Sequence record: NC_100372.1
Direction: 5' to 3' (one strand)
DNA from: a phage
DNA: 64,000 bases
Shown: positions 1-64,000 of the stretch, one piece after another
Position numbering within the stretch: the first letter of the stretch is position 1
Layout: every line of letters starts with the position of its first letter
Made by a program: the position numbers and the translations under genes
The notes under the pieces: model-generated
Databases searched by the model: none
What the model was told of the DNA's origin: nothing
What the model saw: the letters and a program-made list of their open reading frames with translations, nothing else

Positions 1-159
1 GCCAATGAAGGGCCGACACTACCCATAATAAGTAATAAATTTAAAACATGGTACTTAGGATCTAGTATATTCTACATAAGTTAAGTATATGTACTTTAGT
101 ACCATAAGTACTAGATCTTTTATTTTTTATTATTTAGTTATTTTAGTTATATTCTTTAT

Positions 160-243
160 GTGTCCGTATCACGGACAGTTAGTGTCCGTATTACGGGCAA
201 ATGTGTCCGCGTGACGGACAGTAGTGTCCGTATCACGGACAGT
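160..243. repeat. Four tandem ~21 bp repeats, each built on the palindrome GTCCGT-N3-ACGGAC, at about 21-bp spacing (starts 160, 182, 203, 224); copies 1 and 4 identical
   Basis: Read directly: gtgtccgtatcacggacagt at 160 and 224, variants gtccgtattacgggc (184-198) and gtccgcgtgacggac (205-219). AT-rich tract 121-159 immediately upstream. Confidence 0.8.
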
Positions 244-316
244 TACTAACCTCTGTTCCATAGTGAACATAAAACATACAAATCCTTATAGTACAGATGT
301 TTAAGTTTTTACTGGT

Positions 317-667
317 CTAACCAGTTGTTGACATTCGAATAACTTCTTCTGGTGGCAAAACTTTGGAAAATGTGCATCTTTTACCTCTCCCTTGTGTGGA
401 TATTTCAACCACTCCTGCACATTCTAAAGTTTTAACGCACGCTGCTGCTTTTGTTTTCTTTATCCCAACATCTGCTGCAATTTTCCTTGTGCTGGGTGTG
501 AAGCGTAAATTTTCTCCAAGCTTATACCAGTTGTGCAGGTAGCAGTATACGATCTTGTCATATAAGTCAAGAACAACAACCTCCCCAGTTGTGTCATTCA
601 AAACTTTTGACATAGACAGTATTTCAAGGGGGACTTTAAGATATAGCAGCTTATCCCCATCTTTCAT
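317..667 (-). CDS. Small putative winged-helix DNA-binding protein
   Basis: 116-aa ORF; helix-turn-helix-like segment STRKIAADVGIKKTKAAACVKTLE; last gene of the minus-strand operon; true start may be internal. Confidence 0.4.
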   Translation of the reverse strand: MKDGDKLLYLKVPLEILSMSKVLNDTTGEVVVLDLYDKIVYCYLHNWYKLGENLRFTPSTRKIAADVGIKKTKAAACVKTLECAGVVEISTQGRGKRCTFSKVLPPEEVIRMSTTG

Positions 668-714
668 ATCTCCTGATTCTCCTTGTGTGGCAATTTTCTT
701 TAAAATAGCAGGGA

Positions 715-1269
715 TTACTCCCCGCTGTCAATAGCAAGACTCATTGCAATACGGTATGCCTCTTCTAATGGTAAGAGTCTCCCCCACACATCCCAACCGA
801 CATCAAACTGCCTGCCAAACAACTGCTGTGTGGTTCCGTGAGCATGACCGAACAGTTGGACTGATCCGTGAGGCTTTCTGTTCCACTTTGCAAACTGGTA
901 ATGGCTCATACAGATCAAATTCTTGTTGTGGCGAAGCTCGTAATAATCTACAACCTCATGACCGAACTCTTTCATAATTCTGACAGTCGTCCTTGTGTCA
1001 TGGTTACCACGAACAAGAATAATATGTCCGTTCAACATATTTAGAACATCTGGAAGCAATTTGTTGATATTCTTATCATTAGTGCACGCAATATCCCCCA
1101 AGTGAAACACAGTGTCTGCAGGTGACACAACAGAGTTCCACTTGGTGATGATTCCCGCATTCATACTGTCAAGATTGTGATCATACTGAGATCTGTGTTT
1201 TTGACATGAGTCGAACTCCATTACCCGCTGGTGGAGAAAGTGTGTGTCGCTTGTTACAAAGTATTTCAT
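715..1269 (-). CDS. Calcineurin-like metallophosphoesterase
   Basis: Motifs in order DTHF (DxH), GDIACTND (GDxxD), GNHD, GHAH. Start trimmed to the Met of MKYFVTSDTHF because the longest ORF overlaps the upstream gene. Confidence 0.7.
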   Translation of the reverse strand: MKYFVTSDTHFLHQRVMEFDSCQKHRSQYDHNLDSMNAGIITKWNSVVSPADTVFHLGDIACTNDKNINKLLPDVLNMLNGHIILVRGNHDTRTTVRIMKEFGHEVVDYYELRHNKNLICMSHYQFAKWNRKPHGSVQLFGHAHGTTQQLFGRQFDVGWDVWGRLLPLEEAYRIAMSLAIDSGE

Positions 1270-1276
1270 ACATTCC

Positions 1277-1687
1277 TCATTTAAGTTTAATGCAGTTTTT
1301 AAGCTGGCGTTCCATACGATCCACAACCCTGTCTGGAACATCATGAATGCTTTTATTACCATGGCGGTTTTCAACCACGATCACGGTATAACTATATCCA
1401 TGACTGATCGCCATGTCAATATATTCTTGCACATATTTTTCTTTTGTAAACGTATTACTTACCACGATACGGTCGTAGCCCATACGCATCATATCTTCTA
1501 CGTTATCTTTGCACCATTTTGCTGCAAGTGTTACTTTACTTGCATCCCAATTGTAATTGCCGTCATCGTCGTACCAGAACATATCGTTCTCAAAATGTGG
1601 ATACAGACCTTCTAAAGATAGCGCATTTGCCAGTGTTGATTTGCCAGACCCTGGTAGACCACGCACGATATATAGCATTTTAGACAT
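1277..1687 (-). CDS. P-loop kinase, polynucleotide 5'-kinase-like
   Basis: Walker A GLPGSGKST at the N-terminus, plus VVSNTFTKEK and VPDRVVDRM segments resembling the T4 Pnk kinase domain as recalled. Start taken at MSKMLYIVRG with a GGAGAG RBS. Confidence 0.55.
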   Translation of the reverse strand: MSKMLYIVRGLPGSGKSTLANALSLEGLYPHFENDMFWYDDDGNYNWDASKVTLAAKWCKDNVEDMMRMGYDRIVVSNTFTKEKYVQEYIDMAISHGYSYTVIVVENRHGNKSIHDVPDRVVDRMERQLKNCIKLK

Positions 1688-1708
1688 AGTAACTCTCCGT
1701 TTTAATTT

Positions 1709-1777
1709 TAATGATAGTATACCTAACTGTTTTGTTAATTTCAAGTGTTGACACCAAGTTATTTGTGTGGCAGGATA
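1709..1777. promoter_or_regulatory. Divergent promoter region between the minus operon and the plus block
   Basis: Minus strand: TTGAAA, 17-nt spacer, TATACT (plus coordinates 1716-1743). Plus strand: TTGACA at 1748-1753 with a weak -10. Confidence 0.35.
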
Positions 1778-1787
1778 AAGGGACAAA

Positions 1788-2723
1788 ATGACAAATGAGG
1801 AATGTATAATGAAGTATTTTAATGCAGACAACCTAGTTGACAAAGGTCTTGTAACCAGCAGATATTACCCGGATCTTGGGTTAAAGATCTATAAATATGC
1901 CAGAAAAGTATTCTACAACAATTTATGGCATTTGTCTCCTCGTTTGCTGGAGTGCCGAGGCATTGTTGTCGGTAATGAAGGAAATGTTGTGGCATGGCCC
2001 TTCACAAAAGTGTTTAACTTGGGAGAAAATTCCACCAACCTGCCTGACAATAAACTTGTGACGGCGGTAGAGAAAAAGAACGGATTCCTTGGTGTGGTAT
2101 CATCTCATAAAGGTGAACTATTGTTCTCAACAACCGGGTCTCTTGATTCTCCATATTGTAACCTCGCAAAGGAAACAATCCAGGAGCAATGTGGTAATTT
2201 AGATCTTATCAAGAGGGTTATGGGCCATGAAAACATGACATTCATGTTTGAAATTTGTCACCCTTCAGATCCGCATATTGTTCAGGAAGATCATGGCGCA
2301 TATTTGATAGGTTGCAGATATAATGATTCTGGAATAATGCTACCAGAAGCAGCTTTAGATGGGATTGCCAAATACCTTGGTGCAAAACGTCCTCACACTG
2401 TGCGTGAAATTCCGTTCAGCTATGCAAAAGAATTAGCTGCAGAAACAAGAGGTGAAGGGTATATGATTCGTAAGCCTTACTACCCTTATGATCTGCAGCT
2501 GAAGATCAAGTCTCCATACTATTTGGCACGGAAGGCCGTAATGAGGGGTAAAGCTTGGAAGATTTGGGATGATGATATCTTTAAACGTGTTGACGAAGAG
2601 TTTTACGGCATGGTAAACTTCATTCGTAGAAACTACACAGAAGATGTGTGGAATTGCCTCCTGGAGCAGGAACGACGTGAGATACTTGACTGCTATTTCC
2701 ACAACGAGGACTATATGCAATGA
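1788..2723 (+). CDS. ATP-dependent nucleic acid ligase (covalent nucleotidyltransferase), RNA ligase-like
   Basis: Motif I-like EKKNGF (Kx[DN]G), motif IV-like GEGYMIRKP, motif V-like LKIKSPYY; 311 aa; divergent from the kinase/phosphoesterase pair. Confidence 0.5.
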   Translation: MTNEECIMKYFNADNLVDKGLVTSRYYPDLGLKIYKYARKVFYNNLWHLSPRLLECRGIVVGNEGNVVAWPFTKVFNLGENSTNLPDNKLVTAVEKKNGFLGVVSSHKGELLFSTTGSLDSPYCNLAKETIQEQCGNLDLIKRVMGHENMTFMFEICHPSDPHIVQEDHGAYLIGCRYNDSGIMLPEAALDGIAKYLGAKRPHTVREIPFSYAKELAAETRGEGYMIRKPYYPYDLQLKIKSPYYLARKAVMRGKAWKIWDDDIFKRVDEEFYGMVNFIRRNYTEDVWNCLLEQERREILDCYFHNEDYMQ

Positions 2724-3070
2724 AGAAGTTGATTGTGTGGCTGGATGACTTGAGAGATCCGTCAAATTATGGGCTCCCAGATGCTCTTTGGCTAAAGAAT
2801 TCCTCTGAGTTTATGGATTTTATTAACGATAAGGGAAAGCTCTACAGGCGCGTTTCTGAGTGGCACATGGACAACGACCTTGGAGAGGTATTTGAAGGGT
2901 ACGATTGCCTATCTATGCTGGAGGAAAAATTTGTATTTGGTAAGCCTCCTGTAGTTGACAACGTGAAGATTTTCGTGCATACTTCTAACCCATCAGCTGC
3001 TCGTAAATTCATGCTTGCTGCTGACTCGTTTAAAAAGTTTGGAATAGAGATTAAACAAAACATCTACTGA
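2720..3070 (+). CDS. Hypothetical protein
   Basis: 116-aa ORF overlapping the upstream stop (ATGA-type coupling), same strand as neighbours. Confidence 0.4.
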   Translation: MKKLIVWLDDLRDPSNYGLPDALWLKNSSEFMDFINDKGKLYRRVSEWHMDNDLGEVFEGYDCLSMLEEKFVFGKPPVVDNVKIFVHTSNPSAARKFMLAADSFKKFGIEIKQNIY

Positions 3071-3078
3071 GGACACTT

Positions 3079-3840
3079 ATGCGACGACTGATCATTATCT
3101 CCGGTGCTGGTTTGAGCGCTGAATCTGGTATCCCAACTTTCCGATCTGGTGGCACTGCAATGTGGGAGAATTTCAGCATCGATGAGGTGTGTAACATCCA
3201 CACCTTTGCCAAGAACTATTATAAGGTTCATGACTTTTACAATGCACGGCGTGTAGCTCTGGGCAGTGTTGATCCTAACCTTGCACATCTCCGGATCGCT
3301 GAATGGTATTCCCGCTGGTCTGGTCGCGTGATCAACCTGACAACCAATGTAGATGATTTGCTGGAGCGTGCTGGTGTAAAACATGAAGATATTTTACATG
3401 TCCACGGATATTTGCCAGAAATAGTCTACGAGGATGATGAAGGGAGTAACGTCATTAAAGACATTGGATACTCTGAGGTAGATGCAAGCAAGTATACTTG
3501 GGTTAAGCCTAATGTCGTGTTCTTCGGAGAAGTAGCTCCAAAGTATACAGACATGTATGACCTGTTGACTTCTCTGACGAGCAATGATATGGTTATCCTT
3601 GTAGGGTGCTCCAACACAGTTATCAATTTTAACTGGGAGCTATTCCCTGCCTGTAATAAGGGGACCAAACTGCTGATCGTTAACAAATACGACTCACAGC
3701 ATTTAGGGGAGAATGGCATTTCACGTAGTGACATTTACCAGTATGAGGATCGCGGCATCCCAGTTTGGTTTAACGGGGCTGTTGACGCTTTCTCTGATAA
3801 AACATTCATTGACATCGTAGAAAACTTTATGGAACTGTAA
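3079..3840 (+). CDS. Sir2-family NAD-dependent deacylase / ADP-ribosyltransferase-like protein
   Basis: Canonical sirtuin N-terminal motif GAGLSAESGIPTFR; 253 aa. Confidence 0.85.
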   Translation: MRRLIIISGAGLSAESGIPTFRSGGTAMWENFSIDEVCNIHTFAKNYYKVHDFYNARRVALGSVDPNLAHLRIAEWYSRWSGRVINLTTNVDDLLERAGVKHEDILHVHGYLPEIVYEDDEGSNVIKDIGYSEVDASKYTWVKPNVVFFGEVAPKYTDMYDLLTSLTSNDMVILVGCSNTVINFNWELFPACNKGTKLLIVNKYDSQHLGENGISRSDIYQYEDRGIPVWFNGAVDAFSDKTFIDIVENFMEL

Positions 3841-3854
3841 GCGGAGGCCTTTTA

Positions 3855-4568
3855 ATGCTGAATACTAAACTGATTGACAACTTGGAAAAACTGTCTCAGC
3901 CTGAAAACTACCTTTGGTCTGCCAACTGGGTGGAAAATTGGAACCGTGTAGCAGCTAAAGTGAAAAAATCATACACACCATTCGAACTTCAGCTGAGTTT
4001 CATTGAGGAAGAGTTCAATGAAGTTTTGGAAGAGTTGGAGAAAGGTGATGGTGGGGATCATCTCCTAAAAGAGGCCTGCGATCTTCACGTTGTCACAAGT
4101 TATGCCGCTTATCTTGTTAACGATAACCATGAAAAGTGGTCAAACCTGTTTGATAATCCGCGAGGTCTTAAGTTTAAGATCGGTGAATTTTATGATACAC
4201 TGATCGCTGCGAAAAATACCTCTAAGCAAAGAGCGTCTGCTTACCGCTTAGCAGAGTTGTCGACAGCTTTGCTGTTCCAGCTTCGCGGTGATGTGTGCGG
4301 GATGATGCGGAAGGTTCTAAAATCTAATGACAGCAAGTTTGCACGCGTCAACCATCTGCGGTATTCACACGGTGCCAGTGCAGATATGCCTGCTGAACAA
4401 CTTATCGAGTTGGAGATTAAAGATCTTGAGCGACGCTTTGATGGTCGCTATGAAGGTTTTGTTGCTAAAGAAGAATTCTACAACGGAAATAAAGTTATCA
4501 TATTCCTCGACAGTAAAGGTAAGATTATGAAGCCTTCAAGCTTCAAGGATGTAACAGAATATATTTAA
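3855..4568 (+). CDS. Hypothetical protein, possible MazG-like nucleotide pyrophosphohydrolase fold
   Basis: Acidic helical segment IEEEFNEVLEELEKGDGGDHLLKEACDL resembles the MazG/HisE EExxE...D metal-binding pattern; weak. Confidence 0.4.
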   Translation: MLNTKLIDNLEKLSQPENYLWSANWVENWNRVAAKVKKSYTPFELQLSFIEEEFNEVLEELEKGDGGDHLLKEACDLHVVTSYAAYLVNDNHEKWSNLFDNPRGLKFKIGEFYDTLIAAKNTSKQRASAYRLAELSTALLFQLRGDVCGMMRKVLKSNDSKFARVNHLRYSHGASADMPAEQLIELEIKDLERRFDGRYEGFVAKEEFYNGNKVIIFLDSKGKIMKPSSFKDVTEYI

Positions 4569-4574
4569 TAACAT

Positions 4575-4603
4575 AGCCGGGGCGATCCCGGCTTTACTTG
4601 TTT
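4575..4603 (+). terminator. Candidate intrinsic terminator
   Basis: Stem agccggg / cccggct with loop gcgat, followed by ttacttgttt, just after the stop at 4566-4568. Confidence 0.5.
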
Positions 4604-4632
4604 AGGAAAGTATGCAAGTGAGGTAGAAAGTT

Positions 4633-4941
4633 ATGTACAAGCACTCCAGAGATCTTGAAAACGATGCTGTGTTTGGGGATCAGATGAAAGAATTGGTTAA
4701 ACTTATAGGTAGGATAGAGGATAAGTTTGACACTAAGATCTACATCGACAGCAAAGTATTCAACCACAAAATATGGACAAATCTGTGTGTTGGACTGCAT
4801 GGAGATAAAGATGTGGTAAATTTAGTTGTAATTAAGTTCATAGTGTGGCAGAATAAAACTATAAATTATTACGATCCGCACCTGCTTGTTTACCCGATAA
4901 AAGACCTATTAGAGAAGGAGGACTGCAATGCTGTTATTTAA
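4633..4941 (+). CDS. Hypothetical protein
   Basis: 102-aa ORF in the plus-strand block. Confidence 0.35.
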   Translation: MYKHSRDLENDAVFGDQMKELVKLIGRIEDKFDTKIYIDSKVFNHKIWTNLCVGLHGDKDVVNLVVIKFIVWQNKTINYYDPHLLVYPIKDLLEKEDCNAVI

Positions 4942-5197
4942 TCTTGCTAAACCTGTAGAAGCACACCAGTTTGACGGAAGCTCTTCATCAGTATCTGATC
5001 TGCAACGGTGGATTGATACAGGTGTGTTTACACCGTCACCTGTTCGGACCAGAGATATTCTTCGCATGTGTGAGCTTGTCGAGCCGTTTGGTAACCTGGT
5101 CTTGTACCAAGGGGATTGGTTAGTTGACTTTATGGGAGACTGGTTGGTAATGAGCAAAGAAGAGATGTTTAAAATTTTTAAGGAAGAGGCTGAGTAA
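4928..5197 (+). CDS. Hypothetical protein
   Basis: 89-aa ORF, overlaps neighbours by a few nt. Confidence 0.35.
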   Translation: MLLFNLAKPVEAHQFDGSSSSVSDLQRWIDTGVFTPSPVRTRDILRMCELVEPFGNLVLYQGDWLVDFMGDWLVMSKEEMFKIFKEEAE

Positions 5198-6480
5198 TGC
5201 ATCAGATCAAAACAACACTGTACGCACTGAACAAAGATGGCAGCTACCAACAGTGGAAAGTATTCACGGATGGTGATAAGGTTATTGTAGAGTTTGGCAA
5301 GCTTGATGGTAAACTGCAATACAAAGAGACGATCTGCACACCTAAGAACGTGGGTCGTGCCAATGAAACTACAGCTGAGCAACAGGCTGAGCTGGAAGCG
5401 ATCAGTAAGTGGGAAAAACAAGTCCGTCTGGGGTATGTTGAAAATATGGAAGATTGCGAGCAGGGTGTTGACCTTTTACCCATGCTGGTGCATGACTACC
5501 TGAAGCGTGGAAAGGCACTTAAATTACCTTGCTGGATCTTGCGTAAGTTAGATGGCCTTCGTCTACTGGTTGTTTTCCAAAACGGTGAGCCTAAATTTAT
5601 TTCCCGTGGTAATAAGTCCTACCCTATTCAAGGAAAGCTTCTGGAGCAACTTCGTTCTTTCCACTTCACCACCGGGATTAAACAGCTCGACGGAGAGATC
5701 TATATTCATGGTCTGCCTCTGCAGAAAATAGTGTCTCTTGCTAAACGTTGGCGCACACAGGAAGAGATTCAGGCCGAGATCGATAAAGACTACGAGGCAG
5801 ATAAAAAACGCCGTCATGCCGCAATTAAGGCAGGCTTATCAACATACAAAAACTTCAATAAGGTAGATATTCCTGTTGATGTTGAGCCTGTTCGTGATGA
5901 TTTGCGTTACGGAGGGTACTGTAGCTATGACTTAGAGTATCATATTTTCGACATCCCTAGTGACAAGGTATGGTGGGATCCGGAAACAGAATCTGGACGA
6001 TGCAAGGATCTTATGGATGCAGAAGATACCATTACCACTCTGATGCTTGACCATATCAAGGTTGTTGACGCAGAGCTTGCGTACACAGTTGATCATTGCG
6101 AAGAATCTGTTGGTGTATTCATGTCCGAAGGATATGAAGGTACTATCATGCGTAACTTCTGTGGTAAATACGAATACGGTCAGCGAACATCTGAAGCATT
6201 GAAATGGAAAAAGTTCAACGATGCTGAGGTGAAAGTTATTGACGTTGAGAAAGATAAGAATGATGAAGGTGTTCTTATCTGTGTTGACAAGGAAGGTATC
6301 GTTGTTAAAATGAAGATGAAAGGTACGCACGAGGAGCGTAGCTATGACAGGATGCAGGAAATGATCGGCAAGTTTGTCACCTTCAAATATCAAGCAAGGA
6401 CAGAAGACAACAACTACCAATTCCCTGTCGGCATCTGCGTCCGAAATGTTAACCCAGACACTTGGGAGGTTCTGGAATGA
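5197..6480 (+). CDS. ATP-dependent DNA ligase
   Basis: Motif I KLDGLR (KxDGxR) in ILRKLDGLRLLVV; 427 aa. Confidence 0.7.
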   Translation: MHQIKTTLYALNKDGSYQQWKVFTDGDKVIVEFGKLDGKLQYKETICTPKNVGRANETTAEQQAELEAISKWEKQVRLGYVENMEDCEQGVDLLPMLVHDYLKRGKALKLPCWILRKLDGLRLLVVFQNGEPKFISRGNKSYPIQGKLLEQLRSFHFTTGIKQLDGEIYIHGLPLQKIVSLAKRWRTQEEIQAEIDKDYEADKKRRHAAIKAGLSTYKNFNKVDIPVDVEPVRDDLRYGGYCSYDLEYHIFDIPSDKVWWDPETESGRCKDLMDAEDTITTLMLDHIKVVDAELAYTVDHCEESVGVFMSEGYEGTIMRNFCGKYEYGQRTSEALKWKKFNDAEVKVIDVEKDKNDEGVLICVDKEGIVVKMKMKGTHEERSYDRMQEMIGKFVTFKYQARTEDNNYQFPVGICVRNVNPDTWEVLE

Positions 6481-6604
6481 TGTAGGAAGGTTTAGTAGGT
6501 AACGGTAGCCAATTGAATGATGGTTTTTCAATTGGCACCTGCATAACCACATTATGCAGTGTTGTTGATCGGGTTAGTTATGAGTAAATTGGAGAGTATG
6601 AAAA

Positions 6605-7075
6605 ATGAAACTTGATAAAAATGTTCAACGAAAAGCTTTCTTGGATATGATCGCATATTCAGAAGGTACAGATAACGGTAGACAACCTACCAAGGATCGG
6701 GGCTATGATGTCATAGTCGGTGGCAAGCTGTTTAGCGATTACAGCAAGCATCCGGGTGTGTACGTTAAGCTAAATGCTAAACTTACCTCCTCTGCTGCGG
6801 GGCGCTACCAAGTTTTGGAGAAGTTTGCTAAACACTATATGAAACAGTTAGGATTACCAGATTTTGGCCCTGCCAGTCAGGATAAGATCGCACTACAATT
6901 GATCCGTGAGTGCAAGGCGCTCGATGATATTGATGAAGGTCGTATTCATCAGGCCATCCATCTTTGCAGATCCCGATGGGCAAGCCTTCCTGGTGCAGGG
7001 TACGGTCAGCATGAACAGAAGATTGAGAAGTTGATCGAGGTGTTTAAAAAGGCAGGCGGCATTGTCCTAGATTAA
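6605..7075 (+). CDS. Lytic transglycosylase endolysin, phage lambda R-like
   Basis: Strong full-length similarity to lambda R as recalled from memory: QRKAFLDMIAYSEGTDNGRQ, GYDVIVGG, AGRYQ, WASLPGAGYGQHEQK, KAGG. Confidence 0.85.
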   Translation: MKLDKNVQRKAFLDMIAYSEGTDNGRQPTKDRGYDVIVGGKLFSDYSKHPGVYVKLNAKLTSSAAGRYQVLEKFAKHYMKQLGLPDFGPASQDKIALQLIRECKALDDIDEGRIHQAIHLCRSRWASLPGAGYGQHEQKIEKLIEVFKKAGGIVLD

Positions 7076-7138
7076 TCATTGACATGACCACATGGACGTG
7101 GTATTGTTACCTAGTAAAATGTTAAGAAGGGTTTAACC

Positions 7139-7345
7139 ATGAAAGATTTTCTGTTGGCAATTTTGTTCATGGCAGCATGTCTGGCCTGTGGTGTCGTGTT
7201 TGCAGGTGAAACAGCGTATCTTGTCGATGTATATCGGGACAATGGTAAACGTATTTGCCTTTATGAAACAAGCCAAGGTGAGCTCTACGAGCTTGTTAAA
7301 CAAGGCGAGGCTGGATCTTGTCCTCGGACTCACTTCTTCGAATAA
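7139..7345 (+). CDS. Small lipoprotein
   Basis: Hydrophobic N-terminus with lipobox-like LAC/G (MKDFLLAILFMAACLACG); 68 aa; two further Cys (C40, C61) in the mature part. Confidence 0.45.
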   Translation: MKDFLLAILFMAACLACGVVFAGETAYLVDVYRDNGKRICLYETSQGELYELVKQGEAGSCPRTHFFE

Positions 7346-7356
7346 GGTTGGTAGTA

Positions 7357-7574
7357 TGGCTTTAGAAGGCACTGATTATATTCACGATTACCGTGGGAGT
7401 GCAGTGTATGTGGGCGATACTGTTGCAGTATACTACGGTTATGGTTCCCTAGAAACAGCGAAGGTCATACAGATCAAGAATGACCGTGCTAAGCTTGAAG
7501 TTTATTACTCTAATGGTGAAAGATCGATTTCTAAGTGGAAAGATGGTCATTGTATGGTCAAATTGGAGGGCTGA
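7357..7574 (+). CDS. Hypothetical protein
   Basis: Start chosen at MALEGTDY with an upstream AAGG RBS; the longer track ORF 7188-7574 overlaps the lipoprotein gene. Confidence 0.4.
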
Positions 7575-8038
7575 TGGAAGACGGACGTTTAATGAAGTCT
7601 GAACGCAGGCTTATTGTGCAGCTGATCCCAGAAACAGCTTGGTATAATAATCTCCGAAACGCTGTGAAGAAGAGTGAGTGGGATAAGATCCGTAAGAAGT
7701 GCTACAGAGAAGCCAACTATACTTGTGAGGTGTGCGGCGGTAAAGGCAGCAAACATCCGGTGGAGTGTCATGAACTTTACACTTTCGAAGAGGGAGTGAT
7801 CCGGCTTGTCGGACTGATAGCGTTGTGCCCAGATTGTCACACATCGGTGCATCCTGGGTTAGCAAATATCCGTGGAAAGTATGCTCAGGCAGTTAATCAG
7901 TTGGCTAAGGTGAATAAGATCACCAAGGGTATGGCAGAGGCCTATTACCGAGACTGCTTTGCAGAATGGCGGGAGCTTAGCAAAGTTCCTGAATGGAGAA
8001 CTGACTTTTCGTGGATAGAGGGTTACCTTGATGGCTAA
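7574..8038 (+). CDS. Putative HNH-type nuclease
   Basis: Cys/His pattern CEVCGG...ECHELY...LCPDCHTSVH; start at MEDGRLMKS overlapping the upstream stop (tgATGg). Confidence 0.4.
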   Translation: MEDGRLMKSERRLIVQLIPETAWYNNLRNAVKKSEWDKIRKKCYREANYTCEVCGGKGSKHPVECHELYTFEEGVIRLVGLIALCPDCHTSVHPGLANIRGKYAQAVNQLAKVNKITKGMAEAYYRDCFAEWRELSKVPEWRTDFSWIEGYLDG

Positions 8039-8321
8039 GAAACCTGTAAAAGAGAAATTTGATAAGACAGCTTTTGTATTCGATACACCTCTGGACGACA
8101 TTATTAGAGGTATGCAAGCACTGTATCGAAAGGCTGAATCTGAGCAGTTGTCTGAATCAGAACTTTACTGGCTTGGTTGGTGGGAGTTAAACCTGCCTAA
8201 AGCTGAAAGTTCTTGTCTGAGAACTGTTAAAACGTGCGCCCAAGAAAACGCCGCACTTGGAATCTACCACAAAAGGAAAAGATCAACAAAAAGCTCTCCA
8301 AGAAAGACTAAAAAGTCTTGA
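8028..8321 (+). CDS. Hypothetical protein with basic C-terminus
   Basis: 97-aa ORF ending in HKRKRSTKSSPRKTKKS. Confidence 0.35.
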   Translation: MMAKKPVKEKFDKTAFVFDTPLDDIIRGMQALYRKAESEQLSESELYWLGWWELNLPKAESSCLRTVKTCAQENAALGIYHKRKRSTKSSPRKTKKS

Positions 8322-8347
8322 CAAAAGTGCTATTAATCTGATATTAT
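8318..8347 (+). promoter_or_regulatory. Sigma70-like promoter
   Basis: TTGACA at 8318-8323, 17-18 nt spacer, ATATTA/TATTAT at 8341-8347; AGGAG RBS and ATG at 8381 downstream. Confidence 0.6.
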
Positions 8348-8380
8348 CAGTCAGATATTTATAAACTAGGAGAACTAGAC

Positions 8381-8689
8381 ATGCTTAAAATTTTTATTGT
8401 TGAAGATAAAGATATTGTCCAGTTGTATGCAAACGAGAATCATAAAGGTATGATCCTGAAGAAGGCAAGCAACCTTCATGAAAACACCATTCAACCTGGC
8501 GATGTAATTAAGATCTGTGGCTATCTGATACCAGACTCCTTGATGAAAATAACCCACCACTGGGGGTCTAATCCGTTCCTTTTTGAAAAATATTGGGATG
8601 TTGAGTCGCTTATTGCAGAGAGTGATGATGCATTCCATTACAGCATCCAACCATCTTGCAGAGTAACTAACAGGAGGGTCTTTGAGTAG
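8381..8689 (+). CDS. Hypothetical protein
   Basis: 102-aa ORF directly downstream of the promoter and RBS. Confidence 0.45.
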   Translation: MLKIFIVEDKDIVQLYANENHKGMILKKASNLHENTIQPGDVIKICGYLIPDSLMKITHHWGSNPFLFEKYWDVESLIAESDDAFHYSIQPSCRVTNRRVFE

Positions 8690-9821
8690 AGAATATCCGC
8701 TTATTGAGTCCATAGATTGTCTAGCTGATCTTCTTGAACCTGACGCTATAGTTTATTATGACTTCGATCAGGTTGCATACCAAGCTGCAGCAAGCTGTGA
8801 AAAAAGGACAATTGAGGTAACACATAAAGCCTCCGGACGTAAGAAGGTGTTTAAAACACGAACAGAGTTTTGGGGGAGGCAGAAGAACGCAGTTGGCGGC
8901 TGGTTAAAGGCTGAGAACACCAACCGTGAAGCTGCATGTAAAAAAGCTGGCAAGGAGTTTATTCCGTGGACACGAGAAGATTTCGATGTCTTGGATATCC
9001 AAACCCCTGATCCTGTAGAGAACTGCTTGCACACAATTAAGTGTAAAGCTAATGCAGTCCTTAACTATCTCGGTATTCCTGAAGATCGGTGCGTAGGGGT
9101 GCTTGGAGGAACAGGCAATTTCAGACTAGATCTTCCCATGCCGGAACGATATAAAGCCAACCGTAACAATACTCTTCGACCACTGTTGCTTGAAGATGCA
9201 AGACAGTATCTACAAAAGCAATATAACGCTCAAGTGATCAACGGTATTGAAGCTGACGACTGGTTAGCTATCCAGCAATTTGAAGGTTGGAACCACTACC
9301 AGAAAACAGGAAAGTTCAACAAGTTTATTATCTCTATAGATAAGGACCAGCGAACACTTCCTGGGCTTGTATTCGATCCGATGAGGAACGATAAAGGTGA
9401 TTTTGTAAGAGAGACACCTATGCTCATTGATAACGGTATGGGTAACATATTCATGAAACCAAACGGCGATGTTGGTGGGTATGGAATGTTGTTCTTCGGT
9501 TATCAAATGCTGTGTGGTGACTCGGCTGACAATATTAAGCCTTACCAAGGGCTTATTGGTAAAGGAAAGTTTGGAGATGCATCTGCATTCTCCTTACTGT
9601 CTCAGTGCAGCACACCGAAAGAGATGTGGTTAGCAATTATTGATCAGTATAAAAAATGGTTTCCGAAAGGTGCCGTTAAGTATACTGATTTCAATGGTAT
9701 CGACCGTAGGATTTCCGTAGGCCAGTGGATGAGTATAATTTTTGACTGTTTGTATATGAAGCGAACATTCAATGATCAAACAAAACTTGTTAACGTTCTT
9801 AGAAATGTTGGAGCAATTTGA
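8682..9821 (+). CDS. Flap endonuclease / 5'-3' exonuclease (FEN, RNase H-like)
   Basis: FEN signature NGIEADDWLAI and helix-hairpin-helix region CGDSADNIKPYQGLIGKGK; 379 aa. Confidence 0.7.
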   Translation: MSREYPLIESIDCLADLLEPDAIVYYDFDQVAYQAAASCEKRTIEVTHKASGRKKVFKTRTEFWGRQKNAVGGWLKAENTNREAACKKAGKEFIPWTREDFDVLDIQTPDPVENCLHTIKCKANAVLNYLGIPEDRCVGVLGGTGNFRLDLPMPERYKANRNNTLRPLLLEDARQYLQKQYNAQVINGIEADDWLAIQQFEGWNHYQKTGKFNKFIISIDKDQRTLPGLVFDPMRNDKGDFVRETPMLIDNGMGNIFMKPNGDVGGYGMLFFGYQMLCGDSADNIKPYQGLIGKGKFGDASAFSLLSQCSTPKEMWLAIIDQYKKWFPKGAVKYTDFNGIDRRISVGQWMSIIFDCLYMKRTFNDQTKLVNVLRNVGAI

Positions 9822-10144
9822 TGACTAAAAATTCTGTAGATAATGCAATTATGGAAGCTGTTTTTGAGGATGATCATACAACAGGGACCCTTAAAACAAA
9901 AAATACATTTATTGTTGCTACAGGTATGTGGCGGTTGTATGAAGATGACACTATTGCATACATCCTGTATACTGATGATTACGCAGATGATCGTGTATGG
10001 TCTGCTGTTTTAAAAGAAGATTGCGAGCTGATTGAGGGCGAGCGGTTATGCATGTTTACCAGCGTGGAAACAGACGTTAAGCTTTGCTCTCTTGTGCTAT
10101 TCAAAGACAAAGCTTATTCTCCAGATGAAGAGGAAACAGCATGA
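9818..10144 (+). CDS. Hypothetical protein
   Basis: 108-aa acidic ORF, translationally coupled on both sides. Confidence 0.4.
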   Translation: MMTKNSVDNAIMEAVFEDDHTTGTLKTKNTFIVATGMWRLYEDDTIAYILYTDDYADDRVWSAVLKEDCELIEGERLCMFTSVETDVKLCSLVLFKDKAYSPDEEETA

Positions 10145-10770
10145 GAGAAAGACTGCTGTCTATAGACCAGTCTCTTACCCACACAGCCTGTGTTGTATGG
10201 GACGATGGTAAGCCTGTTCATAAGATTGTGTTACGCACACAAAGCTCATCTGCAAAAGAGAAGAAACCAGGGACGGTTTCTTTTGCAACAGCTGCTGAGC
10301 GTATTGACTGGATCTGCAAACAGGTTAGATATTATATCCACACGCACGGAGTCGATACTGTGGTTATGGAAGGGCTTTCCTTTGGATCGCGAGGTGATGC
10401 CACACGTGAGCTGGCTGGGTTGTTTTACGGTCTTGAAGTTATGCTTTGGGATGCTTTAGCAGATTGTGAAAATGACGGCCTGTTTAAGGTTCACACAGTG
10501 ACACCAACAACTGCCAAAAAGTTTGCTCGTAGTCATCTTCCTGAAGAACTTGCTTTTGAGGAGAAGAAAAAGCTTGACAAAAGGACAGGTAAAGAGCATA
10601 CTGTGAAGAAACCTGTTACGATGGATAAAAAGTTGATGGTTAAGGCCTGCGAAGTATCTGAACCCGGGTTCCTGGATGGGATCAACTTGGTACAAGGTAA
10701 GGCCGATCTCGCAGATGCTTATTGGATAGGCAGGGCGCATCTGGAGGGATTATCGCAAAGCGTAAAATAA
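10141..10770 (+). CDS. Putative RNase H-fold nuclease (RuvC/YqgF-like)
   Basis: N-terminal LLSIDQSLTHTACVVW (Asp-containing strand), later VVMEGLSFGS and DLADAYWIGRAH; tentative. Confidence 0.4.
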   Translation: MRERLLSIDQSLTHTACVVWDDGKPVHKIVLRTQSSSAKEKKPGTVSFATAAERIDWICKQVRYYIHTHGVDTVVMEGLSFGSRGDATRELAGLFYGLEVMLWDALADCENDGLFKVHTVTPTTAKKFARSHLPEELAFEEKKKLDKRTGKEHTVKKPVTMDKKLMVKACEVSEPGFLDGINLVQGKADLADAYWIGRAHLEGLSQSVK

Positions 10771-11327
10771 GAAAGAAAGCTGTCAAAGCCCCCGTTCATA
10801 GCGGGTGGCTAAAAGATTCTAAGGACATAGCTAACTTTCGGAAAGAATTGTCAGAAGAGCAGGATGGTCTTGATCCGATCTTGTGCGAACCACTTCGTAA
10901 GCCTTGTTTAGATCATGATCATCTGACTGGTCGTTGCAGGGGTGTTTTGTCCCAATGCACTAATACCTTTGAGGGGTATGTGCTTAAATACTGGATGAAA
11001 TACTGTAACGAGTATACAGATTGCAGTTTATCAGAGGCGTTACGCCGGATGGCTGACTATCTGGAGAAAGACTACAGCGACTTCCCGCTCCACAAAAACT
11101 ACAGAGATGATATGACAAAGTTCTTGAGGAGATGCTCTAAAGCTACGATTATTGCACGTGCAGAATCAGATCTCGGTCTTGTCATTAATTCAGAGTATAC
11201 CAAGCATGAGGCTATTGAGGCCTACATGCAGGAGTTTATAAAGAAAACTGAGGAGAGAGATTTCTATGGGGACGAAAAAGGTATTCAATCCTTGCGATTC
11301 AGTTCTGATCAGGATGAAATACCGTAA
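10722..11327 (+). CDS. Endonuclease VII-like junction-resolving enzyme (T4 gp49-like)
   Basis: CLDHDHLTGRCRGVLSQCTNTFEG and YLEKDYSD match the recalled T4 endo VII segments HLDHDH...GKVRGLLCNLCN...YLKSDY. Confidence 0.7.
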   Translation: MDRQGASGGIIAKRKIRKKAVKAPVHSGWLKDSKDIANFRKELSEEQDGLDPILCEPLRKPCLDHDHLTGRCRGVLSQCTNTFEGYVLKYWMKYCNEYTDCSLSEALRRMADYLEKDYSDFPLHKNYRDDMTKFLRRCSKATIIARAESDLGLVINSEYTKHEAIEAYMQEFIKKTEERDFYGDEKGIQSLRFSSDQDEIP

Positions 11328-11487
11328 CTGGAAAGGTGTTGTTGCAGATCGCTGCGTTACTGAGCCTAATTTATGGTTTGGCTCTACAGAGTATCATAAA
11401 GAAGAGCAGTGGTTGATGCATGCATTTGACGTAGATAAGGGCGAATACCGTGACTTCGCTTTAAAAGACATTCTTCAGTTTTACTAA
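11266..11487 (+). CDS. Hypothetical protein
   Basis: 73-aa ORF; overlaps the end of the endonuclease VII gene in another frame, start uncertain. Confidence 0.3.
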   Translation: MGTKKVFNPCDSVLIRMKYRNWKGVVADRCVTEPNLWFGSTEYHKEEQWLMHAFDVDKGEYRDFALKDILQFY

Positions 11488-11499
11488 GGAATCTTAACG

Positions 11500-12483
11500 A
11501 TGATGACAAAGTTAACTCTTGAGCAAATTTTAACACTAAAGCAACAGGGATACACTAATAGACAAATTGCTCGTGAATTTTTAGGGCGTGAGTCGCGTGA
11601 GAGCTGGATCCGACTACAGCTTAAACGTGCACAAGAGAATATGTCAGAGATTGTAGGAGAGGCAACGGAGCGCTTCCTTGAAGAACACAAAGGCGCTAAA
11701 GTTTGGGTGTATGATACAGAGACATCCCCAACAAACGGCTGGTTCTTTGGGCACTATAAGACCAACATTCAAACCTGCGGTATTGAAATTATGCCTTATA
11801 TGCTAACTTTCGCAGGTAAATGGTTAGACAGCCCTAGTGTGGTCGACTGTGCTCTTCCTGATTACAAAATGTGGGGCGAGGATATCCACAACGATCTTGA
11901 ACTGATTCAAGATTTGTGGTATTATCTGGATAAATGTGATGTTGCAGTAGCGCACAACTCTGGTTTTGACTGTGGATGGGCCAACCAACGATTTGCATTT
12001 CACGGTTTACCACCAACAAGTCCATACAAAGAGGTTGACACCCTCAAGATGATTAAAAAGGCATTCCGTTTGAATGCAAACACGTTAGAGTATGCATGTA
12101 AATACTTCCAACTGGCCCGACAGAAGCTGATTGACCACACATTTGAAATGTGGATCAAGTGTGTTCATGGTGATCTTGAGGCGTTTAAACAGATGCGGGA
12201 GTATAATGTTGGGGACATCTTGTCTCTTGAAGGCCTGTATTTGCTGGCGCGTCCGTTTGCTAAGCAGCACCCTAACATGTCGTTGTACTACCAAGATGAG
12301 GAGTCAAAAGTTCGTTGCCCACGTTGTGGTGGAGAACACCTTCACGAGGAAGAAGCTTTGGCGTATACTCAGCTGAGTGCATTTAAAACATACCGCTGCG
12401 AAGGTTGTGGATCTGTTGTTCGTGATCGTAACAACATCCGTACTAGGGAAGAGATGAAAAACACCCTTATTCAGATAATCTAA
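11500..12483 (+). CDS. DEDD-family 3'-5' exonuclease with N-terminal HTH and C-terminal zinc ribbon
   Basis: Exo motifs VWVYDTETSP (DxE), VAVAHNSGFDCGW, YNVGD; N-terminal QQGYTNRQIAREF; C-terminal CPRCGG...CEGCG. Confidence 0.6.
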   Translation: MMTKLTLEQILTLKQQGYTNRQIAREFLGRESRESWIRLQLKRAQENMSEIVGEATERFLEEHKGAKVWVYDTETSPTNGWFFGHYKTNIQTCGIEIMPYMLTFAGKWLDSPSVVDCALPDYKMWGEDIHNDLELIQDLWYYLDKCDVAVAHNSGFDCGWANQRFAFHGLPPTSPYKEVDTLKMIKKAFRLNANTLEYACKYFQLARQKLIDHTFEMWIKCVHGDLEAFKQMREYNVGDILSLEGLYLLARPFAKQHPNMSLYYQDEESKVRCPRCGGEHLHEEEALAYTQLSAFKTYRCEGCGSVVRDRNNIRTREEMKNTLIQII

Positions 12484-12498
12484 CAAATAGAGGGAGGC

Positions 12499-13335
12499 TT
12501 GCGCCTCCCTTTTCCTTTTGGAGGCACTTTGAGCAAGAAAGAGTCCAACGACAAATATTACACAGACCCCGAGTATGCAGAATATCTTGTTGGTAAAGTA
12601 AAAGGTAAGTATGGGAATTGTGCATACGTTGAGCCTTCTGCTGGAAAGGGTTCTTTTTCAAAACTATTTTCAGAGATACTGTCGTATGATTTGGTACCAG
12701 ATCCTGAATTTGAAGGCCCAACCCCGTGTATTAAGGCAAACTTCTTAGAGGTGTACCCCAAGGCCGATGTATTCATAGGTAATCCTCCATTCGGCAAAAA
12801 TTCGTCTTTAGCTTGCAAGTTCTTTAACCACTGTGCATCATTGCTAGAGCCTGGTGGAGCTATAGCCTTCATCTTGCCACGGACTTTTGAAAAAATATTT
12901 TTTGCAAACAAACTGGACATGTCGATGCACCTTATTTACAGCGAAAGGTGCCCCAAGAACTCGTTTTTACTTAACGGCAAACCTTATGACGTGCCATGTG
13001 TTTTCCAAATTTGGGAGAAAAAGGTGTGCAATAGGGACCCTGTAGAGATCGGGGAGAATAAGTTATTTTCTTTTAGCACACCGGACGATTACGACTTCTG
13101 TATAAGACGTGTTGGGTATAATGCTGGGAAAGTATTGGGAGAGGATGACCCAAAATCTGAAGAATCAACATATTTCATAAAATCTTTAGTTGATGGTGTT
13201 GACAGAGTGTTTGCTGAGTGCTATTCTTCTTTTCAAGAAGAAGCAGGTAAGACTGCTGGAATGAAGAGTATAGGCAAGAAAGAACTACAATACATTTTGG
13301 AGACCAGGTATGATCAAAAGTATAGACTTGACTAA
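12499..13335 (+). CDS. N6-adenine DNA methyltransferase, gamma-class-like, orphan
   Basis: YYTDPEYAEY (YYTP-like), SAM motif VEPSAGKGSF, catalytic motif IV FIGNPPFGK. Confidence 0.7.
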   Translation: MRLPFPFGGTLSKKESNDKYYTDPEYAEYLVGKVKGKYGNCAYVEPSAGKGSFSKLFSEILSYDLVPDPEFEGPTPCIKANFLEVYPKADVFIGNPPFGKNSSLACKFFNHCASLLEPGGAIAFILPRTFEKIFFANKLDMSMHLIYSERCPKNSFLLNGKPYDVPCVFQIWEKKVCNRDPVEIGENKLFSFSTPDDYDFCIRRVGYNAGKVLGEDDPKSEESTYFIKSLVDGVDRVFAECYSSFQEEAGKTAGMKSIGKKELQYILETRYDQKYRLD

Positions 13336-13768
13336 AGAGCTTACTGATGCAAAAGCTTTTGGTGAGACAGCTGTGCAAAGGGGGCAGGCTATGGGGCTGG
13401 CACTACCTTTTGTCTTAAAAGAGCATTTTACAGATTTTCAGCTTATCCGTGGTGAAAAGGGGATGCTTATTCTGGAGCATAAGCTGAGTAAGAAACGTTA
13501 TAAAGTTGTTTTTAATTCTAAAGCTCCAACAAAACTTGGATTCAGAACTTACAATCTCAACCCTTCTTATACTAAGGGTGTTGGAAGAGTGGAACAGCAA
13601 CATCTCAGTGCTAGAGCTTCTTTAGCCCCTTTGATGCTAAATTTCTCAGGTGTTGCTTTGGGATACCTGGATAAGAAAAGAGTTCTTCATGTTCGTTTTA
13701 CAGACTTCGTAACGCTTTTAGCTAACAACGAAGTAGATGAAAAGGGACGTGTAAAAACAAACTTCTAA
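13310..13768 (+). CDS. Hypothetical protein
   Basis: 152-aa ORF. Confidence 0.4.
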   Translation: MIKSIDLTKELTDAKAFGETAVQRGQAMGLALPFVLKEHFTDFQLIRGEKGMLILEHKLSKKRYKVVFNSKAPTKLGFRTYNLNPSYTKGVGRVEQQHLSARASLAPLMLNFSGVALGYLDKKRVLHVRFTDFVTLLANNEVDEKGRVKTNF

Positions 13769-13783
13769 TAACGTGCAGTATGA

Positions 13784-13987
13784 TTGGAGACCGCAATGAC
13801 ACCAGAGTTAACAATTCCAGACAGCTTTTCAGAAAGCTTTATCCCAGAAATGATGAAGAAGATGCAATCACTGCTTGATCAGATTGAGGAGGCTGTTTGG
13901 GAAGACGATGCTGTAGTAGCTAACGAGCTGGTAGATAAGTGTAAAAGTATTATTGATGCAATTGAAGAATACCACGGAGGTTTTTAA
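13784..13987 (+). CDS. Hypothetical small acidic protein
   Basis: 67-aa ORF, coupled to the downstream gene (TAATGG). Confidence 0.35.
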   Translation: METAMTPELTIPDSFSESFIPEMMKKMQSLLDQIEEAVWEDDAVVANELVDKCKSIIDAIEEYHGGF

Positions 13988-14589
13988 TGGATATTATTGT
14001 TCTTAATGCTCCACCAAGTTCTGGAAAAGACCATATCGCAGATCTTTTGTTGGAAGCCATTCCAAACTCGCATCACCGCGAGGTAAAGGAAATGCTATTC
14101 AGTGTGGCAATTAAGGCAGCGGGTATTTCACCACAGTTGTGGAATGCACTCTATGATCGCCGCTACAAAGAAGAACCGTGCCCGTTCTTAATGATAGACG
14201 GCAAGCATGTTTCTCCGCGAGAATGGATGATCCATTGTAGTGAAAATCTGATTAAACCTATCTTTGGTGAAGACGCTTTCGGTAAGGCCGCAGTCGCATC
14301 CTTGAAGAAAGATTTCCCTGAAGGTAAAGGGGTTGTTGTTTACTCCGATGGTGGCTTCAAAGAGGAGCTGGCATGCCTTGGCGAGTACGCATACAGCACA
14401 GGTGGCGATCTTCTACTGTTCCGTATCCACCGTGCAGGATATGATTGGGGAAATGATTCCAGAACTTACCTTAGCCTAGAGAAGAACGGGATAAAAGGTA
14501 TCGAGTTTGATGTTGTTAACCCTGAGGGGTCTCCTTGGGAGTGCGCATCTGAGATTGTGTGCAAGTATATTGATGCTAAAGAGGTCTGA
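13987..14589 (+). CDS. Deoxynucleoside monophosphate kinase-like P-loop protein
   Basis: N-terminal MDIIVLNAPPSSGKD, resembling T4 gp1 dNMP kinase MKLIFLSGVKRSGKD as recalled. Confidence 0.5.
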   Translation: MDIIVLNAPPSSGKDHIADLLLEAIPNSHHREVKEMLFSVAIKAAGISPQLWNALYDRRYKEEPCPFLMIDGKHVSPREWMIHCSENLIKPIFGEDAFGKAAVASLKKDFPEGKGVVVYSDGGFKEELACLGEYAYSTGGDLLLFRIHRAGYDWGNDSRTYLSLEKNGIKGIEFDVVNPEGSPWECASEIVCKYIDAKEV

Positions 14590-14594
14590 GAACA

Positions 14595-15188
14595 ATGCTG
14601 ATCGGAATTGATGTAGATTTAACACTGGTAGACTCAGGAACAGCATGGTGGGAGTGGCTAGAGCGTTTATATGGTCCAGCCAGCAAGACAGTCGCTAAAC
14701 CTTCTAACGGACTGATGTATTACGATCTGTCAAAGTATTGGCCTGATCGCCCCAAAGAAAACATCATAGGGCCTTTTGATTTCTGGAGTGACCCGTTCCT
14801 CTACGACTTTCTTAAGCCTGAAGAGGGGGCTATTGAGGTTATGAAAGATTTGGTGGCTCGTGGTCACAAGCTTGCATTTATCTCTGTATGCAAGAAAGGT
14901 CACCTTGCATCTAAATCAAGGTTCTTAAAGCGTTGGACCAGCGATTTTATGGATCTGGACGATCACACCCAGGGTCACGGCTTCTACGCCACACATTTCA
15001 AAGGTAATGTGGCTGTAGATGTTATAATTGACGACAGACATGAATACCTGAACCAATTCGCTTCACGCCCTGAAGTTATTAAAATCTTAAAAGACACTCC
15101 TTATGAGCAATTCGAGGAGTTGAAGGTCAGTGTTGACTATACCACCAATAGTTGGTATAAAATAGGAAAGTTTTTAGAAGGTATTTGA
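14595..15188 (+). CDS. HAD-superfamily phosphatase, 5'(3')-deoxyribonucleotidase-like
   Basis: HAD motif I IGIDVDLTLVD (DxDxT) at the N-terminus; 197 aa. Confidence 0.5.
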   Translation: MLIGIDVDLTLVDSGTAWWEWLERLYGPASKTVAKPSNGLMYYDLSKYWPDRPKENIIGPFDFWSDPFLYDFLKPEEGAIEVMKDLVARGHKLAFISVCKKGHLASKSRFLKRWTSDFMDLDDHTQGHGFYATHFKGNVAVDVIIDDRHEYLNQFASRPEVIKILKDTPYEQFEELKVSVDYTTNSWYKIGKFLEGI

Positions 15189-15189
15189 A

Positions 15190-15390
15190 ATGGGCAGATG
15201 TTCTAAAGGTGGCGATCCTGTAGTCAGATACGGTGACTGGCTAGAGGTATATGATCTTGGAGGTAAGCTAGTGTATGCCTCCAGGATCACCCAAGACATG
15301 TGCTCTGATATGTTTAACAGATACCTTGCATTTAAGGCCAACATAAACCCAGACGAAATTTCCAAAATTAAAACAAGGAGAGCTAAATAA
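15190..15390 (+). CDS. Hypothetical protein
   Basis: 66-aa ORF with an upstream RBS. Confidence 0.35.
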   Translation: MGRCSKGGDPVVRYGDWLEVYDLGGKLVYASRITQDMCSDMFNRYLAFKANINPDEISKIKTRRAK

Positions 15391-16373
15391 TGCTAAAACT
15401 GTGCACTGCAAAGATTATTGCCGACAGCATTTCCGAGAAAGGTAAGCGTATCACCACTTTTGAGCTAGAGTATCCTCGAATTATTCACTCAGAGCTTATG
15501 ACACATCGAGTGTTCAGCCGAAACGCCATGTCTTCTCGTGCAGTTCCTGTCGGTAAGATGCTACAGCAGATCGTGGAGAATCCGGCAATGCCAGTTCGCT
15601 TCGGTGTAAATAAGCGAGGGATGGAAGATGGTGGGGAACACGATCAAAAGATCCGTGTAGAGTATACCGACATGGAGTTAACTCCTGAAGAGTTTTGGAA
15701 AGAAGCTGCAAAAAACGCCGCGTGGCATGCAGAGAAGTTCGCCCTTGCTGGTTACCATAAGCAAGTATGTAATCGCTTAGTGGAGCCGTTTCAGCGCATG
15801 AAAACAGTTGTAACAAGCACCGAGTGGAATAATTTTTTCCATCTGCGTTGCTGGCACGATGCTGATCCTACGATTCAGATGCTGGCTAATTGTATGTGGG
15901 ATGCTCTTATGAATAGCACTCCTGAAACCCTTAAACCAGGCCAATGGCACACCCCATATGTAGAGCACGTTTATTTGGACGGTGAGTTTAACTATGCCGT
16001 GCGTGACACAGAAGGGAAGCTATGCATTCTCGATACTGGAGAAGCTCTATCTATTAGTGCGAGCTGCTGTGCACAAGTATCTTATCGCAATATTGACAGC
16101 ACGTTTGAAAAAGCAGATAGTGTGGCTAAAAAATTGATTGGTGGGGATCGTATTCATGCAAGCCCTTACGAGCACCAGGCGACACCTATGGATCACGATA
16201 ATGCAATGGAACGTTTAAACTACTACCTGTCTTCATGTGAAATCACACAAGATAGTTGTGTTTGGCAGGAAGGTGTAACCCATCAAGACCGTGATGGTAA
16301 ATTCTGGTCTGCCAACTTTTGTGGGTGGGTTCAGCACAGACAGTTGCTTAATAACCACTTCATGAAAGGGTAA
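15390..16373 (+). CDS. thyX: Flavin-dependent thymidylate synthase ThyX
   Basis: ThyX signature in THRVFSRNAMSSR (xHRxxSxxxxSxR; first Arg replaced by Thr); 327 aa. Confidence 0.7.
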   Translation: MLKLCTAKIIADSISEKGKRITTFELEYPRIIHSELMTHRVFSRNAMSSRAVPVGKMLQQIVENPAMPVRFGVNKRGMEDGGEHDQKIRVEYTDMELTPEEFWKEAAKNAAWHAEKFALAGYHKQVCNRLVEPFQRMKTVVTSTEWNNFFHLRCWHDADPTIQMLANCMWDALMNSTPETLKPGQWHTPYVEHVYLDGEFNYAVRDTEGKLCILDTGEALSISASCCAQVSYRNIDSTFEKADSVAKKLIGGDRIHASPYEHQATPMDHDNAMERLNYYLSSCEITQDSCVWQEGVTHQDRDGKFWSANFCGWVQHRQLLNNHFMKG

Positions 16374-16374
16374 G

Positions 16375-16400
16375 CCTATCACAGCGATAGGTAACTTTTG
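16375..16400 (+). terminator. Hairpin after thyX (weak terminator)
   Basis: cctatc-acagc-gatagg followed by taacttttg. Confidence 0.4.
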
Positions 16401-16402
16401 TG

Positions 16403-16431
16403 TTGACTAATAGCATTAGATAATCTATAAT
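16403..16431 (+). promoter_or_regulatory. Consensus sigma70-like promoter
   Basis: TTGACT 16403-16408, 17-nt spacer, TATAAT 16426-16431. Confidence 0.7.
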
Positions 16432-16471
16432 AGTGGCTCACTTTGTTGGTGAGCCAGAAAGGGAGACAGAT

Positions 16472-16933
16472 ATGAGTGATGTTATGATTCCTAAAAAGAC
16501 ATTTATTTCAGTTACTTTAGATTTCCTATCTACCGTTCCTGGGTTTAACGTTCGCACACGAAACGGTCTTCGAGCTGCACTCTTTGCCGTAGGGTTTGAT
16601 TTAAAAAATATTGATGTTCTTCGTGGAAAAAACGTTAGATGCAAAAATAAACCAACTCATTATCGAAAGGCCGATGTATTTGCTGGTGTCATGCGTGCAG
16701 ACTTTAGATACCCACAAATGTATAATGGTGTAGATATTCTAGATGTAGATAAAGCACCCGGTGAGACAATGCTTGTTCAAGATCTTCCGTATGATATCCC
16801 CGTAGAGGATCGTGTCAATGTAAGAAAGTATACAAAACAATCTGAAAAGGCTGAAGATATTCATATTGTTGATGAACCTTTCAATTTTGAAGATCTGCAT
16901 CGCCTGGAAAAATTATTCGGTATTGAAAGCTAA
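16472..16933 (+). CDS. Hypothetical protein
   Basis: Start at MSDVMIPKK with an AGGGAG RBS; downstream of the consensus promoter. Confidence 0.4.
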   Translation: MSDVMIPKKTFISVTLDFLSTVPGFNVRTRNGLRAALFAVGFDLKNIDVLRGKNVRCKNKPTHYRKADVFAGVMRADFRYPQMYNGVDILDVDKAPGETMLVQDLPYDIPVEDRVNVRKYTKQSEKAEDIHIVDEPFNFEDLHRLEKLFGIES

Positions 16934-16943
16934 GGTGGTGAAG

Positions 16944-17174
16944 ATGAGTCATAACTCCAAGTGGAAGGATCTTGGTTTTGCAAGTCGGGCAGAATATGTT
17001 GGTTGGCTTTGGTTCAATGGCCTGACAAACGATATTAAAATGTATGATGATGTTTATTATGACGAGTATACAGGTAAAATTATAAATATCTCTGTAGAAG
17101 AGGATACCTTTACCCAACAAGATACTGATACCTGCCTTGATAAATACGTTGATGAAGTGGAGGAAGCAAATTGA
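16944..17174 (+). CDS. Hypothetical protein
   Basis: Start at MSHNSKWKD with an AAGGTGG RBS; overlaps the nrdA start. Confidence 0.4.
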   Translation: MSHNSKWKDLGFASRAEYVGWLWFNGLTNDIKMYDDVYYDEYTGKIINISVEEDTFTQQDTDTCLDKYVDEVEEAN

Positions 17175-19486
17175 TCACCAAGGTAATTAAAAGCAACGGA
17201 TGTGAAGTAGCATTCGATCCGGAACGTTTAAATAAGGCAGCTATTTTCGGTGACGACGGTAACGGCAATTGGTCACATATTGCACTTGATGCATACAAAC
17301 GGCTGTATGATGGATGCACAACCAAAGAAGTTAACCAAGCTATTATAGACTCCTGTGTTAGCCGTAAGGACGAAGCACATTCTCGTATGGCTGGTCGTGT
17401 TCTTATCGGTCAGATTTATAAAGAGGCTTTTGGAGGATTCACAAAGATCCCTTCCTTACCATCATTTTACAATACCATGGTTGATAAAGGGTATTGGGAG
17501 GATATGGGCTATAGCTTTACCGAGTTAAACACTTTAGACACTGTTATTGATCACAGTAAAGACCTTGGTTATGGCTATGCAGTCCTTAAACAGTTTCGAG
17601 ACAAATACGGGATCAAGGATACTCTTAAAGACACCCTGTTCGAATCTCCACAGATGATGTTTATGGGGATAGCGATGGCTGTCATGAAAAATATGCCGAA
17701 AGAACGCCGTATTGACGATGTTGTAAAATTATACACTTATCTGTCAGACTTAAAGATCAATGCCCCGACACCGTACTTAAACGGTCTACGCACAGGCAAG
17801 ACAGGGTATGCATCTTGTTGTGTAATAAAAGCTGACGATACAGCAAAATCTATTGGTGTGGCACGTGAAGTTGCATACACAATGACGGTTAACCAAGCAG
17901 GTATTGGCTACTATTTATCATCAAGATCTGCAGGTGATGGTGTTCGTGGTAACACTATTAAACATATGGGCAAGATTCCATATTATCGAGGTATTGATGC
18001 TGGAGTTAAGGAGAACAGACAACAATCACGTGGCGGTTCTGCAACAGTATCATTCCTTGCACTGGACCCGCAGATTGATGAGCTAATCCGTTTGAGAAAC
18101 CCTATGACTGTTGCTTCAAAAAGAATCAACACCATGGACTACTCTATAGGTATTAATAGGTCGTTTATCAACCGTGTGGCTAAGAATTTAGATTGGATGC
18201 TTGTTTCTTATAAGCACGCTCCTCAACTGCATGAGGGTATCTTCACCATGTCTATGGAGGAGTTTGATGCAGAGGTTGATCGTATCGCTAAAGATGACAG
18301 TATTCCTAAAACATGGATCCGAGCTAGAGATCTTGCTGTTGAGCTGATCACTCAGCGTACCGAGGTTGGAAGGCTGTACGTATACTGGACAGATGAGATG
18401 AATAGACATACACCTTTTAAAGATGTAATCTATTCAAGTAACCTGTGTGCAGAAATAGCCCTCCCGACAAAAGGCTATTCAGATATGCGTAATATCTTCA
18501 AGTACGATGTTGATGATGGCGAAGTTGCATTGTGCTTCCTGTCATCTCTTGTAGCCGGAAGGGTTACCCCAGAGGAGTATGAGGATGTTGCATACTACAC
18601 GGTGCTTATGATTGACAATGTTATGGAAATCATGACATATCCGTATGAAAATATGGAGAGCACTGTTAAAAAACGCAGATCCATTGGGGTTGGCCTTACT
18701 AATGTTGCACATTTTATTGCCAGCCACAAGGTTACTTACGGATCTCCTGAAAGTAAACAGCTTGTTCACGATCTTGCAGAACTTCACAGCTACAGCTTGC
18801 ATAAGGCAAGTTTACGATTGGCAAAAGAGCGTGGTGTCTGTGAGTGGATGCATAAAACAAAATACCCGGAGGGTTGGTTACCAATCGACACCTATAACAA
18901 AGAGGTCGATAGTGTGGTGAAAGATCCTTCTCTTAAGCAGGATTGGGAAGGGTTACGTAAAGAAATCATTGAAAATGGTGGGCTACGTAATAGCGTTCTT
19001 GAAGCATATATGCCTAATGAAAGCTCTTCGCTGGCAACAAACACCACTAACGGGGTTTATCCTGTCCGTGAACACATTATCTTTAAAAAGTCACCACAAG
19101 GGCAGGTGCTGTTTATCGTTCCTGAATATGATGAACTGAAAGAGTATTATACCTCGGCTTGGGACGTTGATACTAGCGACATGATTGATATGTATGCTGT
19201 GATTCAAAAATTCACAGGACAGGCAATCAGTGCTGACCTATATATTGATTACACCAAGTTGAAAGATGGTAAAATTTCAATGAAAGAGCAGCTGGGGTAT
19301 CTTATCCGTGCTACTAAATTCGGGATGAAGACATGGTATTACTTAAACTCTCGGGTTGGTGCTGGTGACTCTTTGACAGAGGAGCTTCACGCGAAGAAAC
19401 AGGCTGAAGATGAAACCAGAAAGAACTATCCTTTGATTGCAGATAGTTCAGTTGAAGATCCGTATTGCGAAAGTTGTGCACTGTAA
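17171..19486 (+). CDS. nrdA: Ribonucleotide reductase class Ia large subunit
   Basis: 771 aa, N-terminal ATP-cone (VIKSNGCEVAFDPERLNKA), C-terminal redox Cys pair CESCAL. Confidence 0.9.
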   Translation: MITKVIKSNGCEVAFDPERLNKAAIFGDDGNGNWSHIALDAYKRLYDGCTTKEVNQAIIDSCVSRKDEAHSRMAGRVLIGQIYKEAFGGFTKIPSLPSFYNTMVDKGYWEDMGYSFTELNTLDTVIDHSKDLGYGYAVLKQFRDKYGIKDTLKDTLFESPQMMFMGIAMAVMKNMPKERRIDDVVKLYTYLSDLKINAPTPYLNGLRTGKTGYASCCVIKADDTAKSIGVAREVAYTMTVNQAGIGYYLSSRSAGDGVRGNTIKHMGKIPYYRGIDAGVKENRQQSRGGSATVSFLALDPQIDELIRLRNPMTVASKRINTMDYSIGINRSFINRVAKNLDWMLVSYKHAPQLHEGIFTMSMEEFDAEVDRIAKDDSIPKTWIRARDLAVELITQRTEVGRLYVYWTDEMNRHTPFKDVIYSSNLCAEIALPTKGYSDMRNIFKYDVDDGEVALCFLSSLVAGRVTPEEYEDVAYYTVLMIDNVMEIMTYPYENMESTVKKRRSIGVGLTNVAHFIASHKVTYGSPESKQLVHDLAELHSYSLHKASLRLAKERGVCEWMHKTKYPEGWLPIDTYNKEVDSVVKDPSLKQDWEGLRKEIIENGGLRNSVLEAYMPNESSSLATNTTNGVYPVREHIIFKKSPQGQVLFIVPEYDELKEYYTSAWDVDTSDMIDMYAVIQKFTGQAISADLYIDYTKLKDGKISMKEQLGYLIRATKFGMKTWYYLNSRVGAGDSLTEELHAKKQAEDETRKNYPLIADSSVEDPYCESCAL

Positions 19487-19492
19487 TTTAAA

Positions 19493-19513
19493 AAGGGGCT
19501 TCGGCCCCATTTT
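19493..19513 (+). terminator. Intrinsic terminator between nrdA and nrdB
   Basis: ggggc-ttcg-gcccc followed by atttta; A-run upstream. Confidence 0.55.
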
Positions 19514-19525
19514 AGAGGTAGAATA

Positions 19526-20614
19526 ATGGCTGTATTTAATACTGAGAACACTGCTCATAAAACTGGTGATTATCCGCTGTTTTTAGGACAGCAGATGGGG
19601 ATGTACGACTCTATTAACAAAAAGTACCCACAGCTGTTTGAACTATACAAAAAACAAAAAGAACAAGATTGGGCAGAGGACGAAGTAGATTTGTCACAGT
19701 CTATTTCGGATTTCGTAACATGCTCAAAGTCAACTTACGATGTAATGGTGCAGACACTGATGTGGCAATGGGAGGCAGACAGTGTTGCAGCAAGATCTAT
19801 CATTTGTCTGTTTTCACCATTTATCACTAATAGTGAACTTTTCACCTTGTTGATGAAGCAGTCTGAGATCGAGGTTCTTCATGCACTAACTTACTCAGAG
19901 ATTGTTAGACAATGCCTTCCTAATGCTCGTGAGATTATAGAAGAGATTCAGGAAAACCAGAACGTGCTAAGCAGGTCTGGAGTTATTGTCAAATATATGC
20001 AAGAGCTTGAGGTTATTGGTGCAAAATACCGACTGGATCCTTCCAGTGTTGAAGAAGATGTTGTACGGAAATGTATCCTTAGAGCACTTTTTGCACTTTT
20101 AGCTCTAGAGAGTATTGAGTTTATTGCAAGTTTTGCATGTACGTTCGCAGTAGCTGAGCAAGGTATTTTTGTTCAAGTTGCACAACTCGTTCAAAAAATT
20201 ATGCTTGATGAGATGCTGCATTCGAAAGGTGATTTTGCTATCATCGATATCCTGCTTGATGATCCTACATGGGAGCAAAGCTTTCTTGAGATTAAGGGAG
20301 AGTTAAAAGAGATTCTTGACGAAGTACGGATCAAGGAGTACGGTTGGAGTGACTATATTTTCAGCGAAGGAAGGGCGATTATAGGGCTTAACTCACCATT
20401 ACTTAAAGAATGGGTTGACTATAACTGTTCACCGATTTATGATTACTATAACATCGACAAAGACTTTGTGCCGCCAACAAAAGACCCGTTACCGTTTATG
20501 CAGGTGTGGATGAAACCTTCACTGCAACAGACGGCTAACCAGGAAATGTCTAACACCGACTATCGCGTCAACACAACTGTTAATGACGCTGAAGAAGAAA
20601 TTTGGGAGTTTTAA
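19526..20614 (+). CDS. nrdB: Ribonucleotide reductase class Ia small subunit
   Basis: 362 aa; ferritin-like ExxH segment DEMLHSKG; position after nrdA. Confidence 0.85.
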   Translation: MAVFNTENTAHKTGDYPLFLGQQMGMYDSINKKYPQLFELYKKQKEQDWAEDEVDLSQSISDFVTCSKSTYDVMVQTLMWQWEADSVAARSIICLFSPFITNSELFTLLMKQSEIEVLHALTYSEIVRQCLPNAREIIEEIQENQNVLSRSGVIVKYMQELEVIGAKYRLDPSSVEEDVVRKCILRALFALLALESIEFIASFACTFAVAEQGIFVQVAQLVQKIMLDEMLHSKGDFAIIDILLDDPTWEQSFLEIKGELKEILDEVRIKEYGWSDYIFSEGRAIIGLNSPLLKEWVDYNCSPIYDYYNIDKDFVPPTKDPLPFMQVWMKPSLQQTANQEMSNTDYRVNTTVNDAEEEIWEF

Positions 20615-20617
20615 TAT

Positions 20618-20896
20618 ATGAGCTGTGAAAAATCTTTTTTCATTATCATCTACGGTAAGGATAACTGCCCACATTGTGTAAGAGCAAAAGAATTTGCAGC
20701 AAGCAAAGGTATACCTTTCGTATACAAGACGCTCGGTGAAGGATACACAAAAGAAGAGCTTATTGAGAAGTGTAGTCCATTTGTTCCCAGAACGTTGCCT
20801 CAGATCTTCTTGGAAAGCAACCTTGATAGTGTCCACATAGGTGGTGCTGACGATTTCATCTCTTTTGTTAAGAATGGTTTTGGAGAGAAAAAGTGA
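20618..20896 (+). CDS. Glutaredoxin-like redoxin (RNR hydrogen donor)
   Basis: Active-site CPHC in YGKDNCPHCVRAKEF; 92 aa. Confidence 0.75.
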   Translation: MSCEKSFFIIIYGKDNCPHCVRAKEFAASKGIPFVYKTLGEGYTKEELIEKCSPFVPRTLPQIFLESNLDSVHIGGADDFISFVKNGFGEKK

Positions 20897-23016
20897 AAGT
20901 TGTAAAACGGGACGGTAGAGAAGAGGTCTATAACGGAGTTAAGGTAATCAAGGCGGCAGAGTCCGCCTTACTTGAGTCTGGGCATACTGAAGAAGAAGCT
21001 TACCGGATCGCTTGTGCGATTAATGAAGTTGTTGCCAACAATCTACCAACCGACCAGTGCACGATCTCTGTAAAAAATATCCATATCCTTGTTGAAGATG
21101 CTCTTATGGATATGGGTTTAAAATGTGCAGCCAGAGAATATATCCAGTATAGACAGACAAGAGATAATAACAGAGAGGCAGGTGGAAAACTGCTTGCAGA
21201 TATTAGTGGCTTCTTGGATCGAACTTGTGATGAATTTACAAAAGAAAACGCAAATAAGCCCACTAATCATGTACATACTCATCGTGACCTGCTTGCAGGT
21301 ATCCTTAGCAAACACCTTGCATCAACACAGATACTGCCAGATCGTGTCTCCGAAGAGCACAACAAGGGATTCATCCATGTGCATGATCTTGACTATCTGA
21401 TCAGTCCGTTAACAAACTGCTGTTTGGTGAATTATCCGGATATGCTGGAAAACGGATTCAACATTGGCAACGCCCATGTCAGTAAGCCGAAGTCAATAGG
21501 GGTTGCAACAACAATCCTCAGCCAAATCTCTAGTGCAGTAGCTAGTGCTCAATATGGTGGTCAGACCATGAGCCATATTGATCATTATCTGGCGCAGTAT
21601 GCTGAAGCAACCTATGAGAAGAATCTTAAATTTTGTCAGGAACATTGGTTGCCGGATGCTGAGACTGTTGCAATGCAAATGACGGATAAAGACGTGTTTG
21701 ATAGTATGCAAACTTTGCTATACCAAATCAATACGTTAACTTCTGTCAACGGGCAAACCCCATTCATCACATTAAGTTTAGGACTGGATACCTCAATCTT
21801 TGGTAGAATGATTACCAAAAACTACCTGAAAGTCCACAAAATGGGTCTTGGTGAAGAACGTATCACACCTGTGTTCCCTAAGGTGCTGTTCTTCCTGGAG
21901 GAGGGTATCAACATGAACCCCGGGGATCCTAACTATGATTTGAAACGATTAGCTCTGGAATGCTCTGCAGAGCGGATTTATCCTGACTTCGTATCTGTAC
22001 CACTAAATAGAAAAGTGACAGGTTCAACAGAAGGTAATGTCACAAGCATGGGTTGCCGGAGTTTTCTTAGCAAATACAATGACTTGGAAACAGGAGAGGA
22101 GAAATACCTTGGCAGATTTAACTTAGGTGTTGTTAGCCTTAACCTACCAATGATTGCGGCAAAAGCTAAAACGGAAGGTGTTGATTTCTTTGCAGTTCTT
22201 GACGAGTACTTGGATCTGGCATACGAGGCTCATCTTGTAAGGGTTAACCGTCTAAAAGGAACAAAGGCAGGGCAGAACCCCATCATGTGGTGTGAAGGAG
22301 CTCTTGCTCGCCTGGATCCTGAAGAGAGTATTGATAAACTCTTCTATGACGGGTATGCTTCCATAAGTATTGGATATATTGGTGTGTATGAAACCTGCCA
22401 GATTTTAGGCAGAGAGGGAGACAAGTCCTTAGCTCTTGGGATCCTTCAGCACATGAAAGACGCTTGTGATCGGTACAAAAAAGAAAGTGGTCTGGCATTC
22501 AGCTTGTACGGCACTCCTTCAGAGAGCTTGTGCTATAAGGCTGCAACATGTCTAGATCGTGAATATCCTGAAGTGTTGAAGCACGAGCACGAATACCTTA
22601 CCAACAGTTTCCACCAGCCCGTGTGGATCAATAGCTCACCTTTTGACAAGTGGAAGTATGAGGAAGGTTTTGCTATGATCTCTTCTGGCGGTAACATTGG
22701 ATACATAGAAACACCTAACCTGAAAAACAACCTGGATGCTTTGGAATCCCTTGTCGATTTCGGGTATAAACACATTATGTATTTTGGTATTAACCAACCT
22801 GTGGATAAATGTCTTAAGTGCGGATTCTCTGGTGAGTTCAGTGCAACAGCTAAAGGCTTTGTATGCCCAGAGTGCGGAAACCATGAAGAGGGAACGATCA
22901 GTGTGATTAGACGTGTATCTGGGTATCTGTCCAGTCCAAACTCCCGACCTTACAACAAAGGTAAGCAAGCGGAAGTTATAGAACGGGTTAAGCACTACGG
23001 CAGCTGTGGTTGCTGA
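20893..23016 (+). CDS. nrdD: Anaerobic ribonucleoside-triphosphate reductase (class III)
   Basis: 707 aa; N-terminal ATP-cone; C-terminal zinc site CLKCGF...CPECG; glycyl-radical motif RRVSGYL. Confidence 0.9.
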   Translation: MKVVKRDGREEVYNGVKVIKAAESALLESGHTEEEAYRIACAINEVVANNLPTDQCTISVKNIHILVEDALMDMGLKCAAREYIQYRQTRDNNREAGGKLLADISGFLDRTCDEFTKENANKPTNHVHTHRDLLAGILSKHLASTQILPDRVSEEHNKGFIHVHDLDYLISPLTNCCLVNYPDMLENGFNIGNAHVSKPKSIGVATTILSQISSAVASAQYGGQTMSHIDHYLAQYAEATYEKNLKFCQEHWLPDAETVAMQMTDKDVFDSMQTLLYQINTLTSVNGQTPFITLSLGLDTSIFGRMITKNYLKVHKMGLGEERITPVFPKVLFFLEEGINMNPGDPNYDLKRLALECSAERIYPDFVSVPLNRKVTGSTEGNVTSMGCRSFLSKYNDLETGEEKYLGRFNLGVVSLNLPMIAAKAKTEGVDFFAVLDEYLDLAYEAHLVRVNRLKGTKAGQNPIMWCEGALARLDPEESIDKLFYDGYASISIGYIGVYETCQILGREGDKSLALGILQHMKDACDRYKKESGLAFSLYGTPSESLCYKAATCLDREYPEVLKHEHEYLTNSFHQPVWINSSPFDKWKYEEGFAMISSGGNIGYIETPNLKNNLDALESLVDFGYKHIMYFGINQPVDKCLKCGFSGEFSATAKGFVCPECGNHEEGTISVIRRVSGYLSSPNSRPYNKGKQAEVIERVKHYGSCGC

Positions 23017-23079
23017 TACTTGACAAAAGCCACAAGGATGTGGCATATTGTTGTTACACAGTAAACTAGGAGGTGCAGT

Positions 23080-23196
23080 ATGTCGTCAGGTATTTATAAA
23101 ATTTGCAAGTGTGGTTGTCATTGCAATCTTCGTTGGTGCAAGGCACTGGATGATTTTATTTGGCATTGTCCTAAATGTGATGCGGAGTACTTATGA
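23080..23196 (+). CDS. Cys-rich 38-aa micro-protein (MSSGIYKICKCGCHCNLRWCKALDDFIWHCPKCDAEYL), putative zinc ribbon
   Basis: AGGAGG RBS 7 nt upstream; stop overlaps the nrdG start (ttATGA); not in the ORF track because it is under 60 aa. Confidence 0.35.
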   Translation: MSSGIYKICKCGCHCNLRWCKALDDFIWHCPKCDAEYL

Positions 23197-23666
23197 ATAT
23201 TGTCGGATACACAGAAATATCCTACACCGAAGGGCCAGGTCTCAGGACGGCCTTGTGGGTATCTGGGTGCCCACACGCTTGTCCTGGTTGCTTTAATCAA
23301 GCATTTTGGTCCAAAGATAAGGGAAGAGAATTCACCGAAGAAGATTTGCAGAGAATTTTGTCAGATTTGGACAATGAATCTATATGCGGTATTTCTTTGC
23401 TTGGTGGAGAGCCTTTGGCTACGTATAATGAGCCCGGTATTATTAAACTTATGAGGAGAATTAAGGAAAAGTTTGGTGACAAGAAAACTATTCTTGTGTA
23501 TACTGGGTTCACATTTGAGCATATCTCTAGTGATGTTCTTGAGCTGGCTGATATCATCATTGATGGCAAGTATGTAAAAGATTTACCAACAAAGAAACCA
23601 TTCCGAGGCAGCGATAACCAAAGAATGTTTAAAAAGGTAGCAGGCGGTTGGGTTCAGGTTGACTAA
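23193..23666 (+). CDS. nrdG: Anaerobic RNR activating enzyme (radical SAM)
   Basis: Cluster motif CPHACPGC (CxxxCxxC) near the N-terminus; 157 aa. Confidence 0.85.
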   Translation: MNIVGYTEISYTEGPGLRTALWVSGCPHACPGCFNQAFWSKDKGREFTEEDLQRILSDLDNESICGISLLGGEPLATYNEPGIIKLMRRIKEKFGDKKTILVYTGFTFEHISSDVLELADIIIDGKYVKDLPTKKPFRGSDNQRMFKKVAGGWVQVD

Positions 23667-23669
23667 TCG

Positions 23670-23699
23670 TTGACAAAGCTTTGGTAAGTTGGTTATAAT
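23670..23699 (+). promoter_or_regulatory. Sigma70-like promoter
   Basis: TTGACA 23670-23675, 18-nt spacer, TATAAT 23694-23699. Confidence 0.6.
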
Positions 23700-23728
23700 T
23701 ATCGTAATGAAAGCAGAGGAGGTGCCAA

Positions 23729-23842
23729 ATGGCTAAAAAAGCCTTGAAGAAGGCGTACAAGAAAGAGATTGCGCTTGAGCTTAAGAAAAAACACAAGCGT
23801 GAAAAGAAATATCATGAAGATGAAGAGGGGGTGCAGCAGTGA
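23729..23842 (+). CDS. Lysine-rich 37-aa peptide (MAKKALKKAYKKEIALELKKKHKREKKYHEDEEGVQQ)
   Basis: GAGGAGG RBS upstream; overlaps the GTG start of the next ORF; below the ORF-track threshold. Confidence 0.3.
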   Translation: MAKKALKKAYKKEIALELKKKHKREKKYHEDEEGVQQ

Positions 23843-24189
23843 CACAAGAGCGTATTGATTTAGCCAGTAAGTTTGTAGATCTCATTTTGCCACGGTTGGT
23901 TACTCAACATGCAGACGCTATTTCTACCAATCTTGATGGCTTACGCCTAATGCTGAACCGAACAGATGACCCACGTATTCGGGCCGATTTAGAGGCCTCT
24001 GCCAACAAACTGGAAAAGTTCTTGCAAGTAGACACGCAAGAAGCCTTGCACAAGATTATGGTGGAAGGTTTCTCTAAAGAATTCACCGTTAAAGAGCTTA
24101 AGGAGCTGATCCGCCAAGAAGAGATGAATATCCGAGTTCAGGCTGTTGCAAGCAGCATGGAAGCGGCTATTGAAAAACTGTTGCAGTAA
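23839..24189 (+). CDS. Hypothetical coiled-coil protein
   Basis: 116-aa ORF (track start is a non-ATG codon), helical/charged composition. Confidence 0.4.
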   Translation: MTQERIDLASKFVDLILPRLVTQHADAISTNLDGLRLMLNRTDDPRIRADLEASANKLEKFLQVDTQEALHKIMVEGFSKEFTVKELKELIRQEEMNIRVQAVASSMEAAIEKLLQ

Positions 24190-24227
24190 AAGTCCTTGAC
24201 ACATCTCAATCTGAAAGGAGTCCCAAC

Positions 24228-25016
24228 ATGGGTCGAGCTAAAGAAACAAAACGCATGCGTGATGAAGCCAGAGAGGCTCGCAAATCTGATCGCCTGCGTA
24301 AGGCTGCTGAGAAATTTGCTGACGAACGAGAGCACACAGCTCCAGCTCTCCGACCAATGAACAAAAAGCAGCAAAAGTATCTTGATTATCTAGGATCGCG
24401 TAAGATTATTATTGTAAACGGTGTGTTTGGATCCGGTAAGACATTCATGGCATCCGCATATGCAGGTGATCTTTTGCGTAAGAACGAGATTGATAAGATC
24501 ATTGTTGCACGCCCTTACGTTCAGACAGGAAAGACTTCAGGGTTTAAACCTGGAAACGCAATGCAGAAACTGTGGCCCTATCTCCGAAGCATGATGGACA
24601 CGATTTGTCGTCGTGTTGGCAAAGGTGCTTTTGCCGCAATGCTGGGAGATGGTCAGAACAGTCGTATCGAGATCTGTGAAGTTGAAAGCATTCGTGGTCG
24701 TAGTTTCGATGAGCGATGCTTTGTCCTAATTGACGAGGCACAGCAAACTAACCCTGAAGAGATGTTGTCAATTATCACAAGGATCTCTGATCAGGCCACA
24801 CTTGTAATCATGGGTGATAATAGCCAACGTGACATCCCTGGTAAGTCTGGGCTTGCATGGGTAACGGATTTCTTTACTCGTCATCCAGATCCTGAGGTTG
24901 GGATGATTAGCTTTGATAGCCCAGATGATGTTGTTCGTTCTGGATTGGGCCGTCAGATTGCACTCAATCTTATTAAGGATCGTGCAAATCATATTTGGAC
25001 ACCTGTTTCCGAGTAA
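24228..25016 (+). CDS. phoH: PhoH-like ATPase
   Basis: Walker A NGVFGSGKTF; 262 aa. Confidence 0.8.
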   Translation: MGRAKETKRMRDEAREARKSDRLRKAAEKFADEREHTAPALRPMNKKQQKYLDYLGSRKIIIVNGVFGSGKTFMASAYAGDLLRKNEIDKIIVARPYVQTGKTSGFKPGNAMQKLWPYLRSMMDTICRRVGKGAFAAMLGDGQNSRIEICEVESIRGRSFDERCFVLIDEAQQTNPEEMLSIITRISDQATLVIMGDNSQRDIPGKSGLAWVTDFFTRHPDPEVGMISFDSPDDVVRSGLGRQIALNLIKDRANHIWTPVSE

Positions 25017-25021
25017 TACAA

Positions 25022-25042
25022 AAGGGTGGTTATTCCACCCTT
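25022..25042 (+). terminator. Hairpin after phoH
   Basis: aagggtgg-ttatt-ccaccctt; weak U tract. Confidence 0.4.
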
Positions 25043-25060
25043 AAATATCTAAAACAATTA

Positions 25061-25089
25061 TTGACAAACAGATAAGTTTTAGGTATTAT
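25061..25089 (+). promoter_or_regulatory. Sigma70-like promoter
   Basis: TTGACA 25061-25066, 17-nt spacer, TATTAT 25084-25089. Confidence 0.6.
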
Positions 25090-25114
25090 CGAACAAAACA
25101 AGGAGAATGACAGT

Positions 25115-25426
25115 ATGGCTACAATACAAGAGAGACTGAATAAGATATACTGCCTATTTGTCTATAACGGTGAGACAATTTTGGCAAACAAAGGATACAA
25201 GAATGTGTGGATTAAGGACAGCGGTGGTAACATAATCAACTTGGCGCTACTACGTGAGCGAAGACACCGATTCTTCACTGAGTCCCGTGTTATTGAAAGC
25301 AACACATTTTACAGAACAGGGGATAAAGTAATTGTTGACAATGACACGTGGTATGTGGTAGACTGGCAATCGTTGACCTGTGATGCTTCTGACAATTGTA
25401 AGTATTCCATGGTAATTGCTAAATAA
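25115..25426 (+). CDS. Hypothetical protein
   Basis: 103-aa ORF with an AAGGAG RBS. Confidence 0.4.
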   Translation: MATIQERLNKIYCLFVYNGETILANKGYKNVWIKDSGGNIINLALLRERRHRFFTESRVIESNTFYRTGDKVIVDNDTWYVVDWQSLTCDASDNCKYSMVIAK

Positions 25427-25487
25427 AGGCAAATGAGAATCAGGTTTAAATAGATCGCTTTTAACTTTCCAACATTAAGGACCTCAC

Positions 25488-26537
25488 ATGAATTTAACAC
25501 CTCGCAGCACCATGGTACACGGCATGAAAGAAAAACAGAACGGCTTCGAACCGATGAGTAATAAAATGTTTGGTATGCCTGGTGGTATTATGGAAACATA
25601 CAGCTACCCAACGCCAGTTGTTGACCACGTGCTTTATATTGACGATCTTGATGATTTGCAGGATCATATGTCCCGTTTGCAAACAATTCGTATGGCACGG
25701 CCGGAAGAAAGTATCCGTGTAATTGTTAACAGCCCTGGTGGTTGCGTCCACATTGCTATGGCGTATTTGCAGGCATTCCGCGAGTCTCAGGCAAGCGTTG
25801 TTGTACACGCTGAAGGGATGTGCTGCTCAGCAGGAACAATCTTATGGCTGGGTTGCAAAGAACGAACTGTGGCTCCGGACACAGAGTTTATGTTCCACTA
25901 CTATCAAGGTGGCACCTATGGCAACGGTGTGAACATGAATACTCAGGTCAACTACTGGAAGAAACGTTTTGAACGCCTGATCGAAAAATACTACGGTGGG
26001 GTTCTGACAGAAGATGAGATCGCATCCATCACGGCTGGTGGAGAAGTGTGGTTGGATGGAGAAGAGCTGGCAGCTCGAACTGGTGCTATCATTCTGGACG
26101 ATGAAAACATTCAGCGCATTCAGAATGGGCAGAAACCGAAAAAGCTTTTGGCAAAAAGTGATGAAGAAGGTGTGCTAGGCGAAGCAGGCCTGCCAGAGAT
26201 TCACCAATGCACATCTCTGGACGAGCTGGTCCATGCTGTTGAGTCTGCAAAAGTAAATGGTATGAAAGGTGATGTTCACACTGTGTTCCTGAATCTGCAG
26301 ATGGAGAGTGGTGAGACCGTTAAGATTGCACTGGGTGAGATTACCTCGGAAGATCTGCAGCGATTCTCTGTGGTAGAGCTTCAGGACATTTTGTCCCAAT
26401 TGAAAACCACCCTGAACGGAGGTGAAGAAGTTCAGGTTAAAGATAAGACCCGCAAGCGTCTGGTGGACAATATTATTAAAACAGCAAAAGAGCTCAATGA
26501 AAAAATCCTGGGCGCAGGAATTGTCGAAGAAGCTTAA
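25488..26537 (+). CDS. ClpP-family serine protease-like protein with long C-terminal extension
   Basis: ClpP-like core with the Ser in EGMCCSAGTILWLG; 349 aa versus roughly 200 for ClpP; start may be internal. Confidence 0.6.
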   Translation: MNLTPRSTMVHGMKEKQNGFEPMSNKMFGMPGGIMETYSYPTPVVDHVLYIDDLDDLQDHMSRLQTIRMARPEESIRVIVNSPGGCVHIAMAYLQAFRESQASVVVHAEGMCCSAGTILWLGCKERTVAPDTEFMFHYYQGGTYGNGVNMNTQVNYWKKRFERLIEKYYGGVLTEDEIASITAGGEVWLDGEELAARTGAIILDDENIQRIQNGQKPKKLLAKSDEEGVLGEAGLPEIHQCTSLDELVHAVESAKVNGMKGDVHTVFLNLQMESGETVKIALGEITSEDLQRFSVVELQDILSQLKTTLNGGEEVQVKDKTRKRLVDNIIKTAKELNEKILGAGIVEEA

Positions 26538-26548
26538 ACATTAATCTT

Positions 26549-26574
26549 AAAGCCCTCTTCGGAGGGCTTTTATG
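26549..26574 (+). terminator. Intrinsic terminator
   Basis: aaagccctc-ttcg-gagggcttt followed by tat. Confidence 0.7.
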
Positions 26575-26588
26575 ATCTGGAGATTTGC

Positions 26589-27122
26589 ATGACTTGTGCT
26601 AGAAAACCTGACGAACAACGTAACGCCTATGATGAATATGTGACACCAGAGTGGTGTGCAGAAGGGTTGTATGACCTCATTCCGTTCCCAGAAGATTGGA
26701 CCTATTTGGAGCCTTGCAGGAATAGCGCCTCAGGTGTGTTCTACTCCCGTATGCCGTTAGGATCTGCATGGGGAGAAATCCAAGAAGGTGTTGACTATCT
26801 GAATACGGAATACAACCATGTTGACTGTATTATCACCAACCCGCCGTACAGCCTGGCTCGTGAGTTTGTGGACAAGGCGTTGAAAGATGCCGACGTAGTT
26901 ATTATGCTTTTGCGTCTTAATTTTCTGGAAAGCAAGGCCAGATTTGAATGGTGGCTTGATAATGCCCCTACCACTGTGATCACAATATCTAAGCGTCCAT
27001 CATTCCAATCGAATGGCAGAACTGACGGGCAAGCATATGCATATTTTGTGTGGGACAAGAAGAACCGTTTAGACCTACCACCATTTATGTGGTTGGCACC
27101 TCCGGAGGCAGACTTGAAATGA
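26589..27122 (+). CDS. Small phage Dam-like N6-adenine DNA methyltransferase, orphan
   Basis: Catalytic motif CIITNPPYSL; 177 aa. Confidence 0.65.
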   Translation: MTCARKPDEQRNAYDEYVTPEWCAEGLYDLIPFPEDWTYLEPCRNSASGVFYSRMPLGSAWGEIQEGVDYLNTEYNHVDCIITNPPYSLAREFVDKALKDADVVIMLLRLNFLESKARFEWWLDNAPTTVITISKRPSFQSNGRTDGQAYAYFVWDKKNRLDLPPFMWLAPPEADLK

Positions 27123-27403
27123 AAATGAGTGCTAAGGACAAGTTGCACCAGTTAGCGCTAAAACGTCCTGTAACTCTCCCTGACGAGCTTAACTCCATTT
27201 ATGATGCGATTGTAGGGGAGATACAAAATAAGGCGTTAGCAGGCTTTCTGGGATGCGGATTTTCGATAAATCTTCCATCACACCTCTCAGACTACTTCCC
27301 ACACATCGTTGGGGATTTGAGGGCAGGAGGTCTGCAGGTGGATGTTGTTGGCATCTCCCCGGAGAAAAATAACACAGTTGCCTACTTGACAGTGACCTGG
27401 TAG
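27119..27403 (+). CDS. Hypothetical protein
   Basis: Start at MKMSAKDK overlapping the methyltransferase stop (aATGa). Confidence 0.4.
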   Translation: MKMSAKDKLHQLALKRPVTLPDELNSIYDAIVGEIQNKALAGFLGCGFSINLPSHLSDYFPHIVGDLRAGGLQVDVVGISPEKNNTVAYLTVTW

Positions 27404-27412
27404 TAGTGTATT

Positions 27413-27679
27413 TTGTTTTCAACAAGAGGGGGGTCATCTATGTATAAGTCATTTTCAATTTACTCAAGACAGGCAAAACACTACACAGAGATTCTGATCA
27501 CTCAGAAAAAATCTGTGGAAGGTGAGTGGGAATATCATCATAAAATGTTGCGTCCAGACTGGGTTTTTGATAGGCTTATTGCTATGATCCCTCTTGGAGA
27601 AGTATACCCTCTGACAGGTCATAGGGATGCTTGGGATTTAATTGACTATATAGATTCATTTAAGGAGCCTAGATTATGA
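27413..27679 (+). CDS. Hypothetical protein
   Basis: 88-aa ORF. Confidence 0.35.
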   Translation: MFSTRGGSSMYKSFSIYSRQAKHYTEILITQKKSVEGEWEYHHKMLRPDWVFDRLIAMIPLGEVYPLTGHRDAWDLIDYIDSFKEPRL

Positions 27680-28074
27680 AGATTGAGATTACTGAAGAAG
27701 GTAAGAAAGTCTCTGGTAACTATGCAACAGTTATCCGTGATGTAATGTTCGAAGTCACTAAGATTGGCACATCCAAGGTTGGTCAAACGGTGAGTGTGCA
27801 AGGTAATATCACCGCAGGAGAGAAGATATTCATCGTGATAAAAGGCCAGGATCCTGTAGAAGGGACAGTTGGACGTGGTGGATACTTGTGTATCTCTGAA
27901 GAGCCTCGCATGCTAGTTGCTGATAACTCCACAGGTAAAAAGCGAGTATGTAACACGGACGAGGTGATGATTATCTATCCAGTCAACCCGGATGATCCGG
28001 CAACATGGATTGTGGGAAATGAAATCTTCTCTTTAGAAGAGCTATCCTTCCCAGCTCCGCGATCTGTTCAGTAA
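27676..28074 (+). CDS. Hypothetical protein (MKIEIT... N-terminus)
   Basis: 132-aa ORF; N-terminal MKIEITEEGKK pattern recurs in other genes of this block. Confidence 0.4.
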   Translation: MKIEITEEGKKVSGNYATVIRDVMFEVTKIGTSKVGQTVSVQGNITAGEKIFIVIKGQDPVEGTVGRGGYLCISEEPRMLVADNSTGKKRVCNTDEVMIIYPVNPDDPATWIVGNEIFSLEELSFPAPRSVQ

Positions 28075-28113
28075 TAATTTATCTTGCCAGGGACGGCAAA
28101 AGCAGGAGGTAGC

Positions 28114-28347
28114 ATGAAAGTTAAATTTCTTACAGATTTAGGGTACCCTTCCTTGGTTGACTGCGTTGGTAAAATTGTGGAAGCAAAACGGCTATCTGCA
28201 AACGATAATGTTGTCATGGTTAAGGGAAAAGATTTACTAGCTGCAGGTGCAGAGTCTGGCAGGATCTCTCCTGACTATACGTATTACCTGTCTTTAAGTA
28301 ATCTACCAGAACGAGGCGGCAAAGGCCTTGAAGTTGTGGAGGAGTGA
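28114..28347 (+). CDS. Small acidic protein, paralog family A
   Basis: MKVKFLTDLG...KGKDLLAAGAE...LEVVEE; paralogous to 31772, 31986, 33496 and 34933. Confidence 0.45.
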   Translation: MKVKFLTDLGYPSLVDCVGKIVEAKRLSANDNVVMVKGKDLLAAGAESGRISPDYTYYLSLSNLPERGGKGLEVVEE

Positions 28348-28889
28348 CAGGTATGCTTCTGATTAACTGGGAAGACCTCTATGGGGACAAAGACCCTGTT
28401 GCGTTTGTTGATCGTAGGTGGAGGTACACTGAAGAACAACTGGCTGCAAAAAATTTAACTGCAAAACGCAGAAAGATCATCCAGTGCAAGTACAAATACG
28501 CACAGTTTGCTGCAAAAGTGTCTCCACAAATCGAGAGTTTTGTACTTAAATTGTATGACGAGTACCTCAAATTCAAATTGGATTTTGTACAGGTATACCG
28601 TGCACAGGTACGTCCAGATACCAACATCTGTAGATGGAAGGTTGTTTGTGATGGTAAAGATTTGCCGCTCAGTTTGACAATTGAGTGGCGTTGGGGGTAT
28701 CATGAGTGCGGTTTGTATGATATTTGGGATGTCATTGTAGATCCTGCTAAGTACCTGAACACAGAGGAGCTGGAATATATCAATAAGGTTATTCTAGATA
28801 TGTTTTTCAGCTACACCCATGAAAACTCTGAGAAAGAACGGGATAATTTTCTTGACACCCTCGGCAACCACCTGCAGTGTACAATTTAA
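28344..28889 (+). CDS. Hypothetical protein
   Basis: 181-aa ORF. Confidence 0.4.
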   Translation: MTGMLLINWEDLYGDKDPVAFVDRRWRYTEEQLAAKNLTAKRRKIIQCKYKYAQFAAKVSPQIESFVLKLYDEYLKFKLDFVQVYRAQVRPDTNICRWKVVCDGKDLPLSLTIEWRWGYHECGLYDIWDVIVDPAKYLNTEELEYINKVILDMFFSYTHENSEKERDNFLDTLGNHLQCTI

Positions 28890-28907
28890 CCTACAAAGGA
28901 GGAGCCA

Positions 28908-29144
28908 ATGAGTATAGATGCTGTGCTGATAGGTTACCTGGTAGTAGCTGTTATAACAGCAGTAATCTTGGCAGGTATATGCATCGTGTCTACACGAAGG
29001 GTGAAGTTTGATGATTTTATCACCATCATCACTGCTGCGCCCTTTTGGCCTGTTGTTATCTTCATCGTAATAATGTGCCTAGTTGATTACCACAAGAATA
29101 TCCGTAAGGAGAAAAAGGAGAGTAGGGATGGATACCGCACCTAA
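28908..29144 (+). CDS. Small membrane protein (two predicted TM helices)
   Basis: VLIGYLVVAVITAVILAGICIV and IITAAPFWPVVIFIVIMCLV; GGAG RBS. Confidence 0.4.
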   Translation: MSIDAVLIGYLVVAVITAVILAGICIVSTRRVKFDDFITIITAAPFWPVVIFIVIMCLVDYHKNIRKEKKESRDGYRT

Positions 29145-29280
29145 AACTGTTTATACTGTTCTTAAAGAGATTGCGTTCTACGCAGATCTTAGCCGGGCAC
29201 CTTTATGGGAAAAGAATATGTATTTAAAATGGTGCGTGAAATTAGGGGGGCCTTCTAATGTTTCAAGCCATGTTTATTGA
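29128..29280 (+). CDS. Hypothetical small protein
   Basis: Start at MDTAPKTVY within the longer track ORF 29083-29280. Confidence 0.3.
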   Translation: MDTAPKTVYTVLKEIAFYADLSRAPLWEKNMYLKWCVKLGGPSNVSSHVY

Positions 29281-29546
29281 AATGCTCTCTGGGGTATTAC
29301 TGCTGGTAGCCATTTTGGGTGGCGCGGCACTGATGTATAATTATCTTGAAAAAGGGGACAGTAATGACAAAAAAATAAATCCTTAGAACAGGCTGAAAAC
29401 CTTCTCCACGAGCTGGTAAAGGAGTGGAAAGTTGAATACTCAGATTTTAATGCAAGAGAGGGGGAAGATTATTGGCCTACAGAGCGCTCAGAGGGAGAGT
29501 GGTATCAAGATTTCATAGAATGGCTATATCAGACGTGCGATGAGGG

Positions 29547-30008
29547 GTGACGATGTTTGTTAAATATGTAAAAACGTGCCTCAACAACCTTGGTAGAGAG
29601 CATTGGTACACACTGCTTGAAAAAGGAGAAATTTTAACAAAATCTGGAAAGATAACTTTGATACCTTTGGACGATAAAGACCCGTCACTACTTGTCATAG
29701 ATGATTACGTTACAGGTGTGTCGTACGAGGTATCTGTGGAGAGGTTAATACGCAGATCTGGAGGTCCTTATGACCGAAGAGAGTATGTTTTCGATTCCGT
29801 TACAGAGAAGGAAGATCCGTCCCTAATGTTTAGAATGGTAATCAGGGATATGAAATCATCTATAAATAGGATCGTAAAGGACATTAAGGAGCCTTTTAGG
29901 GTAAAAGTTAATAAGTTTTTTGATTCTAAGATCAACATACTCACCGTTGTGCTAGGCGTAATTCAACTTCTGTTAATTTTGCACTATTTTGAACTGTTGT
30001 TTAAGTAA
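29547..30008 (+). CDS. Hypothetical protein with C-terminal TM helix
   Basis: 153-aa ORF; C-terminal ILTVVLGVIQLLLILHYF. Confidence 0.4.
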   Translation: MTMFVKYVKTCLNNLGREHWYTLLEKGEILTKSGKITLIPLDDKDPSLLVIDDYVTGVSYEVSVERLIRRSGGPYDRREYVFDSVTEKEDPSLMFRMVIRDMKSSINRIVKDIKEPFRVKVNKFFDSKINILTVVLGVIQLLLILHYFELLFK

Positions 30009-30068
30009 TGTGCATTATGGCACAAAGGATGTGCCATAATTAAATAAACTAAGAAAGAGGTAGAGAGA

Positions 30069-30416
30069 ATGTCAAAGATTAAATCGATATTAATGTGGGT
30101 GGCTGTTGTAGCTTTTGTAGGATACTGGACTTGGGAAACTGAATTAAAAGATATTGGGTATACCAGCCTTGAGAGCAAGGCGTGCATTGGCATAACCGAT
30201 GCATTCAGGCAGAATGCTATGGATCACGAATGTGTCGATGCAGATATAGATGAGAAACTGTCTAAGGACAAAGATTTTTACCATGGTCATGCCTTGCTTG
30301 ATAGTGGTGACACTGTGGAATTCTGGTCGTGGTTCCGTGAAGATGGGACAATAAAGACAGCAGTAAAGATTTCCAACAAAGAGTTGATGCTGTTGCAGCA
30401 GAAGGAGGTGCAATGA
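30069..30416 (+). CDS. Hypothetical protein with N-terminal TM/signal anchor
   Basis: N-terminal ILMWVAVVAFVGYWTW; 115 aa. Confidence 0.4.
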   Translation: MSKIKSILMWVAVVAFVGYWTWETELKDIGYTSLESKACIGITDAFRQNAMDHECVDADIDEKLSKDKDFYHGHALLDSGDTVEFWSWFREDGTIKTAVKISNKELMLLQQKEVQ

Positions 30417-30700
30417 TCTGGATATCCTACGCTGATGGCACCATGCTGTATACTGCAGGTACTAGATATGAAGTTAAGGAGGACGATAAAAAATTTATCG
30501 TAAAAACATTTGACAAGGACGACAACCTTTTGCTAGAATTGACTTACAAGGTTGGGGATGTATCTAGCATCCAATTAGATTGCGGTCATAAAGATAACCC
30601 GCTCAAGAAACCTGGGGTAGGTAAAGCTTCAGAAGAACGCCTGTCTCGTATTGCAGAAAGCGTTTCTGCACAAAAATCTAAAAAGGGGACTAGAAAATGA
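30413..30700 (+). CDS. Hypothetical protein
   Basis: 95-aa ORF, coupled. Confidence 0.4.
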   Translation: MIWISYADGTMLYTAGTRYEVKEDDKKFIVKTFDKDDNLLLELTYKVGDVSSIQLDCGHKDNPLKKPGVGKASEERLSRIAESVSAQKSKKGTRK

Positions 30701-30891
30701 AAAACTTACATTTTAACACTTATTACTACAACACTTTGAATGATTTGTATTATATTGTTCGAAGTAAAAATCCTGAAACAGTCCTATTCTGCCGCGAACC
30801 TTTCAAAGGAGAGGAAGTGGAGTCTGAGATGAATGTTAGCCAGATTACCTCTTTGTTGCTCTCAGGTGCAATGGAAGAAGCAATATTCTAA
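30697..30891 (+). CDS. Hypothetical protein
   Basis: 64-aa ORF, coupled. Confidence 0.35.
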   Translation: MKNLHFNTYYYNTLNDLYYIVRSKNPETVLFCREPFKGEEVESEMNVSQITSLLLSGAMEEAIF

Positions 30892-30909
30892 ACCAGGCGG
30901 GAGGGTTTT

Positions 30910-31095
30910 ATGAAGCACTATTGTCTGTCTGGTAGGATGGGGGTGGATTGTGATTGGGTTTTCTTAAAACTTGTCAGCGTTCGAGAGTCCATCCCAGAGG
31001 AAGAGCAAGAAAGTGAGCTGATGTCATGGATCAACTATTACGGCAACACTTTCCGGCATGTCAAAATGGAAGAGCTGCCAAACGAGGCTGATTGA
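30910..31095 (+). CDS. Hypothetical protein
   Basis: 61-aa ORF. Confidence 0.35.
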   Translation: MKHYCLSGRMGVDCDWVFLKLVSVRESIPEEEQESELMSWINYYGNTFRHVKMEELPNEAD

Positions 31096-31190
31096 TTATG
31101 GTCGCATCAATATTAACGTTTATGGGTGGCGTGGCATTCGGATTCATTCTTTGTCTGTTTATAGTTATCATGGCTATGCGAGGCTGAATT

Positions 31191-31475
31191 ATGAAACTGT
31201 TCGAGTGGTTTAAAAAGTTTAAATACCAGGCTGTTGCTGTATCGAAATGGACCGTCCGCTGGGTGGACGATGATGGAACACAAATTCCCGGTGATCAGGA
31301 TACCGGATACTGGGTTATGATGGAGAACGGATTTGGGAAAAGGAAGTTTAAATGTGTTGGTGCTCCTACTCTTTTAAATGTTAGAAGTGTGCCAGGGTAC
31401 AGCACTATGGTTGTTTGGGAGCTATCCGGTGTTCCTCCTGCTAATGTGCAATATCTGCCAAACCCAGAAAAATAA
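31191..31475 (+). CDS. Hypothetical protein
   Basis: 94-aa ORF. Confidence 0.4.
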   Translation: MKLFEWFKKFKYQAVAVSKWTVRWVDDDGTQIPGDQDTGYWVMMENGFGKRKFKCVGAPTLLNVRSVPGYSTMVVWELSGVPPANVQYLPNPEK

Positions 31476-31487
31476 AAGGAGAAGATA

Positions 31488-31772
31488 ATGAGCAATGGTG
31501 TTAGCAATAGTGCTGCAGAGTTTAAAGTGATCTGTAAAGGAACTTATTGGATAGTGAAACAGAAAGTGTACCTATTCGGTTTCATACCGTTTTGGCAGAG
31601 ATTTTGCTGGGGAGCTAACGAGCTTAAGAGATACGCAACCAAGGCTATGGCACTTATTGGTATAGCTGAATACATTGCTGCCAGGGACAGAGAGGGTAAA
31701 ACTTGTTACTACACTGCTGACGAGATTCGTAACAGTGTTTACGTTCCACAACCGCCCGATGGAGACCGCTGA
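31488..31772 (+). CDS. Hypothetical protein
   Basis: 94-aa ORF with an AGGAG RBS. Confidence 0.4.
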   Translation: MSNGVSNSAAEFKVICKGTYWIVKQKVYLFGFIPFWQRFCWGANELKRYATKAMALIGIAEYIAARDREGKTCYYTADEIRNSVYVPQPPDGDR

Positions 31773-31996
31773 TGAAAGTTAAAGTTTTAGATTCAAGCTT
31801 CTATATTGGTCAGGAGCCCTTAGTGGGGAAAGTGTTTACCGCTATCCCTAACGAAGATTATCCTGACCTTCTAAAAATAAAAGGTGCAGATCTTATTGCC
31901 GCTGGTGCATCCCAGGAATGCTTTGACAGTCAGTGGACCTACAACTTTGCCCTAGGAGAGGATGTGGAGATAGTGGAGGACGATCATGAAGGTTAA
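31772..31996 (+). CDS. Small acidic protein, paralog family A
   Basis: MKVKVLDSSFYIGQEPLVGKV...IKGADLIAAGAS...EIVEDDHEG. Confidence 0.45.
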   Translation: MKVKVLDSSFYIGQEPLVGKVFTAIPNEDYPDLLKIKGADLIAAGASQECFDSQWTYNFALGEDVEIVEDDHEG

Positions 31997-32240
31997 AATT
32001 CTTGACTCTAACGTCTACTTGGGACAATCCTTCCTGAAAGGAAAGGTAGTACCTGCTGTATACTTCGAAGGGTTGCCGTGGGACGATCCTGTGCGGCAAA
32101 ATCACAGCCATGTAGGCCACAATGTGGTGTTCATCTTGGGATCAGACCTGATCGCGGCTGGTGCCCCGGAATATTATTTCGGAGAGGACTCGTATTATGC
32201 CTTTGGGGCAGGGTCAGATGCAGATATTTTAGAGCTGTGA
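31986..32240 (+). CDS. Small acidic protein, paralog family A
   Basis: MKVKILDSNVYLGQSFLKGKV...GSDLIAAGAP...ADILEL; adjacent tandem copy. Confidence 0.45.
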   Translation: MKVKILDSNVYLGQSFLKGKVVPAVYFEGLPWDDPVRQNHSHVGHNVVFILGSDLIAAGAPEYYFGEDSYYAFGAGSDADILEL

Positions 32241-32252
32241 TGGGGAACTGTT

Positions 32253-32651
32253 GTGAAAAATAAACTGTTCAAAGTTACAATGAAAATTCGCGGAGCTTGG
32301 AGCGTAAAGCAAGGGCGTATCCCCGAATTTGAGAAAGACTTCTACGTAGTCTCCACCTCGGAGGAGGCTGCATGCTGGCAGGCTGGCTATGCCTATGCAA
32401 GAACCTGGTACGAAGGATACCAGACTGGAGGCTATGACGGAGAAATTGTCAGTAAGGGTGTGGAAGAAATTAATGTGTTGACAAGTGAAAAAGTTTTTGT
32501 TATAGTGCATCCAGATTCCAGAGTGAAGCATTACTGGAATGCCAGAACAAAAACCTGGACACCGTTTGCAGATTCTGCTACACCACTTTTAAACCAGAAA
32601 GCTCTTGACTCTGCCCCAAGCTATGGGGTTGTTGAAGAAAAGATAAGCTGA
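32253..32651 (+). CDS. Hypothetical protein, paralog family B
   Basis: Paralogous to 34458-34853 (VHPDSRVKHYWNARTKTWTP versus MRHPHSNIAYYWDVLNNEWTP). Confidence 0.45.
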   Translation: MKNKLFKVTMKIRGAWSVKQGRIPEFEKDFYVVSTSEEAACWQAGYAYARTWYEGYQTGGYDGEIVSKGVEEINVLTSEKVFVIVHPDSRVKHYWNARTKTWTPFADSATPLLNQKALDSAPSYGVVEEKIS

Positions 32652-32668
32652 AATAGTGGGGTGCTTAC

Positions 32669-32959
32669 ATGATGGATTTAGTTTTGGACGCTGATAACAC
32701 CGGATCGTTTAAAAAAGATGGTGTAATAAGCATGGACCAATCCTGCGATGTCAAGATTGACTCAAAATGGACCTACAAGTTTGACGGTGAGATCTTCGCA
32801 AATGATGAGAAGGTCGTGGATGCTGTAGCCATTTTAAACGCTTTAGGGTATGACCCTGTGAACTCATTGATCAAGGATCCTGTTGAGTTTGCAGAGTATG
32901 TTCGTAAAATGGCAGATCTTGCAGTAGATATTTTAAAAACTATCGACAACAAGTTGTAA
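32669..32959 (+). CDS. Hypothetical protein
   Basis: 96-aa ORF. Confidence 0.4.
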   Translation: MMDLVLDADNTGSFKKDGVISMDQSCDVKIDSKWTYKFDGEIFANDEKVVDAVAILNALGYDPVNSLIKDPVEFAEYVRKMADLAVDILKTIDNKL

Positions 32960-33040
32960 AAACTGTTGACACAACGCTTCAGATTTAGTATCATTGTTTT
33001 CAAAGAGGGGTTGGTCCCTCTTCTTTAAAAGGAACACATT

Positions 33041-33358
33041 ATGCAAATTGAAATCACTGGCAACGTAGAGATCACTGAAGGTATGGTGTCTTTCATTTCC
33101 AACAAAATGTCCAAGCTGGAGCGTTTGCACCCCTCTGCCAACTATGCACGTGTGAGTGTAAAAGTTGAAAATGATCACCAGGAAGTTATGGCTTTCATTT
33201 TTGACACTTCTGGAAAAGAAGTTATCGCCAAAGCTAAAGGTAGTGATGCTTACGAGGCAACTGACCGTATGGTAGATGTTGCAGCACGCCAGTTGGCTAA
33301 GTGTGGTGGAAAGAAAGGTAAGGGAAAAGGCAAAGTAAAGATTGACTTTTTAGATTAA
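33041..33358 (+). CDS. hpf: Ribosome hibernation promoting factor / RaiA-family homolog
   Basis: MQIEITGNVEITEG...KLE...VSVKVE...AKGSDAYEATDRMVDVAARQLAK aligns with recalled E. coli HPF (MQLNITGNNVEITEA...KLEQ...KVE...AEGQDMYAAIDGLIDKLARQLTK); Lys/Gly-rich C-terminal tail. Confidence 0.7.
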   Translation: MQIEITGNVEITEGMVSFISNKMSKLERLHPSANYARVSVKVENDHQEVMAFIFDTSGKEVIAKAKGSDAYEATDRMVDVAARQLAKCGGKKGKGKGKVKIDFLD

Positions 33359-33495
33359 GGTGCTACAATGGGCACGATTAAGAAATTAATCCCAAATGTA
33401 GAGATTGCATGCTTTGAAATTATGTTTGCAATCGCAGTTGTAGTTAATGTGTTAGGTTACGGCTATTAATATCAAATAATTGAGGAGACCTCTAA

Positions 33496-33765
33496 ATGAA
33501 AATTAAATTATTCCAAACTGAGCTGGCAGACAAAAACTGTGGACTGGTTGAAGGCATGATCGTTGAAGCACAACCAGTTGACTACATGAAGGTGGTTCGT
33601 GATGCCCTGGGTGAAGGTTTTGATCTGATGGAGCCAGCTCTGCGAGAAGATGTCATCGAAATGGCTAAAAAGCACACACCGGAAGGTTTGGTAGTGTTTG
33701 TTGCTCCAGGTAATGGAGAGGAGTTGATTGTAACTCCGGATGTGTATGAGGTTGTAGAAGAGTAA
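33496..33765 (+). CDS. Small acidic protein, paralog family A
   Basis: MKIKLFQTEL...YEVVEE. Confidence 0.45.
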   Translation: MKIKLFQTELADKNCGLVEGMIVEAQPVDYMKVVRDALGEGFDLMEPALREDVIEMAKKHTPEGLVVFVAPGNGEELIVTPDVYEVVEE

Positions 33766-33857
33766 TCCTGCTTGGGTTGGAATACTTTCCTCGACAAGAA
33801 AGGTTTATAATTATTTGTGGGAAAGGAATCCCCATCTCTTACCAGAGGTGATACTAT

Positions 33858-34121
33858 ATGATTGTTTATTTTAAAACTTCAGGTGGATACCCTGATTCTC
33901 AAAGCTTGATTGGAAAAACGTGCACAGCATACTCACCTCTTGATGAGGAGGTAAGTGGTATCCTACGAGATATGTATCGGATTGATCCACAAGAAGCTTT
34001 TGATCAAAACCTTGTATTTGTCAAGGGATCAGACATAAAGTCTTTGGGGGCATTCCCTGAAGCAGATGATGATGCTGTTTATTCGTTTATGACACCTTTT
34101 GAAGCTATGGTTGTGGGGTAA
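33858..34121 (+). CDS. Hypothetical small acidic protein
   Basis: 87-aa ORF. Confidence 0.4.
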   Translation: MIVYFKTSGGYPDSQSLIGKTCTAYSPLDEEVSGILRDMYRIDPQEAFDQNLVFVKGSDIKSLGAFPEADDDAVYSFMTPFEAMVVG

Positions 34122-34125
34122 GAAT

Positions 34126-34458
34126 ATGAAAGTACGCTTTATTGGTGAAACAATTCCTGTGCATCTCCGGTCTCCTGAAGACTCTGCAGATCTTGCATCT
34201 CAAAAGGCGAGAGGGTATGATAAGAAAGTGATCTCAAGCAATGTAGAGCTTGAGGCCACCAGTCTGCCTGACCCAGCTGCATTCTTCAATCATTATGGCT
34301 ACTATTTTAGCAATCTGATGAATATTGGTGAGCTTGTGTTTATTAGTGGTGGAGAGATAGTTAGCAAGCTTGGTGGAGATCCGGATATCTTTCATGAAAC
34401 CTGTCCTTTTGCATTTGTGGTGGGTTCAGATGTGGAAGTTATTGAGGAGGTTCGGTAA
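34126..34458 (+). CDS. Hypothetical small acidic protein
   Basis: Start at MKVRFIGETIP; C-terminus EVIEEVR resembles family A. Confidence 0.4.
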   Translation: MKVRFIGETIPVHLRSPEDSADLASQKARGYDKKVISSNVELEATSLPDPAAFFNHYGYYFSNLMNIGELVFISGGEIVSKLGGDPDIFHETCPFAFVVGSDVEVIEEVR

Positions 34459-34853
34459 TGGTAAGTCTATACCGTGTTGAGTATAGCTCGGATACTGTAT
34501 ACAACGTAAGAAGCAAAGATCGCAGTGATAGAGTGCAAGAAATGTATGTTCTTGCAGATAGTCCGTTATCTGCAGCGTTCAAGGCAGGAGCTCTTGCATC
34601 TCGTTGGAAATTTGAGGGTGGATCTTTCTATGAAGAAACCCTCGAAGATTCTGTTGTTATTTCTTCTGTAGAGGTTTCAACCGACTACGAAGGGAAAAAG
34701 TTCGTAATGCGGCACCCACACAGCAACATTGCGTACTACTGGGATGTTCTGAACAATGAGTGGACCCCTGATCTTCAGAAGGCCACTGTTCTAACCCCAT
34801 TCCTGGCAGATAAGTTCCCACCAGAAGGTAATTTATCTGCACTGTTTCAGTAA
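34458..34853 (+). CDS. Hypothetical protein, paralog family B
   Basis: Paralogous to 32253-32651. Confidence 0.45.
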   Translation: MVSLYRVEYSSDTVYNVRSKDRSDRVQEMYVLADSPLSAAFKAGALASRWKFEGGSFYEETLEDSVVISSVEVSTDYEGKKFVMRHPHSNIAYYWDVLNNEWTPDLQKATVLTPFLADKFPPEGNLSALFQ

Positions 34854-34862
34854 TTTTATGCC

Positions 34863-34900
34863 ACACAGGTGTTGACAACACCAACCCTGTGTGCAATAAT
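34863..34900 (+). promoter_or_regulatory. Promoter with embedded inverted repeat (operator-like)
   Basis: TTGACA 34872-34877, 17-nt spacer, AATAAT 34895-34900; inverted repeat cacacagg (34863-34870) / cctgtgtg (34886-34893) brackets the -35. Confidence 0.45.
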
Positions 34901-34932
34901 ACCTTCATCTTAACAAGATAGGAGACCGACTG

Positions 34933-35190
34933 ATGAAGATTAAATTGAAAAACCTTGAAACGGCAGAGATTCAGGAAGGTGTTGATTTCCGTTCTAAAGA
35001 TGGAGACATCCTAGAGGCGAATGTCCCGACATATAAGTTGATTAAAGGTTTTGGCAACGTTCCGGAGGAGGATATTACAGACATTCTTATGATGTTGATC
35101 CTTGACGGGACTGTGTTTGTAGGTGAAGGTGAGAACGCTATTGCAATCCCGAGCCATTTTTATGAAGTAGTTGACGAAGAGGTGCTGTAA
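34933..35190 (+). CDS. Small acidic protein, paralog family A
   Basis: MKIKLKNLET...YEVVDEEVL. Confidence 0.45.
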   Translation: MKIKLKNLETAEIQEGVDFRSKDGDILEANVPTYKLIKGFGNVPEEDITDILMMLILDGTVFVGEGENAIAIPSHFYEVVDEEVL

Positions 35191-35541
35191 ATGAAAGTAG
35201 AGATCACAGGTTTTGATATGAATGCGGTTCCGGAAGATATTTTAGCTAAACTCCCGGAAGGTTTTAGTAACGGTGTTGTGGTGGATGCTGTCCCTCCTAC
35301 CAAAGACATTCTGCTGCAGTATGGTGTAGCAGAGGAGGATGTCGATAAAGTTCTTACAATGATGGCAATCGACCGTGTTGTCGTTGTTAAAGGTCTTGAA
35401 GGTTTTGATGACGATCCTCTGATTATTCGTGGTGATGACTATCGCATCATCGACAACGAAGGCCAAGAGTTCTACGAACCTTCTGCTGAAGATGTTCTTA
35501 ACTTACTACTGGAAGCAGGCACCGAAGAGGAGGAAGAATAA
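35191..35541 (+). CDS. Hypothetical small acidic protein
   Basis: MKVEITGFDM...; 116 aa. Confidence 0.4.
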   Translation: MKVEITGFDMNAVPEDILAKLPEGFSNGVVVDAVPPTKDILLQYGVAEEDVDKVLTMMAIDRVVVVKGLEGFDDDPLIIRGDDYRIIDNEGQEFYEPSAEDVLNLLLEAGTEEEEE

Positions 35542-35870
35542 TGAAAATTGATCCGTTACTGAAGGCTCGTGCAGAAAAAGCATACACTATCAAGCTGACC
35601 TCTCTGGTCCCTACTTGTCATCCGGATGTAGGTTGGCCTGAAGGCCTGGTAGAGGGGACTGTAACAGCTGCATACCTTCCTAACATCAAATACCTCATGG
35701 AGATCTTGGAGATGGATGAGGAAACTGCAGAACAGTTCCAGTTAGACATGAAACAAAGTGGGACTCTGGTTATTCACGGGTGGTATAATACTAAAGATGC
35801 AGAAGATCCTCTGGTAACTTCTAATCTGGCATATGAAATCTTAGGACCTTTGAACTTGGGGGAAGATTAA
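35541..35870 (+). CDS. Hypothetical protein
   Basis: 109-aa ORF, coupled. Confidence 0.4.
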   Translation: MKIDPLLKARAEKAYTIKLTSLVPTCHPDVGWPEGLVEGTVTAAYLPNIKYLMEILEMDEETAEQFQLDMKQSGTLVIHGWYNTKDAEDPLVTSNLAYEILGPLNLGED

Positions 35871-36157
35871 TGAAAGATTTGGTCAAGATCAAGATTAAAG
35901 ATACCAATGGAGAACTCAGCCATTTTGGAATTAACGATGGTGACGAGCTGGTCGCCCACCTGCCTACCAAGGAAGTTGTAAGCAAGGCTGTTGCCGGAGA
36001 AGAAGATGCAATGCAGGCTGCTGGTGTGGATGAAAACTATGTAGCCATGTGCATGTGCCGAGATCAGGTTGTTCTGTATAAAGCGTATCGACCAAATGGA
36101 GCACCTGAGTGGCTTGTTTTCCGACCCGAAGGGTATGAAATTTTAGAGACACTATGA
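35870..36157 (+). CDS. Hypothetical small acidic protein
   Basis: 95-aa ORF, coupled. Confidence 0.4.
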   Translation: MKDLVKIKIKDTNGELSHFGINDGDELVAHLPTKEVVSKAVAGEEDAMQAAGVDENYVAMCMCRDQVVLYKAYRPNGAPEWLVFRPEGYEILETL

Positions 36158-36246
36158 TAAATCTTGCCAAGGTTGCAATGGCACTGCTAATTATTTGCTG
36201 GATAGTGACCTTGGCACTATGTCTTGTATTTCATTAAGGGGGCTGT

Positions 36247-36510
36247 ATGAACATCTTGGTGTGGGTTGTGGCAGTGGCGTTTGTTGCGTGCCTCTCTTGT
36301 TGGGTTGCTGTGAGGATTTCTATAGCCACTCTTCGGAAATTAGGGTTCTCAGAGTGGGATATTAATATCCTTTCTTTTCGCAATGAGACAATCTCAGCCG
36401 CCCTGCTGTGCAAGAGGTTTAAGTGGGAACCTTGTGAGGTCATGAACTATCTAAGAACAGGGGATATTCCTGAGAGATTTAAAAAAGTTCTTGACGGCAA
36501 AGACAAATGA
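36247..36510 (+). CDS. Hypothetical protein with N-terminal TM helix
   Basis: MNILVWVVAVAFVACLSCWVAV; 87 aa. Confidence 0.35.
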   Translation: MNILVWVVAVAFVACLSCWVAVRISIATLRKLGFSEWDINILSFRNETISAALLCKRFKWEPCEVMNYLRTGDIPERFKKVLDGKDK

Positions 36511-36665
36511 TAGTATAGTGACTAACAAGAGGTGAGGAATGACTGATTTTACTGAAGCTTTAATGATGGCCTTATCTGTTTTAGCGCTATCGGTGTGTTT
36601 TGGAGCGTTATTCACATCTCTGGTTAGAGTTTTACATACCATATTATCACCCAAGGAGCACAGTA

Positions 36666-36916
36666 ATGACGAAGATTGACTTAAATGCTGGCGACCATTT
36701 GTTGTCAAATGCATCGGGGATTATCTTGGATTCACAATCGGCAACACTTACGAGGCGGTAGTGGCGAAGGTTTATCATGATAAAGTCCTCAGCCTTGTGT
36801 TTGACTGTGATGATGACGGAGATGACCGTTACGTCTGTGAGGTGCTGGCACGTGACGATAGTGAAGACCAGAAATTCCTGGTTATTGAACTGAACGGTAT
36901 TTTTGTAGAACGTTAA
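36666..36916 (+). pseudogene. Possible frameshifted or non-ATG-initiated member of the small acidic protein family
   Basis: ATG at 36666 opens a 31-codon frame (MTKIDLNAGD...); a family-like sequence (...VYHDKVLSLVFDCDDDGDDRYVCEVLARDDSEDQKFLVIELNGIFVER) continues in a different frame to the stop at 36914-36916 with no in-frame ATG. Confidence 0.25.
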
Positions 36917-36944
36917 TTTAAAACAATATAAGGAGACTCTTACT

Positions 36945-37250
36945 ATGGCTAAATCTAAAGTTGAACTGTTCACCTCTCTGCCTTCTGACACTGCAGAGCG
37001 TGATCGCCTCCGTAAAACAATTGAAGAGCTGGTGGAACTTCAGCTTCAGATTAAAGATCTGAAAGACGCTATCAAGGATATTATTCTTGTCGAGAAACAG
37101 GATCATCTGTATTCTCCTAAGTTTATCAAGTCATTGGTGGCTACCGAATTCGATATCCGCTACGAAGCTGAAAAACGTCGAGCTAAAATCGAAGAAGAGG
37201 TTGAGCACATGTCTGAAGCAGACATTCTGTTCAAACGCTCTGCAGAATAA
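36945..37250 (+). CDS. Hypothetical protein
   Basis: 101-aa ORF with an AAGGAG RBS. Confidence 0.45.
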   Translation: MAKSKVELFTSLPSDTAERDRLRKTIEELVELQLQIKDLKDAIKDIILVEKQDHLYSPKFIKSLVATEFDIRYEAEKRRAKIEEEVEHMSEADILFKRSAE

Positions 37251-37267
37251 CAACGAGGAGGGGTCTT

Positions 37268-37289
37268 GGCCCCTATTTTTACTATCTAT
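37268..37289 (+). terminator. Intrinsic terminator
   Basis: aggggt-cttg-gcccct followed by attttta. Confidence 0.7.
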
Positions 37290-37303
37290 GGAGAAGATCA
37301 GAA

Positions 37304-37630
37304 ATGCTAATGCCGATTACTGTAAAAGAGCTAAATGAACGTGATGCAGGGGGCCTGTGGCCTGCACGGAAAATACGCTGCGTTTATATGAAAGAGAATC
37401 TTGAGCACCTTGATCAGCAGATTGCGGTTGGTGATATTTTCGAAGTTCTCTATTCTAATCGTCGCAACTGGGAAACCATTCAACCTTCCGGTTTTGTTCT
37501 TGCCAGACTTGATACTGGAGAAGTGATTATCCCCGGGCTGGATATTGTCTTCGAAATTATCCAGGAGTGGGATCCTGATAAGATTAAATATGAAGAGTTA
37601 TTCGGTGAAGGTATTATCAAGCCTGTGTGA
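37304..37630 (+). CDS. Hypothetical protein
   Basis: 108-aa ORF. Confidence 0.4.
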   Translation: MLMPITVKELNERDAGGLWPARKIRCVYMKENLEHLDQQIAVGDIFEVLYSNRRNWETIQPSGFVLARLDTGEVIIPGLDIVFEIIQEWDPDKIKYEELFGEGIIKPV

Positions 37631-37638
37631 GGTGGATT

Positions 37639-37938
37639 ATGTCTACAACGACAGCTAAATACTCCTATATGCCAGCAACCTCAGCAGAAATAGACTTCAG
37701 TTTCGATGTGTTTCCATTGTTTGAGATAGTCCTGGCATACCCAACAATTCTATCTACTCCTGAATCACTTGTACCTGTTAAGTTGCAGAACGCTATGCAT
37801 TCCATGCACTACAACAATAAATGTAGGCACAGATGGTGTCAAGACGAGGAAAAAGATCTGGAGAGTTTGAAAGATTTTGACAGTCACCTTTTGACACCTT
37901 TTAGTTACTCAAACCTAGACAAACCCTCATGGGTATAG
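37639..37938 (+). CDS. Hypothetical protein
   Basis: Start at MSTTTAKYS with a GAGGTGG RBS. Confidence 0.4.
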   Translation: MSTTTAKYSYMPATSAEIDFSFDVFPLFEIVLAYPTILSTPESLVPVKLQNAMHSMHYNNKCRHRWCQDEEKDLESLKDFDSHLLTPFSYSNLDKPSWV

Positions 37939-37962
37939 CAAAATATCAAATTTAAGGCACCT

Positions 37963-37990
37963 AGGACGCTCTGTGGCGTCCTTTTCTTTA
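37963..37990 (+). terminator. Intrinsic terminator
   Basis: aggacgc-tctgtg-gcgtcct followed by tttcttta. Confidence 0.7.
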
Positions 37991-38151
37991 TCTGGTGCAC
38001 GATTCCATACCTTAGACAATTAATCTCCTTACAGAGCGTTTAAAGGCATCCTACAAACAACTCTCTATTTCGAGCGTAGCGAGAACGCACGCCCGTTTTG
38101 ACCCAAATCACCATACGCTCGGATTTTAACCAAACCCTCGCGGTGTTTCTG

Positions 38152-38180
38152 TTGACACATTACCGCTCCTGTGATAATAT
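38152..38180 (+). promoter_or_regulatory. Sigma70-like promoter
   Basis: TTGACA 38152-38157; -10 candidates GATAAT 38173-38178 or TAATAT 38175-38180. Confidence 0.45.
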
Positions 38181-38200
38181 CCACACATCGTTTGAAGAAT

Positions 38201-38293
38201 ATGGGATACACAATGAAAACATTGTCAGAGGTTTTAGTGGTGATCCTGATGATCATTGCGTCCATAGCGGCTGTTGCCGGAATATGCTTATAG
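38201..38293 (+). CDS. Hydrophobic 30-aa micro-protein (MGYTMKTLSEVLVVILMIIASIAAVAGICL)
   Basis: Single predicted TM helix; downstream of the 38152 promoter; below the ORF-track threshold; speculative. Confidence 0.3.
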   Translation: MGYTMKTLSEVLVVILMIIASIAAVAGICL

Positions 38294-38368
38294 CATCGAC
38301 ACGTTCCAGCCATATGTCGATAAAGTCTTATTTTTTAAACATGTTGCCGGAATACTCACGGGTGGAAC

Positions 38369-38554
38369 ATGACCAACACACATGCATCTACAGAAACATC
38401 TGAAGGAGTGACAGAGGAAAACTTCAATTCTGAGGATTCTCTATCTCCGTCCCAGGTGGACCCTGAGGCTGATGACCTAACGTGGGAGGATATCATAGCC
38501 ATCTGGTTCTCTATTATGCCTGAGCACGAAGAGTTCAGAGGTGGGAGACTATGA
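38369..38554 (+). CDS. Hypothetical small acidic protein
   Basis: 61-aa ORF. Confidence 0.35.
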   Translation: MTNTHASTETSEGVTEENFNSEDSLSPSQVDPEADDLTWEDIIAIWFSIMPEHEEFRGGRL

Positions 38555-38674
38555 AGCACCGAGCCCACATAAGTTTATCATGCTAAAGCATGGCCTGAAG
38601 GGGCAAACGTGCATAATTCCATCGTATTGGAACGTATAAACCCCGTTCACACTCTCATTTCCAGAGGAGATTTC

Positions 38675-38890
38675 ATGAAAATAGAAATATTTGGTGGGGC
38701 TGACAACACTCGTGGCCTGATTTACCTTGAATTCGATGAATCTTACCTGCCAGAGGTGTTAAATATAGATGCTGTTGCGGAAGCCCTTGATGTAGACCCT
38801 AAAGATCTCTACTCCCGTGCTGAGATTGATGGTTGGGAAGAGACTCTGAACATTGATTTCAGTGAAGTAGTAGATGAACCTTTGGACTGA
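38675..38890 (+). CDS. Hypothetical small acidic protein (MKIEIFGG... N-terminus)
   Basis: Start at MKIEIFGGADNTRGL with a GAGGAG RBS; last gene of the plus-strand block. Confidence 0.45.
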   Translation: MKIEIFGGADNTRGLIYLEFDESYLPEVLNIDAVAEALDVDPKDLYSRAEIDGWEETLNIDFSEVVDEPLD

Positions 38891-40355
38891 CACACAAGTC
38901 TGCTTTGCAGGTTTAGCTGCTCAGCTAAGGTTCTGGAGTCACCTATAACATCTTCCAACTAAATTTCCTACCAACACAGTTACTTACCCACCACACATGA
39001 CTGTTTGCTTGTTTAGTGAGCAGTCATCCCTTGACATTCTTGCCTATCTTGATAAAATTAAGTTCTTCTCTTTTCTTTTACCGAGTAATTCGGGTTTTCT
39101 GTTCTCTTCGGTTTGAAGGGGTATGGAGATACACCTGAGTGAACAGGGTGAACAACCGAACCTTTAGCTATGGCATTAGCATGGCGAAGCGGACGGGTGA
39201 CGAAAGAGGGGCCGGAGGACACCAGTCACTGCCATATAGTATATGGGTGATAACCTGAAGAGTCTGAATAAGTGTTTAAGTACCAGTCAGAGGAAAAGGT
39301 GAATGGTAGCCGAAGGGGGAGGGGGGTTTCTTATATCTTTAATTTGTATACTTTATATACACTTGTAAACCAATTCAATTAGGATCTGTTTACCACACAA
39401 AGTGGATGGAGACAAATATCACCTATTAAACTTGAATTATTTATAGAAAATACCACAACACCGCTTAAGTCTTTGATTTTACACACAAATCTTACAAATA
39501 TCCTACCTCCATATTTAACATACTTGTAACATATTCCATATCCTACCTGCCTGATCAATTTACTCCCACCACATTCCCACATTTTCCCTGTCTGTACTAC
39601 CCCACCCCCGCCGGGAGTCCCGTCATATCTGGCTTTCCAGCAAATATCACACCCACAAATATCATCACCTGAAGAGGGTTTCATCCCATAATACCTGCCT
39701 TACCTGAAGAGCGCTTCATACACCACCTAAATTTTTTAATTGACCCCTCCCCGCCGCCGGAGAGGTTGGCTTTTCCCACACAGGCCTGAAGAGTCAGCCA
39801 GAAATATCTGAACAGGTCCAGTTATGCCCCGATTTTGTGCTTGTCCTACAGGAGTGCTGCCCTGTCAGGAGCCGGTAGCGACTGGAGTGCTGCCAGGCGG
39901 ACGGAATGGGAATACTTCTCATTTTTATAATAATTCTCAAATATCGAGGCAGTGAGGCAAATTAATAGGCCAGGCCGTTCACACAGTGGCACAACATTTG
40001 CAATCTATCTTGTGGGAGTGAATGAGAATACCTATCATTGTGAGAATGGTTATCATTACGGGCAATTTAACATAATACCTATTATGCGCACCACTGGCGA
40101 TACATACAGGGATTGATAACATGGGTTACTGTTTACGCACATAACAATTATATTTATTACTATTTGTGTGGGATATAGTTAGCAACCAATAGATTAGATA
40201 TTGACCTGCAGACTTCTGACCGTCCAGACGTCTAAACGCCCACACAACAAGGATTATACATACATTCCTGAATGTAAACAGGGCCGCAAAAAATGCTACC
40301 ATACCAGTTTGTAAATTTTTCATGCAGCACTTGACAAAGAGGAGAAAAACTTGTC

Positions 40356-40417
40356 TGACACAATGTGACAAAATTGCCACTTTTGACACTTTTACCTTTG
40401 ACACAATATGACACAAT
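40356..40417. repeat. Cluster of five TGACA(C/A)(A/T)(A/T)T repeats
   Basis: tgacacaat 40356, tgacaaaat 40366, tgacacttt 40384, tgacacaat 40399 and 40409; inside the ORF-free region. Confidence 0.6.
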
Positions 40418-40443
40418 AACGGCTGTTACTATTCCATATCTCA

Positions 40444-40503
40444 CTGTTTACGTATAGACTGTTTACGCCTGAATAGTTTACGCCCAAACTGTTTACACAG
40501 AGA
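40444..40503. repeat. Four tandem 15-bp repeats with core TGTTTACRC
   Basis: ctgtttacg 40444, ctgtttacg 40459, tagtttacg 40474, ctgtttaca 40489 (exact 15-bp period); extra copies at 40129, 40900 and 40943. Confidence 0.8.
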
Positions 40504-40510
40504 TGATAAG

Positions 40511-40750
40511 CCATGACATTCGTTTGCATGAAAACAATTAACAAGTTAATAATATATGACATAATATAAAAGCAGGGCAACTATTAGAAGATCTATAGTT
40601 GCCTTGCTTGTTATGTCATGATTAACTAAATACAAGGCAACTATGATCTGAATAATAGATTGCAGAAAAACTATCACGGGGGTGATTGTTACTGCTTTTA
40701 TATTATGTCGCGACTCCGTCGCGCCATGCCATTCGTTTGCATAGTTGCCT
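40511..40750. repeat. Nested dyad-symmetric element
   Basis: Perfect 18-bp inverted repeat gacataatataaaagcag (40558-40575) / ctgcttttatattatgtc (40692-40709); inner palindrome ggcaactat-N10-atagttgcc (40576-40603); GGCAACTAT again at 40636 and inverted at 40741; flanking direct repeat cattcgtttgcat (40517 and 40731); palindrome cgcgac-tcc-gtcgcg (40709-40723). Confidence 0.8.
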
Positions 40751-41357
40751 TATTGTTACAGGTAAAACAATTACATTATTAATTATTTCTTATCTTTCTC
40801 TTAGTCATCTAATGATTCCAGTCAGTATAGTAATGTACAGTAAACATTAGACGACTAAAGATTTCTCTGTGTATAATAACTTATCGTGACAATTTCGAAC
40901 TGTTTACGAAAAATGTTGACACCTGAGCTGATTTATGTTATGCAGTTTACACGAATAATTATTTTATGCAGGTATTGACTATTCCGTTATTCTGTGGTTG
41001 GAATAAATACTTTGCAGACTATAGAATGGCGTGCGTACGTGAATTCTGAGATCTGGCGGCTATAGTTATACTCGATTTTTCGCGTAGAACACGCTTTCGA
41101 TGCTGTGTAAGTGTATGACTTATAAAGATTTTTAGTTGTTGACAAGATATTGGAGATGTGCATCAGGTTAAAATTTGTGCAATAGCGGCATTACGTGCAC
41201 TTTTGGGAGAGAAAACGGGTAAAAATGGCCCTGCTACCACACAATGAAAGATTATGCAATGGTTATTTTCCATGTATATTTGTACAGTATGTGGGATTGA
41301 TGGCTAGTCAATTATTCCACTTGCCAGGTAGGGCCGTTTATGGTAGGAGAAGAGCAG

Positions 41358-41386
41358 ACAAAAAGAAAGGGGCCTTTAAGCCCCTT
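41358..41386 (-). terminator. Intrinsic terminator for the minus-strand block
   Basis: Plus-strand aaggggc-ctttaa-gcccctt; on the minus strand it is followed by tctttttgtc; sits just past the stop of 41405-41824. Confidence 0.65.
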
Positions 41387-41404
41387 GATAATTCAGTTAA
41401 GAAA

Positions 41405-41824
41405 TTATAATGATTCGTATATTTCAAAAATCCGATTTGCCAGGTCGTTACGGTAGCGGAATTTTTCATCGCGCTTGATCATTAAATCCTTATAGCCGTA
41501 CTCTTTAAGCACTTCATTAACTTTATAGCGGCATACCTGCATATTATCTTGAGCGTCACCAATAAACTTGTTGCTGTGGTGCATTGCTTTAATTTCTTCT
41601 TCCAGGACCAGGGCAACTACCCGGACCGGATCAAGCTGGTAGGCGGTAACATCTATGCGGCATTGTAGACGGCTTTTAACGTCTGCCACCGGATATACTG
41701 CAACCTCTTCCCCGTCAACATTGACAATAATTAGTTTACCATCGATTTCGAATCCTTTCGCCGCCGGACCGTGACAAAAAGCGTTATCAAAGCTATATGC
41801 CGGATTATCAGATTTAATGTTCAT
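41405..41824 (-). CDS. Hypothetical protein
   Basis: 139-aa ORF, last gene of the minus block. Confidence 0.45.
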   Translation of the reverse strand: MNIKSDNPAYSFDNAFCHGPAAKGFEIDGKLIIVNVDGEEVAVYPVADVKSRLQCRIDVTAYQLDPVRVVALVLEEEIKAMHHSNKFIGDAQDNMQVCRYKVNEVLKEYGYKDLMIKRDEKFRYRNDLANRIFEIYESL

Positions 41825-41968
41825 GGTGTTTTTACCTCTTAGTTAATTTTCTTACAACTTCCCTTCAAAAAAGAATATAGCAAAACTGCCGATCCCTGTC
41901 AACAAGGGATAGCATAATTTTTATGTGATCAAGGGGCTTTATCGCCCCTGACCATGCAACCTGTTGTA

Positions 41969-42232
41969 TTATTTGTTGCTCATCCAGTTTTCCCAAGCTG
42001 CCTGATAATCTGCCTCACTACGGCGGATCTCTTCTTGTTCTTCAAGCCGGATCTCTTCTTCCAGGTACCCCAAGATATCGGCTTTTTTGGTCTGGCGTAA
42101 CATCCAATCGTCTTTTTTGCGAGTAAAGATCTTGTACGCTTTCTCGCAAACTTCTTTTTTGCTACCTTTTTGGACTTCAAGAATTCTGTAAGCCATGTAC
42201 TGAACTAGTTTGAGCTGGTCAAGACGTTTCAT
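41969..42232 (-). CDS. Hypothetical protein
   Basis: 87-aa ORF. Confidence 0.4.
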   Translation of the reverse strand: MKRLDQLKLVQYMAYRILEVQKGSKKEVCEKAYKIFTRKKDDWMLRQTKKADILGYLEEEIRLEEQEEIRRSEADYQAAWENWMSNK

Positions 42233-42288
42233 GATGTTTTCCTCTTTATGTGGTTCGTTTCGATTAGTTGATAATATAGCATGAATTG

Positions 42289-42507
42289 CTATTTACTCAC
42301 AACAATATCGAAAACAAATTTTTCTTTGTTGTCAAAACTCACGTATCCGATTCGACCACGCAATCCCCGAGTAGTGCCGTATTCGTAACCATCAAGGCCT
42401 TTAACCTTCCAATCCGTACCCATTAAAACCGCATTATATTTCTGACCAACTACAAAAGCGCTACCAGTTGATTCAATGCAAACAACTTTAATTTTACGGG
42501 TTGCCAT
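42289..42507 (-). CDS. Hypothetical protein
   Basis: 72-aa ORF. Confidence 0.4.
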   Translation of the reverse strand: MATRKIKVVCIESTGSAFVVGQKYNAVLMGTDWKVKGLDGYEYGTTRGLRGRIGYVSFDNKEKFVFDIVVSK

Positions 42508-42569
42508 TTTCTTTCTCTCTTTTTGTGCGGTTCTGATTAGTGGGCCTTTTGGCCCGTGTCATTATCTTA

Positions 42570-42842
42570 TTACTTACGGCGGCAGAATTCAAGCGTTTTT
42601 AATTGATAATCTTCCTCAGCCTGAAGTACAACCGCCTCGATCATTTCGTTGGCATTGTTGAAGCCATACCCTTTAGCGAACTCGTCCGCACCACCTTCGT
42701 GATCATGTTCTGCGTTCATCGCTTCCACGAAATGGAATTCAAGATTATTGAGATAAGGGCTTGATGTTCCGTCCTCTTTTTCGATGAGATCCCAAATAGT
42801 ATTAAAACGTGATTCGACTTCTTGGTTAATCCAGCTTAACAT
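42570..42842 (-). CDS. Hypothetical acidic protein
   Basis: 90-aa ORF. Confidence 0.4.
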   Translation of the reverse strand: MLSWINQEVESRFNTIWDLIEKEDGTSSPYLNNLEFHFVEAMNAEHDHEGGADEFAKGYGFNNANEMIEAVVLQAEEDYQLKTLEFCRRK

Positions 42843-43054
42843 GGCGTTTTCCTCTCTTCTGGTTGTTGTGTGGGCACTTTTGCCCCTTCAAGATAAATGT
42901 TACCCCACCGCCTGGCAGGTGTCAACGGTTTTTATAGTTTTTTATATGACAGGCACCCCCGGTGATTGTCTCCCCCCGTCGCCAGGTGCCTGCCGTGAAA
43001 CAAGTATAACAAAAAACAGGACCATTACAAGCCCTGTTTTATGGTTTATAAAGA

Positions 43055-43246
43055 TTATATTTTTTCGCCTATATAGTCCGGTCGGTTTTTCTCTGTCATA
43101 CGCTTAAGCAATTCTTGCATGTTGCTTATGGCTTGCAGTGTATCCTCTTCAAGGGATGAATCGAGATAATCAGGATCATTCTTCACCTTGCAATGGTTAT
43201 GGTAACGTAGTACTGCCAGTACTTTTTTAACTTCTTCTGCTGTCAT
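43055..43246 (-). CDS. Hypothetical protein
   Basis: 63-aa ORF. Confidence 0.35.
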   Translation of the reverse strand: MTAEEVKKVLAVLRYHNHCKVKNDPDYLDSSLEEDTLQAISNMQELLKRMTEKNRPDYIGEKI

Positions 43247-43391
43247 TATTCCACCTAAAACAATGAGTTAATATATAACATTAGATCGCTGACTACCAGG
43301 ACAACACTGATCAGCACATACCTAACCATAAGGGGAAAGATCGCCAACATTGCCACCACGATCCCCATGGTAATAATTATCTTTCTCATGG

Positions 43392-43676
43392 TTAACGGTT
43401 CACGTAAGTTTTCCCGTTTACGGTTATCGGCAGATCCTCCAGGTCTGGATCTTCTTTAAGGTCGCGAGCAAGTTCACCGCACCGGACGCCCTCGAATCCG
43501 TAGTACTCTGTAGTGCCGTCCTTAAAAGTTTTTGCGGCAAGGCATAGGCGATAAGTAACCCCGATTTGATTGACGGCATGGATATCAGTTAGATCTACCT
43601 CTTTTGCCAACTCTTTAGCCATTACAGGCGCATTAAGTCCAACAACCAGGGCAACCACTGCGATCATCTTTTTCAT
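43392..43676 (-). CDS. Small secreted/periplasmic protein
   Basis: Signal-peptide-like N-terminus MKKMIAVVALVVGLNAPVMA followed by KE; two Cys in the mature part; 94 aa. Confidence 0.45.
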   Translation of the reverse strand: MKKMIAVVALVVGLNAPVMAKELAKEVDLTDIHAVNQIGVTYRLCLAAKTFKDGTTEYYGFEGVRCGELARDLKEDPDLEDLPITVNGKTYVNR

Positions 43677-43767
43677 TGTGTCTATCCTCTTTCTGCTACG
43701 TTTAAGGCGGCAGTAACCGCCTGTTTATGCTTTGTTGGTTAATTTTCGGGTATCTGTATAAATTAAA

Positions 43768-43983
43768 CTATGCTGTACGCTCAACTATAACAACGGCTTG
43801 AGGGATCTCACCTTCAACCACTATCAAGGCTTTTTTCTGCGTGATAGATATCTTTACCCGCTTCAGCGTGGCGGTAAAATCTTTCATTTCGTCACGTGGT
43901 GTTTTAGTGCAATACCAGATCTCAGGCTTGCCGATCTGCAAGTTGCGTAAAAATTCTGTTTTGCCTGTTTTGTTGGTGATCAT
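43768..43983 (-). CDS. Hypothetical protein
   Basis: 71-aa ORF. Confidence 0.35.
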   Translation of the reverse strand: MITNKTGKTEFLRNLQIGKPEIWYCTKTPRDEMKDFTATLKRVKISITQKKALIVVEGEIPQAVVIVERTA

Positions 43984-44039
43984 TTGCCCCTCTTTATTTT
44001 TTCATAATTTCAGGAGGGGCCTTTTCGGCCCCGCCAGGC

Positions 44040-44324
44040 TTATTTATTGATGGCGTGCAACGGGAAAGGTACGCCAGGTTGATAGATAACTTTTACAACC
44101 TCATCAGGGCAAAAGAAGTTGCAAAATTCACCGCAATAGGCTTCGTCTTCTTTTAGCTCTTCATCAACATACTCAAAAAAGTAGTCGATGCTTGGATAAT
44201 CCTGGCCGGGATTATAGTCGACCATTGTCAGGACTAGCTCAAGATCGTTGCGTAGGATATGCATACCAGCTTTTAAGTATTTGGCTTCCATTTCTACTAC
44301 ATCGCCAACGGTAACAATAGCCAT
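44040..44324 (-). CDS. Hypothetical protein
   Basis: 94-aa ORF. Confidence 0.4.
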   Translation of the reverse strand: MAIVTVGDVVEMEAKYLKAGMHILRNDLELVLTMVDYNPGQDYPSIDYFFEYVDEELKEDEAYCGEFCNFFCPDEVVKVIYQPGVPFPLHAINK

Positions 44325-44532
44325 GGTTTTAACTCCTATCTATCCGGTTAATGATTGGAGGCCTCACCGCCCCCCCCGACACCCTTTATTATCCATATTG
44401 TAGGACTTGATGCAAGTACTTCTTTAAAAAATTTTTAAGCGCCTTGGGGCCGCTGTAACGCCAAAATAATAAAGGCCATGCGGGTTGCATAGCCTTTAGA
44501 TGATTATATCGCTGTAGGCCCTGCTGGGGGCC

Positions 44533-44883
44533 TTATTTTGCATTATTTCCTATATTGCCGCTACGGTACCAGCGTTTACGGTGAAAATGGTAATAATCGC
44601 CATCGGCATTGAACATCAGATGGTTTTCAATAACCAGCTTACGAAGGTGGGCCGGATCTTGTTCCATTCTTGCCAGACTCTGGCGGCTGTTACGTAAGCG
44701 GATAAATTCCATATTCAGGCCGTTGATTGCAGCATGGATGTCAAAGTAACCACCTTTGAGACGTTCACGCATGGCGTTAATCTCAACACAATATACAGAT
44801 TTCTCACAAATCAAGGTATTAGCCAGGGCGCGGACCTGGGCAAGGGGGTTAAGCTCATTAAGGTAATATAGTTTTACTTTCAT
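44533..44883 (-). CDS. Hypothetical protein
   Basis: 116-aa ORF. Confidence 0.4.
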   Translation of the reverse strand: MKVKLYYLNELNPLAQVRALANTLICEKSVYCVEINAMRERLKGGYFDIHAAINGLNMEFIRLRNSRQSLARMEQDPAHLRKLVIENHLMFNADGDYYHFHRKRWYRSGNIGNNAK

Positions 44884-44900
44884 AAAATAACCTGCTGAAA

Positions 44901-45221
44901 CTAGTTTGAGAAAACATCGTTCACAATAGCGATCACAATGCCGTTCACCTTGTCACGGTCAACAATGCACAAATCGCCATAGATCATGTGGTAGTCTGGA
45001 TGATCTTTCACGGAATAATCAATGAGTGTTTTCTTATCGTCCAGCTTACTAACTTCCATTCTCATAACGATATGAGAATCATCAAAGGCATTATTCCGAA
45101 AAGTCATAACCTGACCGCCAGGGCACCCGGTGATCTCTACTTCCACGCCGTCTACGATCTGACCATCAAAGAAATAAAGATTATTAGCCTGGATAAACAT
45201 GATCATTACTCCTTTTTGCAC
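44901..45221 (-). CDS. Hypothetical protein
   Basis: 106-aa ORF; preceded on the minus strand by the 45-bp repeat element. Confidence 0.4.
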   Translation of the reverse strand: MQKGVMIMFIQANNLYFFDGQIVDGVEVEITGCPGGQVMTFRNNAFDDSHIVMRMEVSKLDDKKTLIDYSVKDHPDYHMIYGDLCIVDRDKVNGIVIAIVNDVFSN

Positions 45222-45244
45222 TGATTATTTTAACAGGGTTTAAA

Positions 45245-45289
45245 TTTACTTTATTGATGGCCCTGGAGTCAAGGCCATCTAAAAATAAA
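45245..45289. repeat. 45-bp direct repeat copy 1 with internal palindrome
   Basis: tttactttattgatggccctggagtcaaggccatctaaaaataaa; identical to 48988-49032; palindrome gatggcc-N10-ggccatc; the minus strand reads TTGACT inside the loop. Confidence 0.85.
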
Positions 45290-45291
45290 TT

Positions 45292-45492
45292 TTACAGGCC
45301 TACAATCTCTTTAATTCGTTTTACTGCTGCCTCAGCGCCTTGAGGGTAAAAATTATGGTAACCAATCACGCGGGTAATACTGATCGCCACTTGATGATCT
45401 TCATAATCGCCTTTGAAGATTTCTTGACCGTCAATCAGCACGGCAATTTTTTCTTCTTTTTTGAAGTTAATAACGCGGATATTGTTGCTCAT
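45292..45492 (-). CDS. Hypothetical protein
   Basis: Start at MSNNIRVINFKK within the longer track ORF 45292-45579. Confidence 0.4.
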   Translation of the reverse strand: MSNNIRVINFKKEEKIAVLIDGQEIFKGDYEDHQVAISITRVIGYHNFYPQGAEAAVKRIKEIVGL

Positions 45493-45971
45493 TTTGTTTC
45501 TCCTTTCTGGTCTTTGTGTTGGTGGGGATTGCTCCCCGTTGATTGTTATTATCCATATTTCCGGACCGGATTGCAACACCCTAGAAGAAAAATTTTTGAA
45601 AAAGTTAAGCCCCCAGGGATTGGGGGCCGTTATCAGTTACTTACAGCGATAAAGTACATCCCTACGCCTAACAATATTTCAAGGGCGATGATCTCAAGCC
45701 ATACCGTAACACGGCGCACCTTATCGGTGCGGGGCTTATCCTTGGGTGTCATCGTCTCCCCCTTTCCTCCTGTTAGCAGTGACGTGGTTTGCAATGGCCC
45801 CCAGGAGTATTATCACCACGCACATTACAAGAAAAATTATCTCTGTCGTTGTTCGATCCATTGTTATAAAATTCCTTAAGATCAGGCCTGAAAATAAAGC
45901 TTTCGTTATTGAATCCATCCCGCCAGGCGGCTGGCTTCAAATCTTCACTAAATGGATTAATTAACGTGGTA

Positions 45972-46343
45972 TTATTTAAACGGCTGGCCCACATATTTTC
46001 TATTCCTCTCAAATAAGCGATCCGCCTCAGTTAAACAAATCTCATGGGCGTGATCTCTGGTTTTAGCTTCATCGAAAACCTGTTGTGCAAGGCTGCAACG
46101 TAGGGAGACTGGAAGATCACTATAATAGGCGTTGACAAACGTTTGAGCGTCGTACAGGTCTGAAAATACTTTACCCTTTCTATTATTCCCCTTGTCAACA
46201 ATTGCAAGGATAACCAATACAATAGTTGCAACCACTCCCAGGAAGATAGATATAATAAACCATAAAAAGGCGGATCTACCCATCTTGCCAGCGATCCAGG
46301 CGTTAAACAAGGCAACTAATATAGCCAAAATAATAAATTCCAT
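45972..46343 (-). CDS. Membrane protein (two predicted TM helices)
   Basis: MEFIILAILVALFNAWIAG and FLWFIISIFLGVVATIVLVILAIV; start trimmed to MEFIIL. Confidence 0.4.
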   Translation of the reverse strand: MEFIILAILVALFNAWIAGKMGRSAFLWFIISIFLGVVATIVLVILAIVDKGNNRKGKVFSDLYDAQTFVNAYYSDLPVSLRCSLAQQVFDEAKTRDHAHEICLTEADRLFERNRKYVGQPFK

Positions 46344-46410
46344 TCTATGTACCTCTTTTACAGTTCTGATTAACAATAAGGCGGCAAATATGCCGCCGCC
46401 TGTTACCTGA

Positions 46411-46827
46411 TTAAAAATTATCGCCGTAAATCTTTCCGCTTTCTACCCATACCACCACGCGGGGCATACTATCCCACACATCTTGTTTTAGATTGAGCGA
46501 GTGCAGTTCTTCGGTGGTGCTCATACCGGGCACGGGCTGATTGTATACTGCAAAACGACCGCCTGCATAATCATAGGCCAGGGTTAAATCACACTGGATC
46601 ATCTTTTTGATCATGGCATTAAGCATAGCGTTAGCCGCGTACTGATCTCGTTTTAATGGCAACTCTTTAATCAGTTTGCGATAGTTTTCGATATGGTCGC
46701 ACACTGTTTCACGCGGAAGATCTTTCATATCTTCACGGAATGTAACCAGGTTAAACATAACGGTGTCAATAGCTTTAGTAGTGTTTTTCATGATGTTTTC
46801 CTCTTTGTTTTGTGGGAGGCAAGTCAT
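46411..46827 (-). CDS. Hypothetical protein
   Basis: 138-aa ORF. Confidence 0.4.
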   Translation of the reverse strand: MTCLPQNKEENIMKNTTKAIDTVMFNLVTFREDMKDLPRETVCDHIENYRKLIKELPLKRDQYAANAMLNAMIKKMIQCDLTLAYDYAGGRFAVYNQPVPGMSTTEELHSLNLKQDVWDSMPRVVVWVESGKIYGDNF

Positions 46828-46882
46828 CTCGCCCCCTTGAGTTTTAAATATAGCAGGTTTTTAGATTATTGCAACACTTTAT

Positions 46883-47506
46883 TTATGAAAAACTCATCTC
46901 ACCATATTCATCCACATCAAACCGCCAATCATTGGCTTCAATAAGGCCGATCAGGTTTTCGGTAGTAAACTGTTCAAGATAGGCCTCCTCCAGGTCTACA
47001 TAAACCTTGCGGGATAGCTCCCGTACCGTCTCGGTGATCAGCTCTTCCAGGTCTTCCACTTTGTTTTCTTGTTTGGCGGTCAGATCTAGCCAGGTGGTAT
47101 CAATGTATCCGCTTACAGTGTTTTCATGGCTGTAATGGCTGTACTTGTCGCGTTCAACACTGGCTGATAACTCGCCATCGTGCATTGTGCCGAACAAGTG
47201 ACGAATTGATCGGAACTTGGTCAGGGCCTTTACTTTACGCAAGAATTTTTCTAAATCCACGTTTTCAGCACTGATTGACGCGCCGTCACCCTGGCACCAA
47301 AAGCCGGACCAATGTACTTCGGTATCTTCAAGGCCGTACTCTGGAAAAACTTGTTCTTTATAATATTCAATTACACTTTCTGCGAAAAAATCCTCTCCGC
47401 TGTGTTCTTCTCTTTCGCGGACCATTTCAATAGCTTTTTCTTTTTGTTCGTCGGTCAGCACGTCGAAAGATAAATTGCAACCTGTGGTAATGTTAACGGT
47501 GGTCAT
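46883..47506 (-). CDS. Hypothetical acidic protein
   Basis: 207-aa ORF with an AGGAGA RBS. Confidence 0.45.
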   Translation of the reverse strand: MTTVNITTGCNLSFDVLTDEQKEKAIEMVREREEHSGEDFFAESVIEYYKEQVFPEYGLEDTEVHWSGFWCQGDGASISAENVDLEKFLRKVKALTKFRSIRHLFGTMHDGELSASVERDKYSHYSHENTVSGYIDTTWLDLTAKQENKVEDLEELITETVRELSRKVYVDLEEAYLEQFTTENLIGLIEANDWRFDVDEYGEMSFS

Positions 47507-47534
47507 GATATTTTCTCCTGTTTTCTTTATTAGT

Positions 47535-47591
47535 GGCGGGAAGTTTTCCCGCCTGTGTGTTTAATTATACTTATTGAGATTTACTTGTCAA
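47535..47591 (-). promoter_or_regulatory. Promoter-plus-leader-hairpin module (minus strand)
   Basis: Minus strand reads TTGACA (plus 47586-47591), 15-nt spacer, TATAAT (plus 47565-47570), then hairpin GGCGGGAA/TTCCCGCC (47535-47553), then RBS and the ATG at 47506. Confidence 0.45.
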
Positions 47592-47841
47592 CACTATTTT
47601 TTAAATTATTGTGGCGTAAAATGTTCAAGATCTCTTCAACGTCATCAACACGGCGGTAATTTTTAAACGCTACCAATTGCCCCATGATTTTAATCACTGG
47701 GCGGCCTTGCCAGTGCCCCTGGAGAAAGCGCGCCTTGACTTTATCGGTGGAGCTATCACGCCACCAAATGGCCTTGTTGTTGCAGTAGTAAAAATTATTC
47801 AGGACAACATCAACCTTATCAAAATTTTTTAATTTACGCAT
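47581..47841 (-). CDS. Hypothetical protein
   Basis: 86-aa ORF. Confidence 0.4.
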   Translation of the reverse strand: MRKLKNFDKVDVVLNNFYYCNNKAIWWRDSSTDKVKARFLQGHWQGRPVIKIMGQLVAFKNYRRVDDVEEILNILRHNNLKNSVDK

Positions 47842-48082
47842 GGCGTTTACTCCTTTCTCTCTTTGATGTGGTTAGTATAGCTAACCTGTTTAAGATGTCA
47901 AGCTTTAAATAAAATCACTGTCAATAATATTTTTAACGCCATAAAACGGCCCTGGGCGATGTTTTCAGGTTAAGAAAGGCGATTGCATAGGTGGGGGCCT
48001 TTTCGGCGCTTACAGGGCCAACCAGGGGCGCTATTCGTAGGATAGAAATAAAAAGCCCCGCACAATGGCGGGGCGTTGGTTG

Positions 48083-48304
48083 TTATTTGTCTTTATGGCG
48101 GTATCGTTCTGCCTGTCGTTCACGTTCCAAAAGTAGGCCAGGCAATTTACGATCATAATGATTTCGCCAGATCTTTCCAAATCTTTTTGGCTTATTTAGT
48201 TTATTGTTACGCTGGCGGCGTTCCGGCAGCTCTTCGGAATCATGAGATCGCTTTACAATCTTCTCAAAATTAATCTTCATATATTCCCCCCTTGCTAACT
48301 TCAA
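48083..48304 (-). CDS. Hypothetical basic protein
   Basis: 73-aa Arg/Lys-rich ORF. Confidence 0.35.
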   Translation of the reverse strand: MKLARGEYMKINFEKIVKRSHDSEELPERRQRNNKLNKPKRFGKIWRNHYDRKLPGLLLERERQAERYRHKDK

Positions 48305-48641
48305 TATTTGCCTGAATAGCCCGGATACGGCGCTTTATAACTTCCTGGTCTGTGTGATCGTATCCCCAAAAGTCTACAATTTTTGCGCCCCCCGCCTCCA
48401 GGCGGTATAGTGTTTCCTGCATCTTGTAAGCCGGGACCGGTCGCGGTGTTACTTGGTCACCTTCTTTATTTTTATACTTTATAATATAATCTTCGTTATC
48501 GTTGAATGCCCAAAATGGATATTTTGCAAGGGCGTTGCTTTCTTTTTCGTTCTTAGATTGGATCTTGTTTACAATTAAAGCCGTAGCAATAGCGCCGATA
48601 ATAAAACTTGCACCGCTGATCATGTTACTTTCTCCTTTCAT
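48270..48641 (-). CDS. Hypothetical protein with N-terminal TM helix
   Basis: MISGASFIIGAIATALIVNKI; 123 aa. Confidence 0.4.
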   Translation of the reverse strand: MKGESNMISGASFIIGAIATALIVNKIQSKNEKESNALAKYPFWAFNDNEDYIIKYKNKEGDQVTPRPVPAYKMQETLYRLEAGGAKIVDFWGYDHTDQEVIKRRIRAIQANIEVSKGGIYED

Positions 48642-48698
48642 GGTGTTAATAAATTATCTTTATAGATGGCCCTGCAGCCAGGACCACCGAAAAAATAA

Positions 48699-48944
48699 CT
48701 ATTTCACAATGCCCACAAAACAGATCCCGCCTTCCCCGACGTAGGCAATATCGGTCACTTTGTAGTCGGTTAAGATCTGTTTATTCAGATCATTAATAAA
48801 ATCGGTCATTGCGTTGGTGTAGTTGTCTTCCATGTCTAGGGAATAATCCCAGGTGTAAACCTTTTTACGTCCGAAGCCTTTAACAACAACACGGGCACCT
48901 TTGGTGTTGGTTGGTGCATAGTATTTAGTGATTAGTGCTGCCAT
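48699..48944 (-). CDS. Hypothetical protein
   Basis: 81-aa ORF; preceded on the minus strand by copy 2 of the 45-bp repeat. Confidence 0.4.
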   Translation of the reverse strand: MAALITKYYAPTNTKGARVVVKGFGRKKVYTWDYSLDMEDNYTNAMTDFINDLNKQILTDYKVTDIAYVGEGGICFVGIVK

Positions 48945-48987
48945 GGTTTTAACTCCTCTGTATTAGTTCAGTGTTAACAGTGTAAAG

Positions 48988-49032
48988 TTTACTTTATTGA
49001 TGGCCCTGGAGTCAAGGCCATCTAAAAATAAA
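48988..49032. repeat. 45-bp direct repeat copy 2 with internal palindrome
   Basis: Identical to 45245-45289; flanks also similar (taaa(t/g)tttact). Confidence 0.85.
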
Positions 49033-49033
49033 C

Positions 49034-49438
49034 TTAGTAAGTTTTCAGTACTTTACCGTCCAACCTGTCAAGCTGGATCTCGATAGCTGCAGAAAACCTA
49101 TTGTACACCACGTCGCCCATGGAATCCAACCAGTCTATGACGTTATACACCTGCTCTTTGTTCTTGCAGGTCCGGATCCGTTTCATGATGTAAGCCGGAT
49201 CAATATTGGTACTTTCGTTGGTGTTCCCCTGTACCTGATTTGCCGTATTAGTTACATCTTTAATGGCCTTTACCACCACCTGGAAGGGCTTTAAGGTGCC
49301 TTTTGCGTTCATCTCACGCGCTTTTGCGGCGCGGTTGTTATATGTTACACAACGGCGGCAAATGTTCACCAAATGCATGTCAATAATTTTTTCATCGTTT
49401 GCCAGTTCGTTCATGATGCGGCGTACGTTCTTATTCAT
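49034..49438 (-). CDS. Hypothetical protein
   Basis: 134-aa ORF. Confidence 0.4.
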   Translation of the reverse strand: MNKNVRRIMNELANDEKIIDMHLVNICRRCVTYNNRAAKAREMNAKGTLKPFQVVVKAIKDVTNTANQVQGNTNESTNIDPAYIMKRIRTCKNKEQVYNVIDWLDSMGDVVYNRFSAAIEIQLDRLDGKVLKTY

Positions 49439-49457
49439 GATCTTTTTCCTTTGTGTT

Positions 49458-49514
49458 GGCGGGAAACATTCCCGCCTTTTGTGACTAGTTTACTTGAATT
49501 TTGCAGCGTGTCAA
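49458..49514 (-). promoter_or_regulatory. Promoter-plus-leader-hairpin module (minus strand), second copy
   Basis: Hairpin GGCGGGA-aacat-TCCCGCC (49458-49476); minus strand TTGACA at plus 49509-49514; same architecture as 47535-47591. Confidence 0.4.
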
Positions 49515-49520
49515 CAATTT

Positions 49521-49919
49521 TTATTCGTGGGCGCATGTTACAATGTGCTTTTTATAGCCCAGGTGGTTAGCAAGTGCCGACAAAAACTCTTCTTCATAGA
49601 TCCAGCCGTTGGCAGTGATCCCCATAGCATTTAATGCGCTCTCAAGTGCTGCATTAGCTTTATCGTAACCGTGACCGCTCGCCTTCCCGCCAGTATAACC
49701 GTACTTATTGTTCTTGTTGTCGTGAATCCAAAAAACGCAGTATTGAGTGTTCCCGCTGGCGGCGGCATAATACCGGATCTCAGCTACTTCGTGCAAATTA
49801 TTGTCATCGTCCAGGCCCACCAGATTATAAGCCTTGTAAAATCCACGATCACGGCGGCAGTTCTTGACATCAGAAAAAGAAAAGTCCGCATTATCAAAAT
49901 TAAAGGTAGTGGTTTTCAT
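49521..49919 (-). CDS. Hypothetical protein
   Basis: 132-aa ORF. Confidence 0.4.
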   Translation of the reverse strand: MKTTTFNFDNADFSFSDVKNCRRDRGFYKAYNLVGLDDDNNLHEVAEIRYYAAASGNTQYCVFWIHDNKNNKYGYTGGKASGHGYDKANAALESALNAMGITANGWIYEEEFLSALANHLGYKKHIVTCAHE

Positions 49920-49983
49920 GATTTTATCCTCTTAGTGTCTTTTGTGCTTTTAGTGTATTTGGTGTCGGACTGTATGTCAATAC

Positions 49984-50181
49984 TTATTTTTTATTAAACC
50001 AGTGGTTGATCTGGCCTTTTGTCAGGGCGCAACGATTAAGCTGTTGCCGGGTATAGCTCTGACCGCGACGGAATTTATAAAGGCCTTGCCCGTTGTTGAT
50101 GGTTACGTCCACCTGGCAAATCATTTGATCGGTGACGGCCTGGCGAGTGTTGCGACGTACTTTAATTCCGTAGGCGTTCAT
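49984..50181 (-). CDS. Hypothetical protein
   Basis: 65-aa ORF. Confidence 0.35.
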   Translation of the reverse strand: MNAYGIKVRRNTRQAVTDQMICQVDVTINNGQGLYKFRRGQSYTRQQLNRCALTKGQINHWFNKK

Positions 50182-50264
50182 GATTTTTATCCTCTCTGTT
50201 AATTAGTGTGGTGTTGTTCACCTTGCGAGGATAAGAATAACAGAACTATCCGAGCTGTCAACCA

Positions 50265-50438
50265 TTAGTTAGAATTATTTTTTGGGCAGAATTCTCCAGC
50301 CGCCGCCCCTGCCAGGTTAACCATCATTTTTTCGTACTCTTCTTTATGTTCCAACGCTCCCGCCATAGCCTTTTCAACCAGGGCGATAGCCTCAGCGTCA
50401 TTAATCGCTACATTTCCAGGGATCCTATTACCTTTCAT
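50265..50438 (-). CDS. Hypothetical 57-aa protein (MKGNRIPGNVAINDAEAIALVEKAMAGALEHKEEYEKMMVNLAGAAAGEFCPKNNSN)
   Basis: AGGAGG RBS 7 nt upstream of the ATG (minus strand); first gene downstream of the 50.4-51.5 kb ORF-free region; below the ORF-track threshold. Confidence 0.4.
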   Translation of the reverse strand: MKGNRIPGNVAINDAEAIALVEKAMAGALEHKEEYEKMMVNLAGAAAGEFCPKNNSN

Positions 50439-50652
50439 TTTTGTACCTCCTCTTCAATTGTTACCTGCCCTGTAGCATAGGCCTACCAGGTTTGCAAGCT
50501 TTCACTCTCTCCTACCTGGTCAGTCAGGTCCTGCCAGGCTGGCCCCGCCAGGTTGCAGCGGTTGGTGTATTATGTTAGAAAAAATTTTTGAAGAAGTGTT
50601 GACAGCGGCCCCGCCAGGTGGCACAATATACCTATCGAAAGGACGGCAGGCA

Positions 50653-50845
50653 CCGGTGACGGGGGAGACAACCACCGGGGATGGGCGCTGCATAAAATGA
50701 GAACGGTTATCATTATCATTTAAAAATTTATGCAAAAAATCCTTGCTTTCTTTGTCCTGTGTGATACTATAATAACAAGCCGGGGCAACAGGGGCCGGGA
50801 GACAATCACCGGGGGTGCCCGTTATTCTGCAAACGAGAATGATTA
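50653..50845. repeat. Two copies of a roughly 60-bp composite element: GGGAGACAAYCACCGGGGRTG, about 15 nt, GAGAAYGRTTATCATT, then an A/T-rich tail
   Basis: Copy 1 at 50653-50710 (gggagacaaccaccggggatgg ... gagaacggttatcatt), copy 2 at 50787-50845 (gggagacaatcaccgggggtgc ... gagaatgattatcatt). Confidence 0.75.
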
Positions 50846-50980
50846 TCATTCAAAATTCTAAATGAGAACTTTTCGCATTTCATAAATTTAGTTAGCATGC
50901 TAATTACCTACCGTGACAATTCTATATAAAATAATACCTCCTTAAATATTTCCATATACAAATTTTAAAAATCCATTTCC

Positions 50981-51150
50981 GAAAACGAAAAATCGATTTC
51001 GTCCCCAAAAATTTCAGGTCGAGCTCCGGAACGATTTCCAGAAAATCTGATTCAGAAAACGAAAAACAGATCGAGTACTAAGAAATTTATCGAGAAAAAT
51101 TTTCAGAAAATTCAATCTTTGAAACGAAAAACAGATCGAGTACTGAGAGA
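50981..51150. repeat. Imperfect tandem direct repeats, about 66-74 bp period, core GAAAACGAAAAA(C/T)(A/C)GAT(C/T)
   Basis: gaaaacgaaaaatcgatttcg 50981, gaaaacgaaaaacagatcgagtact 51055, gaaacgaaaaacagatcgagtact 51121; ATCCATTT(T/C) also recurs at 50971, 51324, 51341 and 51396. Confidence 0.75.
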
Positions 51151-51386
51151 GATGTATCAAAACCTGCTGAGAATAATGGGTTTATTGTTATAAAGGGTCA
51201 AAGGTAAGCTGGGAAAGTTCCGGTAGAAGGGTGAGAGTATGTGCGGAAAATCTGGAATAGTAACTTAAAGTACGGTGCGAACGATAGAATGAGCAGCACA
51301 TCTTATCGCGCCTGTCTTGAAAAATCCATTTTAGTTTTCGATCCATTTTCTGATTTTCTAAGAATTTTAAAATATCCGGCTAGGTA

Positions 51387-51417
51387 AAATATCAAAAGGA
51401 GGAAATCCATTTTAGAA
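51387..51417 (-). terminator. Candidate terminator for minus-strand transcription entering the ORF-free region
   Basis: aaggagga-N15-tcctcctt; on the minus strand followed by ttgatatttta; large loop lowers confidence. Confidence 0.4.
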
Positions 51418-51455
51418 ATCCTCCTTATACTTGATGTGCCAGGGATTTTCAAGTA

Positions 51456-51785
51456 TCAACTGTCTTTGTTTTTAGGCTTGTGCATACGTAGAGGTATGGT
51501 CTTTATAACATTCCATCTGCCCAACCCCTCCCAGTTCCAATTGTGAGCGTGATACCCAGTTATGCATGCACTGCTGGCGTGATCATAAGCATAAGAGAAC
51601 GCTATGCGAACCAGGTGGGGCCAGTCCCTCCACGGCTGTGGACCGTAAGCCTTTCTCCAACACCGACACAAACTAATTGTCTCAAGAATAGGTAGAATAA
51701 CAAATCCATATACCGCCACCAAAATGGTAAGAGCAATGATTGTCAGGAATACATACCCTGCAGTTGAAATAATGATCTCTGTCAT
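51456..51785 (-). CDS. Membrane protein
   Basis: Hydrophobic N-terminal half (IISTAGYVFLTIIALTILVAVYGFVILPIL); 109 aa. Confidence 0.4.
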   Translation of the reverse strand: MTEIIISTAGYVFLTIIALTILVAVYGFVILPILETISLCRCWRKAYGPQPWRDWPHLVRIAFSYAYDHASSACITGYHAHNWNWEGLGRWNVIKTIPLRMHKPKNKDS

Positions 51786-51985
51786 TTGTCATCCCCTTTC
51801 TTACGGATATAGATGTGAGAGCCTGCTTGTACATAAATTTCCCGACCATCTTCTGCAAAGATGTGGAATACACGGTCGCCTTCGTATTCAATACGGGATA
51901 TCTTCATAACGGTCTTCCCACCCGGAATGCGGATCTCATCACCCACAGCAATGTTCCATGCAGATTTAAGCTTAAACATCTGCAC
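51782..51985 (-). CDS. Hypothetical protein
   Basis: 67-aa ORF, coupled. Confidence 0.4.
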   Translation of the reverse strand: MQMFKLKSAWNIAVGDEIRIPGGKTVMKISRIEYEGDRVFHIFAEDGREIYVQAGSHIYIRKKGDDK

Positions 51986-52217
51986 CCCCCTTTGGGAGCT
52001 CTAACTCTGGCATAGCCATATACGCCACGACAGGGTTGTAATCAAAGTAGAAATGACCGTTAATTATCCCAGTTTTGTGGGCATAGTCACCAGATCCTGC
52101 AAGAACAATCTCGCAAACTCCGAAATCCACCTCGCCATTCTCATCTGCCATGGCTACAATATACTTTCCTAGAGGCATGTTTTTAACGCCGTCTACAAAT
52201 GTCCACCCTTTGTTCAT
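51972..52217 (-). CDS. Hypothetical protein
   Basis: 81-aa ORF. Confidence 0.4.
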   Translation of the reverse strand: MNKGWTFVDGVKNMPLGKYIVAMADENGEVDFGVCEIVLAGSGDYAHKTGIINGHFYFDYNPVVAYMAMPELELPKGGADV

Positions 52218-52237
52218 ACTTTATCTCCTGCACTTTC

Positions 52238-52570
52238 TTAAGGTAACCAGTAAACAATTTCGCCTTTCAGTTCCATGTCGTTACCGACATAGATTTTCCA
52301 GCCATCCATTTTAGCCACTGCAGGAGTGAAGCCCGTAGAACCACTAACCTCTTTCCAAGTCCCGTAGTCAGGTTGCCAGATATAGAATCCACCTCCCTTG
52401 TCCCATGCTCCATATACCACATCGAGCAGGTTGCCCATTGCAACAATAGTAGGCCGTGGGAATAATACATCTACAGATGCGCCACAATTTCGGGTAGATT
52501 TTAAATTACAATCCCAAAAGATGTCTGCCAGTGTGGCGGCGATAGCTTTACGTCTTTCTAATGTTACCAT
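52238..52570 (-). CDS. Hypothetical protein
   Basis: 110-aa ORF. Confidence 0.4.
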   Translation of the reverse strand: MVTLERRKAIAATLADIFWDCNLKSTRNCGASVDVLFPRPTIVAMGNLLDVVYGAWDKGGGFYIWQPDYGTWKEVSGSTGFTPAVAKMDGWKIYVGNDMELKGEIVYWLP

Positions 52571-52580
52571 GGCACGATAC

Positions 52581-52772
52581 TCACTTGTTGTTAAGAAGTT
52601 CTAAAACTTTCTGTTTTACTTTATCAAGGTCTGTTGATTCAAAAATTGTGCGATATCCCCAACTTTGCCCATAGGAATAACTGCAATCCCCGTAACACCA
52701 TTGCTCAACTTGATAGTATTCAAGGAATGGGTGCTGTCTGACTATGATACCGTCTCGATTAAAAATTACCAT
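52581..52772 (-). CDS. Hypothetical protein
   Basis: 63-aa ORF. Confidence 0.35.
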   Translation of the reverse strand: MVIFNRDGIIVRQHPFLEYYQVEQWCYGDCSYSYGQSWGYRTIFESTDLDKVKQKVLELLNNK

Positions 52773-52835
52773 AATTTATCCCTCTCTGCTAGTCTATGTT
52801 TGTATTATATACTGCAGTTTTCAGATGTCAACCTT

Positions 52836-53030
52836 TTACAGGTTACTCCAGTATAATCGGCATTTACACTTCGGGCAATGAGGTTCTTTTATGTAATAAC
52901 CATCAGTCTTTGGAACACTTTTTGGTGCAGTTTTAAGATTGTACCGAGTAAAGCACCGGAAGCAGGTTACCTCTCCTACCTGTTGATCGTTTATCCACTC
53001 ACCAGAGTAAAGCTCTTTCTTGTTTCTCAT
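52836..53030 (-). CDS. Small zinc-ribbon protein
   Basis: CFRC...CPKCKC pattern; start at MRNKKELY with a GGGGAGAG RBS. Confidence 0.4.
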   Translation of the reverse strand: MRNKKELYSGEWINDQQVGEVTCFRCFTRYNLKTAPKSVPKTDGYYIKEPHCPKCKCRLYWSNL

Positions 53031-53281
53031 AATTCTCTCCCCAATCCTCTGCAATCTTATACCAGAATCTCCAGCCAGAAAGCACACGGGAACACTTTGA
53101 GGATTGAATCTTTACTAGGCTCGGAAGTTCTTTTTCCGTAGGGCAGGTAGAAATACCCTCCTGCAGATTCAAACATGGCTCCTTCTGTTGTATCTATCAC
53201 AGCTAGAATTAAGATTTTAGTCTCCATAGTGCTCCCCTGTCTTAATCGTTGTGGTGACTATACCACCTTAAAATATAGCTG

Positions 53282-53821
53282 TCAACACTCTTTGTACTCC
53301 ACCACGATAATATCTATATCAAAAGTGGCAAGGTTAATAATGTCCTCTACATGTTCCCACTTCAAACCGCCTATGCCGCACCCGATCTTAGGGATGTAGA
53401 ATGGTAAAATCGACCCCTCAAATACTTCATTGACTCGCTCAAAGCCTTTCAGTATTGAGAAATATTCAGCATTAGGCCCTGGGTAGAACTGAGTATACAG
53501 ATTTATTCCGTAGACAATACCTCTCGGAGATAAGTGCTCCCAGCGGGAGAACGCGCCCAGTTTACTTAGGCAACCGTGCATAGTCATTTTATCAGCTTCC
53601 AATGCTTGAGGGAACTCACGGGCAATCTGTTTTGCTACACCCTTACCCATTGTGTGGAAGCAGTTACAACCGTGGATCAGGTGACCATCACCGCTCTTAA
53701 AAAGGGAGATTAAATCTCCCTCTACAGTATCAATAATCACGATATTCCAGCTCCTCTTCCACAATTTCAAAAAACTCAGTCCAGCACTGTGGCATATTGG
53801 AGTTACCGAAGTGGCTTTCAT
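53282..53821 (-). CDS. Putative macro-domain (ADP-ribose binding/processing) protein
   Basis: VIIDTVEGDLISL, IHGCNCFHTMGKGVAKQIAREF and PKIGCGIGGL resemble the macro-domain GDIT...NAAN...GGGV...G-rich loop pattern; start uncertain (overlaps the upstream ORF). Confidence 0.45.
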   Translation of the reverse strand: MKATSVTPICHSAGLSFLKLWKRSWNIVIIDTVEGDLISLFKSGDGHLIHGCNCFHTMGKGVAKQIAREFPQALEADKMTMHGCLSKLGAFSRWEHLSPRGIVYGINLYTQFYPGPNAEYFSILKGFERVNEVFEGSILPFYIPKIGCGIGGLKWEHVEDIINLATFDIDIIVVEYKEC

Positions 53822-54155
53822 AGTAAAGGTTTTTACCGCTCGGAAGATAGAAATCTGTTACCTCATAAAATCCACAATCGTCGCACTCTCCCTCTTCAAA
53901 CTTGGCCTTAACCTTAATGCCGAGGAAGGTGAAAAGTTTATGGATATCTTCGGTCTCGAACTCCCAATTAATGTTGTTTTCCGCATCGGTGTAAAACTGG
54001 ATCAGTAGGCCATCATCCATTTTTCCAAAATATTCTGTGAAGTAGCTTCCTTCCCAGAAGTCTTTGTGACAAATAATATCCATGCGCTTGCCCATAATAA
54101 AGGTGTGGGCGTTTCGTGCATCGTCACGAATCAGTTTTGGCATTTCATAAATCAT
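53730..54155 (-). CDS. Hypothetical protein
   Basis: 141-aa ORF. Confidence 0.4.
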   Translation of the reverse strand: MIYEMPKLIRDDARNAHTFIMGKRMDIICHKDFWEGSYFTEYFGKMDDGLLIQFYTDAENNINWEFETEDIHKLFTFLGIKVKAKFEEGECDDCGFYEVTDFYLPSGKNLYYESHFGNSNMPQCWTEFFEIVEEELEYRDY

Positions 54156-54220
54156 CGTAGTTCTCCAGGATCAATAGGTGGTGCTACAGGAAGATCATAA
54201 AACATGGCGATCACATTCTC

Positions 54221-54418
54221 TTACGCAGGAATTGCTTCAAACAGGCCGTTATCGATACCATCCTTCAAGTAAAGATTATACTCTATGTCAGTATCTGTGT
54301 AAAGGGCAGCATCTAGCATTCTATCTGTGAGTCCATCCATTGGGTGGAGAAACCACCACCCACGCCAGTCAAAGTAACAACCTGGTGCATCTTCTCTCAC
54401 ACGGATTCGATAAATCAT
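54221..54418 (-). CDS. Hypothetical protein
   Basis: 65-aa ORF. Confidence 0.35.
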   Translation of the reverse strand: MIYRIRVREDAPGCYFDWRGWWFLHPMDGLTDRMLDAALYTDTDIEYNLYLKDGIDNGLFEAIPA

Positions 54419-54514
54419 GGGCAGTGGCCTCCTGTTAGTTACACATCCCAGTTTTCTTCGTTCATCACATCCTCCAGCTCAACAAGGTTATAATTGCACA
54501 CCTTACAACCCGTG

Positions 54515-54931
54515 TCAACAGAAAACTTCAACAAATTCTTCCACAGTTTTAATGTCATGGGAAAAAGGTTTGCGGCTATAACGGGCAATAGCACTGTCAA
54601 CCACCGCCCGGTACTCCAAATCTTCAGAATATTTCATGAAGCATTGCAACGTCTCTGGACAGATAGCCAGATAGCTCCACCACCCCTCTTCAGATTGGTA
54701 GTCAAATCCCATACTCTCTAGCCACGAAGCGTATACACCTGCACCTTCCAGCCAGTGAGTATTTTCATCAAGAAACTTGTTCACAGTCATGTGAGCTTCT
54801 AAGCATTTATCCAGCTCTTTTCCGTTAACCAGCCACGCACTGACAGTGGCGCATCCAAGATCCACAGATTGAGCTGATAGATTGTATTGGTCATAGTTCT
54901 CAGGTTTAACAATGATATCTTCTAATGTCAT
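54515..54931 (-). CDS. Hypothetical protein
   Basis: 138-aa ORF. Confidence 0.4.
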   Translation of the reverse strand: MTLEDIIVKPENYDQYNLSAQSVDLGCATVSAWLVNGKELDKCLEAHMTVNKFLDENTHWLEGAGVYASWLESMGFDYQSEEGWWSYLAICPETLQCFMKYSEDLEYRAVVDSAIARYSRKPFSHDIKTVEEFVEVFC

Positions 54932-54993
54932 TTTTCAGTCCTCTATATACAAAAATGCCCCACCCTTTCGGGTAGGGCTATGTTAACTAGATG

Positions 54994-56220
54994 TTAAAAA
55001 GGTATGTCATCATCAAAGGCGTACTGTGCCGGATTCTGATCCATCGGGTCGTCTTCCGCATCATCTACAGGAGGAGCGTCTACAGTGTTTTGCTGTGGGG
55101 CGGCTTCCTGTTTGGCAGCTTGAGGCTCTTGATGGTCAGTGGCTCCAGCACCGTTCTTGATCCAATCATACAACGGTTCAGCAAGATTAGTCAAGACATC
55201 TTTTGCCTCTGCAGTAATTGCTACTGCAAAATCATCAACTTTCGTTTTCTTGTCAATACGGCGACAAGCGTTCAATACCGCATTACCAACACTGGCACCT
55301 ACTTCATCTTCAGTTCGGTTAGTGGCTTGAGCGTACTCTTTCTTAAGCTCGATGGTGACCACGTGCAGTGTTTTAGCCACATCTAAAGGGCTGTCAATCT
55401 TAAACCCGCGATCCAGGATGATCTGCAATGCATTGATACTGTGCCCTGTCTCTACACCGATGGGGTCGTAAGAGGATTTACGCTTACCACCAGAACCTTG
55501 TGTACCGTTCTCTGCTTTAGGCGGGTAGGCCTTGAAGCCGCTGATAATATTCCCGGTGTCTTTGTCAACAATAGCTGCAACACGACCACCTACCACCAGG
55601 TCTTTAAGCTGCTCATCAGAGACAACCATAGCACCTTCACCAATCTTGTGATCATTGACAGTAACCACGTTGCCAACAATCTGAGTCACATCGCCATAGA
55701 TGCGTAAAACGTCCTGATTGGCATTCTGCTGAGGTTTCTGCTTCTGGCCTTGTGATTGTGCACCTTGTTGCTGTTTTTGCTGCTGAGTCGCTGCTGGAGC
55801 CTCTCCTGCACCCAGCTTGACCATCTTAGCCAGGGAGCCTTTGTAATAGGTCTTACCGTTATGCTCGTTTGCCTTCAAAGGGATATTTACGATCCATCCT
55901 GGCGTTACAGTTTCCCACTTGTCATCAATTTTAACAGAGACAGAGTCTTGATGACCCGGTTTAAGCAGCTTATCACCCATACTGATCCAAACTTCTTCAC
56001 CACCTTGAAGCAGGTTATCAGAGGAATCCAGTTCAGAAATCAGTAAAGAGATGGTGTGGCTGGATTCAATTTTCTTACCTTGCCACACAGTGGTTTTAAT
56101 ACCTGTTGTAGGATCAGCACCTTTGATAGGCTTGATGCTGACACGTTTAATCATGCCGTGAGCCAGTAAAACAGTTTCACGCGGATTCATCGGGTTAGCG
56201 AATTGTTGAATAACGCTCAT
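54994..56220 (-). CDS. SSB-like protein with bacterial SSB C-terminal tip
   Basis: C-terminus ...DDPMDQNPAQYAFDDDIPF matches the E. coli SSB tail (...MDFDDDIPF); Gln/Gly-rich linker; 408 aa; the N-terminal region is not obviously a canonical SSB OB fold. Confidence 0.55.
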   Translation of the reverse strand: MSVIQQFANPMNPRETVLLAHGMIKRVSIKPIKGADPTTGIKTTVWQGKKIESSHTISLLISELDSSDNLLQGGEEVWISMGDKLLKPGHQDSVSVKIDDKWETVTPGWIVNIPLKANEHNGKTYYKGSLAKMVKLGAGEAPAATQQQKQQQGAQSQGQKQKPQQNANQDVLRIYGDVTQIVGNVVTVNDHKIGEGAMVVSDEQLKDLVVGGRVAAIVDKDTGNIISGFKAYPPKAENGTQGSGGKRKSSYDPIGVETGHSINALQIILDRGFKIDSPLDVAKTLHVVTIELKKEYAQATNRTEDEVGASVGNAVLNACRRIDKKTKVDDFAVAITAEAKDVLTNLAEPLYDWIKNGAGATDHQEPQAAKQEAAPQQNTVDAPPVDDAEDDPMDQNPAQYAFDDDIPF

Positions 56221-56585
56221 TATTTATCTCCTTGTTCTTCGTTAGTGTTTGCCGTGTGTGCAAACCCTGCTTGAATTAATTTGTCCTGAACTTGAGCCAA
56301 CAGGCCCATTGCAAAACTTGTGGTCCCAGAGAGGGCCATCAGCATATCTCGTTGTTGAGCTACCCAACCTAAGGCATAGTCCAAACGACGATATTTTTCT
56401 TCTTCACGCAGAGCCTGGAATAATTGTTCAGCCTCTGGCTGTTGTGTAAGCTCCTGAAGTCTTCCCATGAAAGAAGAAAGCACTAGCAGAAGAGACACTT
56501 GATCTTTACTTAACCCTAAGAAAAATTCTTGAGGTTGTTCTTGCTCGTTCATCGCAACCGACGCTTGATCGTTCATTTGTTCCAT
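56220..56585 (-). CDS. Hypothetical protein
   Basis: Start trimmed to MEQMNDQAS with a GGAGA RBS; stop overlaps the SSB-like start. Confidence 0.4.
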   Translation of the reverse strand: MEQMNDQASVAMNEQEQPQEFFLGLSKDQVSLLLVLSSFMGRLQELTQQPEAEQLFQALREEEKYRRLDYALGWVAQQRDMLMALSGTTSFAMGLLAQVQDKLIQAGFAHTANTNEEQGDK

Positions 56586-56668
56586 TATGGAATCTCCGAT
56601 TTTATTTGAACAACATAGAAGGAGACACCATTTTAGCATCTCCTTCTGCAAATTACAACAGGTATTTG

Positions 56669-56914
56669 TTAGCCAATTACTTCGAAAGTACCCCAACTCC
56701 CGTTCAGCAGGCAGGTGATCGGATCACCATCATCGTCAATTATTTCAAAGTTTTCAACATCCAGAATATGGTCATCGAACACAATGCTCTTATCGCCACC
56801 ACCAGAAATAACAGCGTATTCCTTACCTTGTGTTAGGTTCTGGCAACCTTTGCCGCCGAAACCAACTTCAACACAACGTACTTTCTGTCCTGCGCGAGCA
56901 ACTACTCCAGCCAT
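56669..56914 (-). CDS. Hypothetical protein
   Basis: 81-aa ORF. Confidence 0.4.
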   Translation of the reverse strand: MAGVVARAGQKVRCVEVGFGGKGCQNLTQGKEYAVISGGGDKSIVFDDHILDVENFEIIDDDGDPITCLLNGSWGTFEVIG

Positions 56915-56931
56915 CTTAAGGTCTCCTGATA

Positions 56932-57252
56932 TTAATCGTCAAGTTCAAAATAGATTTTAACAGCTTCATCAAAGATTGGAATCCCGATGTTGTTGATAAG
57001 CTGCCAAACTACCATATCTTTTCCTGGATCTGGGAGAATGTCAACCTTTCTCCATGCGCTGTATATCCAGTTCGGACCGCCTTCTGCACTAACTGGTAGA
57101 TTTTCACCAGCTTCTTGTAAATACTTATACAGCAAAAGGTATTCTGGGTACTCTAGAACACTGTCCTCTGTAGTATATAGCAGTTCACGGTATACTTTCA
57201 AGAATCCTGTTGGGTTGATGTTTTCAGTCTTCATTTGCTGCTTCTCCTGCAT
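56932..57252 (-). CDS. Hypothetical protein
   Basis: 106-aa ORF. Confidence 0.4.
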   Translation of the reverse strand: MQEKQQMKTENINPTGFLKVYRELLYTTEDSVLEYPEYLLLYKYLQEAGENLPVSAEGGPNWIYSAWRKVDILPDPGKDMVVWQLINNIGIPIFDEAVKIYFELDD

Positions 57253-57628
57253 TCATCAGATCTGCCATAGCGTCACCAACGAAGAGGACAACCACGTCGT
57301 TGACAGCGTCAGCATCATCTTTATTGATGTTGCTGAATTTGGGGCACACTGCAATGACCATATAGACCCCGTTGCCCAACTGAACAGTGCGTGTAGTGCA
57401 CATTAGTGTGGTGCTTGTGCCTTCTTTAAAGGCAAATCCTTGCAGACGTTCTTCCAGAGAGTCACCTGTGGATTTCAACAAGGCAAGATCGCCCAATGCG
57501 TAGGTAGTGTCCTCATAGGTCAGTCCAGAGGTCAATGTTGCCTTTCCATCAGAAACTATAATAACCCCATCGGCACCGTCAAGCTCAGAGGCTTCAAAGA
57601 TATTAATATCCCAAATGTTTTTCATCAC
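57224..57628 (-). CDS. Hypothetical protein
   Basis: 134-aa ORF. Confidence 0.4.
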   Translation of the reverse strand: MMKNIWDINIFEASELDGADGVIIVSDGKATLTSGLTYEDTTYALGDLALLKSTGDSLEERLQGFAFKEGTSTTLMCTTRTVQLGNGVYMVIAVCPKFSNINKDDADAVNDVVVLFVGDAMADLMNAGEAANED

Positions 57629-57945
57629 GCTTCCTCGTCATCTAATGAGTTGAAGATTTCACCGAAGTATTCTAAGACTTCCAGCTCACGGGTGGTGCAG
57701 AAAACACAGTCCCCGTTGTCATCTTCGATAACGGCCTCTTTACCAAGAACATCCACTTCAAATTCGTCGTTTAACAGAACGGAACCTGTGTAAACTTTAT
57801 CTGCCGTGCAGTCCCGAAAAGCAGAGTCCTTCTCCAAGTAGTCTGGCTTAACCTTGGCTTTAATTCGTTGATATTGTTTGGTCATTGCTGTGGTCCCCTT
57901 TCGTTTTGATAGGGCCATTATATTAGGCCCTATCGCTATTGTCAA
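57625..57945 (-). CDS. Hypothetical protein, paralog family C
   Basis: AFRDCTADKVYTGS...DDNGDCVFCTTRELEV; paralogous to 57949-58203. Confidence 0.4.
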   Translation of the reverse strand: MTIAIGPNIMALSKRKGTTAMTKQYQRIKAKVKPDYLEKDSAFRDCTADKVYTGSVLLNDEFEVDVLGKEAVIEDDNGDCVFCTTRELEVLEYFGEIFNSLDDEEA

Positions 57946-57948
57946 GTA

Positions 57949-58203
57949 TTAATGCTCAGGTTTTACAAAAACTACTTCGTTAACAGTGCACCAGACAGAA
58001 TCTCCTTCATCATCTTTAAAGGTAAGACACTGGGCTGAGTTTTCCAACTCATCGAGCTCTTCTTGTGATAAATAGGTCCCTTCTTCCAGAAGAGCTTTTA
58101 CCAGAGGGTTCTCACAAAACTCTGCTTCATAAACTGTACCGATTGTGCAATCTTTAAAAGCTCGGTCATTTGCAACGCACTCTGGCTTCAAAGTGATTTT
58201 CAT
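57949..58203 (-). CDS. Hypothetical protein, paralog family C
   Basis: AFKDCTIGTVYEAE...DDEGDSVWCTVNEVVFV. Confidence 0.4.
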   Translation of the reverse strand: MKITLKPECVANDRAFKDCTIGTVYEAEFCENPLVKALLEEGTYLSQEELDELENSAQCLTFKDDEGDSVWCTVNEVVFVKPEH

Positions 58204-58279
58204 TTTAGCAGTCTCCTCAATTATTTAAAAATCAACTCTCTGTTTGTGTGGAGCATCTTATATCCAATCTTACTTCTTG

Positions 58280-58678
58280 TCAATGACTATTTTCAATCAT
58301 CCACACAGGGTCGAGGTAAATTTGTTGGCGTTTTGCCCAATGACAAACTTCATTGTACATCTGAATCTCTTTGTCTGTCAATTCACGAATAGGCTCATCT
58401 ATACCCTCATTTTTGTGGTAATCCCAGTCGGCATCGATTTCCCACAACCATGACTTACGATCTTCACGCTTACGCACACAAAAGTCCCCAGGACGGCCTG
58501 CCAGTGCATTTAAGAACTCGTTCTCCGCTCGCTCCTGAAGAATACTAAGGAGCAAAACGTTGGAGCATGACCGTAAAATATGCTTCAGCTCACAATCATC
58601 AATCTCAACTTCAATACGTTGCTTGACTGTGTGGGTACCTTTTACTAACATTCTACCTCCTCTATACAAACTCTGCAA
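58280..58678 (-). CDS. Hypothetical protein
   Basis: 132-aa ORF. Confidence 0.4.
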   Translation of the reverse strand: MQSLYRGGRMLVKGTHTVKQRIEVEIDDCELKHILRSCSNVLLLSILQERAENEFLNALAGRPGDFCVRKREDRKSWLWEIDADWDYHKNEGIDEPIRELTDKEIQMYNEVCHWAKRQQIYLDPVWMIENSH

Positions 58679-58856
58679 GGGTTGTGTTGTTCACCGCACC
58701 ACAGTAGATGGAATATCCCAACCCATTATGGTGCAGAAACCACGGCACACCTTGGTCATCCTTCACGTATACATCTCCATTTTCCGTGAAGGGCCAATAC
58801 TCTTCCCCAAGGGTAAAATACCTACTCATACCTTCAGCCAGATACTTTACTTTCAT
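58662..58856 (-). CDS. Hypothetical protein, paralog family D
   Basis: FTLGEEYWPF...DDQGVPWFLHHNGLGYSIY. Confidence 0.4.
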   Translation of the reverse strand: MKVKYLAEGMSRYFTLGEEYWPFTENGDVYVKDDQGVPWFLHHNGLGYSIYCGAVNNTTLAEFV

Positions 58857-59080
58857 AGATCCTCTTCAACAACTACAAACTTGGCAAGTAGGGTGGTCCC
58901 ATAGATATGATACTCACCATTTGCCAGATGGGAGATATACCAGGAGATACCGTCCTCGTCTTCGATCATATTGTTCCTGCGATCCTTATCGTAATAAACC
59001 TTGTAGACCTTACCTTCTTCAAAGAATGACAGGTCTGTCATCTTTTCTTCTACAAATGTAGCTTTAACCAAAGTTGTCAT
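58853..59080 (-). CDS. Hypothetical protein, paralog family D
   Basis: FFEEGKVYKVYY...EDEDGISWYISHLANGEYHIY. Confidence 0.4.
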   Translation of the reverse strand: MTTLVKATFVEEKMTDLSFFEEGKVYKVYYDKDRRNNMIEDEDGISWYISHLANGEYHIYGTTLLAKFVVVEEDL

Positions 59081-59451
59081 TGATCTGTCTCCTTCTTGTT
59101 GAGCCGGAACACTGCAATAATAGCATTTCCAAGATGCAGTGTCAAATCATTCCCCAGATACCATAACATTCCACGGTCATCTTTGATGAAAGGATAACAA
59201 TCCGGTGCTTTCCAGACATTATACACTTTGCCGACCTGAAAGAAATCAGGCCCTGTTGGAATTTTAGTACCGGGCCACACTTGAGACACCTGAACGCACT
59301 CTACCTGCATAATGACAGGGATAGTCATAGAAGTAAATGTTTTTGTTGGTTCTACTACCATAAAAGTCTCCTCTCTGTCTAACAACACTTCCGTGTGTTG
59401 ATAGTTTACATTAGTGACAATCGCCCCAGTTACGACCGCACAAGTATTCAC
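59077..59451 (-). CDS. Hypothetical protein, paralog family D with N-terminal extension
   Basis: FFQVGKVYNVW...DDRGMLWYLGNDLTLHLGN; the longest ORF overlaps the polymerase 3' end by 41 nt, so the true start may be internal (for example MVVEPTKTF). Confidence 0.35.
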   Translation of the reverse strand: MNTCAVVTGAIVTNVNYQHTEVLLDREETFMVVEPTKTFTSMTIPVIMQVECVQVSQVWPGTKIPTGPDFFQVGKVYNVWKAPDCYPFIKDDRGMLWYLGNDLTLHLGNAIIAVFRLNKKETDQ

Positions 59452-62188
59452 CTGTGATCTGGAACGGAACGCCCATCATTTTAGAAGCCTGCCAGAAGCA
59501 ATGCACCACCATTTCGCCCACAGGGCTCCAGATAAGTTCAAGCTTTCCGTCATCGTTCAAGATAGGATCGTATACCGTATTTCCGTCCTTGTCAACCACT
59601 TCGTTTCCGTCCTCATTTTTGCGTGCCTTTTTGTACTTATGACCGTCGAACACATGAAGTTTAGCCTCTTGTTGGGCTTTAAATGTTTCCAGCTCTTCAA
59701 TTGTGTCGAAGGTGTATACAGTTTTATACTTAGGGGTGTCAGGCACTTGAAGCTGATATTCGTCATGGTAATAAATAATACGACGAACACCTTCATCATA
59801 CCATCCACGCTTCACCATTTGGTGGTGCATGAGGATTCCGACCAAGTCGCACAACGATGCACCGCCATTTTGCTGATATGCATTAAGCAAAGAGTGTTTA
59901 GAGCGGGTCCAAATGGCATGCCCGTCAAAAGAGTAGATAAATTTCTTACCTGTTGCTTCCCAGAATTTCTCCAGATCCTCTTTGCGCCCCTTAAGACCTG
60001 GGTTGGCATCCCAGAGAGCATCAATTACTCTCTGCCCCAGTTCTGGAGAGATATCCAGCATATCTGCAACTTTATCTTTTTGTGCCCCATACATAACCCC
60101 ATACGTGATAGGTTTACCATCGTTACGAGACACCTCTCTACCTGCTACTTTTGTATATGCCTCAGCATTGTTTTGGTGCGCGTCCCCGTTACTTACAACA
60201 TCATAATACAGACCGTTGTCAAACTCAAAGGCACCCCAGGCCCCGATGAGCTGCTCTAAGTTGGACCCGTCAATACCGATCTCAAAGTATCCAGGAGGAA
60301 CACCCCACAGACTACGCATCTCTTTACCCATAACCACTTTAGGAGATGGTTTAGGCATGTTTGCACAAATACTATGTTTCTGTCTGGAAGTGTTTGTTAA
60401 TCCAGAACTTTTAGCAGGAAGCTTGTGGTCAATCTTCAAACGTGGATGATTAAGAAGACCAGTATCTACCTTATCTTCCTTGATTGGATCAAGGACCGAT
60501 CTGCGGTTTCGCAATGATAACCACAAAACGATATCTTTAGCCATCTCTCCGTTCAATTTTTCAAGATTCGGGCACAGGTGTCCAAACGTATCTTTCAGTT
60601 GCGGAGAAGTAATAAGCGCTCTGGCTTTTCTACGTATCTTCCCAAACACTTCCTTTTTAATCCTTTCTGAGTTAGGGAAGCTTCGGAACTTGTGCACGGT
60701 TGTCTGGAACTTAGCATCGGTTTTGTTCCAGAAGTTGATAATCAGGTCACAATACTCTGACTCTAAAAGCTCGTCCATATATGCATATACTCGTGCATCA
60801 ACATCTGCATCAGGTAGAGCTTTCTTCTTGCTGTCTTTAGTTACATCCTTAGTTCTCCACATTGTCGGAAGCCAACCAGCACTGATCAGGTATCGCTTAA
60901 TGTCGTCCTGGTTGCTGATTTTCATAGGTATCTTGCAGTCCGGCATTCGCTTCTGCTGTAGATCACTTATTGCCTGATCCATTAGCTCTTTAGGTAAAGG
61001 TTGTGGTGTGGAGGTGCCCTTAATATAGCCTCTCAAGAAATCAGCCATCTTATCGGGGTCTTTGCAGCCCATCTCTTCACACCATTTTATCCCCATCTTG
61101 CTGACATCTCCTGTGGAGGTAAATGCTCGCTTAGGCGGGGCTTTGAACTCTAAAGCGCTCATGTCCACAGGATAGCCAAGCTTATCTTTTAACCATTTCC
61201 AACCATTATTGGAGATTGTCCCATCTTGGTTAAACGGCTTTTCAGGGAACTTGGGCCGCTGAGACATTGACAACTCTTTTAAAGGAAGTTGAGGTTCAAC
61301 ACGATCAGCGATCTCTTTCATCCACGCATCGCAACGGTCCCGTAAAGCAATAGCCCCATCTATGTCGAAATACACCCCCTGTCGAGCCTGCAGCTCCATC
61401 AGAAAGTGCTGTAACATGCCTCGGCGTAATGCGTTCTTCCAGGTGATTTTCTTGAAGCCTTTCGGCTTCTCTTTGGCAGGATCGTACATAAAGTTCTGCA
61501 TGTCAGATTTGCCGTAGAATACACCTTTTGATTCCGCTACCAACTCCTTCCAGAGCAACTCCTGGATGATAACGTCCTCGAACACACGATCCACATACTT
61601 CCACAGAGGAAGCTCACGCCAGTCATCGATTTGAACTTTCTGGTTACCAAGGGCATAGCCCCATGCCATAAGGCCATGAGGTCCAACAGGTTGCATTTTC
61701 TTGGTAACTGGATTAAATACTGCGTCCGGACAACCTTTTGGCAAAGGGCGGTCAGGCCACAAGATTCGACTCATTGCTAACGTATCGAACAGATTAACCT
61801 GGTGGTCGTTGATAGTCCCCATGCATTTAGGATCACGGAACATATCAAAATGAATACCGGATAATCTCTCCATCAGCATAAAGTCGTAGCTGTAGCAGTT
61901 ATGACAGTTCAAAGCTGTAGGTGACCAGTCTGAGTTGCCTGTAAGCCAGCCTTCCAACTCTGAAAAATCTGCTATGCGAGCCTCAAAATCTGTATAAAGG
62001 GTCTTCTTTGCCAGAATGAAGTTCTTAGCTTTCTCCACATCCTCTTCAGAGTAGTGTGTGCGGTCATTTAGAGGAAGGAACAGCATAAAACGGTTCTTAT
62101 TCAGCTCTTTAAACAAACCGCAGTGATAATAAAGATCTGGGTCTTCCAGCAGGCCAGAGGCCTCAAAATCGAACGACCACATGCTCAT
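59411..62188 (-). CDS. Family A DNA polymerase with 3'-5' exonuclease domain
   Basis: Exo I FDFEASGL, Exo II HNCYSYDFMLM, motif B-like KPITYGVMYGAQ, motif C IIYYHDEYQL; 925 aa. Confidence 0.9.
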   Translation of the reverse strand: MSMWSFDFEASGLLEDPDLYYHCGLFKELNKNRFMLFLPLNDRTHYSEEDVEKAKNFILAKKTLYTDFEARIADFSELEGWLTGNSDWSPTALNCHNCYSYDFMLMERLSGIHFDMFRDPKCMGTINDHQVNLFDTLAMSRILWPDRPLPKGCPDAVFNPVTKKMQPVGPHGLMAWGYALGNQKVQIDDWRELPLWKYVDRVFEDVIIQELLWKELVAESKGVFYGKSDMQNFMYDPAKEKPKGFKKITWKNALRRGMLQHFLMELQARQGVYFDIDGAIALRDRCDAWMKEIADRVEPQLPLKELSMSQRPKFPEKPFNQDGTISNNGWKWLKDKLGYPVDMSALEFKAPPKRAFTSTGDVSKMGIKWCEEMGCKDPDKMADFLRGYIKGTSTPQPLPKELMDQAISDLQQKRMPDCKIPMKISNQDDIKRYLISAGWLPTMWRTKDVTKDSKKKALPDADVDARVYAYMDELLESEYCDLIINFWNKTDAKFQTTVHKFRSFPNSERIKKEVFGKIRRKARALITSPQLKDTFGHLCPNLEKLNGEMAKDIVLWLSLRNRRSVLDPIKEDKVDTGLLNHPRLKIDHKLPAKSSGLTNTSRQKHSICANMPKPSPKVVMGKEMRSLWGVPPGYFEIGIDGSNLEQLIGAWGAFEFDNGLYYDVVSNGDAHQNNAEAYTKVAGREVSRNDGKPITYGVMYGAQKDKVADMLDISPELGQRVIDALWDANPGLKGRKEDLEKFWEATGKKFIYSFDGHAIWTRSKHSLLNAYQQNGGASLCDLVGILMHHQMVKRGWYDEGVRRIIYYHDEYQLQVPDTPKYKTVYTFDTIEELETFKAQQEAKLHVFDGHKYKKARKNEDGNEVVDKDGNTVYDPILNDDGKLELIWSPVGEMVVHCFWQASKMMGVPFQITGEYLCGRNWGDCH

Positions 62189-62246
62189 ATACAGTTCTCC
62201 TTAAAGGGGAGGCGGTTGTACTACCCCTCCCACTCTTGGTTAAACA

Positions 62247-64000
62247 TTAAAAAGGTGTTTCGTCGTCTTCAAAACCAGGAACGTGGTTAGAGGACGGATC
62301 ATCATACTGAAGATCTTCCTGTGTGTCAACAGGGTTAACAGCAGGGGTTATAACCTTATCAGCCACAACCTTGCCCACAGGTGTTTCTACAACTGCATGC
62401 TCCTGATCCTCAAACATAGCCTGAGGTCTCCAAACAACCTCCCCACCTTCCCCATCTGTAAACATCTGCATTTCTTTGTCCCAGTACCAGTTGCTGGCAT
62501 CATGGAACTTGCCTGTGTGGGGATCCATAACTAGAGTGTCTGCAATACCTAAGGTTTTTGCTGGGCGGTTTTTAAGACCTACCAGTCGGACACGTCCACG
62601 GGAACGATCCACCATCTCCTCTGCCTCTACCCCGACAACCACCCAGCTAAGTTGCTCCAATCCGGCACTACCGCGAAGGTTCTCTTTTCGTACAGGGTAC
62701 CAGAAAGGTAACGGATTTCCATCCTTATCCTTCGGAGGTACAATCTCTGTGCGCTTCAGGTGAGCAATCACCAAGATAAACACATTAAACTGCTTACAGA
62801 ACGCGGCTAGTTGAGTCATAGCCATGTCAAGTTCTTTGCGCTCATCCTTAACATTAAGCCCTGAAATCACCATAGACAAGTGATCCAGCACAATGTAACG
62901 GCAGTGATACAGGCACACCATTTGTTTAAGCTTAGTGATCAGCTCATCTACAGGAATGGAGCCGAAATGCTTGAACACTTTGATTTTTCCGGCCTTGGCC
63001 CAAGATTGATGAATCTCAGCGTGCTCCTGATCGGTCAGGAACTGACTGGGGTCTTCAACAAACTCTTTAACATCAAACCCCAGCTGGTTAGCGTACAGAG
63101 AGTTGATTGCTTCCTCAGGATCCTCTTCAAGGTGAATCAGGCACAGGCGATCATCCTCTTCATAATCATCAGCTTTAGGGCATGTTGGATCCATCAAGTA
63201 TCTTGCAATGCAATGTTCCAGCTTCTTGGCTACAGTTGTTTTACCACCGCCAGACGGGCCTGTCAGCATCATCAAGGTGCCTTTGTGGAGTCCTTTCAGC
63301 ATCTTCTGCAGTTTAGGGAACTCTGCACTAATATCCACGCCATTGGAAGTCTTCTTACGAAGAGATTCAATGGAGAAGTCTTCTAAATCAGATACAGCAT
63401 CAGGCACATATTTGACTGGGTGACGGAACATGTTGACAATATCTTCCAGCTTTTTAGCCTTCAGCATGTCACGAATATCTTTTACACCATCAGGGTCGTT
63501 TACCTCACCTGGGTATTCCACGTGGTAAACGTTGTCAGCCATCAAAAATGCTGCGATATTATGCGTAGCTTCAACACCTTTGATAACGTGTTTTTGCTTC
63601 TCTACCTCGTTAGCTGCATCGTTGTCCATTGCAAGGACTACTGTTCCGTAGCTACGGATAAATTTCTCATTGTTCGCAAAAGTGTCTACGGCGTTTGCAC
63701 ACCCGCAGTTAATTCCGACAAAAGGCAGGCATGGTTTTCCTGCCAGATCACCGCCGTTGATAACTGCATCAATCCCATCCTGGACTTCTTTAGCCCACTG
63801 CTTCACCTTCGCCGGGGCTTTAGCATTGGTGAGAATTCCTTTTACTTGTACCTGATATGCAGCCTGCCACGCTGCAATAACATCTCCTTCCCCCTCACAA
63901 ACGTTAATCTGCTTGCGGTTGTTGGAGGATGCACACAGCTTTTGACCAAACATCTGGGAGTTGGCCTTTACTATGCCGACAACCGAGAAATGGCCCCTTT
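62247..64000 (-). CDS. Primase-helicase (TOPRIM plus DnaB/RecA-like helicase), probably 5'-partial at the window edge
   Basis: TOPRIM-like VCEGEGD and VVLAMDNDAAN; Walker A MLTGPSGGGKTTVAKK. First in-frame ATG at 63953, but the frame stays open (no stop) up to position 64000, so the N-terminus may lie outside the window. Confidence 0.75.
   Translation of the reverse strand, partial: RGHFSVVGIVKANSQMFGQKLCASSNNRKQINVCEGEGDVIAAWQAAYQVQVKGILTNAKAPAKVKQWAKEVQDGIDAVINGGDLAGKPCLPFVGINCGCANAVDTFANNEKFIRSYGTVVLAMDNDAANEVEKQKHVIKGVEATHNIAAFLMADNVYHVEYPGEVNDPDGVKDIRDMLKAKKLEDIVNMFRHPVKYVPDAVSDLEDFSIESLRKKTSNGVDISAEFPKLQKMLKGLHKGTLMMLTGPSGGGKTTVAKKLEHCIARYLMDPTCPKADDYEEDDRLCLIHLEEDPEEAINSLYANQLGFDVKEFVEDPSQFLTDQEHAEIHQSWAKAGKIKVFKHFGSIPVDELITKLKQMVCLYHCRYIVLDHLSMVISGLNVKDERKELDMAMTQLAAFCKQFNVFILVIAHLKRTEIVPPKDKDGNPLPFWYPVRKENLRGSAGLEQLSWVVVGVEAEEMVDRSRGRVRLVGLKNRPAKTLGIADTLVMDPHTGKFHDASNWYWDKEMQMFTDGEGGEVVWRPQAMFEDQEHAVVETPVGKVVADKVITPAVNPVDTQEDLQYDDPSSNHVPGFEDDETPF

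Follow-up and report, generated by a model that had tools for sequence, protein, structure and literature searches.

A conserved untranslated locus of an rV5-like phage carries promoter-hairpin units and Fur-like palindromes and is a possible site of Fur-controlled transcription

What function could preserve about 1 kb of phage DNA that encodes no protein? This question is raised by region 50440-51455 of the window, i.e. the whole 64-kb stretch of DNA analysed here, which belongs to the genome of a Vequintavirus (rV5-like) phage of E. coli and whose best matches are 97-98% identical. The region is non-coding, and its identity of 96-99% (column identity across 50600-51110) compares with 78-90% in the flanking genes. 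The paper describing rV5 flags as non-coding only another region, called here the first non-coding region.

The preliminary description had found no credible ORF between 50440 and 51455, and this was borne out. A mechanical 109-aa ORF (50520-50849, minus strand), annotated as a hypothetical protein in some relatives, covers both GC-rich hairpins described below, lacks a Shine-Dalgarno sequence and is broken in Phage 203 by a 1-nt indel; among relatives, its homopolymer lengths differ by non-multiples of 3. Codon periodicity is absent from 51130-51330, where variable columns are spread over the phases as 35/34/30. That the locus encodes this ORF, 43-aa or 48-aa ORFs of the plus strand, or others annotated in relatives is hardly credible: several GenBank records do list ORFs there, but the annotations conflict in strand and position, indels break the frames, codon phase and ribosome-binding sites are absent, and the nucleotide conservation exceeds that of real genes. 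The 109-aa, 43-aa and 48-aa ORFs were ruled out as genes on these grounds. An Rfam gathering scan of the whole 64-kb window gave no match, Rfam scans by E-value produced no meaningful hit in the region or in three relatives, and ARAGORN detected no tRNA in the window or in the relatives; neither program supports the tRNA-Met that OY978796 has as an annotation at the position of the element. Region 50440-51455 is a strongly constrained untranslated locus, probably a regulatory one.

What is conserved in this locus? Two copies of a composite element of about 60 bp had been noted before, and they were recovered as repeat families D4, D5 and D6, spaced by 134-136 nt. The element consists of a sigma-70 promoter, a GC-rich hairpin with the core GGAGACAAYCACCGG and then a Fur-like box. 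The hairpin core GGGAGACAAYCACCGGGG occurs three times compared to 0.03 expected, the third copy (42957-42974, minus strand) having been overlooked in the preliminary description. The first unit starts with promoter P1 (50599-50627, plus strand; TTGACA, 17-nt spacer, (TG)CACAAT), to which the promoter scanner gave 10/12 with the TG. The P1 hexamers are kept in 11 genomes, with -10 variants (CATAAT, CAAAAT) that shift towards the consensus. Hairpin c1 follows on the same strand (50646-50691; core GGGAGACAACCACCGGGG at 50663-50680); it is 98-99% conserved, with a predicted energy of -20.1 kcal/mol (z -2.7).

Regarding the second unit, promoter P2 (50743-50773, plus strand; TTGCTT, 19-nt spacer, TATAAT) was read by eye from the sequence and is invariant in the 11 genomes; its 19-nt spacer is suboptimal, and P2 is not in the list of the promoter scanner. 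At the same position, other genera carry TTGCAA-17-TATATT, TTGATC-16-TATTAT, TTGACC-17-GATAAT and TTGCTT-16-TATTCT with unrelated spacers. Since hexamers of the P2 type are kept across genera while the spacers diverge, these data support plus-strand promoters. P2 is followed by hairpin c2 (50783-50820, plus strand; core GGGAGACAATCACCGGGG at 50797-50814), the block that is conserved across genera, which shows no stability excess over shuffles (z +0.86). The third copy, c3 (42948-42994, minus strand), has its own promoter (TTGTAA-16-TATACT, 43030->43003) and folds with -24.6 kcal/mol (z -3.4), and no Fur-like box accompanies it.

Several observations suggest that the hairpins act as RNA. In the ECP2303 orthologue of c3 the stem is held by two G.U pairs (ACGGGCGG/CCUGCCUGU), which are valid in the GAGACAA orientation only, as the opposite strand would give A.C mismatches. 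A pair of the outer stem is G-C in CR3, G.U in CB7 and A-U in Hena1, and 13 of the 19 hairpin copies fold better as sense than as antisense strand. RNAalifold returned no consensus structure from a plain MAFFT alignment of these 19 copies because their 5' arms are too divergent to be aligned; the apical register also varies between copies. The loop and the 3' arm are conserved as sequence, which would also fit a DNA site. Of the features expected of small-RNA genes, promoters are present, compensatory and G.U changes are few and were identified by eye, and a T-run terminator is found in the copies of L009 and of L010 (an unrelated viral contig) only; in the 64-kb window, no intrinsic terminator was found after c1, c2 or c3. 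On balance, the hairpin half of the composite element is probably a promoter-driven small RNA family. By-eye comparison of the hairpin with RyhB revealed no convincing similarity or complementarity.

The third part of the unit is related to the motif common to both non-coding regions. This motif, GAGAAYRRTTATCATT, belongs to a 19-bp palindrome, AATGAGAAT-N-ATT(C/A)TCATT, whose half-sites are invariant and whose central 3 bp vary between relatives, the pattern left by a protein that binds DNA as a dimer. Where one half-site carries a mismatch, the other shows no compensating change, and this speaks against an RNA stem. Exact copies of the motif were found at 50699, 50835 and 40042-40057 and a degenerate one at 40024-40039; the preliminary description had placed the copy of 40042-40057 at 40043-40059, off by one. 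These 4 matches compare with 0.54 expected, and only 1 of 100 shuffles reaches 4. When the window and the rest of a 97.6%-identical genome (about 136 kb in total) were searched, the only palindrome sites were those of the two non-coding regions (39905, 40021, 40039, 50696, 50832 and 50861).

Operator O1 (50696-50718) lies 3' of c1 and contains AATGAGAACGGTTATCATT and an overlapping 7-1-7 site with a 6-bp offset (CGGTTATCATTATCA); it matches GATAATGATWATCATTATC at 16 of 19 positions, and two 7-1-7 sites 6 bp apart are a classical Fur arrangement. O2 (50832-50850; AACGAGAATGATTATCATT) lies 3' of c2 and is followed, exactly 29 bp later, by O3 (50861-50879; AATGAGAACTTTTCGCATT). The same 29-bp period is found in five relatives and in L054, and perfect 8-3-8 / 7-1-7 palindromes are present in PVP-SE1, GAP31 and CR3. 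In the first non-coding region (39905-40057), the Fur-like sites are at 39905-39923, 39925-39939 (a 7-1-7 site), 40021-40039 (O4) and 40039-40057 (O5); here again, a comparison of four genomes showed constant half-sites around variable centres. Two of the operators, O3 and O4, are degenerate. A CRISPR array was rejected, as palindromes with a 29-bp period leave just 8-10 bp between them; nor do the hairpins resemble, by eye, the type I-E or I-F CRISPR repeats of E. coli.

Two explanations had been offered for the motif shared by the two regions. The first, a common DNA-binding factor, is well supported by the 19-bp inverted repeat, the uncompensated half-sites and the confinement of the sites to the two regions. 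The second, small RNAs of one family with a role in both regions, is only half right: the hairpin is probably RNA, but it is missing from the first non-coding region, and c3, at 42.9 kb, is boxless. The link between the two loci is therefore the operator together with a second shared motif, AAATATC, and not an RNA.

Which protein could bind these palindromes? Host Fur is the best candidate. The ryhB operator AATGAGAATGATTATTATT is identical at 18 of 19 positions to the consensus site of the related genera (AATGAGAATGATTATCATT), O2 and the fhuA operator have the 16-mer AAACGAGAATGATTAT in common, and fepB contains AATGCTTCTCATT. When the 63,982 19-mers of the window were compared with host Fur-regulated regions, O2 was one of the two best, the other being an unrelated 19-mer that scores equally; by itself, the 16-mer match only reaches a p of about 0.04 when compared with Markov shuffles. 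Relative to the 7-1-7 consensus TGATAATNATTATCA, mismatches number 2 for O2, O5 and the 39925 site and 3 for O1 and O4, compared to 1 for the host entC region and 3 for those of fhuA, fepA and fepD-entS. The phage sites resemble a Fur box, either as 19-bp GATAATGATWATCATTATC or as 7-1-7 TGATAATNATTATCA, at the level of proven sites. Like the E. coli operators of ryhB, fhuA, fepB and entC, they have the palindromic 7-1-7 geometry and the GAGAA half-site. They differ from these operators in that they belong to a virulent genome, lie 3' of promoter-hairpin units and not clearly over -10 and -35 elements, and form 29-bp-period arrays in relatives. To our knowledge, arrays of this kind are not an established form of Fur roadblock. 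When the literature was searched for Fur boxes of lytic phages or of T5 terminal repeats, and for Vequintavirinae transcriptomes, nothing relevant came up.

The distribution of the unit bears on this assignment. The combination of promoter, hairpin and box also occurs in further Vequintavirinae genera, in Stephanstirmvirinae and T5-like phages and in a jumbo-phage contig of 346 kb, and a gap of 800-960 bp occupies the same position in Certrevirus, Seunavirus, Mydovirus, Henunavirus and Phapecoctavirus. As the motif is common to unrelated families of virulent enterobacterial phages, a host factor is the more parsimonious binder. In L010, four copies are present, each with TGnTATAAT, about 22 nt, the core and then a T-run, and they stand in either orientation relative to the neighbouring genes; PHROG and Pfam searches with the ORFs beside them gave no functional lead. 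An element of other genera, 'A', is absent from the 64-kb window.

Downstream of the operators, the locus continues with a small conserved palindrome or hairpin, TTAGCATGCTAA (50891-50906, plus strand), the TTAGCAGGCTAA of which is also found in divergent Vequintavirinae contigs and in T5-like contigs. AT-rich imperfect direct repeats of about 65-74 nt follow at 50968-51148 (plus strand), 95-99% conserved and ending in GAAAACGAAAAACAGATCGAGTACT. The tandem repeats of 66-74 bp reported in the preliminary description are thus real but weak, with spacings of 65 and 74 nt and identities of 78% and 72%, and TRF does not report them. Other genera carry equivalent arrays of three 72-75-nt units after a sigma-70 promoter. 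The four copies of ATCCATTT noted in the region are indeed present, all on the plus strand, the first at 50971, three as ATCCATTTT and one as ATCCATTTC; with 8 copies in the 64-kb window compared to 4.45 expected, only their clustering is notable.

The next segment (51125-51335, plus strand) is hypervariable, with 69-74% identity compared to 92-99% in its flanks, and yet its length is fixed, all 10 haplotypes being 211 nt long. It is possibly a structured plus-strand RNA domain: the modelled fold has 47 predicted pairs, with 95% of cells paired, 7 pairs showing compensatory changes and many G.U pairs, as counted on the same 8 sequences from which the structure was derived. The single-sequence MFE z-score is -0.77, and a sliding alifold scan of the 11-genome alignment was uninformative because these sequences are too similar. 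An ultra-conserved block (51319-51393, plus strand) comes next, with ATCCATTTT at 51324 and 51341 and AAATATC at 51370 and 51387. The minus-strand terminator expected near 51400 was located at 51396-51426 as a conserved hairpin, AAGGAGGA...TCCTCCTT, with a T-run, read from the sequence; it ends the minus-strand gene 51456-51785 and holds a fourth copy of ATCCATTTT.

How could these elements work together? We tentatively favour a model, quite possible though short of likely, in which Fur controls non-coding transcription of the plus strand from this conserved untranslated locus. Transcription of the locus would proceed chiefly along the plus strand, opposite to the surrounding early genes, and host RNA polymerase would start a short GC-rich hairpin RNA of the three-copy family at each of P1 (c1) and P2 (c2). 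The palindromes directly 3' of each hairpin would bind a dimeric protein, most probably host Fur, and iron-loaded Fur positioned at +50 to +100 would keep polymerases that start at P1 and P2 from reading through, and might in addition repress TTGAAT-18-CAGAAT, a promoter-like sequence of convergent orientation. An iron-replete host would yield the short hairpin RNAs only, and in an iron-starved host transcription would go on to enter the AT-rich repeats and then the variable domain of 211 nt. We infer Fur binding, the existence of the RNAs and gating by iron from sequence features. Against this model, the boxes are not over P1 and P2 but 50-100 nt further downstream, and they overlap weak minus-strand promoter-like sequences only.

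Other explanations were also considered. The palindromes could be operators of a phage-encoded early regulator, their likeness to Fur boxes being a convergence among AT-rich palindromes. All copies in the window have GAGAA and not the textbook GATAA, the strict 29-bp period of the arrays is reminiscent of multipartite phage operators, and the sites are limited to regulatory regions. However, GAGAA occurs in the genuine host operators ryhB, fhuA and fepB, and T5-like, rV5-like and phi92-like phages and the jumbo-phage contig would all need one common regulator; no candidate protein was found among the neighbouring ORFs, for which PHROG and Pfam searches gave no functional lead (unknown families, an HNH endonuclease or DUF7170). 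We regard such a regulator as unlikely. Transcription could also run the other way, with Fur-repressed promoters over O2/O3 (TTGAAT-18-CAGAAT or ATGAAA-17-TAGAAT) and O1 (TTGCAT-18-GATAAC) driving a long structured 5' UTR of the early genes that start at 50438, the hairpins being leader structures or targets of convergent transcription. O2 is indeed inside the 18-nt spacer between TTGAAT (50853->50848) and CAGAAT (50829->50824), a possible promoter of the minus strand whose hexamers are kept in most genera; the scanner lists a promoter at 50883->50855 on the minus strand, flanked by O3 and O2; a box over a promoter is the geometry of ryhB and fhuA; and the surrounding genes are on the minus strand. 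But these hexamers, which score just 8-9/12, lie in a block conserved for other reasons, TAGAAT is not kept in other genera, the G.U pairs become A.C mismatches on this strand, and c3 and the L010 copies are oppositely oriented relative to neighbouring genes, which makes this arrangement quite improbable.

The hairpins themselves could be antitermination sites of the boxB/nut or put type, or the repeats an anti-defence RNA that mimics a type III antitoxin, as does pseudo-ToxI of phiTE; we consider both highly unlikely. Like the nut sites of lambda and P22 and the put sites of HK022, which are short promoter-proximal RNA hairpins of early transcripts, the hairpins are promoter-proximal, and c2 can fold its apex as GA[GACAA]UC, GACAA being the pentaloop of P22 boxB. 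Pentaloops of boxB are recognised by N proteins. Yet inspection by eye revealed no boxA near the hairpins, and the pentaloop register differs among copies, CR3 having a CAA triloop and GAP31 a different loop, so that an N/nut site was rejected; unlike nut and put, phage hairpin copies can occur singly, each with a promoter and T-run of its own, in an orientation independent of the neighbouring genes. As for an antitoxin mimic, the rV5-like Pectobacterium phage phiTE, of the same subfamily, is known to defeat ToxIN with a non-coding repeat RNA, pseudo-ToxI, which is expressed from an isolate-variable locus. The homologous region of phiTE and CB7 nevertheless has the hairpin and Fur-box architecture and not ToxI-like repeats. 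A type III antitoxin array, with near-perfect repeats of about 34-45 nt (36 nt in ToxI) and a toxin gene, was rejected, as the imperfect units here are of 65-74 nt with 72-78% identity and no toxin ORF is adjacent; by eye, no sequence similarity to ToxI was seen.

The favoured Fur-controlled transcription also has to be weighed against a role of the DNA itself, and here the closest parallel is T5. Repeat Region 3 (RR3) of T5 is a 1.2-kb untranslated stretch packed with repeats and better conserved than the surrounding ORFs, and it is a candidate for the injection stop signal (iss) beside the 7.9% nick. The region analysed here is likewise a large untranslated repeat and palindrome region more conserved than its neighbouring ORFs, and the two share repeat families: in RR3 (AY587007, 9194-10409, left terminal repeat), copies 1-4 of direct repeat C (DRC) and palindromes E-I belong to the same Fur-like palindrome family (e.g. 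AATGAGAATCATTATCATT). T5-like contigs have, as here, a GC hairpin followed by ATTCTCAAATGAGAATCATTCTCATT and also the TTAGCAGGCTAA hairpin, and AAATCC-type short repeats occur in both RR3 and 50440-51455. By contrast, the paired DnaA boxes of IRD'-spacer-IRC', the DRD repeats (GTGCAAATCCGACA) and the site-specific nick of RR3 are all lacking in 50440-51455, as is the T5 DRA motif TTGAGATA; the hairpin core GGAGACAAYCACCGG has only a loose match in T5-likes; and RR3 is in a fixed terminal repeat, whereas the rV5-like region is inside the early-gene block of a genome type reported to be circularly permuted.

The region could thus be the rV5 counterpart of RR3, where host proteins dock on entering DNA and arrest it, or an origin of the T7/T4 type. 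In addition to the resemblance to RR3, two tandem promoters precede AT-rich repeats here, as promoters precede an AT-rich unwinding region in the T7 primary origin and in T4 oriF/oriG; AAATATC, like the AAATCC-type repeats, is iteron-like, and conservation of the hairpin loop and 3' arm is compatible with a DNA site. On the other side, DnaA boxes (TTWTNCACA) are absent from 50440-51455 and at chance level in the window (7 compared to 9 expected), the skew tracks the direction of transcription, and no initiator gene is adjacent. In T5, the origins of replication have been mapped to other places and RR3 is itself a candidate iss only, and a circularly permuted genome would have no fixed first-entering end. 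The G.U asymmetry and the compensatory changes point to RNA; neither this signal nor host-operator arrays are found in T7 and T4 origins. A DNA-level role is therefore rather unlikely. A broader proposal, which we hold to be decidedly doubtful, would unite the Fur-like palindromes and the promoter-hairpin unit in a non-coding host-factor docking module of T5-like, rV5-like, phi92-like and RaK2-like phages: iron-loaded Fur would bind incoming or replicating DNA and could be both the missing host component of the injection stop and an iron checkpoint of the early programme. In T5, the position of the arrays coincides with the shear point calculated for first-step-transfer DNA.

Phage therapy and O157:H7 biocontrol rely heavily on Vequintaviruses and T5-like phages, and iron is limited at sites of infection such as the gut and the urinary tract. 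If the phages sense the iron state of the host via Fur, both the efficacy and the timing of infection would depend on iron availability. The link with RR3 makes a 40-year-old puzzle, namely what stops T5 DNA at 7.9%, directly testable. The promoter-hairpin unit is a candidate for a new small-RNA family, absent from Rfam and present in several phage families, in regions where annotation pipelines now insert spurious ORFs and even tRNAs.

Upstream of the first hairpin, a GC-rich cluster containing CCWGG extends over 50480-50618 (plus strand), with GGCCTACCAGG at 50480, GGTCCTGCCAGG at 50527 and GGCCCCGCCAGG at 50541 and 50607. The two latter copies had been noted before and were confirmed by the repeat count, and the one at 50607 is the spacer of promoter P1. 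A looser form, CCYRCCAGGT, occurs 4 times compared to 0.25 expected, always inside 50308-50619, and GC-rich spacers with GGCCC/CCWGG were repeatedly found in sigma-70-like promoters of this phage group.

The window derives from a Vequintavirus, an rV5-like myovirus of E. coli, and its interval 50200-51700 shares 97.6% identity with phage ECP2303. The region 50440-51455, lying between the minus-strand genes 50265-50438 and 51456-51785, had been described as free of ORFs. A mechanical ORF of 109 aa is present on the minus strand (50520-50849); this or other small ORFs of the region are listed in several GenBank records, at discordant positions and strands. In an 11-genome alignment a 1-nt indel and homopolymers of differing length disrupt the 109-aa frame, and no codon phase was found in the variable stretch 51130-51330 (35, 34 and 30 variable columns per phase). 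Column identity in the same alignment was 96-99% for 50600-51110 and about 99% for 51320-51380, compared to 78-90% in the flanking genes. These ORF-breaking indels, the lack of codon phase and the conservation of the core above that of genes uphold the ORF-free claim, and a protein-coding function is very improbable. The region matched no Rfam family and no tRNA. In the Klebsiella phage record OY978796.1, a tRNA-Ile and a tRNA-Met are annotated at 10891-11044 (2420-2573 of locus L002), exactly over the hairpin and Fur-box unit described below; as neither ARAGORN nor Rfam detects a tRNA there, they are probably an annotation artefact.

The non-coding core alone matched 222 phage records, of which 113 span 80% or more of it. 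At the corresponding position, Certrevirus, Seunavirus, Mydovirus, Henunavirus and the Stephanstirmvirinae phage anhysbys have an 800-960 bp gap of the same architecture. Numerous entries labelled 'Campylobacter phage' (MG0656xx, some UNVERIFIED) are Vequintaviruses near-identical to coliphages, and their host label is doubtful. The rV5 paper flags only the other region (104013-106618) as non-coding.

The repeats listed in the preliminary description were all recovered, with minor corrections. Both composite elements (50653-50710 and 50787-50845) are present as repeat families D4-D6, ATCCATTT occurs four times, always on the plus strand, and GGCCCCGCCAGG twice; concerning the imperfect tandem repeats, those of 65 nt and 74 nt are real, but TRF makes no call. 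The motif shared with the first non-coding region was found at 50699, 50835 and 40042-40057 and, degenerate, at 40024-40039, that is four sites where 0.54 were expected. In related genera this motif takes the form of a perfect inverted repeat, AATGAGAA-N3-TTCTCATT, equivalent to the 7-1-7 site TGAGAAT-N-ATTCTCA. Arrays with an exact 29-bp period are frequent: anhysbys has four copies, CR3 and CB7 have three each, and GAP31, Ro1 and the window two each. Half-site variants (TTATCA, GCGAA) show no compensation in the other arm. Among Vequintavirus relatives the half-sites are invariant and the three central bases vary, the centre of the palindrome O5 (40039-40057) being TGG, TAG, TCG or CCA. When the window and the rest of a 97.6%-identical genome were searched, sites were found only in the two non-coding regions. 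The uncompensated half-sites, the variable centres and this confinement are better explained by a protein that binds DNA as a dimer than by an RNA stem, in agreement with the earlier suggestion of one factor common to both loci; the other suggestion, a small-RNA family linking them, was rejected.

Host Fur-regulated regions were fetched for comparison with the phage sites. The ryhB operator, AATGAGAATGATTATTATT, is identical at 18 of 19 positions to AATGAGAATGATTATCATT, the most frequent site of the related genera, the 16-mer AAACGAGAATGATTAT is common to the fhuA operator and to the palindrome O2 (50832-50850), and AATGCTTCTCATT is present at fepB. The phage sites carry 2-3 mismatches to TGATAATNATTATCA, as good as or better than fhuA, fepA and fepD-entS, and in O1 (50696-50718) two 7-1-7 sites overlap with a 6-bp shift, as is classical for Fur. 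A match of at least 16 nt arose by chance in 8 of 200 Markov shuffles, and O2 ranked in the top two when 63,982 19-mers were compared with five Fur-regulated regions of the host. Each of these statistics taken alone is moderate. The convergence of independent host operators on sites flagged earlier on other grounds makes a compelling sequence-level case for a Fur-type identity; the shared motif looks like the enterobacterial Fur operator and its copies are candidate Fur sites. No report of Fur boxes in the phages that carry these sites was found in the literature searched.

The composite element is a unit of predicted promoter, hairpin and box. A σ70-type promoter precedes every hairpin on the same strand: on the plus strand, P1 (50599-50627; TTGACA-17-(TG)CACAAT, score 10/12) and P2 (50743-50773; TTGCTT-19-TATAAT), and on the minus strand TTGTAA-16-TATACT (43030 to 43003) before a third copy, c3 (42948-42994), which has no Fur-like box and whose core (42957-42974) had been overlooked. 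This copy lies between a weak terminator and the promoter (42925 to 42897) of the minus-strand gene 42570-42842. The counterparts of P2 in other genera retain good hexamers 16-17 nt apart, with spacers of unrelated sequence, a pattern typical of a real promoter. The hairpin forms a long, imperfectly paired stem with a conserved loop and 3' arm (GGAGACAAWCACCGGGG-N-TGCC), the 5' arm varying with pairing kept: the outer-stem pair is G-C in CR3, G.U in CB7 and A-U in Hena1. In c3 of ECP2303 two G.U pairs preserve the stem, where the opposite strand would give A.C mismatches. The apical register varies among copies, RNAalifold returned no consensus structure from a naive alignment of them, the copy after P2 (c2) is no more stable than shuffles, and no canonical terminator follows the window copies. 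Four copies on one unrelated viral contig, each with TGnTATAAT, about 22 nt, the core and a T-run, in either orientation relative to adjacent genes, read like stand-alone small-RNA genes.

The same hairpin core lies behind strong promoters, without Fur-like boxes, on unclassified viral contigs of 47 kb and 168 kb (L009, L010 from IMGVR_UViG_3300027123_000194, and L040); ORFs adjoining the L010 copies had no PHROG match. In other genera (loci L003, L004 and L024-L028), a different conserved GC-rich element, ACGCCACCCCACGGCGAAAAGGCGGGGCTAAC...GGTGGATCGCCGGTAGTTCG, with a modest covariation signal, replaces the first Vequintavirus hairpin copy after the first promoter, with direct repeats of TGTAAAGA, 11 bp apart, ahead of the following promoter. 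Unusually GC-rich σ70-like spacers with GGCCC/CCWGG (Dcm-type sites) characterise promoters of this phage group, as at 50599-50627 (TTGACA-GCGGCCCCGCCAGGTGG-CACAAT), 42897-42925 and 39741-39775 and in L025, L027 and L028.

Scanning viral contigs for AATGAGAATNATTMTCATT gave at least 120 loci. Among the matches listed were T5 (both terminal repeats), T5-like contigs of 108-121 kb, contigs of PVP-SE1, phiTE and Hena1 size, and a jumbo-phage contig of 345,809 bp, the size of Klebsiella phage RaK2. This contig carries, in order, TTGACT-16-TATAAT, a GC hairpin with CCGGAGAC and AAATGAGAATCATTATCATT. In T5-like contigs a GC hairpin with ATTCTCAAATGAGAATCATTCTCATT next to it on the 3' side aligns with c2 plus O2, and the TTAGCAGGCTAA hairpin is present as well. 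These copies indicate that the composite element is a real module in several virulent enterobacterial phage families, a distribution that favours a host factor as ligand.

To the right of O3 (50861-50879), a small conserved palindrome, TTAGCATGCTAA, is followed by AT-rich imperfect repeats ending in GATCGAGTACT. The segment 51125-51335 is only 69-74% identical between haplotypes (flanks, 92-99%) and measures exactly 211 nt in 10 of 10. A consensus fold of the plus strand comprises 47 pairs (95% of cells paired); many are G.U, seven pairs show compensatory changes, and 0 of 500 shuffles attained its covariation score. As the eight sequences tested were those used to build the fold, and a single sequence gives a z-score of only -0.77, the case for a structured RNA is suggestive only. 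An ultra-conserved block with ATCCATTTT twice and AAATATC twice then precedes the minus-strand terminator hairpin. AAATATC, a second motif common to both non-coding regions (29 in the window versus 13 expected), has six plus-strand copies in 39414-39945 and two at 51370-51393, and may be a second shared binding site.

With close to even confidence, we tentatively propose a plus-strand non-coding locus in which host RNA polymerase would start at P1 and P2 and make short hairpin RNAs. Fur would occupy the sites just 3' of the hairpins and over a convergent promoter-like sequence, making transcription onward through the repeats and the variable domain iron-dependent. The hairpin RNA could be a decoy, a base-pairing regulator or a cis-acting element; nut-like sites or an anti-defence RNA seem highly unlikely. 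The convergent promoter-like sequence and the minus-strand genes on both sides would also suit a minus-strand promoter that Fur represses and that drives a long leader; this reading is improbable.

A DNA-level role, like the one proposed for a T5 repeat region, or a replication origin is a minor but real possibility. The Fur-like sites of T5 (AY587007) correspond to features annotated as "direct repeat C" copies 1-4 and as palindromes E-I (9468-9637), within the 1.2-kb untranslated Repeat Region 3 (RR3) beside the 7.9% nick. Davison described RR3 as extremely complicated, more conserved than the ORFs and the likely injection stop signal (calculated shear point, 9618), and discussed DnaA boxes there, not Fur. 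Similarly modest is the chance that a phage-encoded regulator acts in place of Fur: the confinement of the sites to the two regions would suit such a protein, and the spread of the module across phage families speaks for the host factor. Putative host Fur-type operators and a T5-RR3-like repeat region in a virulent myovirus, with an undescribed promoter-hairpin unit, are a new combination.

The T5 'direct repeat A' motif, TTGAGATA (10026-10064), is absent from the window, but Ro1, Hena1 and anhysbys each have 2-3 copies of it in the homologous region. In CR3, CB7 and Ro1 that region has arrays of CAAATATCAC at its right end. Further repeat families of the first non-coding region lie at 40374-40496, with about four copies of CTGTTTACGCC spaced every 15 bp and two of TGACACAATA. 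Finally, a palindromic unit of 21 bp, GTGTCCGTATCACGGACAGTA, is repeated four times in tandem at 158-243 (TRF score 103-125), which looks like another operator-like array.

Follow-up and report, generated by a model that had tools for sequence, protein, structure and literature searches.

Yeast Poa1p, a macro-domain protein, clears by-products of tRNA splicing, and the Tpt1-Cpd1-Poa1p series is the model for such ADPr>P and ADPr-1''P by-products; human TARG1/OARD1 and the MacroD enzymes deacylate O-acyl-ADP-ribose. A thymidine-targeting DarT exists in E. coli (PMC9967889), and DarTG2 blocks E. coli phages (PMC11825919). Phage T4 needs its protein Tk.4 on DarTG2 hosts, as seen in a transposon screen and with a clean knockout; this support is genetic only and comes from a preprint (bioRxiv 10.1101/2025.11.20.689424). 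Because T4 requires it to plaque on such hosts, Tk.4 has been named AdfM, for anti-DarT factor macrodomain. The AdfM of phage PhiKZ, gp104, takes DarT2 marks off DNA and is imported into the phage nucleus (PMC13309987). [quoted passage not shown] A different activity is represented by Adpp of Vibrio phage Gary (KNV71_gp137), which in purified form dephosphorylates ADPR-1''-P and is needed for NARP1-AP to defeat aRES (bioRxiv 10.64898/2026.01.28.702374).

Here we describe a macro-domain gene in a stretch of 64,000 nucleotides (record NC_100372.1; the window) from a Vequintavirus, an rV5-like phage of E. coli. The domain is already annotated in relatives, and the part of its family in ADP-ribose conflicts has been published. 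Near-identical genomes label the gene "macro domain protein" or "phosphatase"; the historical annotations "phosphatase" and "Poa1p-like" stem from resemblance to Poa1p and TARG1. The macro region is covered in 111 of the 119 matching records and kept in essentially all close relatives, and 177 phage records hold a copy of the gene at 60% identity or more; the copy in phage Bas59, bas59_0089, is 80% identical.

Table 1. Features of the macro-domain locus and of the sirtuin cassette in the window; promoters and ribosome-binding signals are candidates
Feature	Position	Strand	Remarks
Macro-domain CDS, 152 aa (probable extent)	53282..53740	-	GTG start; TGA stop 53284-53282; from ECP2303 annotation and homologue starts
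5' extension of longest ORF, 27 codons from ATG 53821	53741..53821	-	Inside upstream gene; probably not translated as part of the macro-domain protein
Shine-Dalgarno-like GAGGAG	53751..53756	-	-16 to -11 of GTG, read from sequence; in last codons of upstream gene
HGCN, codons H23-G24-C25-N26	53663..53674	-	Counterpart of macro-domain N-x-x-N motif
MGKGVA, codons 31-36	53633..53650	-	Phosphate-binding loop 1 (G-x-G-[IV]-A), from alignments
Q84 and short FYPGP(N) loop, codons 84-89	53474..53491	-	At position of DarG K80, TARG1 K84, SCO6735 Q85
IPKIGCGIGG, codons 116-125	53366..53395	-	Diphosphate-binding loop 2, from alignments
Upstream gene, 141 aa, PHROG 8157, unknown function	53730..54155	-	Stop overlaps macro start
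Sigma-70-like promoter candidate, TTGACA-17-AATTAT with TG	54490..54518	-	Upstream of three-gene run 54418 to 53282
Second promoter candidate, TTTACA-17-TATAAT	54303-54275	-	Consensus match only
Strong terminator-like hairpin	54978-54957	-	Closes preceding unit
Sigma-70-like promoter candidate, TTGACA-17-TATAGT with TG, 11/12	53257..53285	-	Begins at macro stop codon; for next small gene 53227-53057
rV5-type cassette	715-4568		See text
Sir2 protein	3079-3840		Pfam 1.1e-26

The first-pass annotation had placed the gene on the minus strand at 53282-53821 and quoted the segments GDLISL, IHGCNC...MGKGVA and IGCGIGGL. Translation confirmed this ORF, which encodes 179 aa and contains all three segments letter for letter; the stop and the strand stand, but the start probably lies 81 nt too far upstream, the GTG at 53740 being likelier (Table 1). 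In phage ECP2303 (97.8% nucleotide identity) the GenBank CDS is the same 459 nt, begins at the GTG and is named "macro domain protein". Most homologues are ~145-205 aa long (150-155 aa for the close ones), and all but a few have N-termini that align at this GTG (MII...), T4 Tk.4 doing so from its residue 1. The 27-residue N-terminal extension was found in none of the homologues compared, and PHROG, Pfam and PDB matches begin no earlier than residue 24-33 of the 179-aa form. No Shine-Dalgarno sequence precedes the ATG at 53821, and a start there would overlap the upstream gene by 92 nt. From the GTG the overlap is 11 nt, which, together with a putative Shine-Dalgarno sequence inside the upstream gene, is compatible with translational coupling; the two genes probably form one transcription unit.

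By sequence and by model, the product is a small stand-alone macro-domain protein. Pfam Macro (PF01661) was matched along all 118 of its positions with E 2.1e-07 and 31.3 bits, above the gathering cut-off of 22, and PHROG 335 matched with E 5.9e-61. A profile of the family found SCO6735 as its best match among PDB sequences (E 2.4e-18), followed by BT1257, M. tuberculosis DarG, TARG1 and Poa1p at 1e-17 to 1e-15; in a single-sequence PDB search the best match was the DarG macrodomain (5.9e-07). In the defence-system and antitoxin libraries the DarG macrodomain alone was matched (PADLOC DarG 2e-13, NCBIfam DarG 2.7e-11), over no more than the first 140 residues of DarG. The AlphaFold2 model (pLDDT 96.9, pTM 0.91) is predicted to adopt the three-layer alpha/beta/alpha macro fold of the TARG1/DarG/Poa1p/SCO6735 type: Foldseek returned probability 1.00 to TARG1, DarG, Poa1p, BT1257 and SCO6735, with TM 0.75-0.85 to TARG1, DarG and SCO6735 and 0.7-0.85 for Poa1p and TARG1 taken together, and the best viral structural match (BFVD) was a tk.4 protein. 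The macro-domain assignment, originally made by eye and to be dropped had profile searches failed to show such a domain, thus stands and agrees with Pfam, PHROGs, NCBIfam, PADLOC, PDB profiles and a high-confidence model. Orthology to DarG itself was ruled out, since the match to NCBIfam DarG (NF048014) reached 43.4 bits against an equivalog cut-off of 250 and spanned only profile positions 3-143 of 338, and since the protein has neither the C-terminal domain, nor the Lys, nor a darT neighbour.

The quoted segments, which had been taken for parts of an ADP-ribose pocket, coincide with the expected macro elements: GDL is the first strand of the domain, and the others hold the N-x-x-N counterpart and loops 1 and 2. 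Across the family alignments (88 members) N26 never varies and H23 hardly ever does. N26 falls on N27 of SCO6735 and on the second Asn in the M. tuberculosis DarG VNTVN, which we take as the counterpart of Taq DarG N22. H23 falls on H24 of SCO6735 and on the His in the Poa1p "LIHSCNC", read as the H23 equivalent after the chain numbering had been corrected for a tag offset. Loop 1, aligned with TARG1 MGAGIA and DarG MGKGIA, has G34 and A36 invariant and M31 and G32 at least 90% conserved among the 88 homologues; loop 2, aligned with TARG1 MPRIGCGLDR and DarG VPPLGVGNGG, has P117 and G120 invariant and I119, G122 and G125 at least 90% conserved. Both loops are intact and are predicted to bind ADP-ribose. 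At the Q84 position all 88 family members have Gln, as do Tk.4, Gary Adpp, SCO6735 and BT1257; M. tuberculosis DarG, TARG1 and PhiKZ AdfM have Lys there.

The closest characterised relative is T4 Tk.4 (41% identity over 153 aa, E 7e-43), and the phage protein is by its sequence a full-length homologue within the Tk.4 family (PHROG 335), which occurs in ~2800 phage genomes. The earlier suggestion that phage macro domains can reverse ADP-ribosylation imposed by toxins accordingly has a precedent in the same family, in Tk.4 and its need on DarTG2 hosts.

The genomic setting is one of small genes. Neither Pfam nor PHROGs gives a function for any of the ten neighbouring ORFs, which have no Pfam match save one phage zinc-binding domain and include no darT; a functional clue from operon partners was for that reason given up. 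Promoter-like sites, which are consensus matches only, number 35 against 19.6 +/- 5.5 expected and lie nearly all on the minus strand; the macro gene, one of a block of small early genes, would be under promoters of the host type. About 50 kb away, on the other strand block, lies an rV5-type cassette of calcineurin-like phosphoesterase, RNA ligase, Sir2 and MazG-like pyrophosphatase. AAA_33 and cREC Pfam matches also occur, placed to the window as a whole. The Sir2 protein is closest to SIRT5 and CobB (class III), by which a SirTM-type (macro-linked, ADP-ribosylating) sirtuin was ruled out.

The greater closeness to Tk.4, the short PGPN loop and the lack of NARP1 genes make an AdfM-type enzyme that erases DarT2 marks from phage DNA the best reading of the protein, and one to which we would give an even chance. 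The protein would act as an orphan "antitoxin-like" enzyme, as T4 Tk.4 is proposed to do. Host DarT2 toxin would ADP-ribosylate thymidines in single-stranded phage DNA; the ADP-ribose moiety would be bound in the pocket of the protein and the bond between ribose-1'' and thymine hydrolysed, so that ADP-ribose is released and a replicable template restored. The chemistry would be that of SCO6735 and not of DarG/TARG1, with Gln84, in place of the catalytic Lys, positioning the substrate and an activated water without a Schiff base. Since there is no DarT-binding C-terminal domain, the protein would work by erasing the mark and not primarily by sequestering the toxin. This reading is favoured by a phage without the NARP1 genes that give the phosphatase activity its purpose; against it stand the absence of the catalytic Lys of DarG and the sirtuin-based RNA-repair cassette, which could itself yield ADPR-1''-P.

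The last point leads to the main rival, in which the protein is an ADP-ribose-1''-phosphate phosphatase (Adpp/Poa1p-like) converting soluble ADPR-1''-P to ADPR, the substrate coming from host RES-domain NAD+ phosphorylases (aRES/RES toxins) or from the predicted sirtuin-based RNA repair of the phage; we regard it as possible but rather doubtful. Gary Adpp, a proven ADPR-1''-P phosphatase, belongs to the same homologous family (36% identity, 76 bits, E 2.5e-23), and as it carries the same H, N and Q, the active site cannot separate a de-ADP-ribosylase from a phosphatase. H23, common to Adpp and aligned with the Poa1p His, points the same way, as do the historical annotations, the presence of aRES in E. 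coli, the cassette in the window, for whose type Iyer et al. predict ADPr>P release, and the macro/NARP1 genes of PAK_P4, Liucustia and Gary, which adjoin genes for RNA ligase or AAA_33. However, no homologue of Adps or Namat was found by tblastn with the Gary queries in the window and the rest of the ECP2303 genome (best E 0.3), so the ADPR made would not rebuild NAD+; the idea that the phage encodes a NARP1/NARP2 partner at another place was dropped, none being found. The distance of the cassette on the other strand block also speaks against a phosphatase, as does the uncoupling of these sirtuins from macro genes (Iyer et al.), and T4 has Tk.4, with no Sir2-like gene seen at the tk.4 locus, the part of T4 covered. 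The phage protein is, moreover, nearer to Tk.4 than to Adpp (41% vs 36% identity) and, like Tk.4 and a Felixounavirus copy, lacks the insertion of 5-7 residues after the Gln seen in three independent NARP1-embedded macros (Gary, Liucustia, PAK_P4). Because one long-loop member (P0047) sits in a T4-like contig without NARP1, loop length argues only weakly and in one direction, and it was set aside as a discriminator; two more long-loop members (P0040, P0075) showed no NARP1 context on their short contigs. At the equivalent of Poa1p S30, the phage protein has Thr and Gary Adpp Arg. A neighbour-joining tree (200 bootstraps) supported only the Vequintavirus clade (96%) and the split from the DarG/PhiKZ type (95%); with bootstraps of ~0 at deep nodes it did not separate Tk.4 from Adpp as the sister of the Vequintavirus proteins, and phylogeny was dropped as a means of placing the protein.

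Eraser and phosphatase need not exclude each other if Tk.4-type macrodomains use one Gln-based site for two jobs, erasure of ADP-ribose from DNA thymidine and dephosphorylation of ADPR-1''-P. In rV5-like phages the second job would clear the ADPr>P/ADPr-1''P of sirtuin-driven, NAD+-dependent RNA repair (Sir2, RNA ligase, cREC, kinase, MazG) and could also blunt RES-type NAD+ phosphorylases; we think this unlikely, and if true it would join two defence/counter-defence axes and RNA repair through one 17-kDa enzyme. Removal of ADP-ribose from protein or RNA, whether to counter another ADP-ribosylating defence, such as an mRNA- or protein-modifying ART toxin, or to reset phage-induced ADP-ribosylation, seems improbable: SCO6735 and TARG1 can clear glutamate-linked ADP-ribose from proteins as well (PMC9411070), macro domains are versatile (PMC9503650) and the fold match to TARG1 is equally good, but there is no precedent in the family, whose only in vivo phenotype is with DarTG2, and no ART gene appeared among the best 25 of 30 families in the Pfam scan of the window. 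We hold it very improbable that the protein deacylates 2''/3''-O-acyl-ADP-ribose from the class III (CobB/SIRT5-like) sirtuin of the phage. The window does encode a Sir2, and TARG1, a top structural match, is such an enzyme; the two genes, however, lie 50 kb from each other and are not transcribed together, sirtuins are not shown for T4 or most of the ~2800 phages with a Tk.4-type macro, and the rV5 sirtuin is predicted to serve RNA repair rather than deacylation (Iyer et al.). Dead SCO6735 still inhibits DarT through interaction (PMC9411070), which, with the missing canonical Lys, would suit a protein that holds ADP-ribose as a binder or sponge without catalysis, or one that inhibits DarT by binding it; yet Q84, N26 and H23, the equivalents of residues needed for SCO6735 catalysis, are invariant or nearly so in 88 diverse members, and genetics or biochemistry marks two family members as enzymes, so that we give this reading hardly any credence.

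An AdfM-type eraser would provide a probable counter-defence role for one of the many small early genes of Vequintavirus, a phage-therapy group whose early region is almost wholly unannotated. The name AdfM now spans two macrodomain lineages, a Lys-type, DarG-like one in chimalliviruses and a Gln-type, SCO6735-like one in T4, rV5-like phages and many others. As the Gln-type lineage also holds Adpp, the transfer of "phosphatase" or "anti-DarT" annotations within PHROG 335 is ambiguous and calls for a biochemical discriminator.

Set beside the known systems, the phage protein resembles Poa1p and TARG1, its top structural matches, in fold and in the HxCN His, but is only 22-24% identical to them and has Gln and Gly in place of the Lys84/Asp125 dyad of TARG1. 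It belongs to the same ALC1/TARG1-like fold class as the DarG2 macrodomains of Thermus aquaticus and M. tuberculosis (PDB 5M31, 5M3E, 5M3I), from which it differs in having Gln for the catalytic Lys80 and His for the first Asn of VNTVN, in ending after the macro domain (152 aa) without the C-terminal DarT-binding domain, and in having no adjoining darT. The chimallivirus AdfM, PhiKZ gp104 (Cell Rep 2026, PMC13309987), is likewise a stand-alone phage macrodomain with the same proposed role and name, yet with 26% identity (pairwise E 5e-06) and a DarG-like N23/K78 active site, Lys against Gln, it is a lineage separate from the Tk.4 family. SCO6735 of Streptomyces coelicolor (PDB 5E3B; PMC9411070), the best solved relative by profile, also stands alone without a partner toxin and has Q85, H24 and N27 where the phage protein has Q84, H23 and N26 (the Gln and the HxCN His and Asn), whereas it is bacterial, DNA-damage-inducible and ~23% identical, with a longer post-Gln loop containing K89 and G-Q for T-Q. 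Gary Adpp is of the PHROG 335 type and shares the binding loops and the H, N and Q residues, but it lies between Adps and Namat, both absent from the Vequintavirus phage, carries a 7-residue insertion behind its Gln, which is preceded by Gly and not by Thr, and acts on a proven substrate that is soluble ADPR-1''-phosphate and not DNA. The likeness is greatest to T4 Tk.4, which is again a stand-alone protein of ~150 aa with Gln at the catalytic position, encoded in the early region of a large virulent E. coli myovirus, and which has in common with the phage protein the motifs HGCNCFHTMG, NLYTQFxPGPNxEY and IGxGIG, including the short QFxPGPNxEY loop; the two differ in family (Straboviridae vs Vequintavirinae), in neighbours (tk/vs vs unknown small genes) and in loop 2, IGAGIGKG in T4 and IGCGIGGL here.

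The minus-strand ORF that the first-pass annotation had placed at 53282-53821 is present, and the segments quoted from it (GDLISL, IHGCNC...MGKGVA and IGCGIGGL) all occur in its translation, letter for letter, but ATG 53821 is an unlikely start. Homologues are mostly ~145-205 aa long (150-155 aa for close ones), and with few exceptions their N-termini align with GTG 53740 (MII...), which follows a GAGGAG, runs 11 nt into the end of the upstream gene and is the GenBank start of the copy in phage ECP2303. On the homologue N-termini, the GAGGAG and the ECP2303 start, the CDS is best given as 53282-53740 (-), encoding 152 aa, the form used here for residue numbers. The surrounding 4.5 kb matches 119 phage records at 93-98% identity; most are of Escherichia Vequintavirus (rV5-like), and 16 bear Campylobacter phage names. 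The nearest copy is that of phage NHEP1 (99.3% protein identity). Since the gene is already annotated in these near-identical genomes, as 'macro domain protein', 'phosphatase', 'Poa1p-like family protein' or 'hypothetical protein', the domain assignment is already public.

That assignment, originally made by eye, proved correct in Pfam-A, PHROG, NCBIfam, PADLOC, PDB profile, AlphaFold2 and Foldseek analyses alike. The Pfam-A Macro domain was matched over the whole model (E 2.1e-07; 31.3 bits, curated cut-off 22) and PHROG 335 ('phosphatase') with an E of 5.9e-61; in NCBIfam and in PADLOC the sole match was DarG, to its N-terminal macrodomain part only. A single-sequence search of PDB sequences returned the M. 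tuberculosis DarG macrodomain, BT1257, Poa1p, SCO6735 and TARG1, and a profile of 88 homologues recovered the same five proteins with E values of 2.4e-18 to 6e-15. The AlphaFold2 model computed from the 88-homologue alignment (pLDDT 96.9, pTM 0.91) matched all five with a Foldseek probability of 1.00. The resemblance is real and far beyond chance, and the window protein belongs both to the macro domain family and to that of T4 Tk.4 (PHROG 335).

Relatives were detected by tblastn in 2802 of 50,697 phage records, including those of T-even phages and other members of the Straboviridae, in which the gene is named tk.4 and adjoins vs, as well as Ackermannviridae, Felixounavirus, Pakpunavirus, Vibrio Demerecviridae and Acinetobacter phages. 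Seven residues are invariant in the 88 diverse homologues (N26, G34, A36, N80, Q84, P117, G120) and eleven more are conserved in at least 90% of them (H23, G24, C27, M31, G32, Y82, T83, G88, I119, G122, G125). Q84 aligns with K84 of TARG1 and K80 of DarG, the catalytic lysines; Gln occupies this position in 88/88 members, T4 Tk.4, the Adpp of Vibrio phage Gary, SCO6735 and BT1257, and Lys in M. tuberculosis DarG, TARG1 and PhiKZ gp104. The fold, binding loops, conserved H23/N26/Q84 constellation and homologies of the window protein are established, and it is almost certainly a catalytically competent macro-domain ADP-ribose-1''-hydrolase. An orthologue of DarG was ruled out by its score (43 bits vs a 250-bit cut-off) and by the lack of a C-terminal domain, the Lys and a darT neighbour. 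In Escherichia phage AYO145A (Felixounavirus) a 261-aa protein carries the homologue as its first 155 residues, the macro protein of this genus extending ~100 residues beyond the macro part. An unexpectedly close relative occurs in a giant virus of eukaryotes: Marseillevirus A0A481YV05 ('SNF2 subfamily protein'; 40% identity, TM 0.94, BFVD) carries a macro domain, which recalls the combination of macro and SNF2 in ALC1.

The ten neighbouring minus-strand ORFs all match PHROGs of unknown function, one of them also a Pfam family (a phage zinc-binding domain), and in Pfam and PHROGs none of the ten is a darT, ART or NAD-salvage gene. A three-gene run, apparently ending with the macro gene, begins downstream of a strong terminator-like hairpin. 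Consensus matching gave 35 sigma-70-like sites in 50000-60000, where 19.6 +/- 5.5 were expected; nearly all lie on the minus strand, several are perfect or near-perfect, and they precede many of the small minus-strand genes. This excess fits an early block transcribed by host RNA polymerase and suggests many short early transcription units. The annotated homologue of the zinc-binding ORF begins ~19 codons downstream of the start of the longest ORF. The 408-aa PHROG 4477 protein has long Gln/Pro-rich low-complexity stretches and ends in ...AFDDDIPF, the motif of the acidic tail at the C-terminus of bacterial SSB. This protein may be a divergent SSB of the phage, or an SSB-tail mimic that recruits host SSB-interacting proteins.

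Features of the window and loci of other phages (the latter numbered within stretches, L, of the named genomes)
Feature	Location	Strand	Evidence
Metallophos (calcineurin-like phosphoesterase)	715-1374	-	Pfam
RNA ligase, T4-type	1788-2723	+	Pfam
ORF	2720-3070	+	
Sir2	3079-3840	+	Pfam 1.1e-26; PHROG 2162, 9e-109; closest to CobB and SIRT5
MazG-like pyrophosphatase (nucleotide pyrophosphohydrolase)	3855-4568	+	
Perfect TTGACA-N16/17-TATAAT	52831-52804	-	consensus match
Zinc-binding ORF	52836-53087	-	Pfam Phage_zn_bind_2, E 1.6e-22
Terminator-like hairpin	54978-54957		
408-aa protein	54994-56220	-	PHROG 4477 (unknown function); no Pfam match
Perfect TTGACA-N16/17-TATAAT	57945-57917	-	consensus match
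NARP1 locus with macro homologue, Vibrio phage Gary	L006:2129-5159		
NARP1 locus with macro homologue, Ceto	L004:3135-6149		
NARP1 locus with macro homologue, Acinetobacter phage Liucustia	L005:901-4474		
NARP1 locus with macro homologue, Pseudomonas phage PAK_P4	L010:1969-5480		
Macro protein, Escherichia phage AYO145A	L009:4995-5780		

Two functions have recently been published for the family. Transposon sequencing singled out tk.4 as the only T4 gene to be depleted on a DarTG2 host, and its clean knockout sensitised T4, whence the name adfM, for anti-DarT factor macrodomain (bioRxiv 10.1101/2025.11.20.689424). The RES-domain defence aRES produces ADPR-1''-phosphate, which Gary Adpp (KNV71_gp137) dephosphorylates; the NARP1 operon, with Adps and Namat, can then rebuild NAD+ (bioRxiv 10.64898/2026.01.28.702374). 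In three phage lineages that are unrelated to one another (Ceto/Gary, Liucustia and PAK_P4), macro homologues lie inside or abut such operons, and some tblastn matches overlap genes named 'ribose-phosphate pyrophosphokinase' or 'nicotinamide phosphoribosyltransferase'. Just upstream of each NARP1 locus there is an RNA ligase gene and/or one for an AAA_33 ATPase or a phosphoesterase. Membership of Adpp in the same family makes the transfer of function ambiguous.

The chances appear evenly balanced that the main role of the window protein is anti-DarT2 DNA repair, as for Tk.4. It is closer to Tk.4 (126 bits vs 76-86 bits) and has in common with it the segment after the catalytic Gln (NLYTQFYPGPNAEY vs NLYTQFQPGPNFEY), where a 5-7-residue insertion is present in each of the three macros embedded in NARP1; however, long post-Gln loops occur also without NARP1, the catalytic H, N and Q are common to both characterised enzymes, the support for Tk.4 is genetic only, and a neighbour-joining tree supported only the Vequintavirus clade (96%) and the split from the DarG/PhiKZ type (95%), but not the order in which Tk.4, Adpp and that clade branch. 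It is rather unlikely that ADPR-1''-P phosphatase activity is the main role. The window phage lacks the genomic hallmark of an NARP1-AP Adpp: neither Adps nor Namat was found by tblastn in the whole Vequintavirus genome (the window plus two further ECP2303 stretches; best E 0.3), so that such a phosphatase would not restore NAD+. The DNA-eraser and phosphatase activities are not mutually exclusive; many macro domains perform both in vitro.

A substrate for the phosphatase could also arise within the phage. The Pfam scan of 87 window ORFs revealed at 715-4568 an rV5-type sirtuin-centred cassette; AAA_33 kinase-like and cREC matches also occur among the 87 ORFs as a whole. Such cassettes are predicted to form an NAD+-dependent RNA-repair system in which a KptA/Tpt1-like sirtuin removes RNA 2'-phosphates and releases ADPr>P (Iyer et al. 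2022, PMC9503650), a pathway that a Poa1p/Adpp-like macro protein could finish. Against this link, 50 kb separate the cassette from the macro gene, and no macro coupling was noted by Iyer et al. (PMC9503650). Under the anti-DarT2 reading, the gene would be expressed early, loops 1 and 2 would bind the ADP-ribose moiety, and the ribose 1'' position would be hydrolysed, Gln84 holding substrate and water in position in the way proposed for SCO6735; thymidine-linked ADP-ribose written by DarT2 on phage ssDNA would be the physiological substrate. DarT2 is known from E. coli, whose phages it blocks (PMC9967889; PMC11825919), and the suggestion in the first-pass annotation that phage macro domains can reverse ADP-ribosylation by host defence toxins is in line with current literature.

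Compared with known systems, the window protein aligns over its full length with T4 Tk.4 (41% identity, E 7e-43) and shows 36% identity (76 bits) to Gary Adpp. SCO6735 takes thymidine-linked ADP-ribose off ssDNA by a proposed water-activation mechanism, and its activity is abolished in Q85A and Q85E (PMC9411070); the activity was confirmed with synthetic substrates (PMC12879935). PhiKZ gp104, by contrast, is a Lys-type, DarG-like protein of a separate lineage with 26% identity to the window protein. The paper describing it (Cell Rep 2026) states that no macrodomain Adf had previously been reported. The name AdfM was coined twice, independently, for phage macrodomains that are not orthologous: the Gln-type Tk.4 (preprint, November 2025) and Lys-type gp104. 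To the public record our analysis adds a corrected start, a Gln-type active site common with SCO6735, the recognition that 'AdfM' covers two lineages, and the placement of Adpp in the same family.
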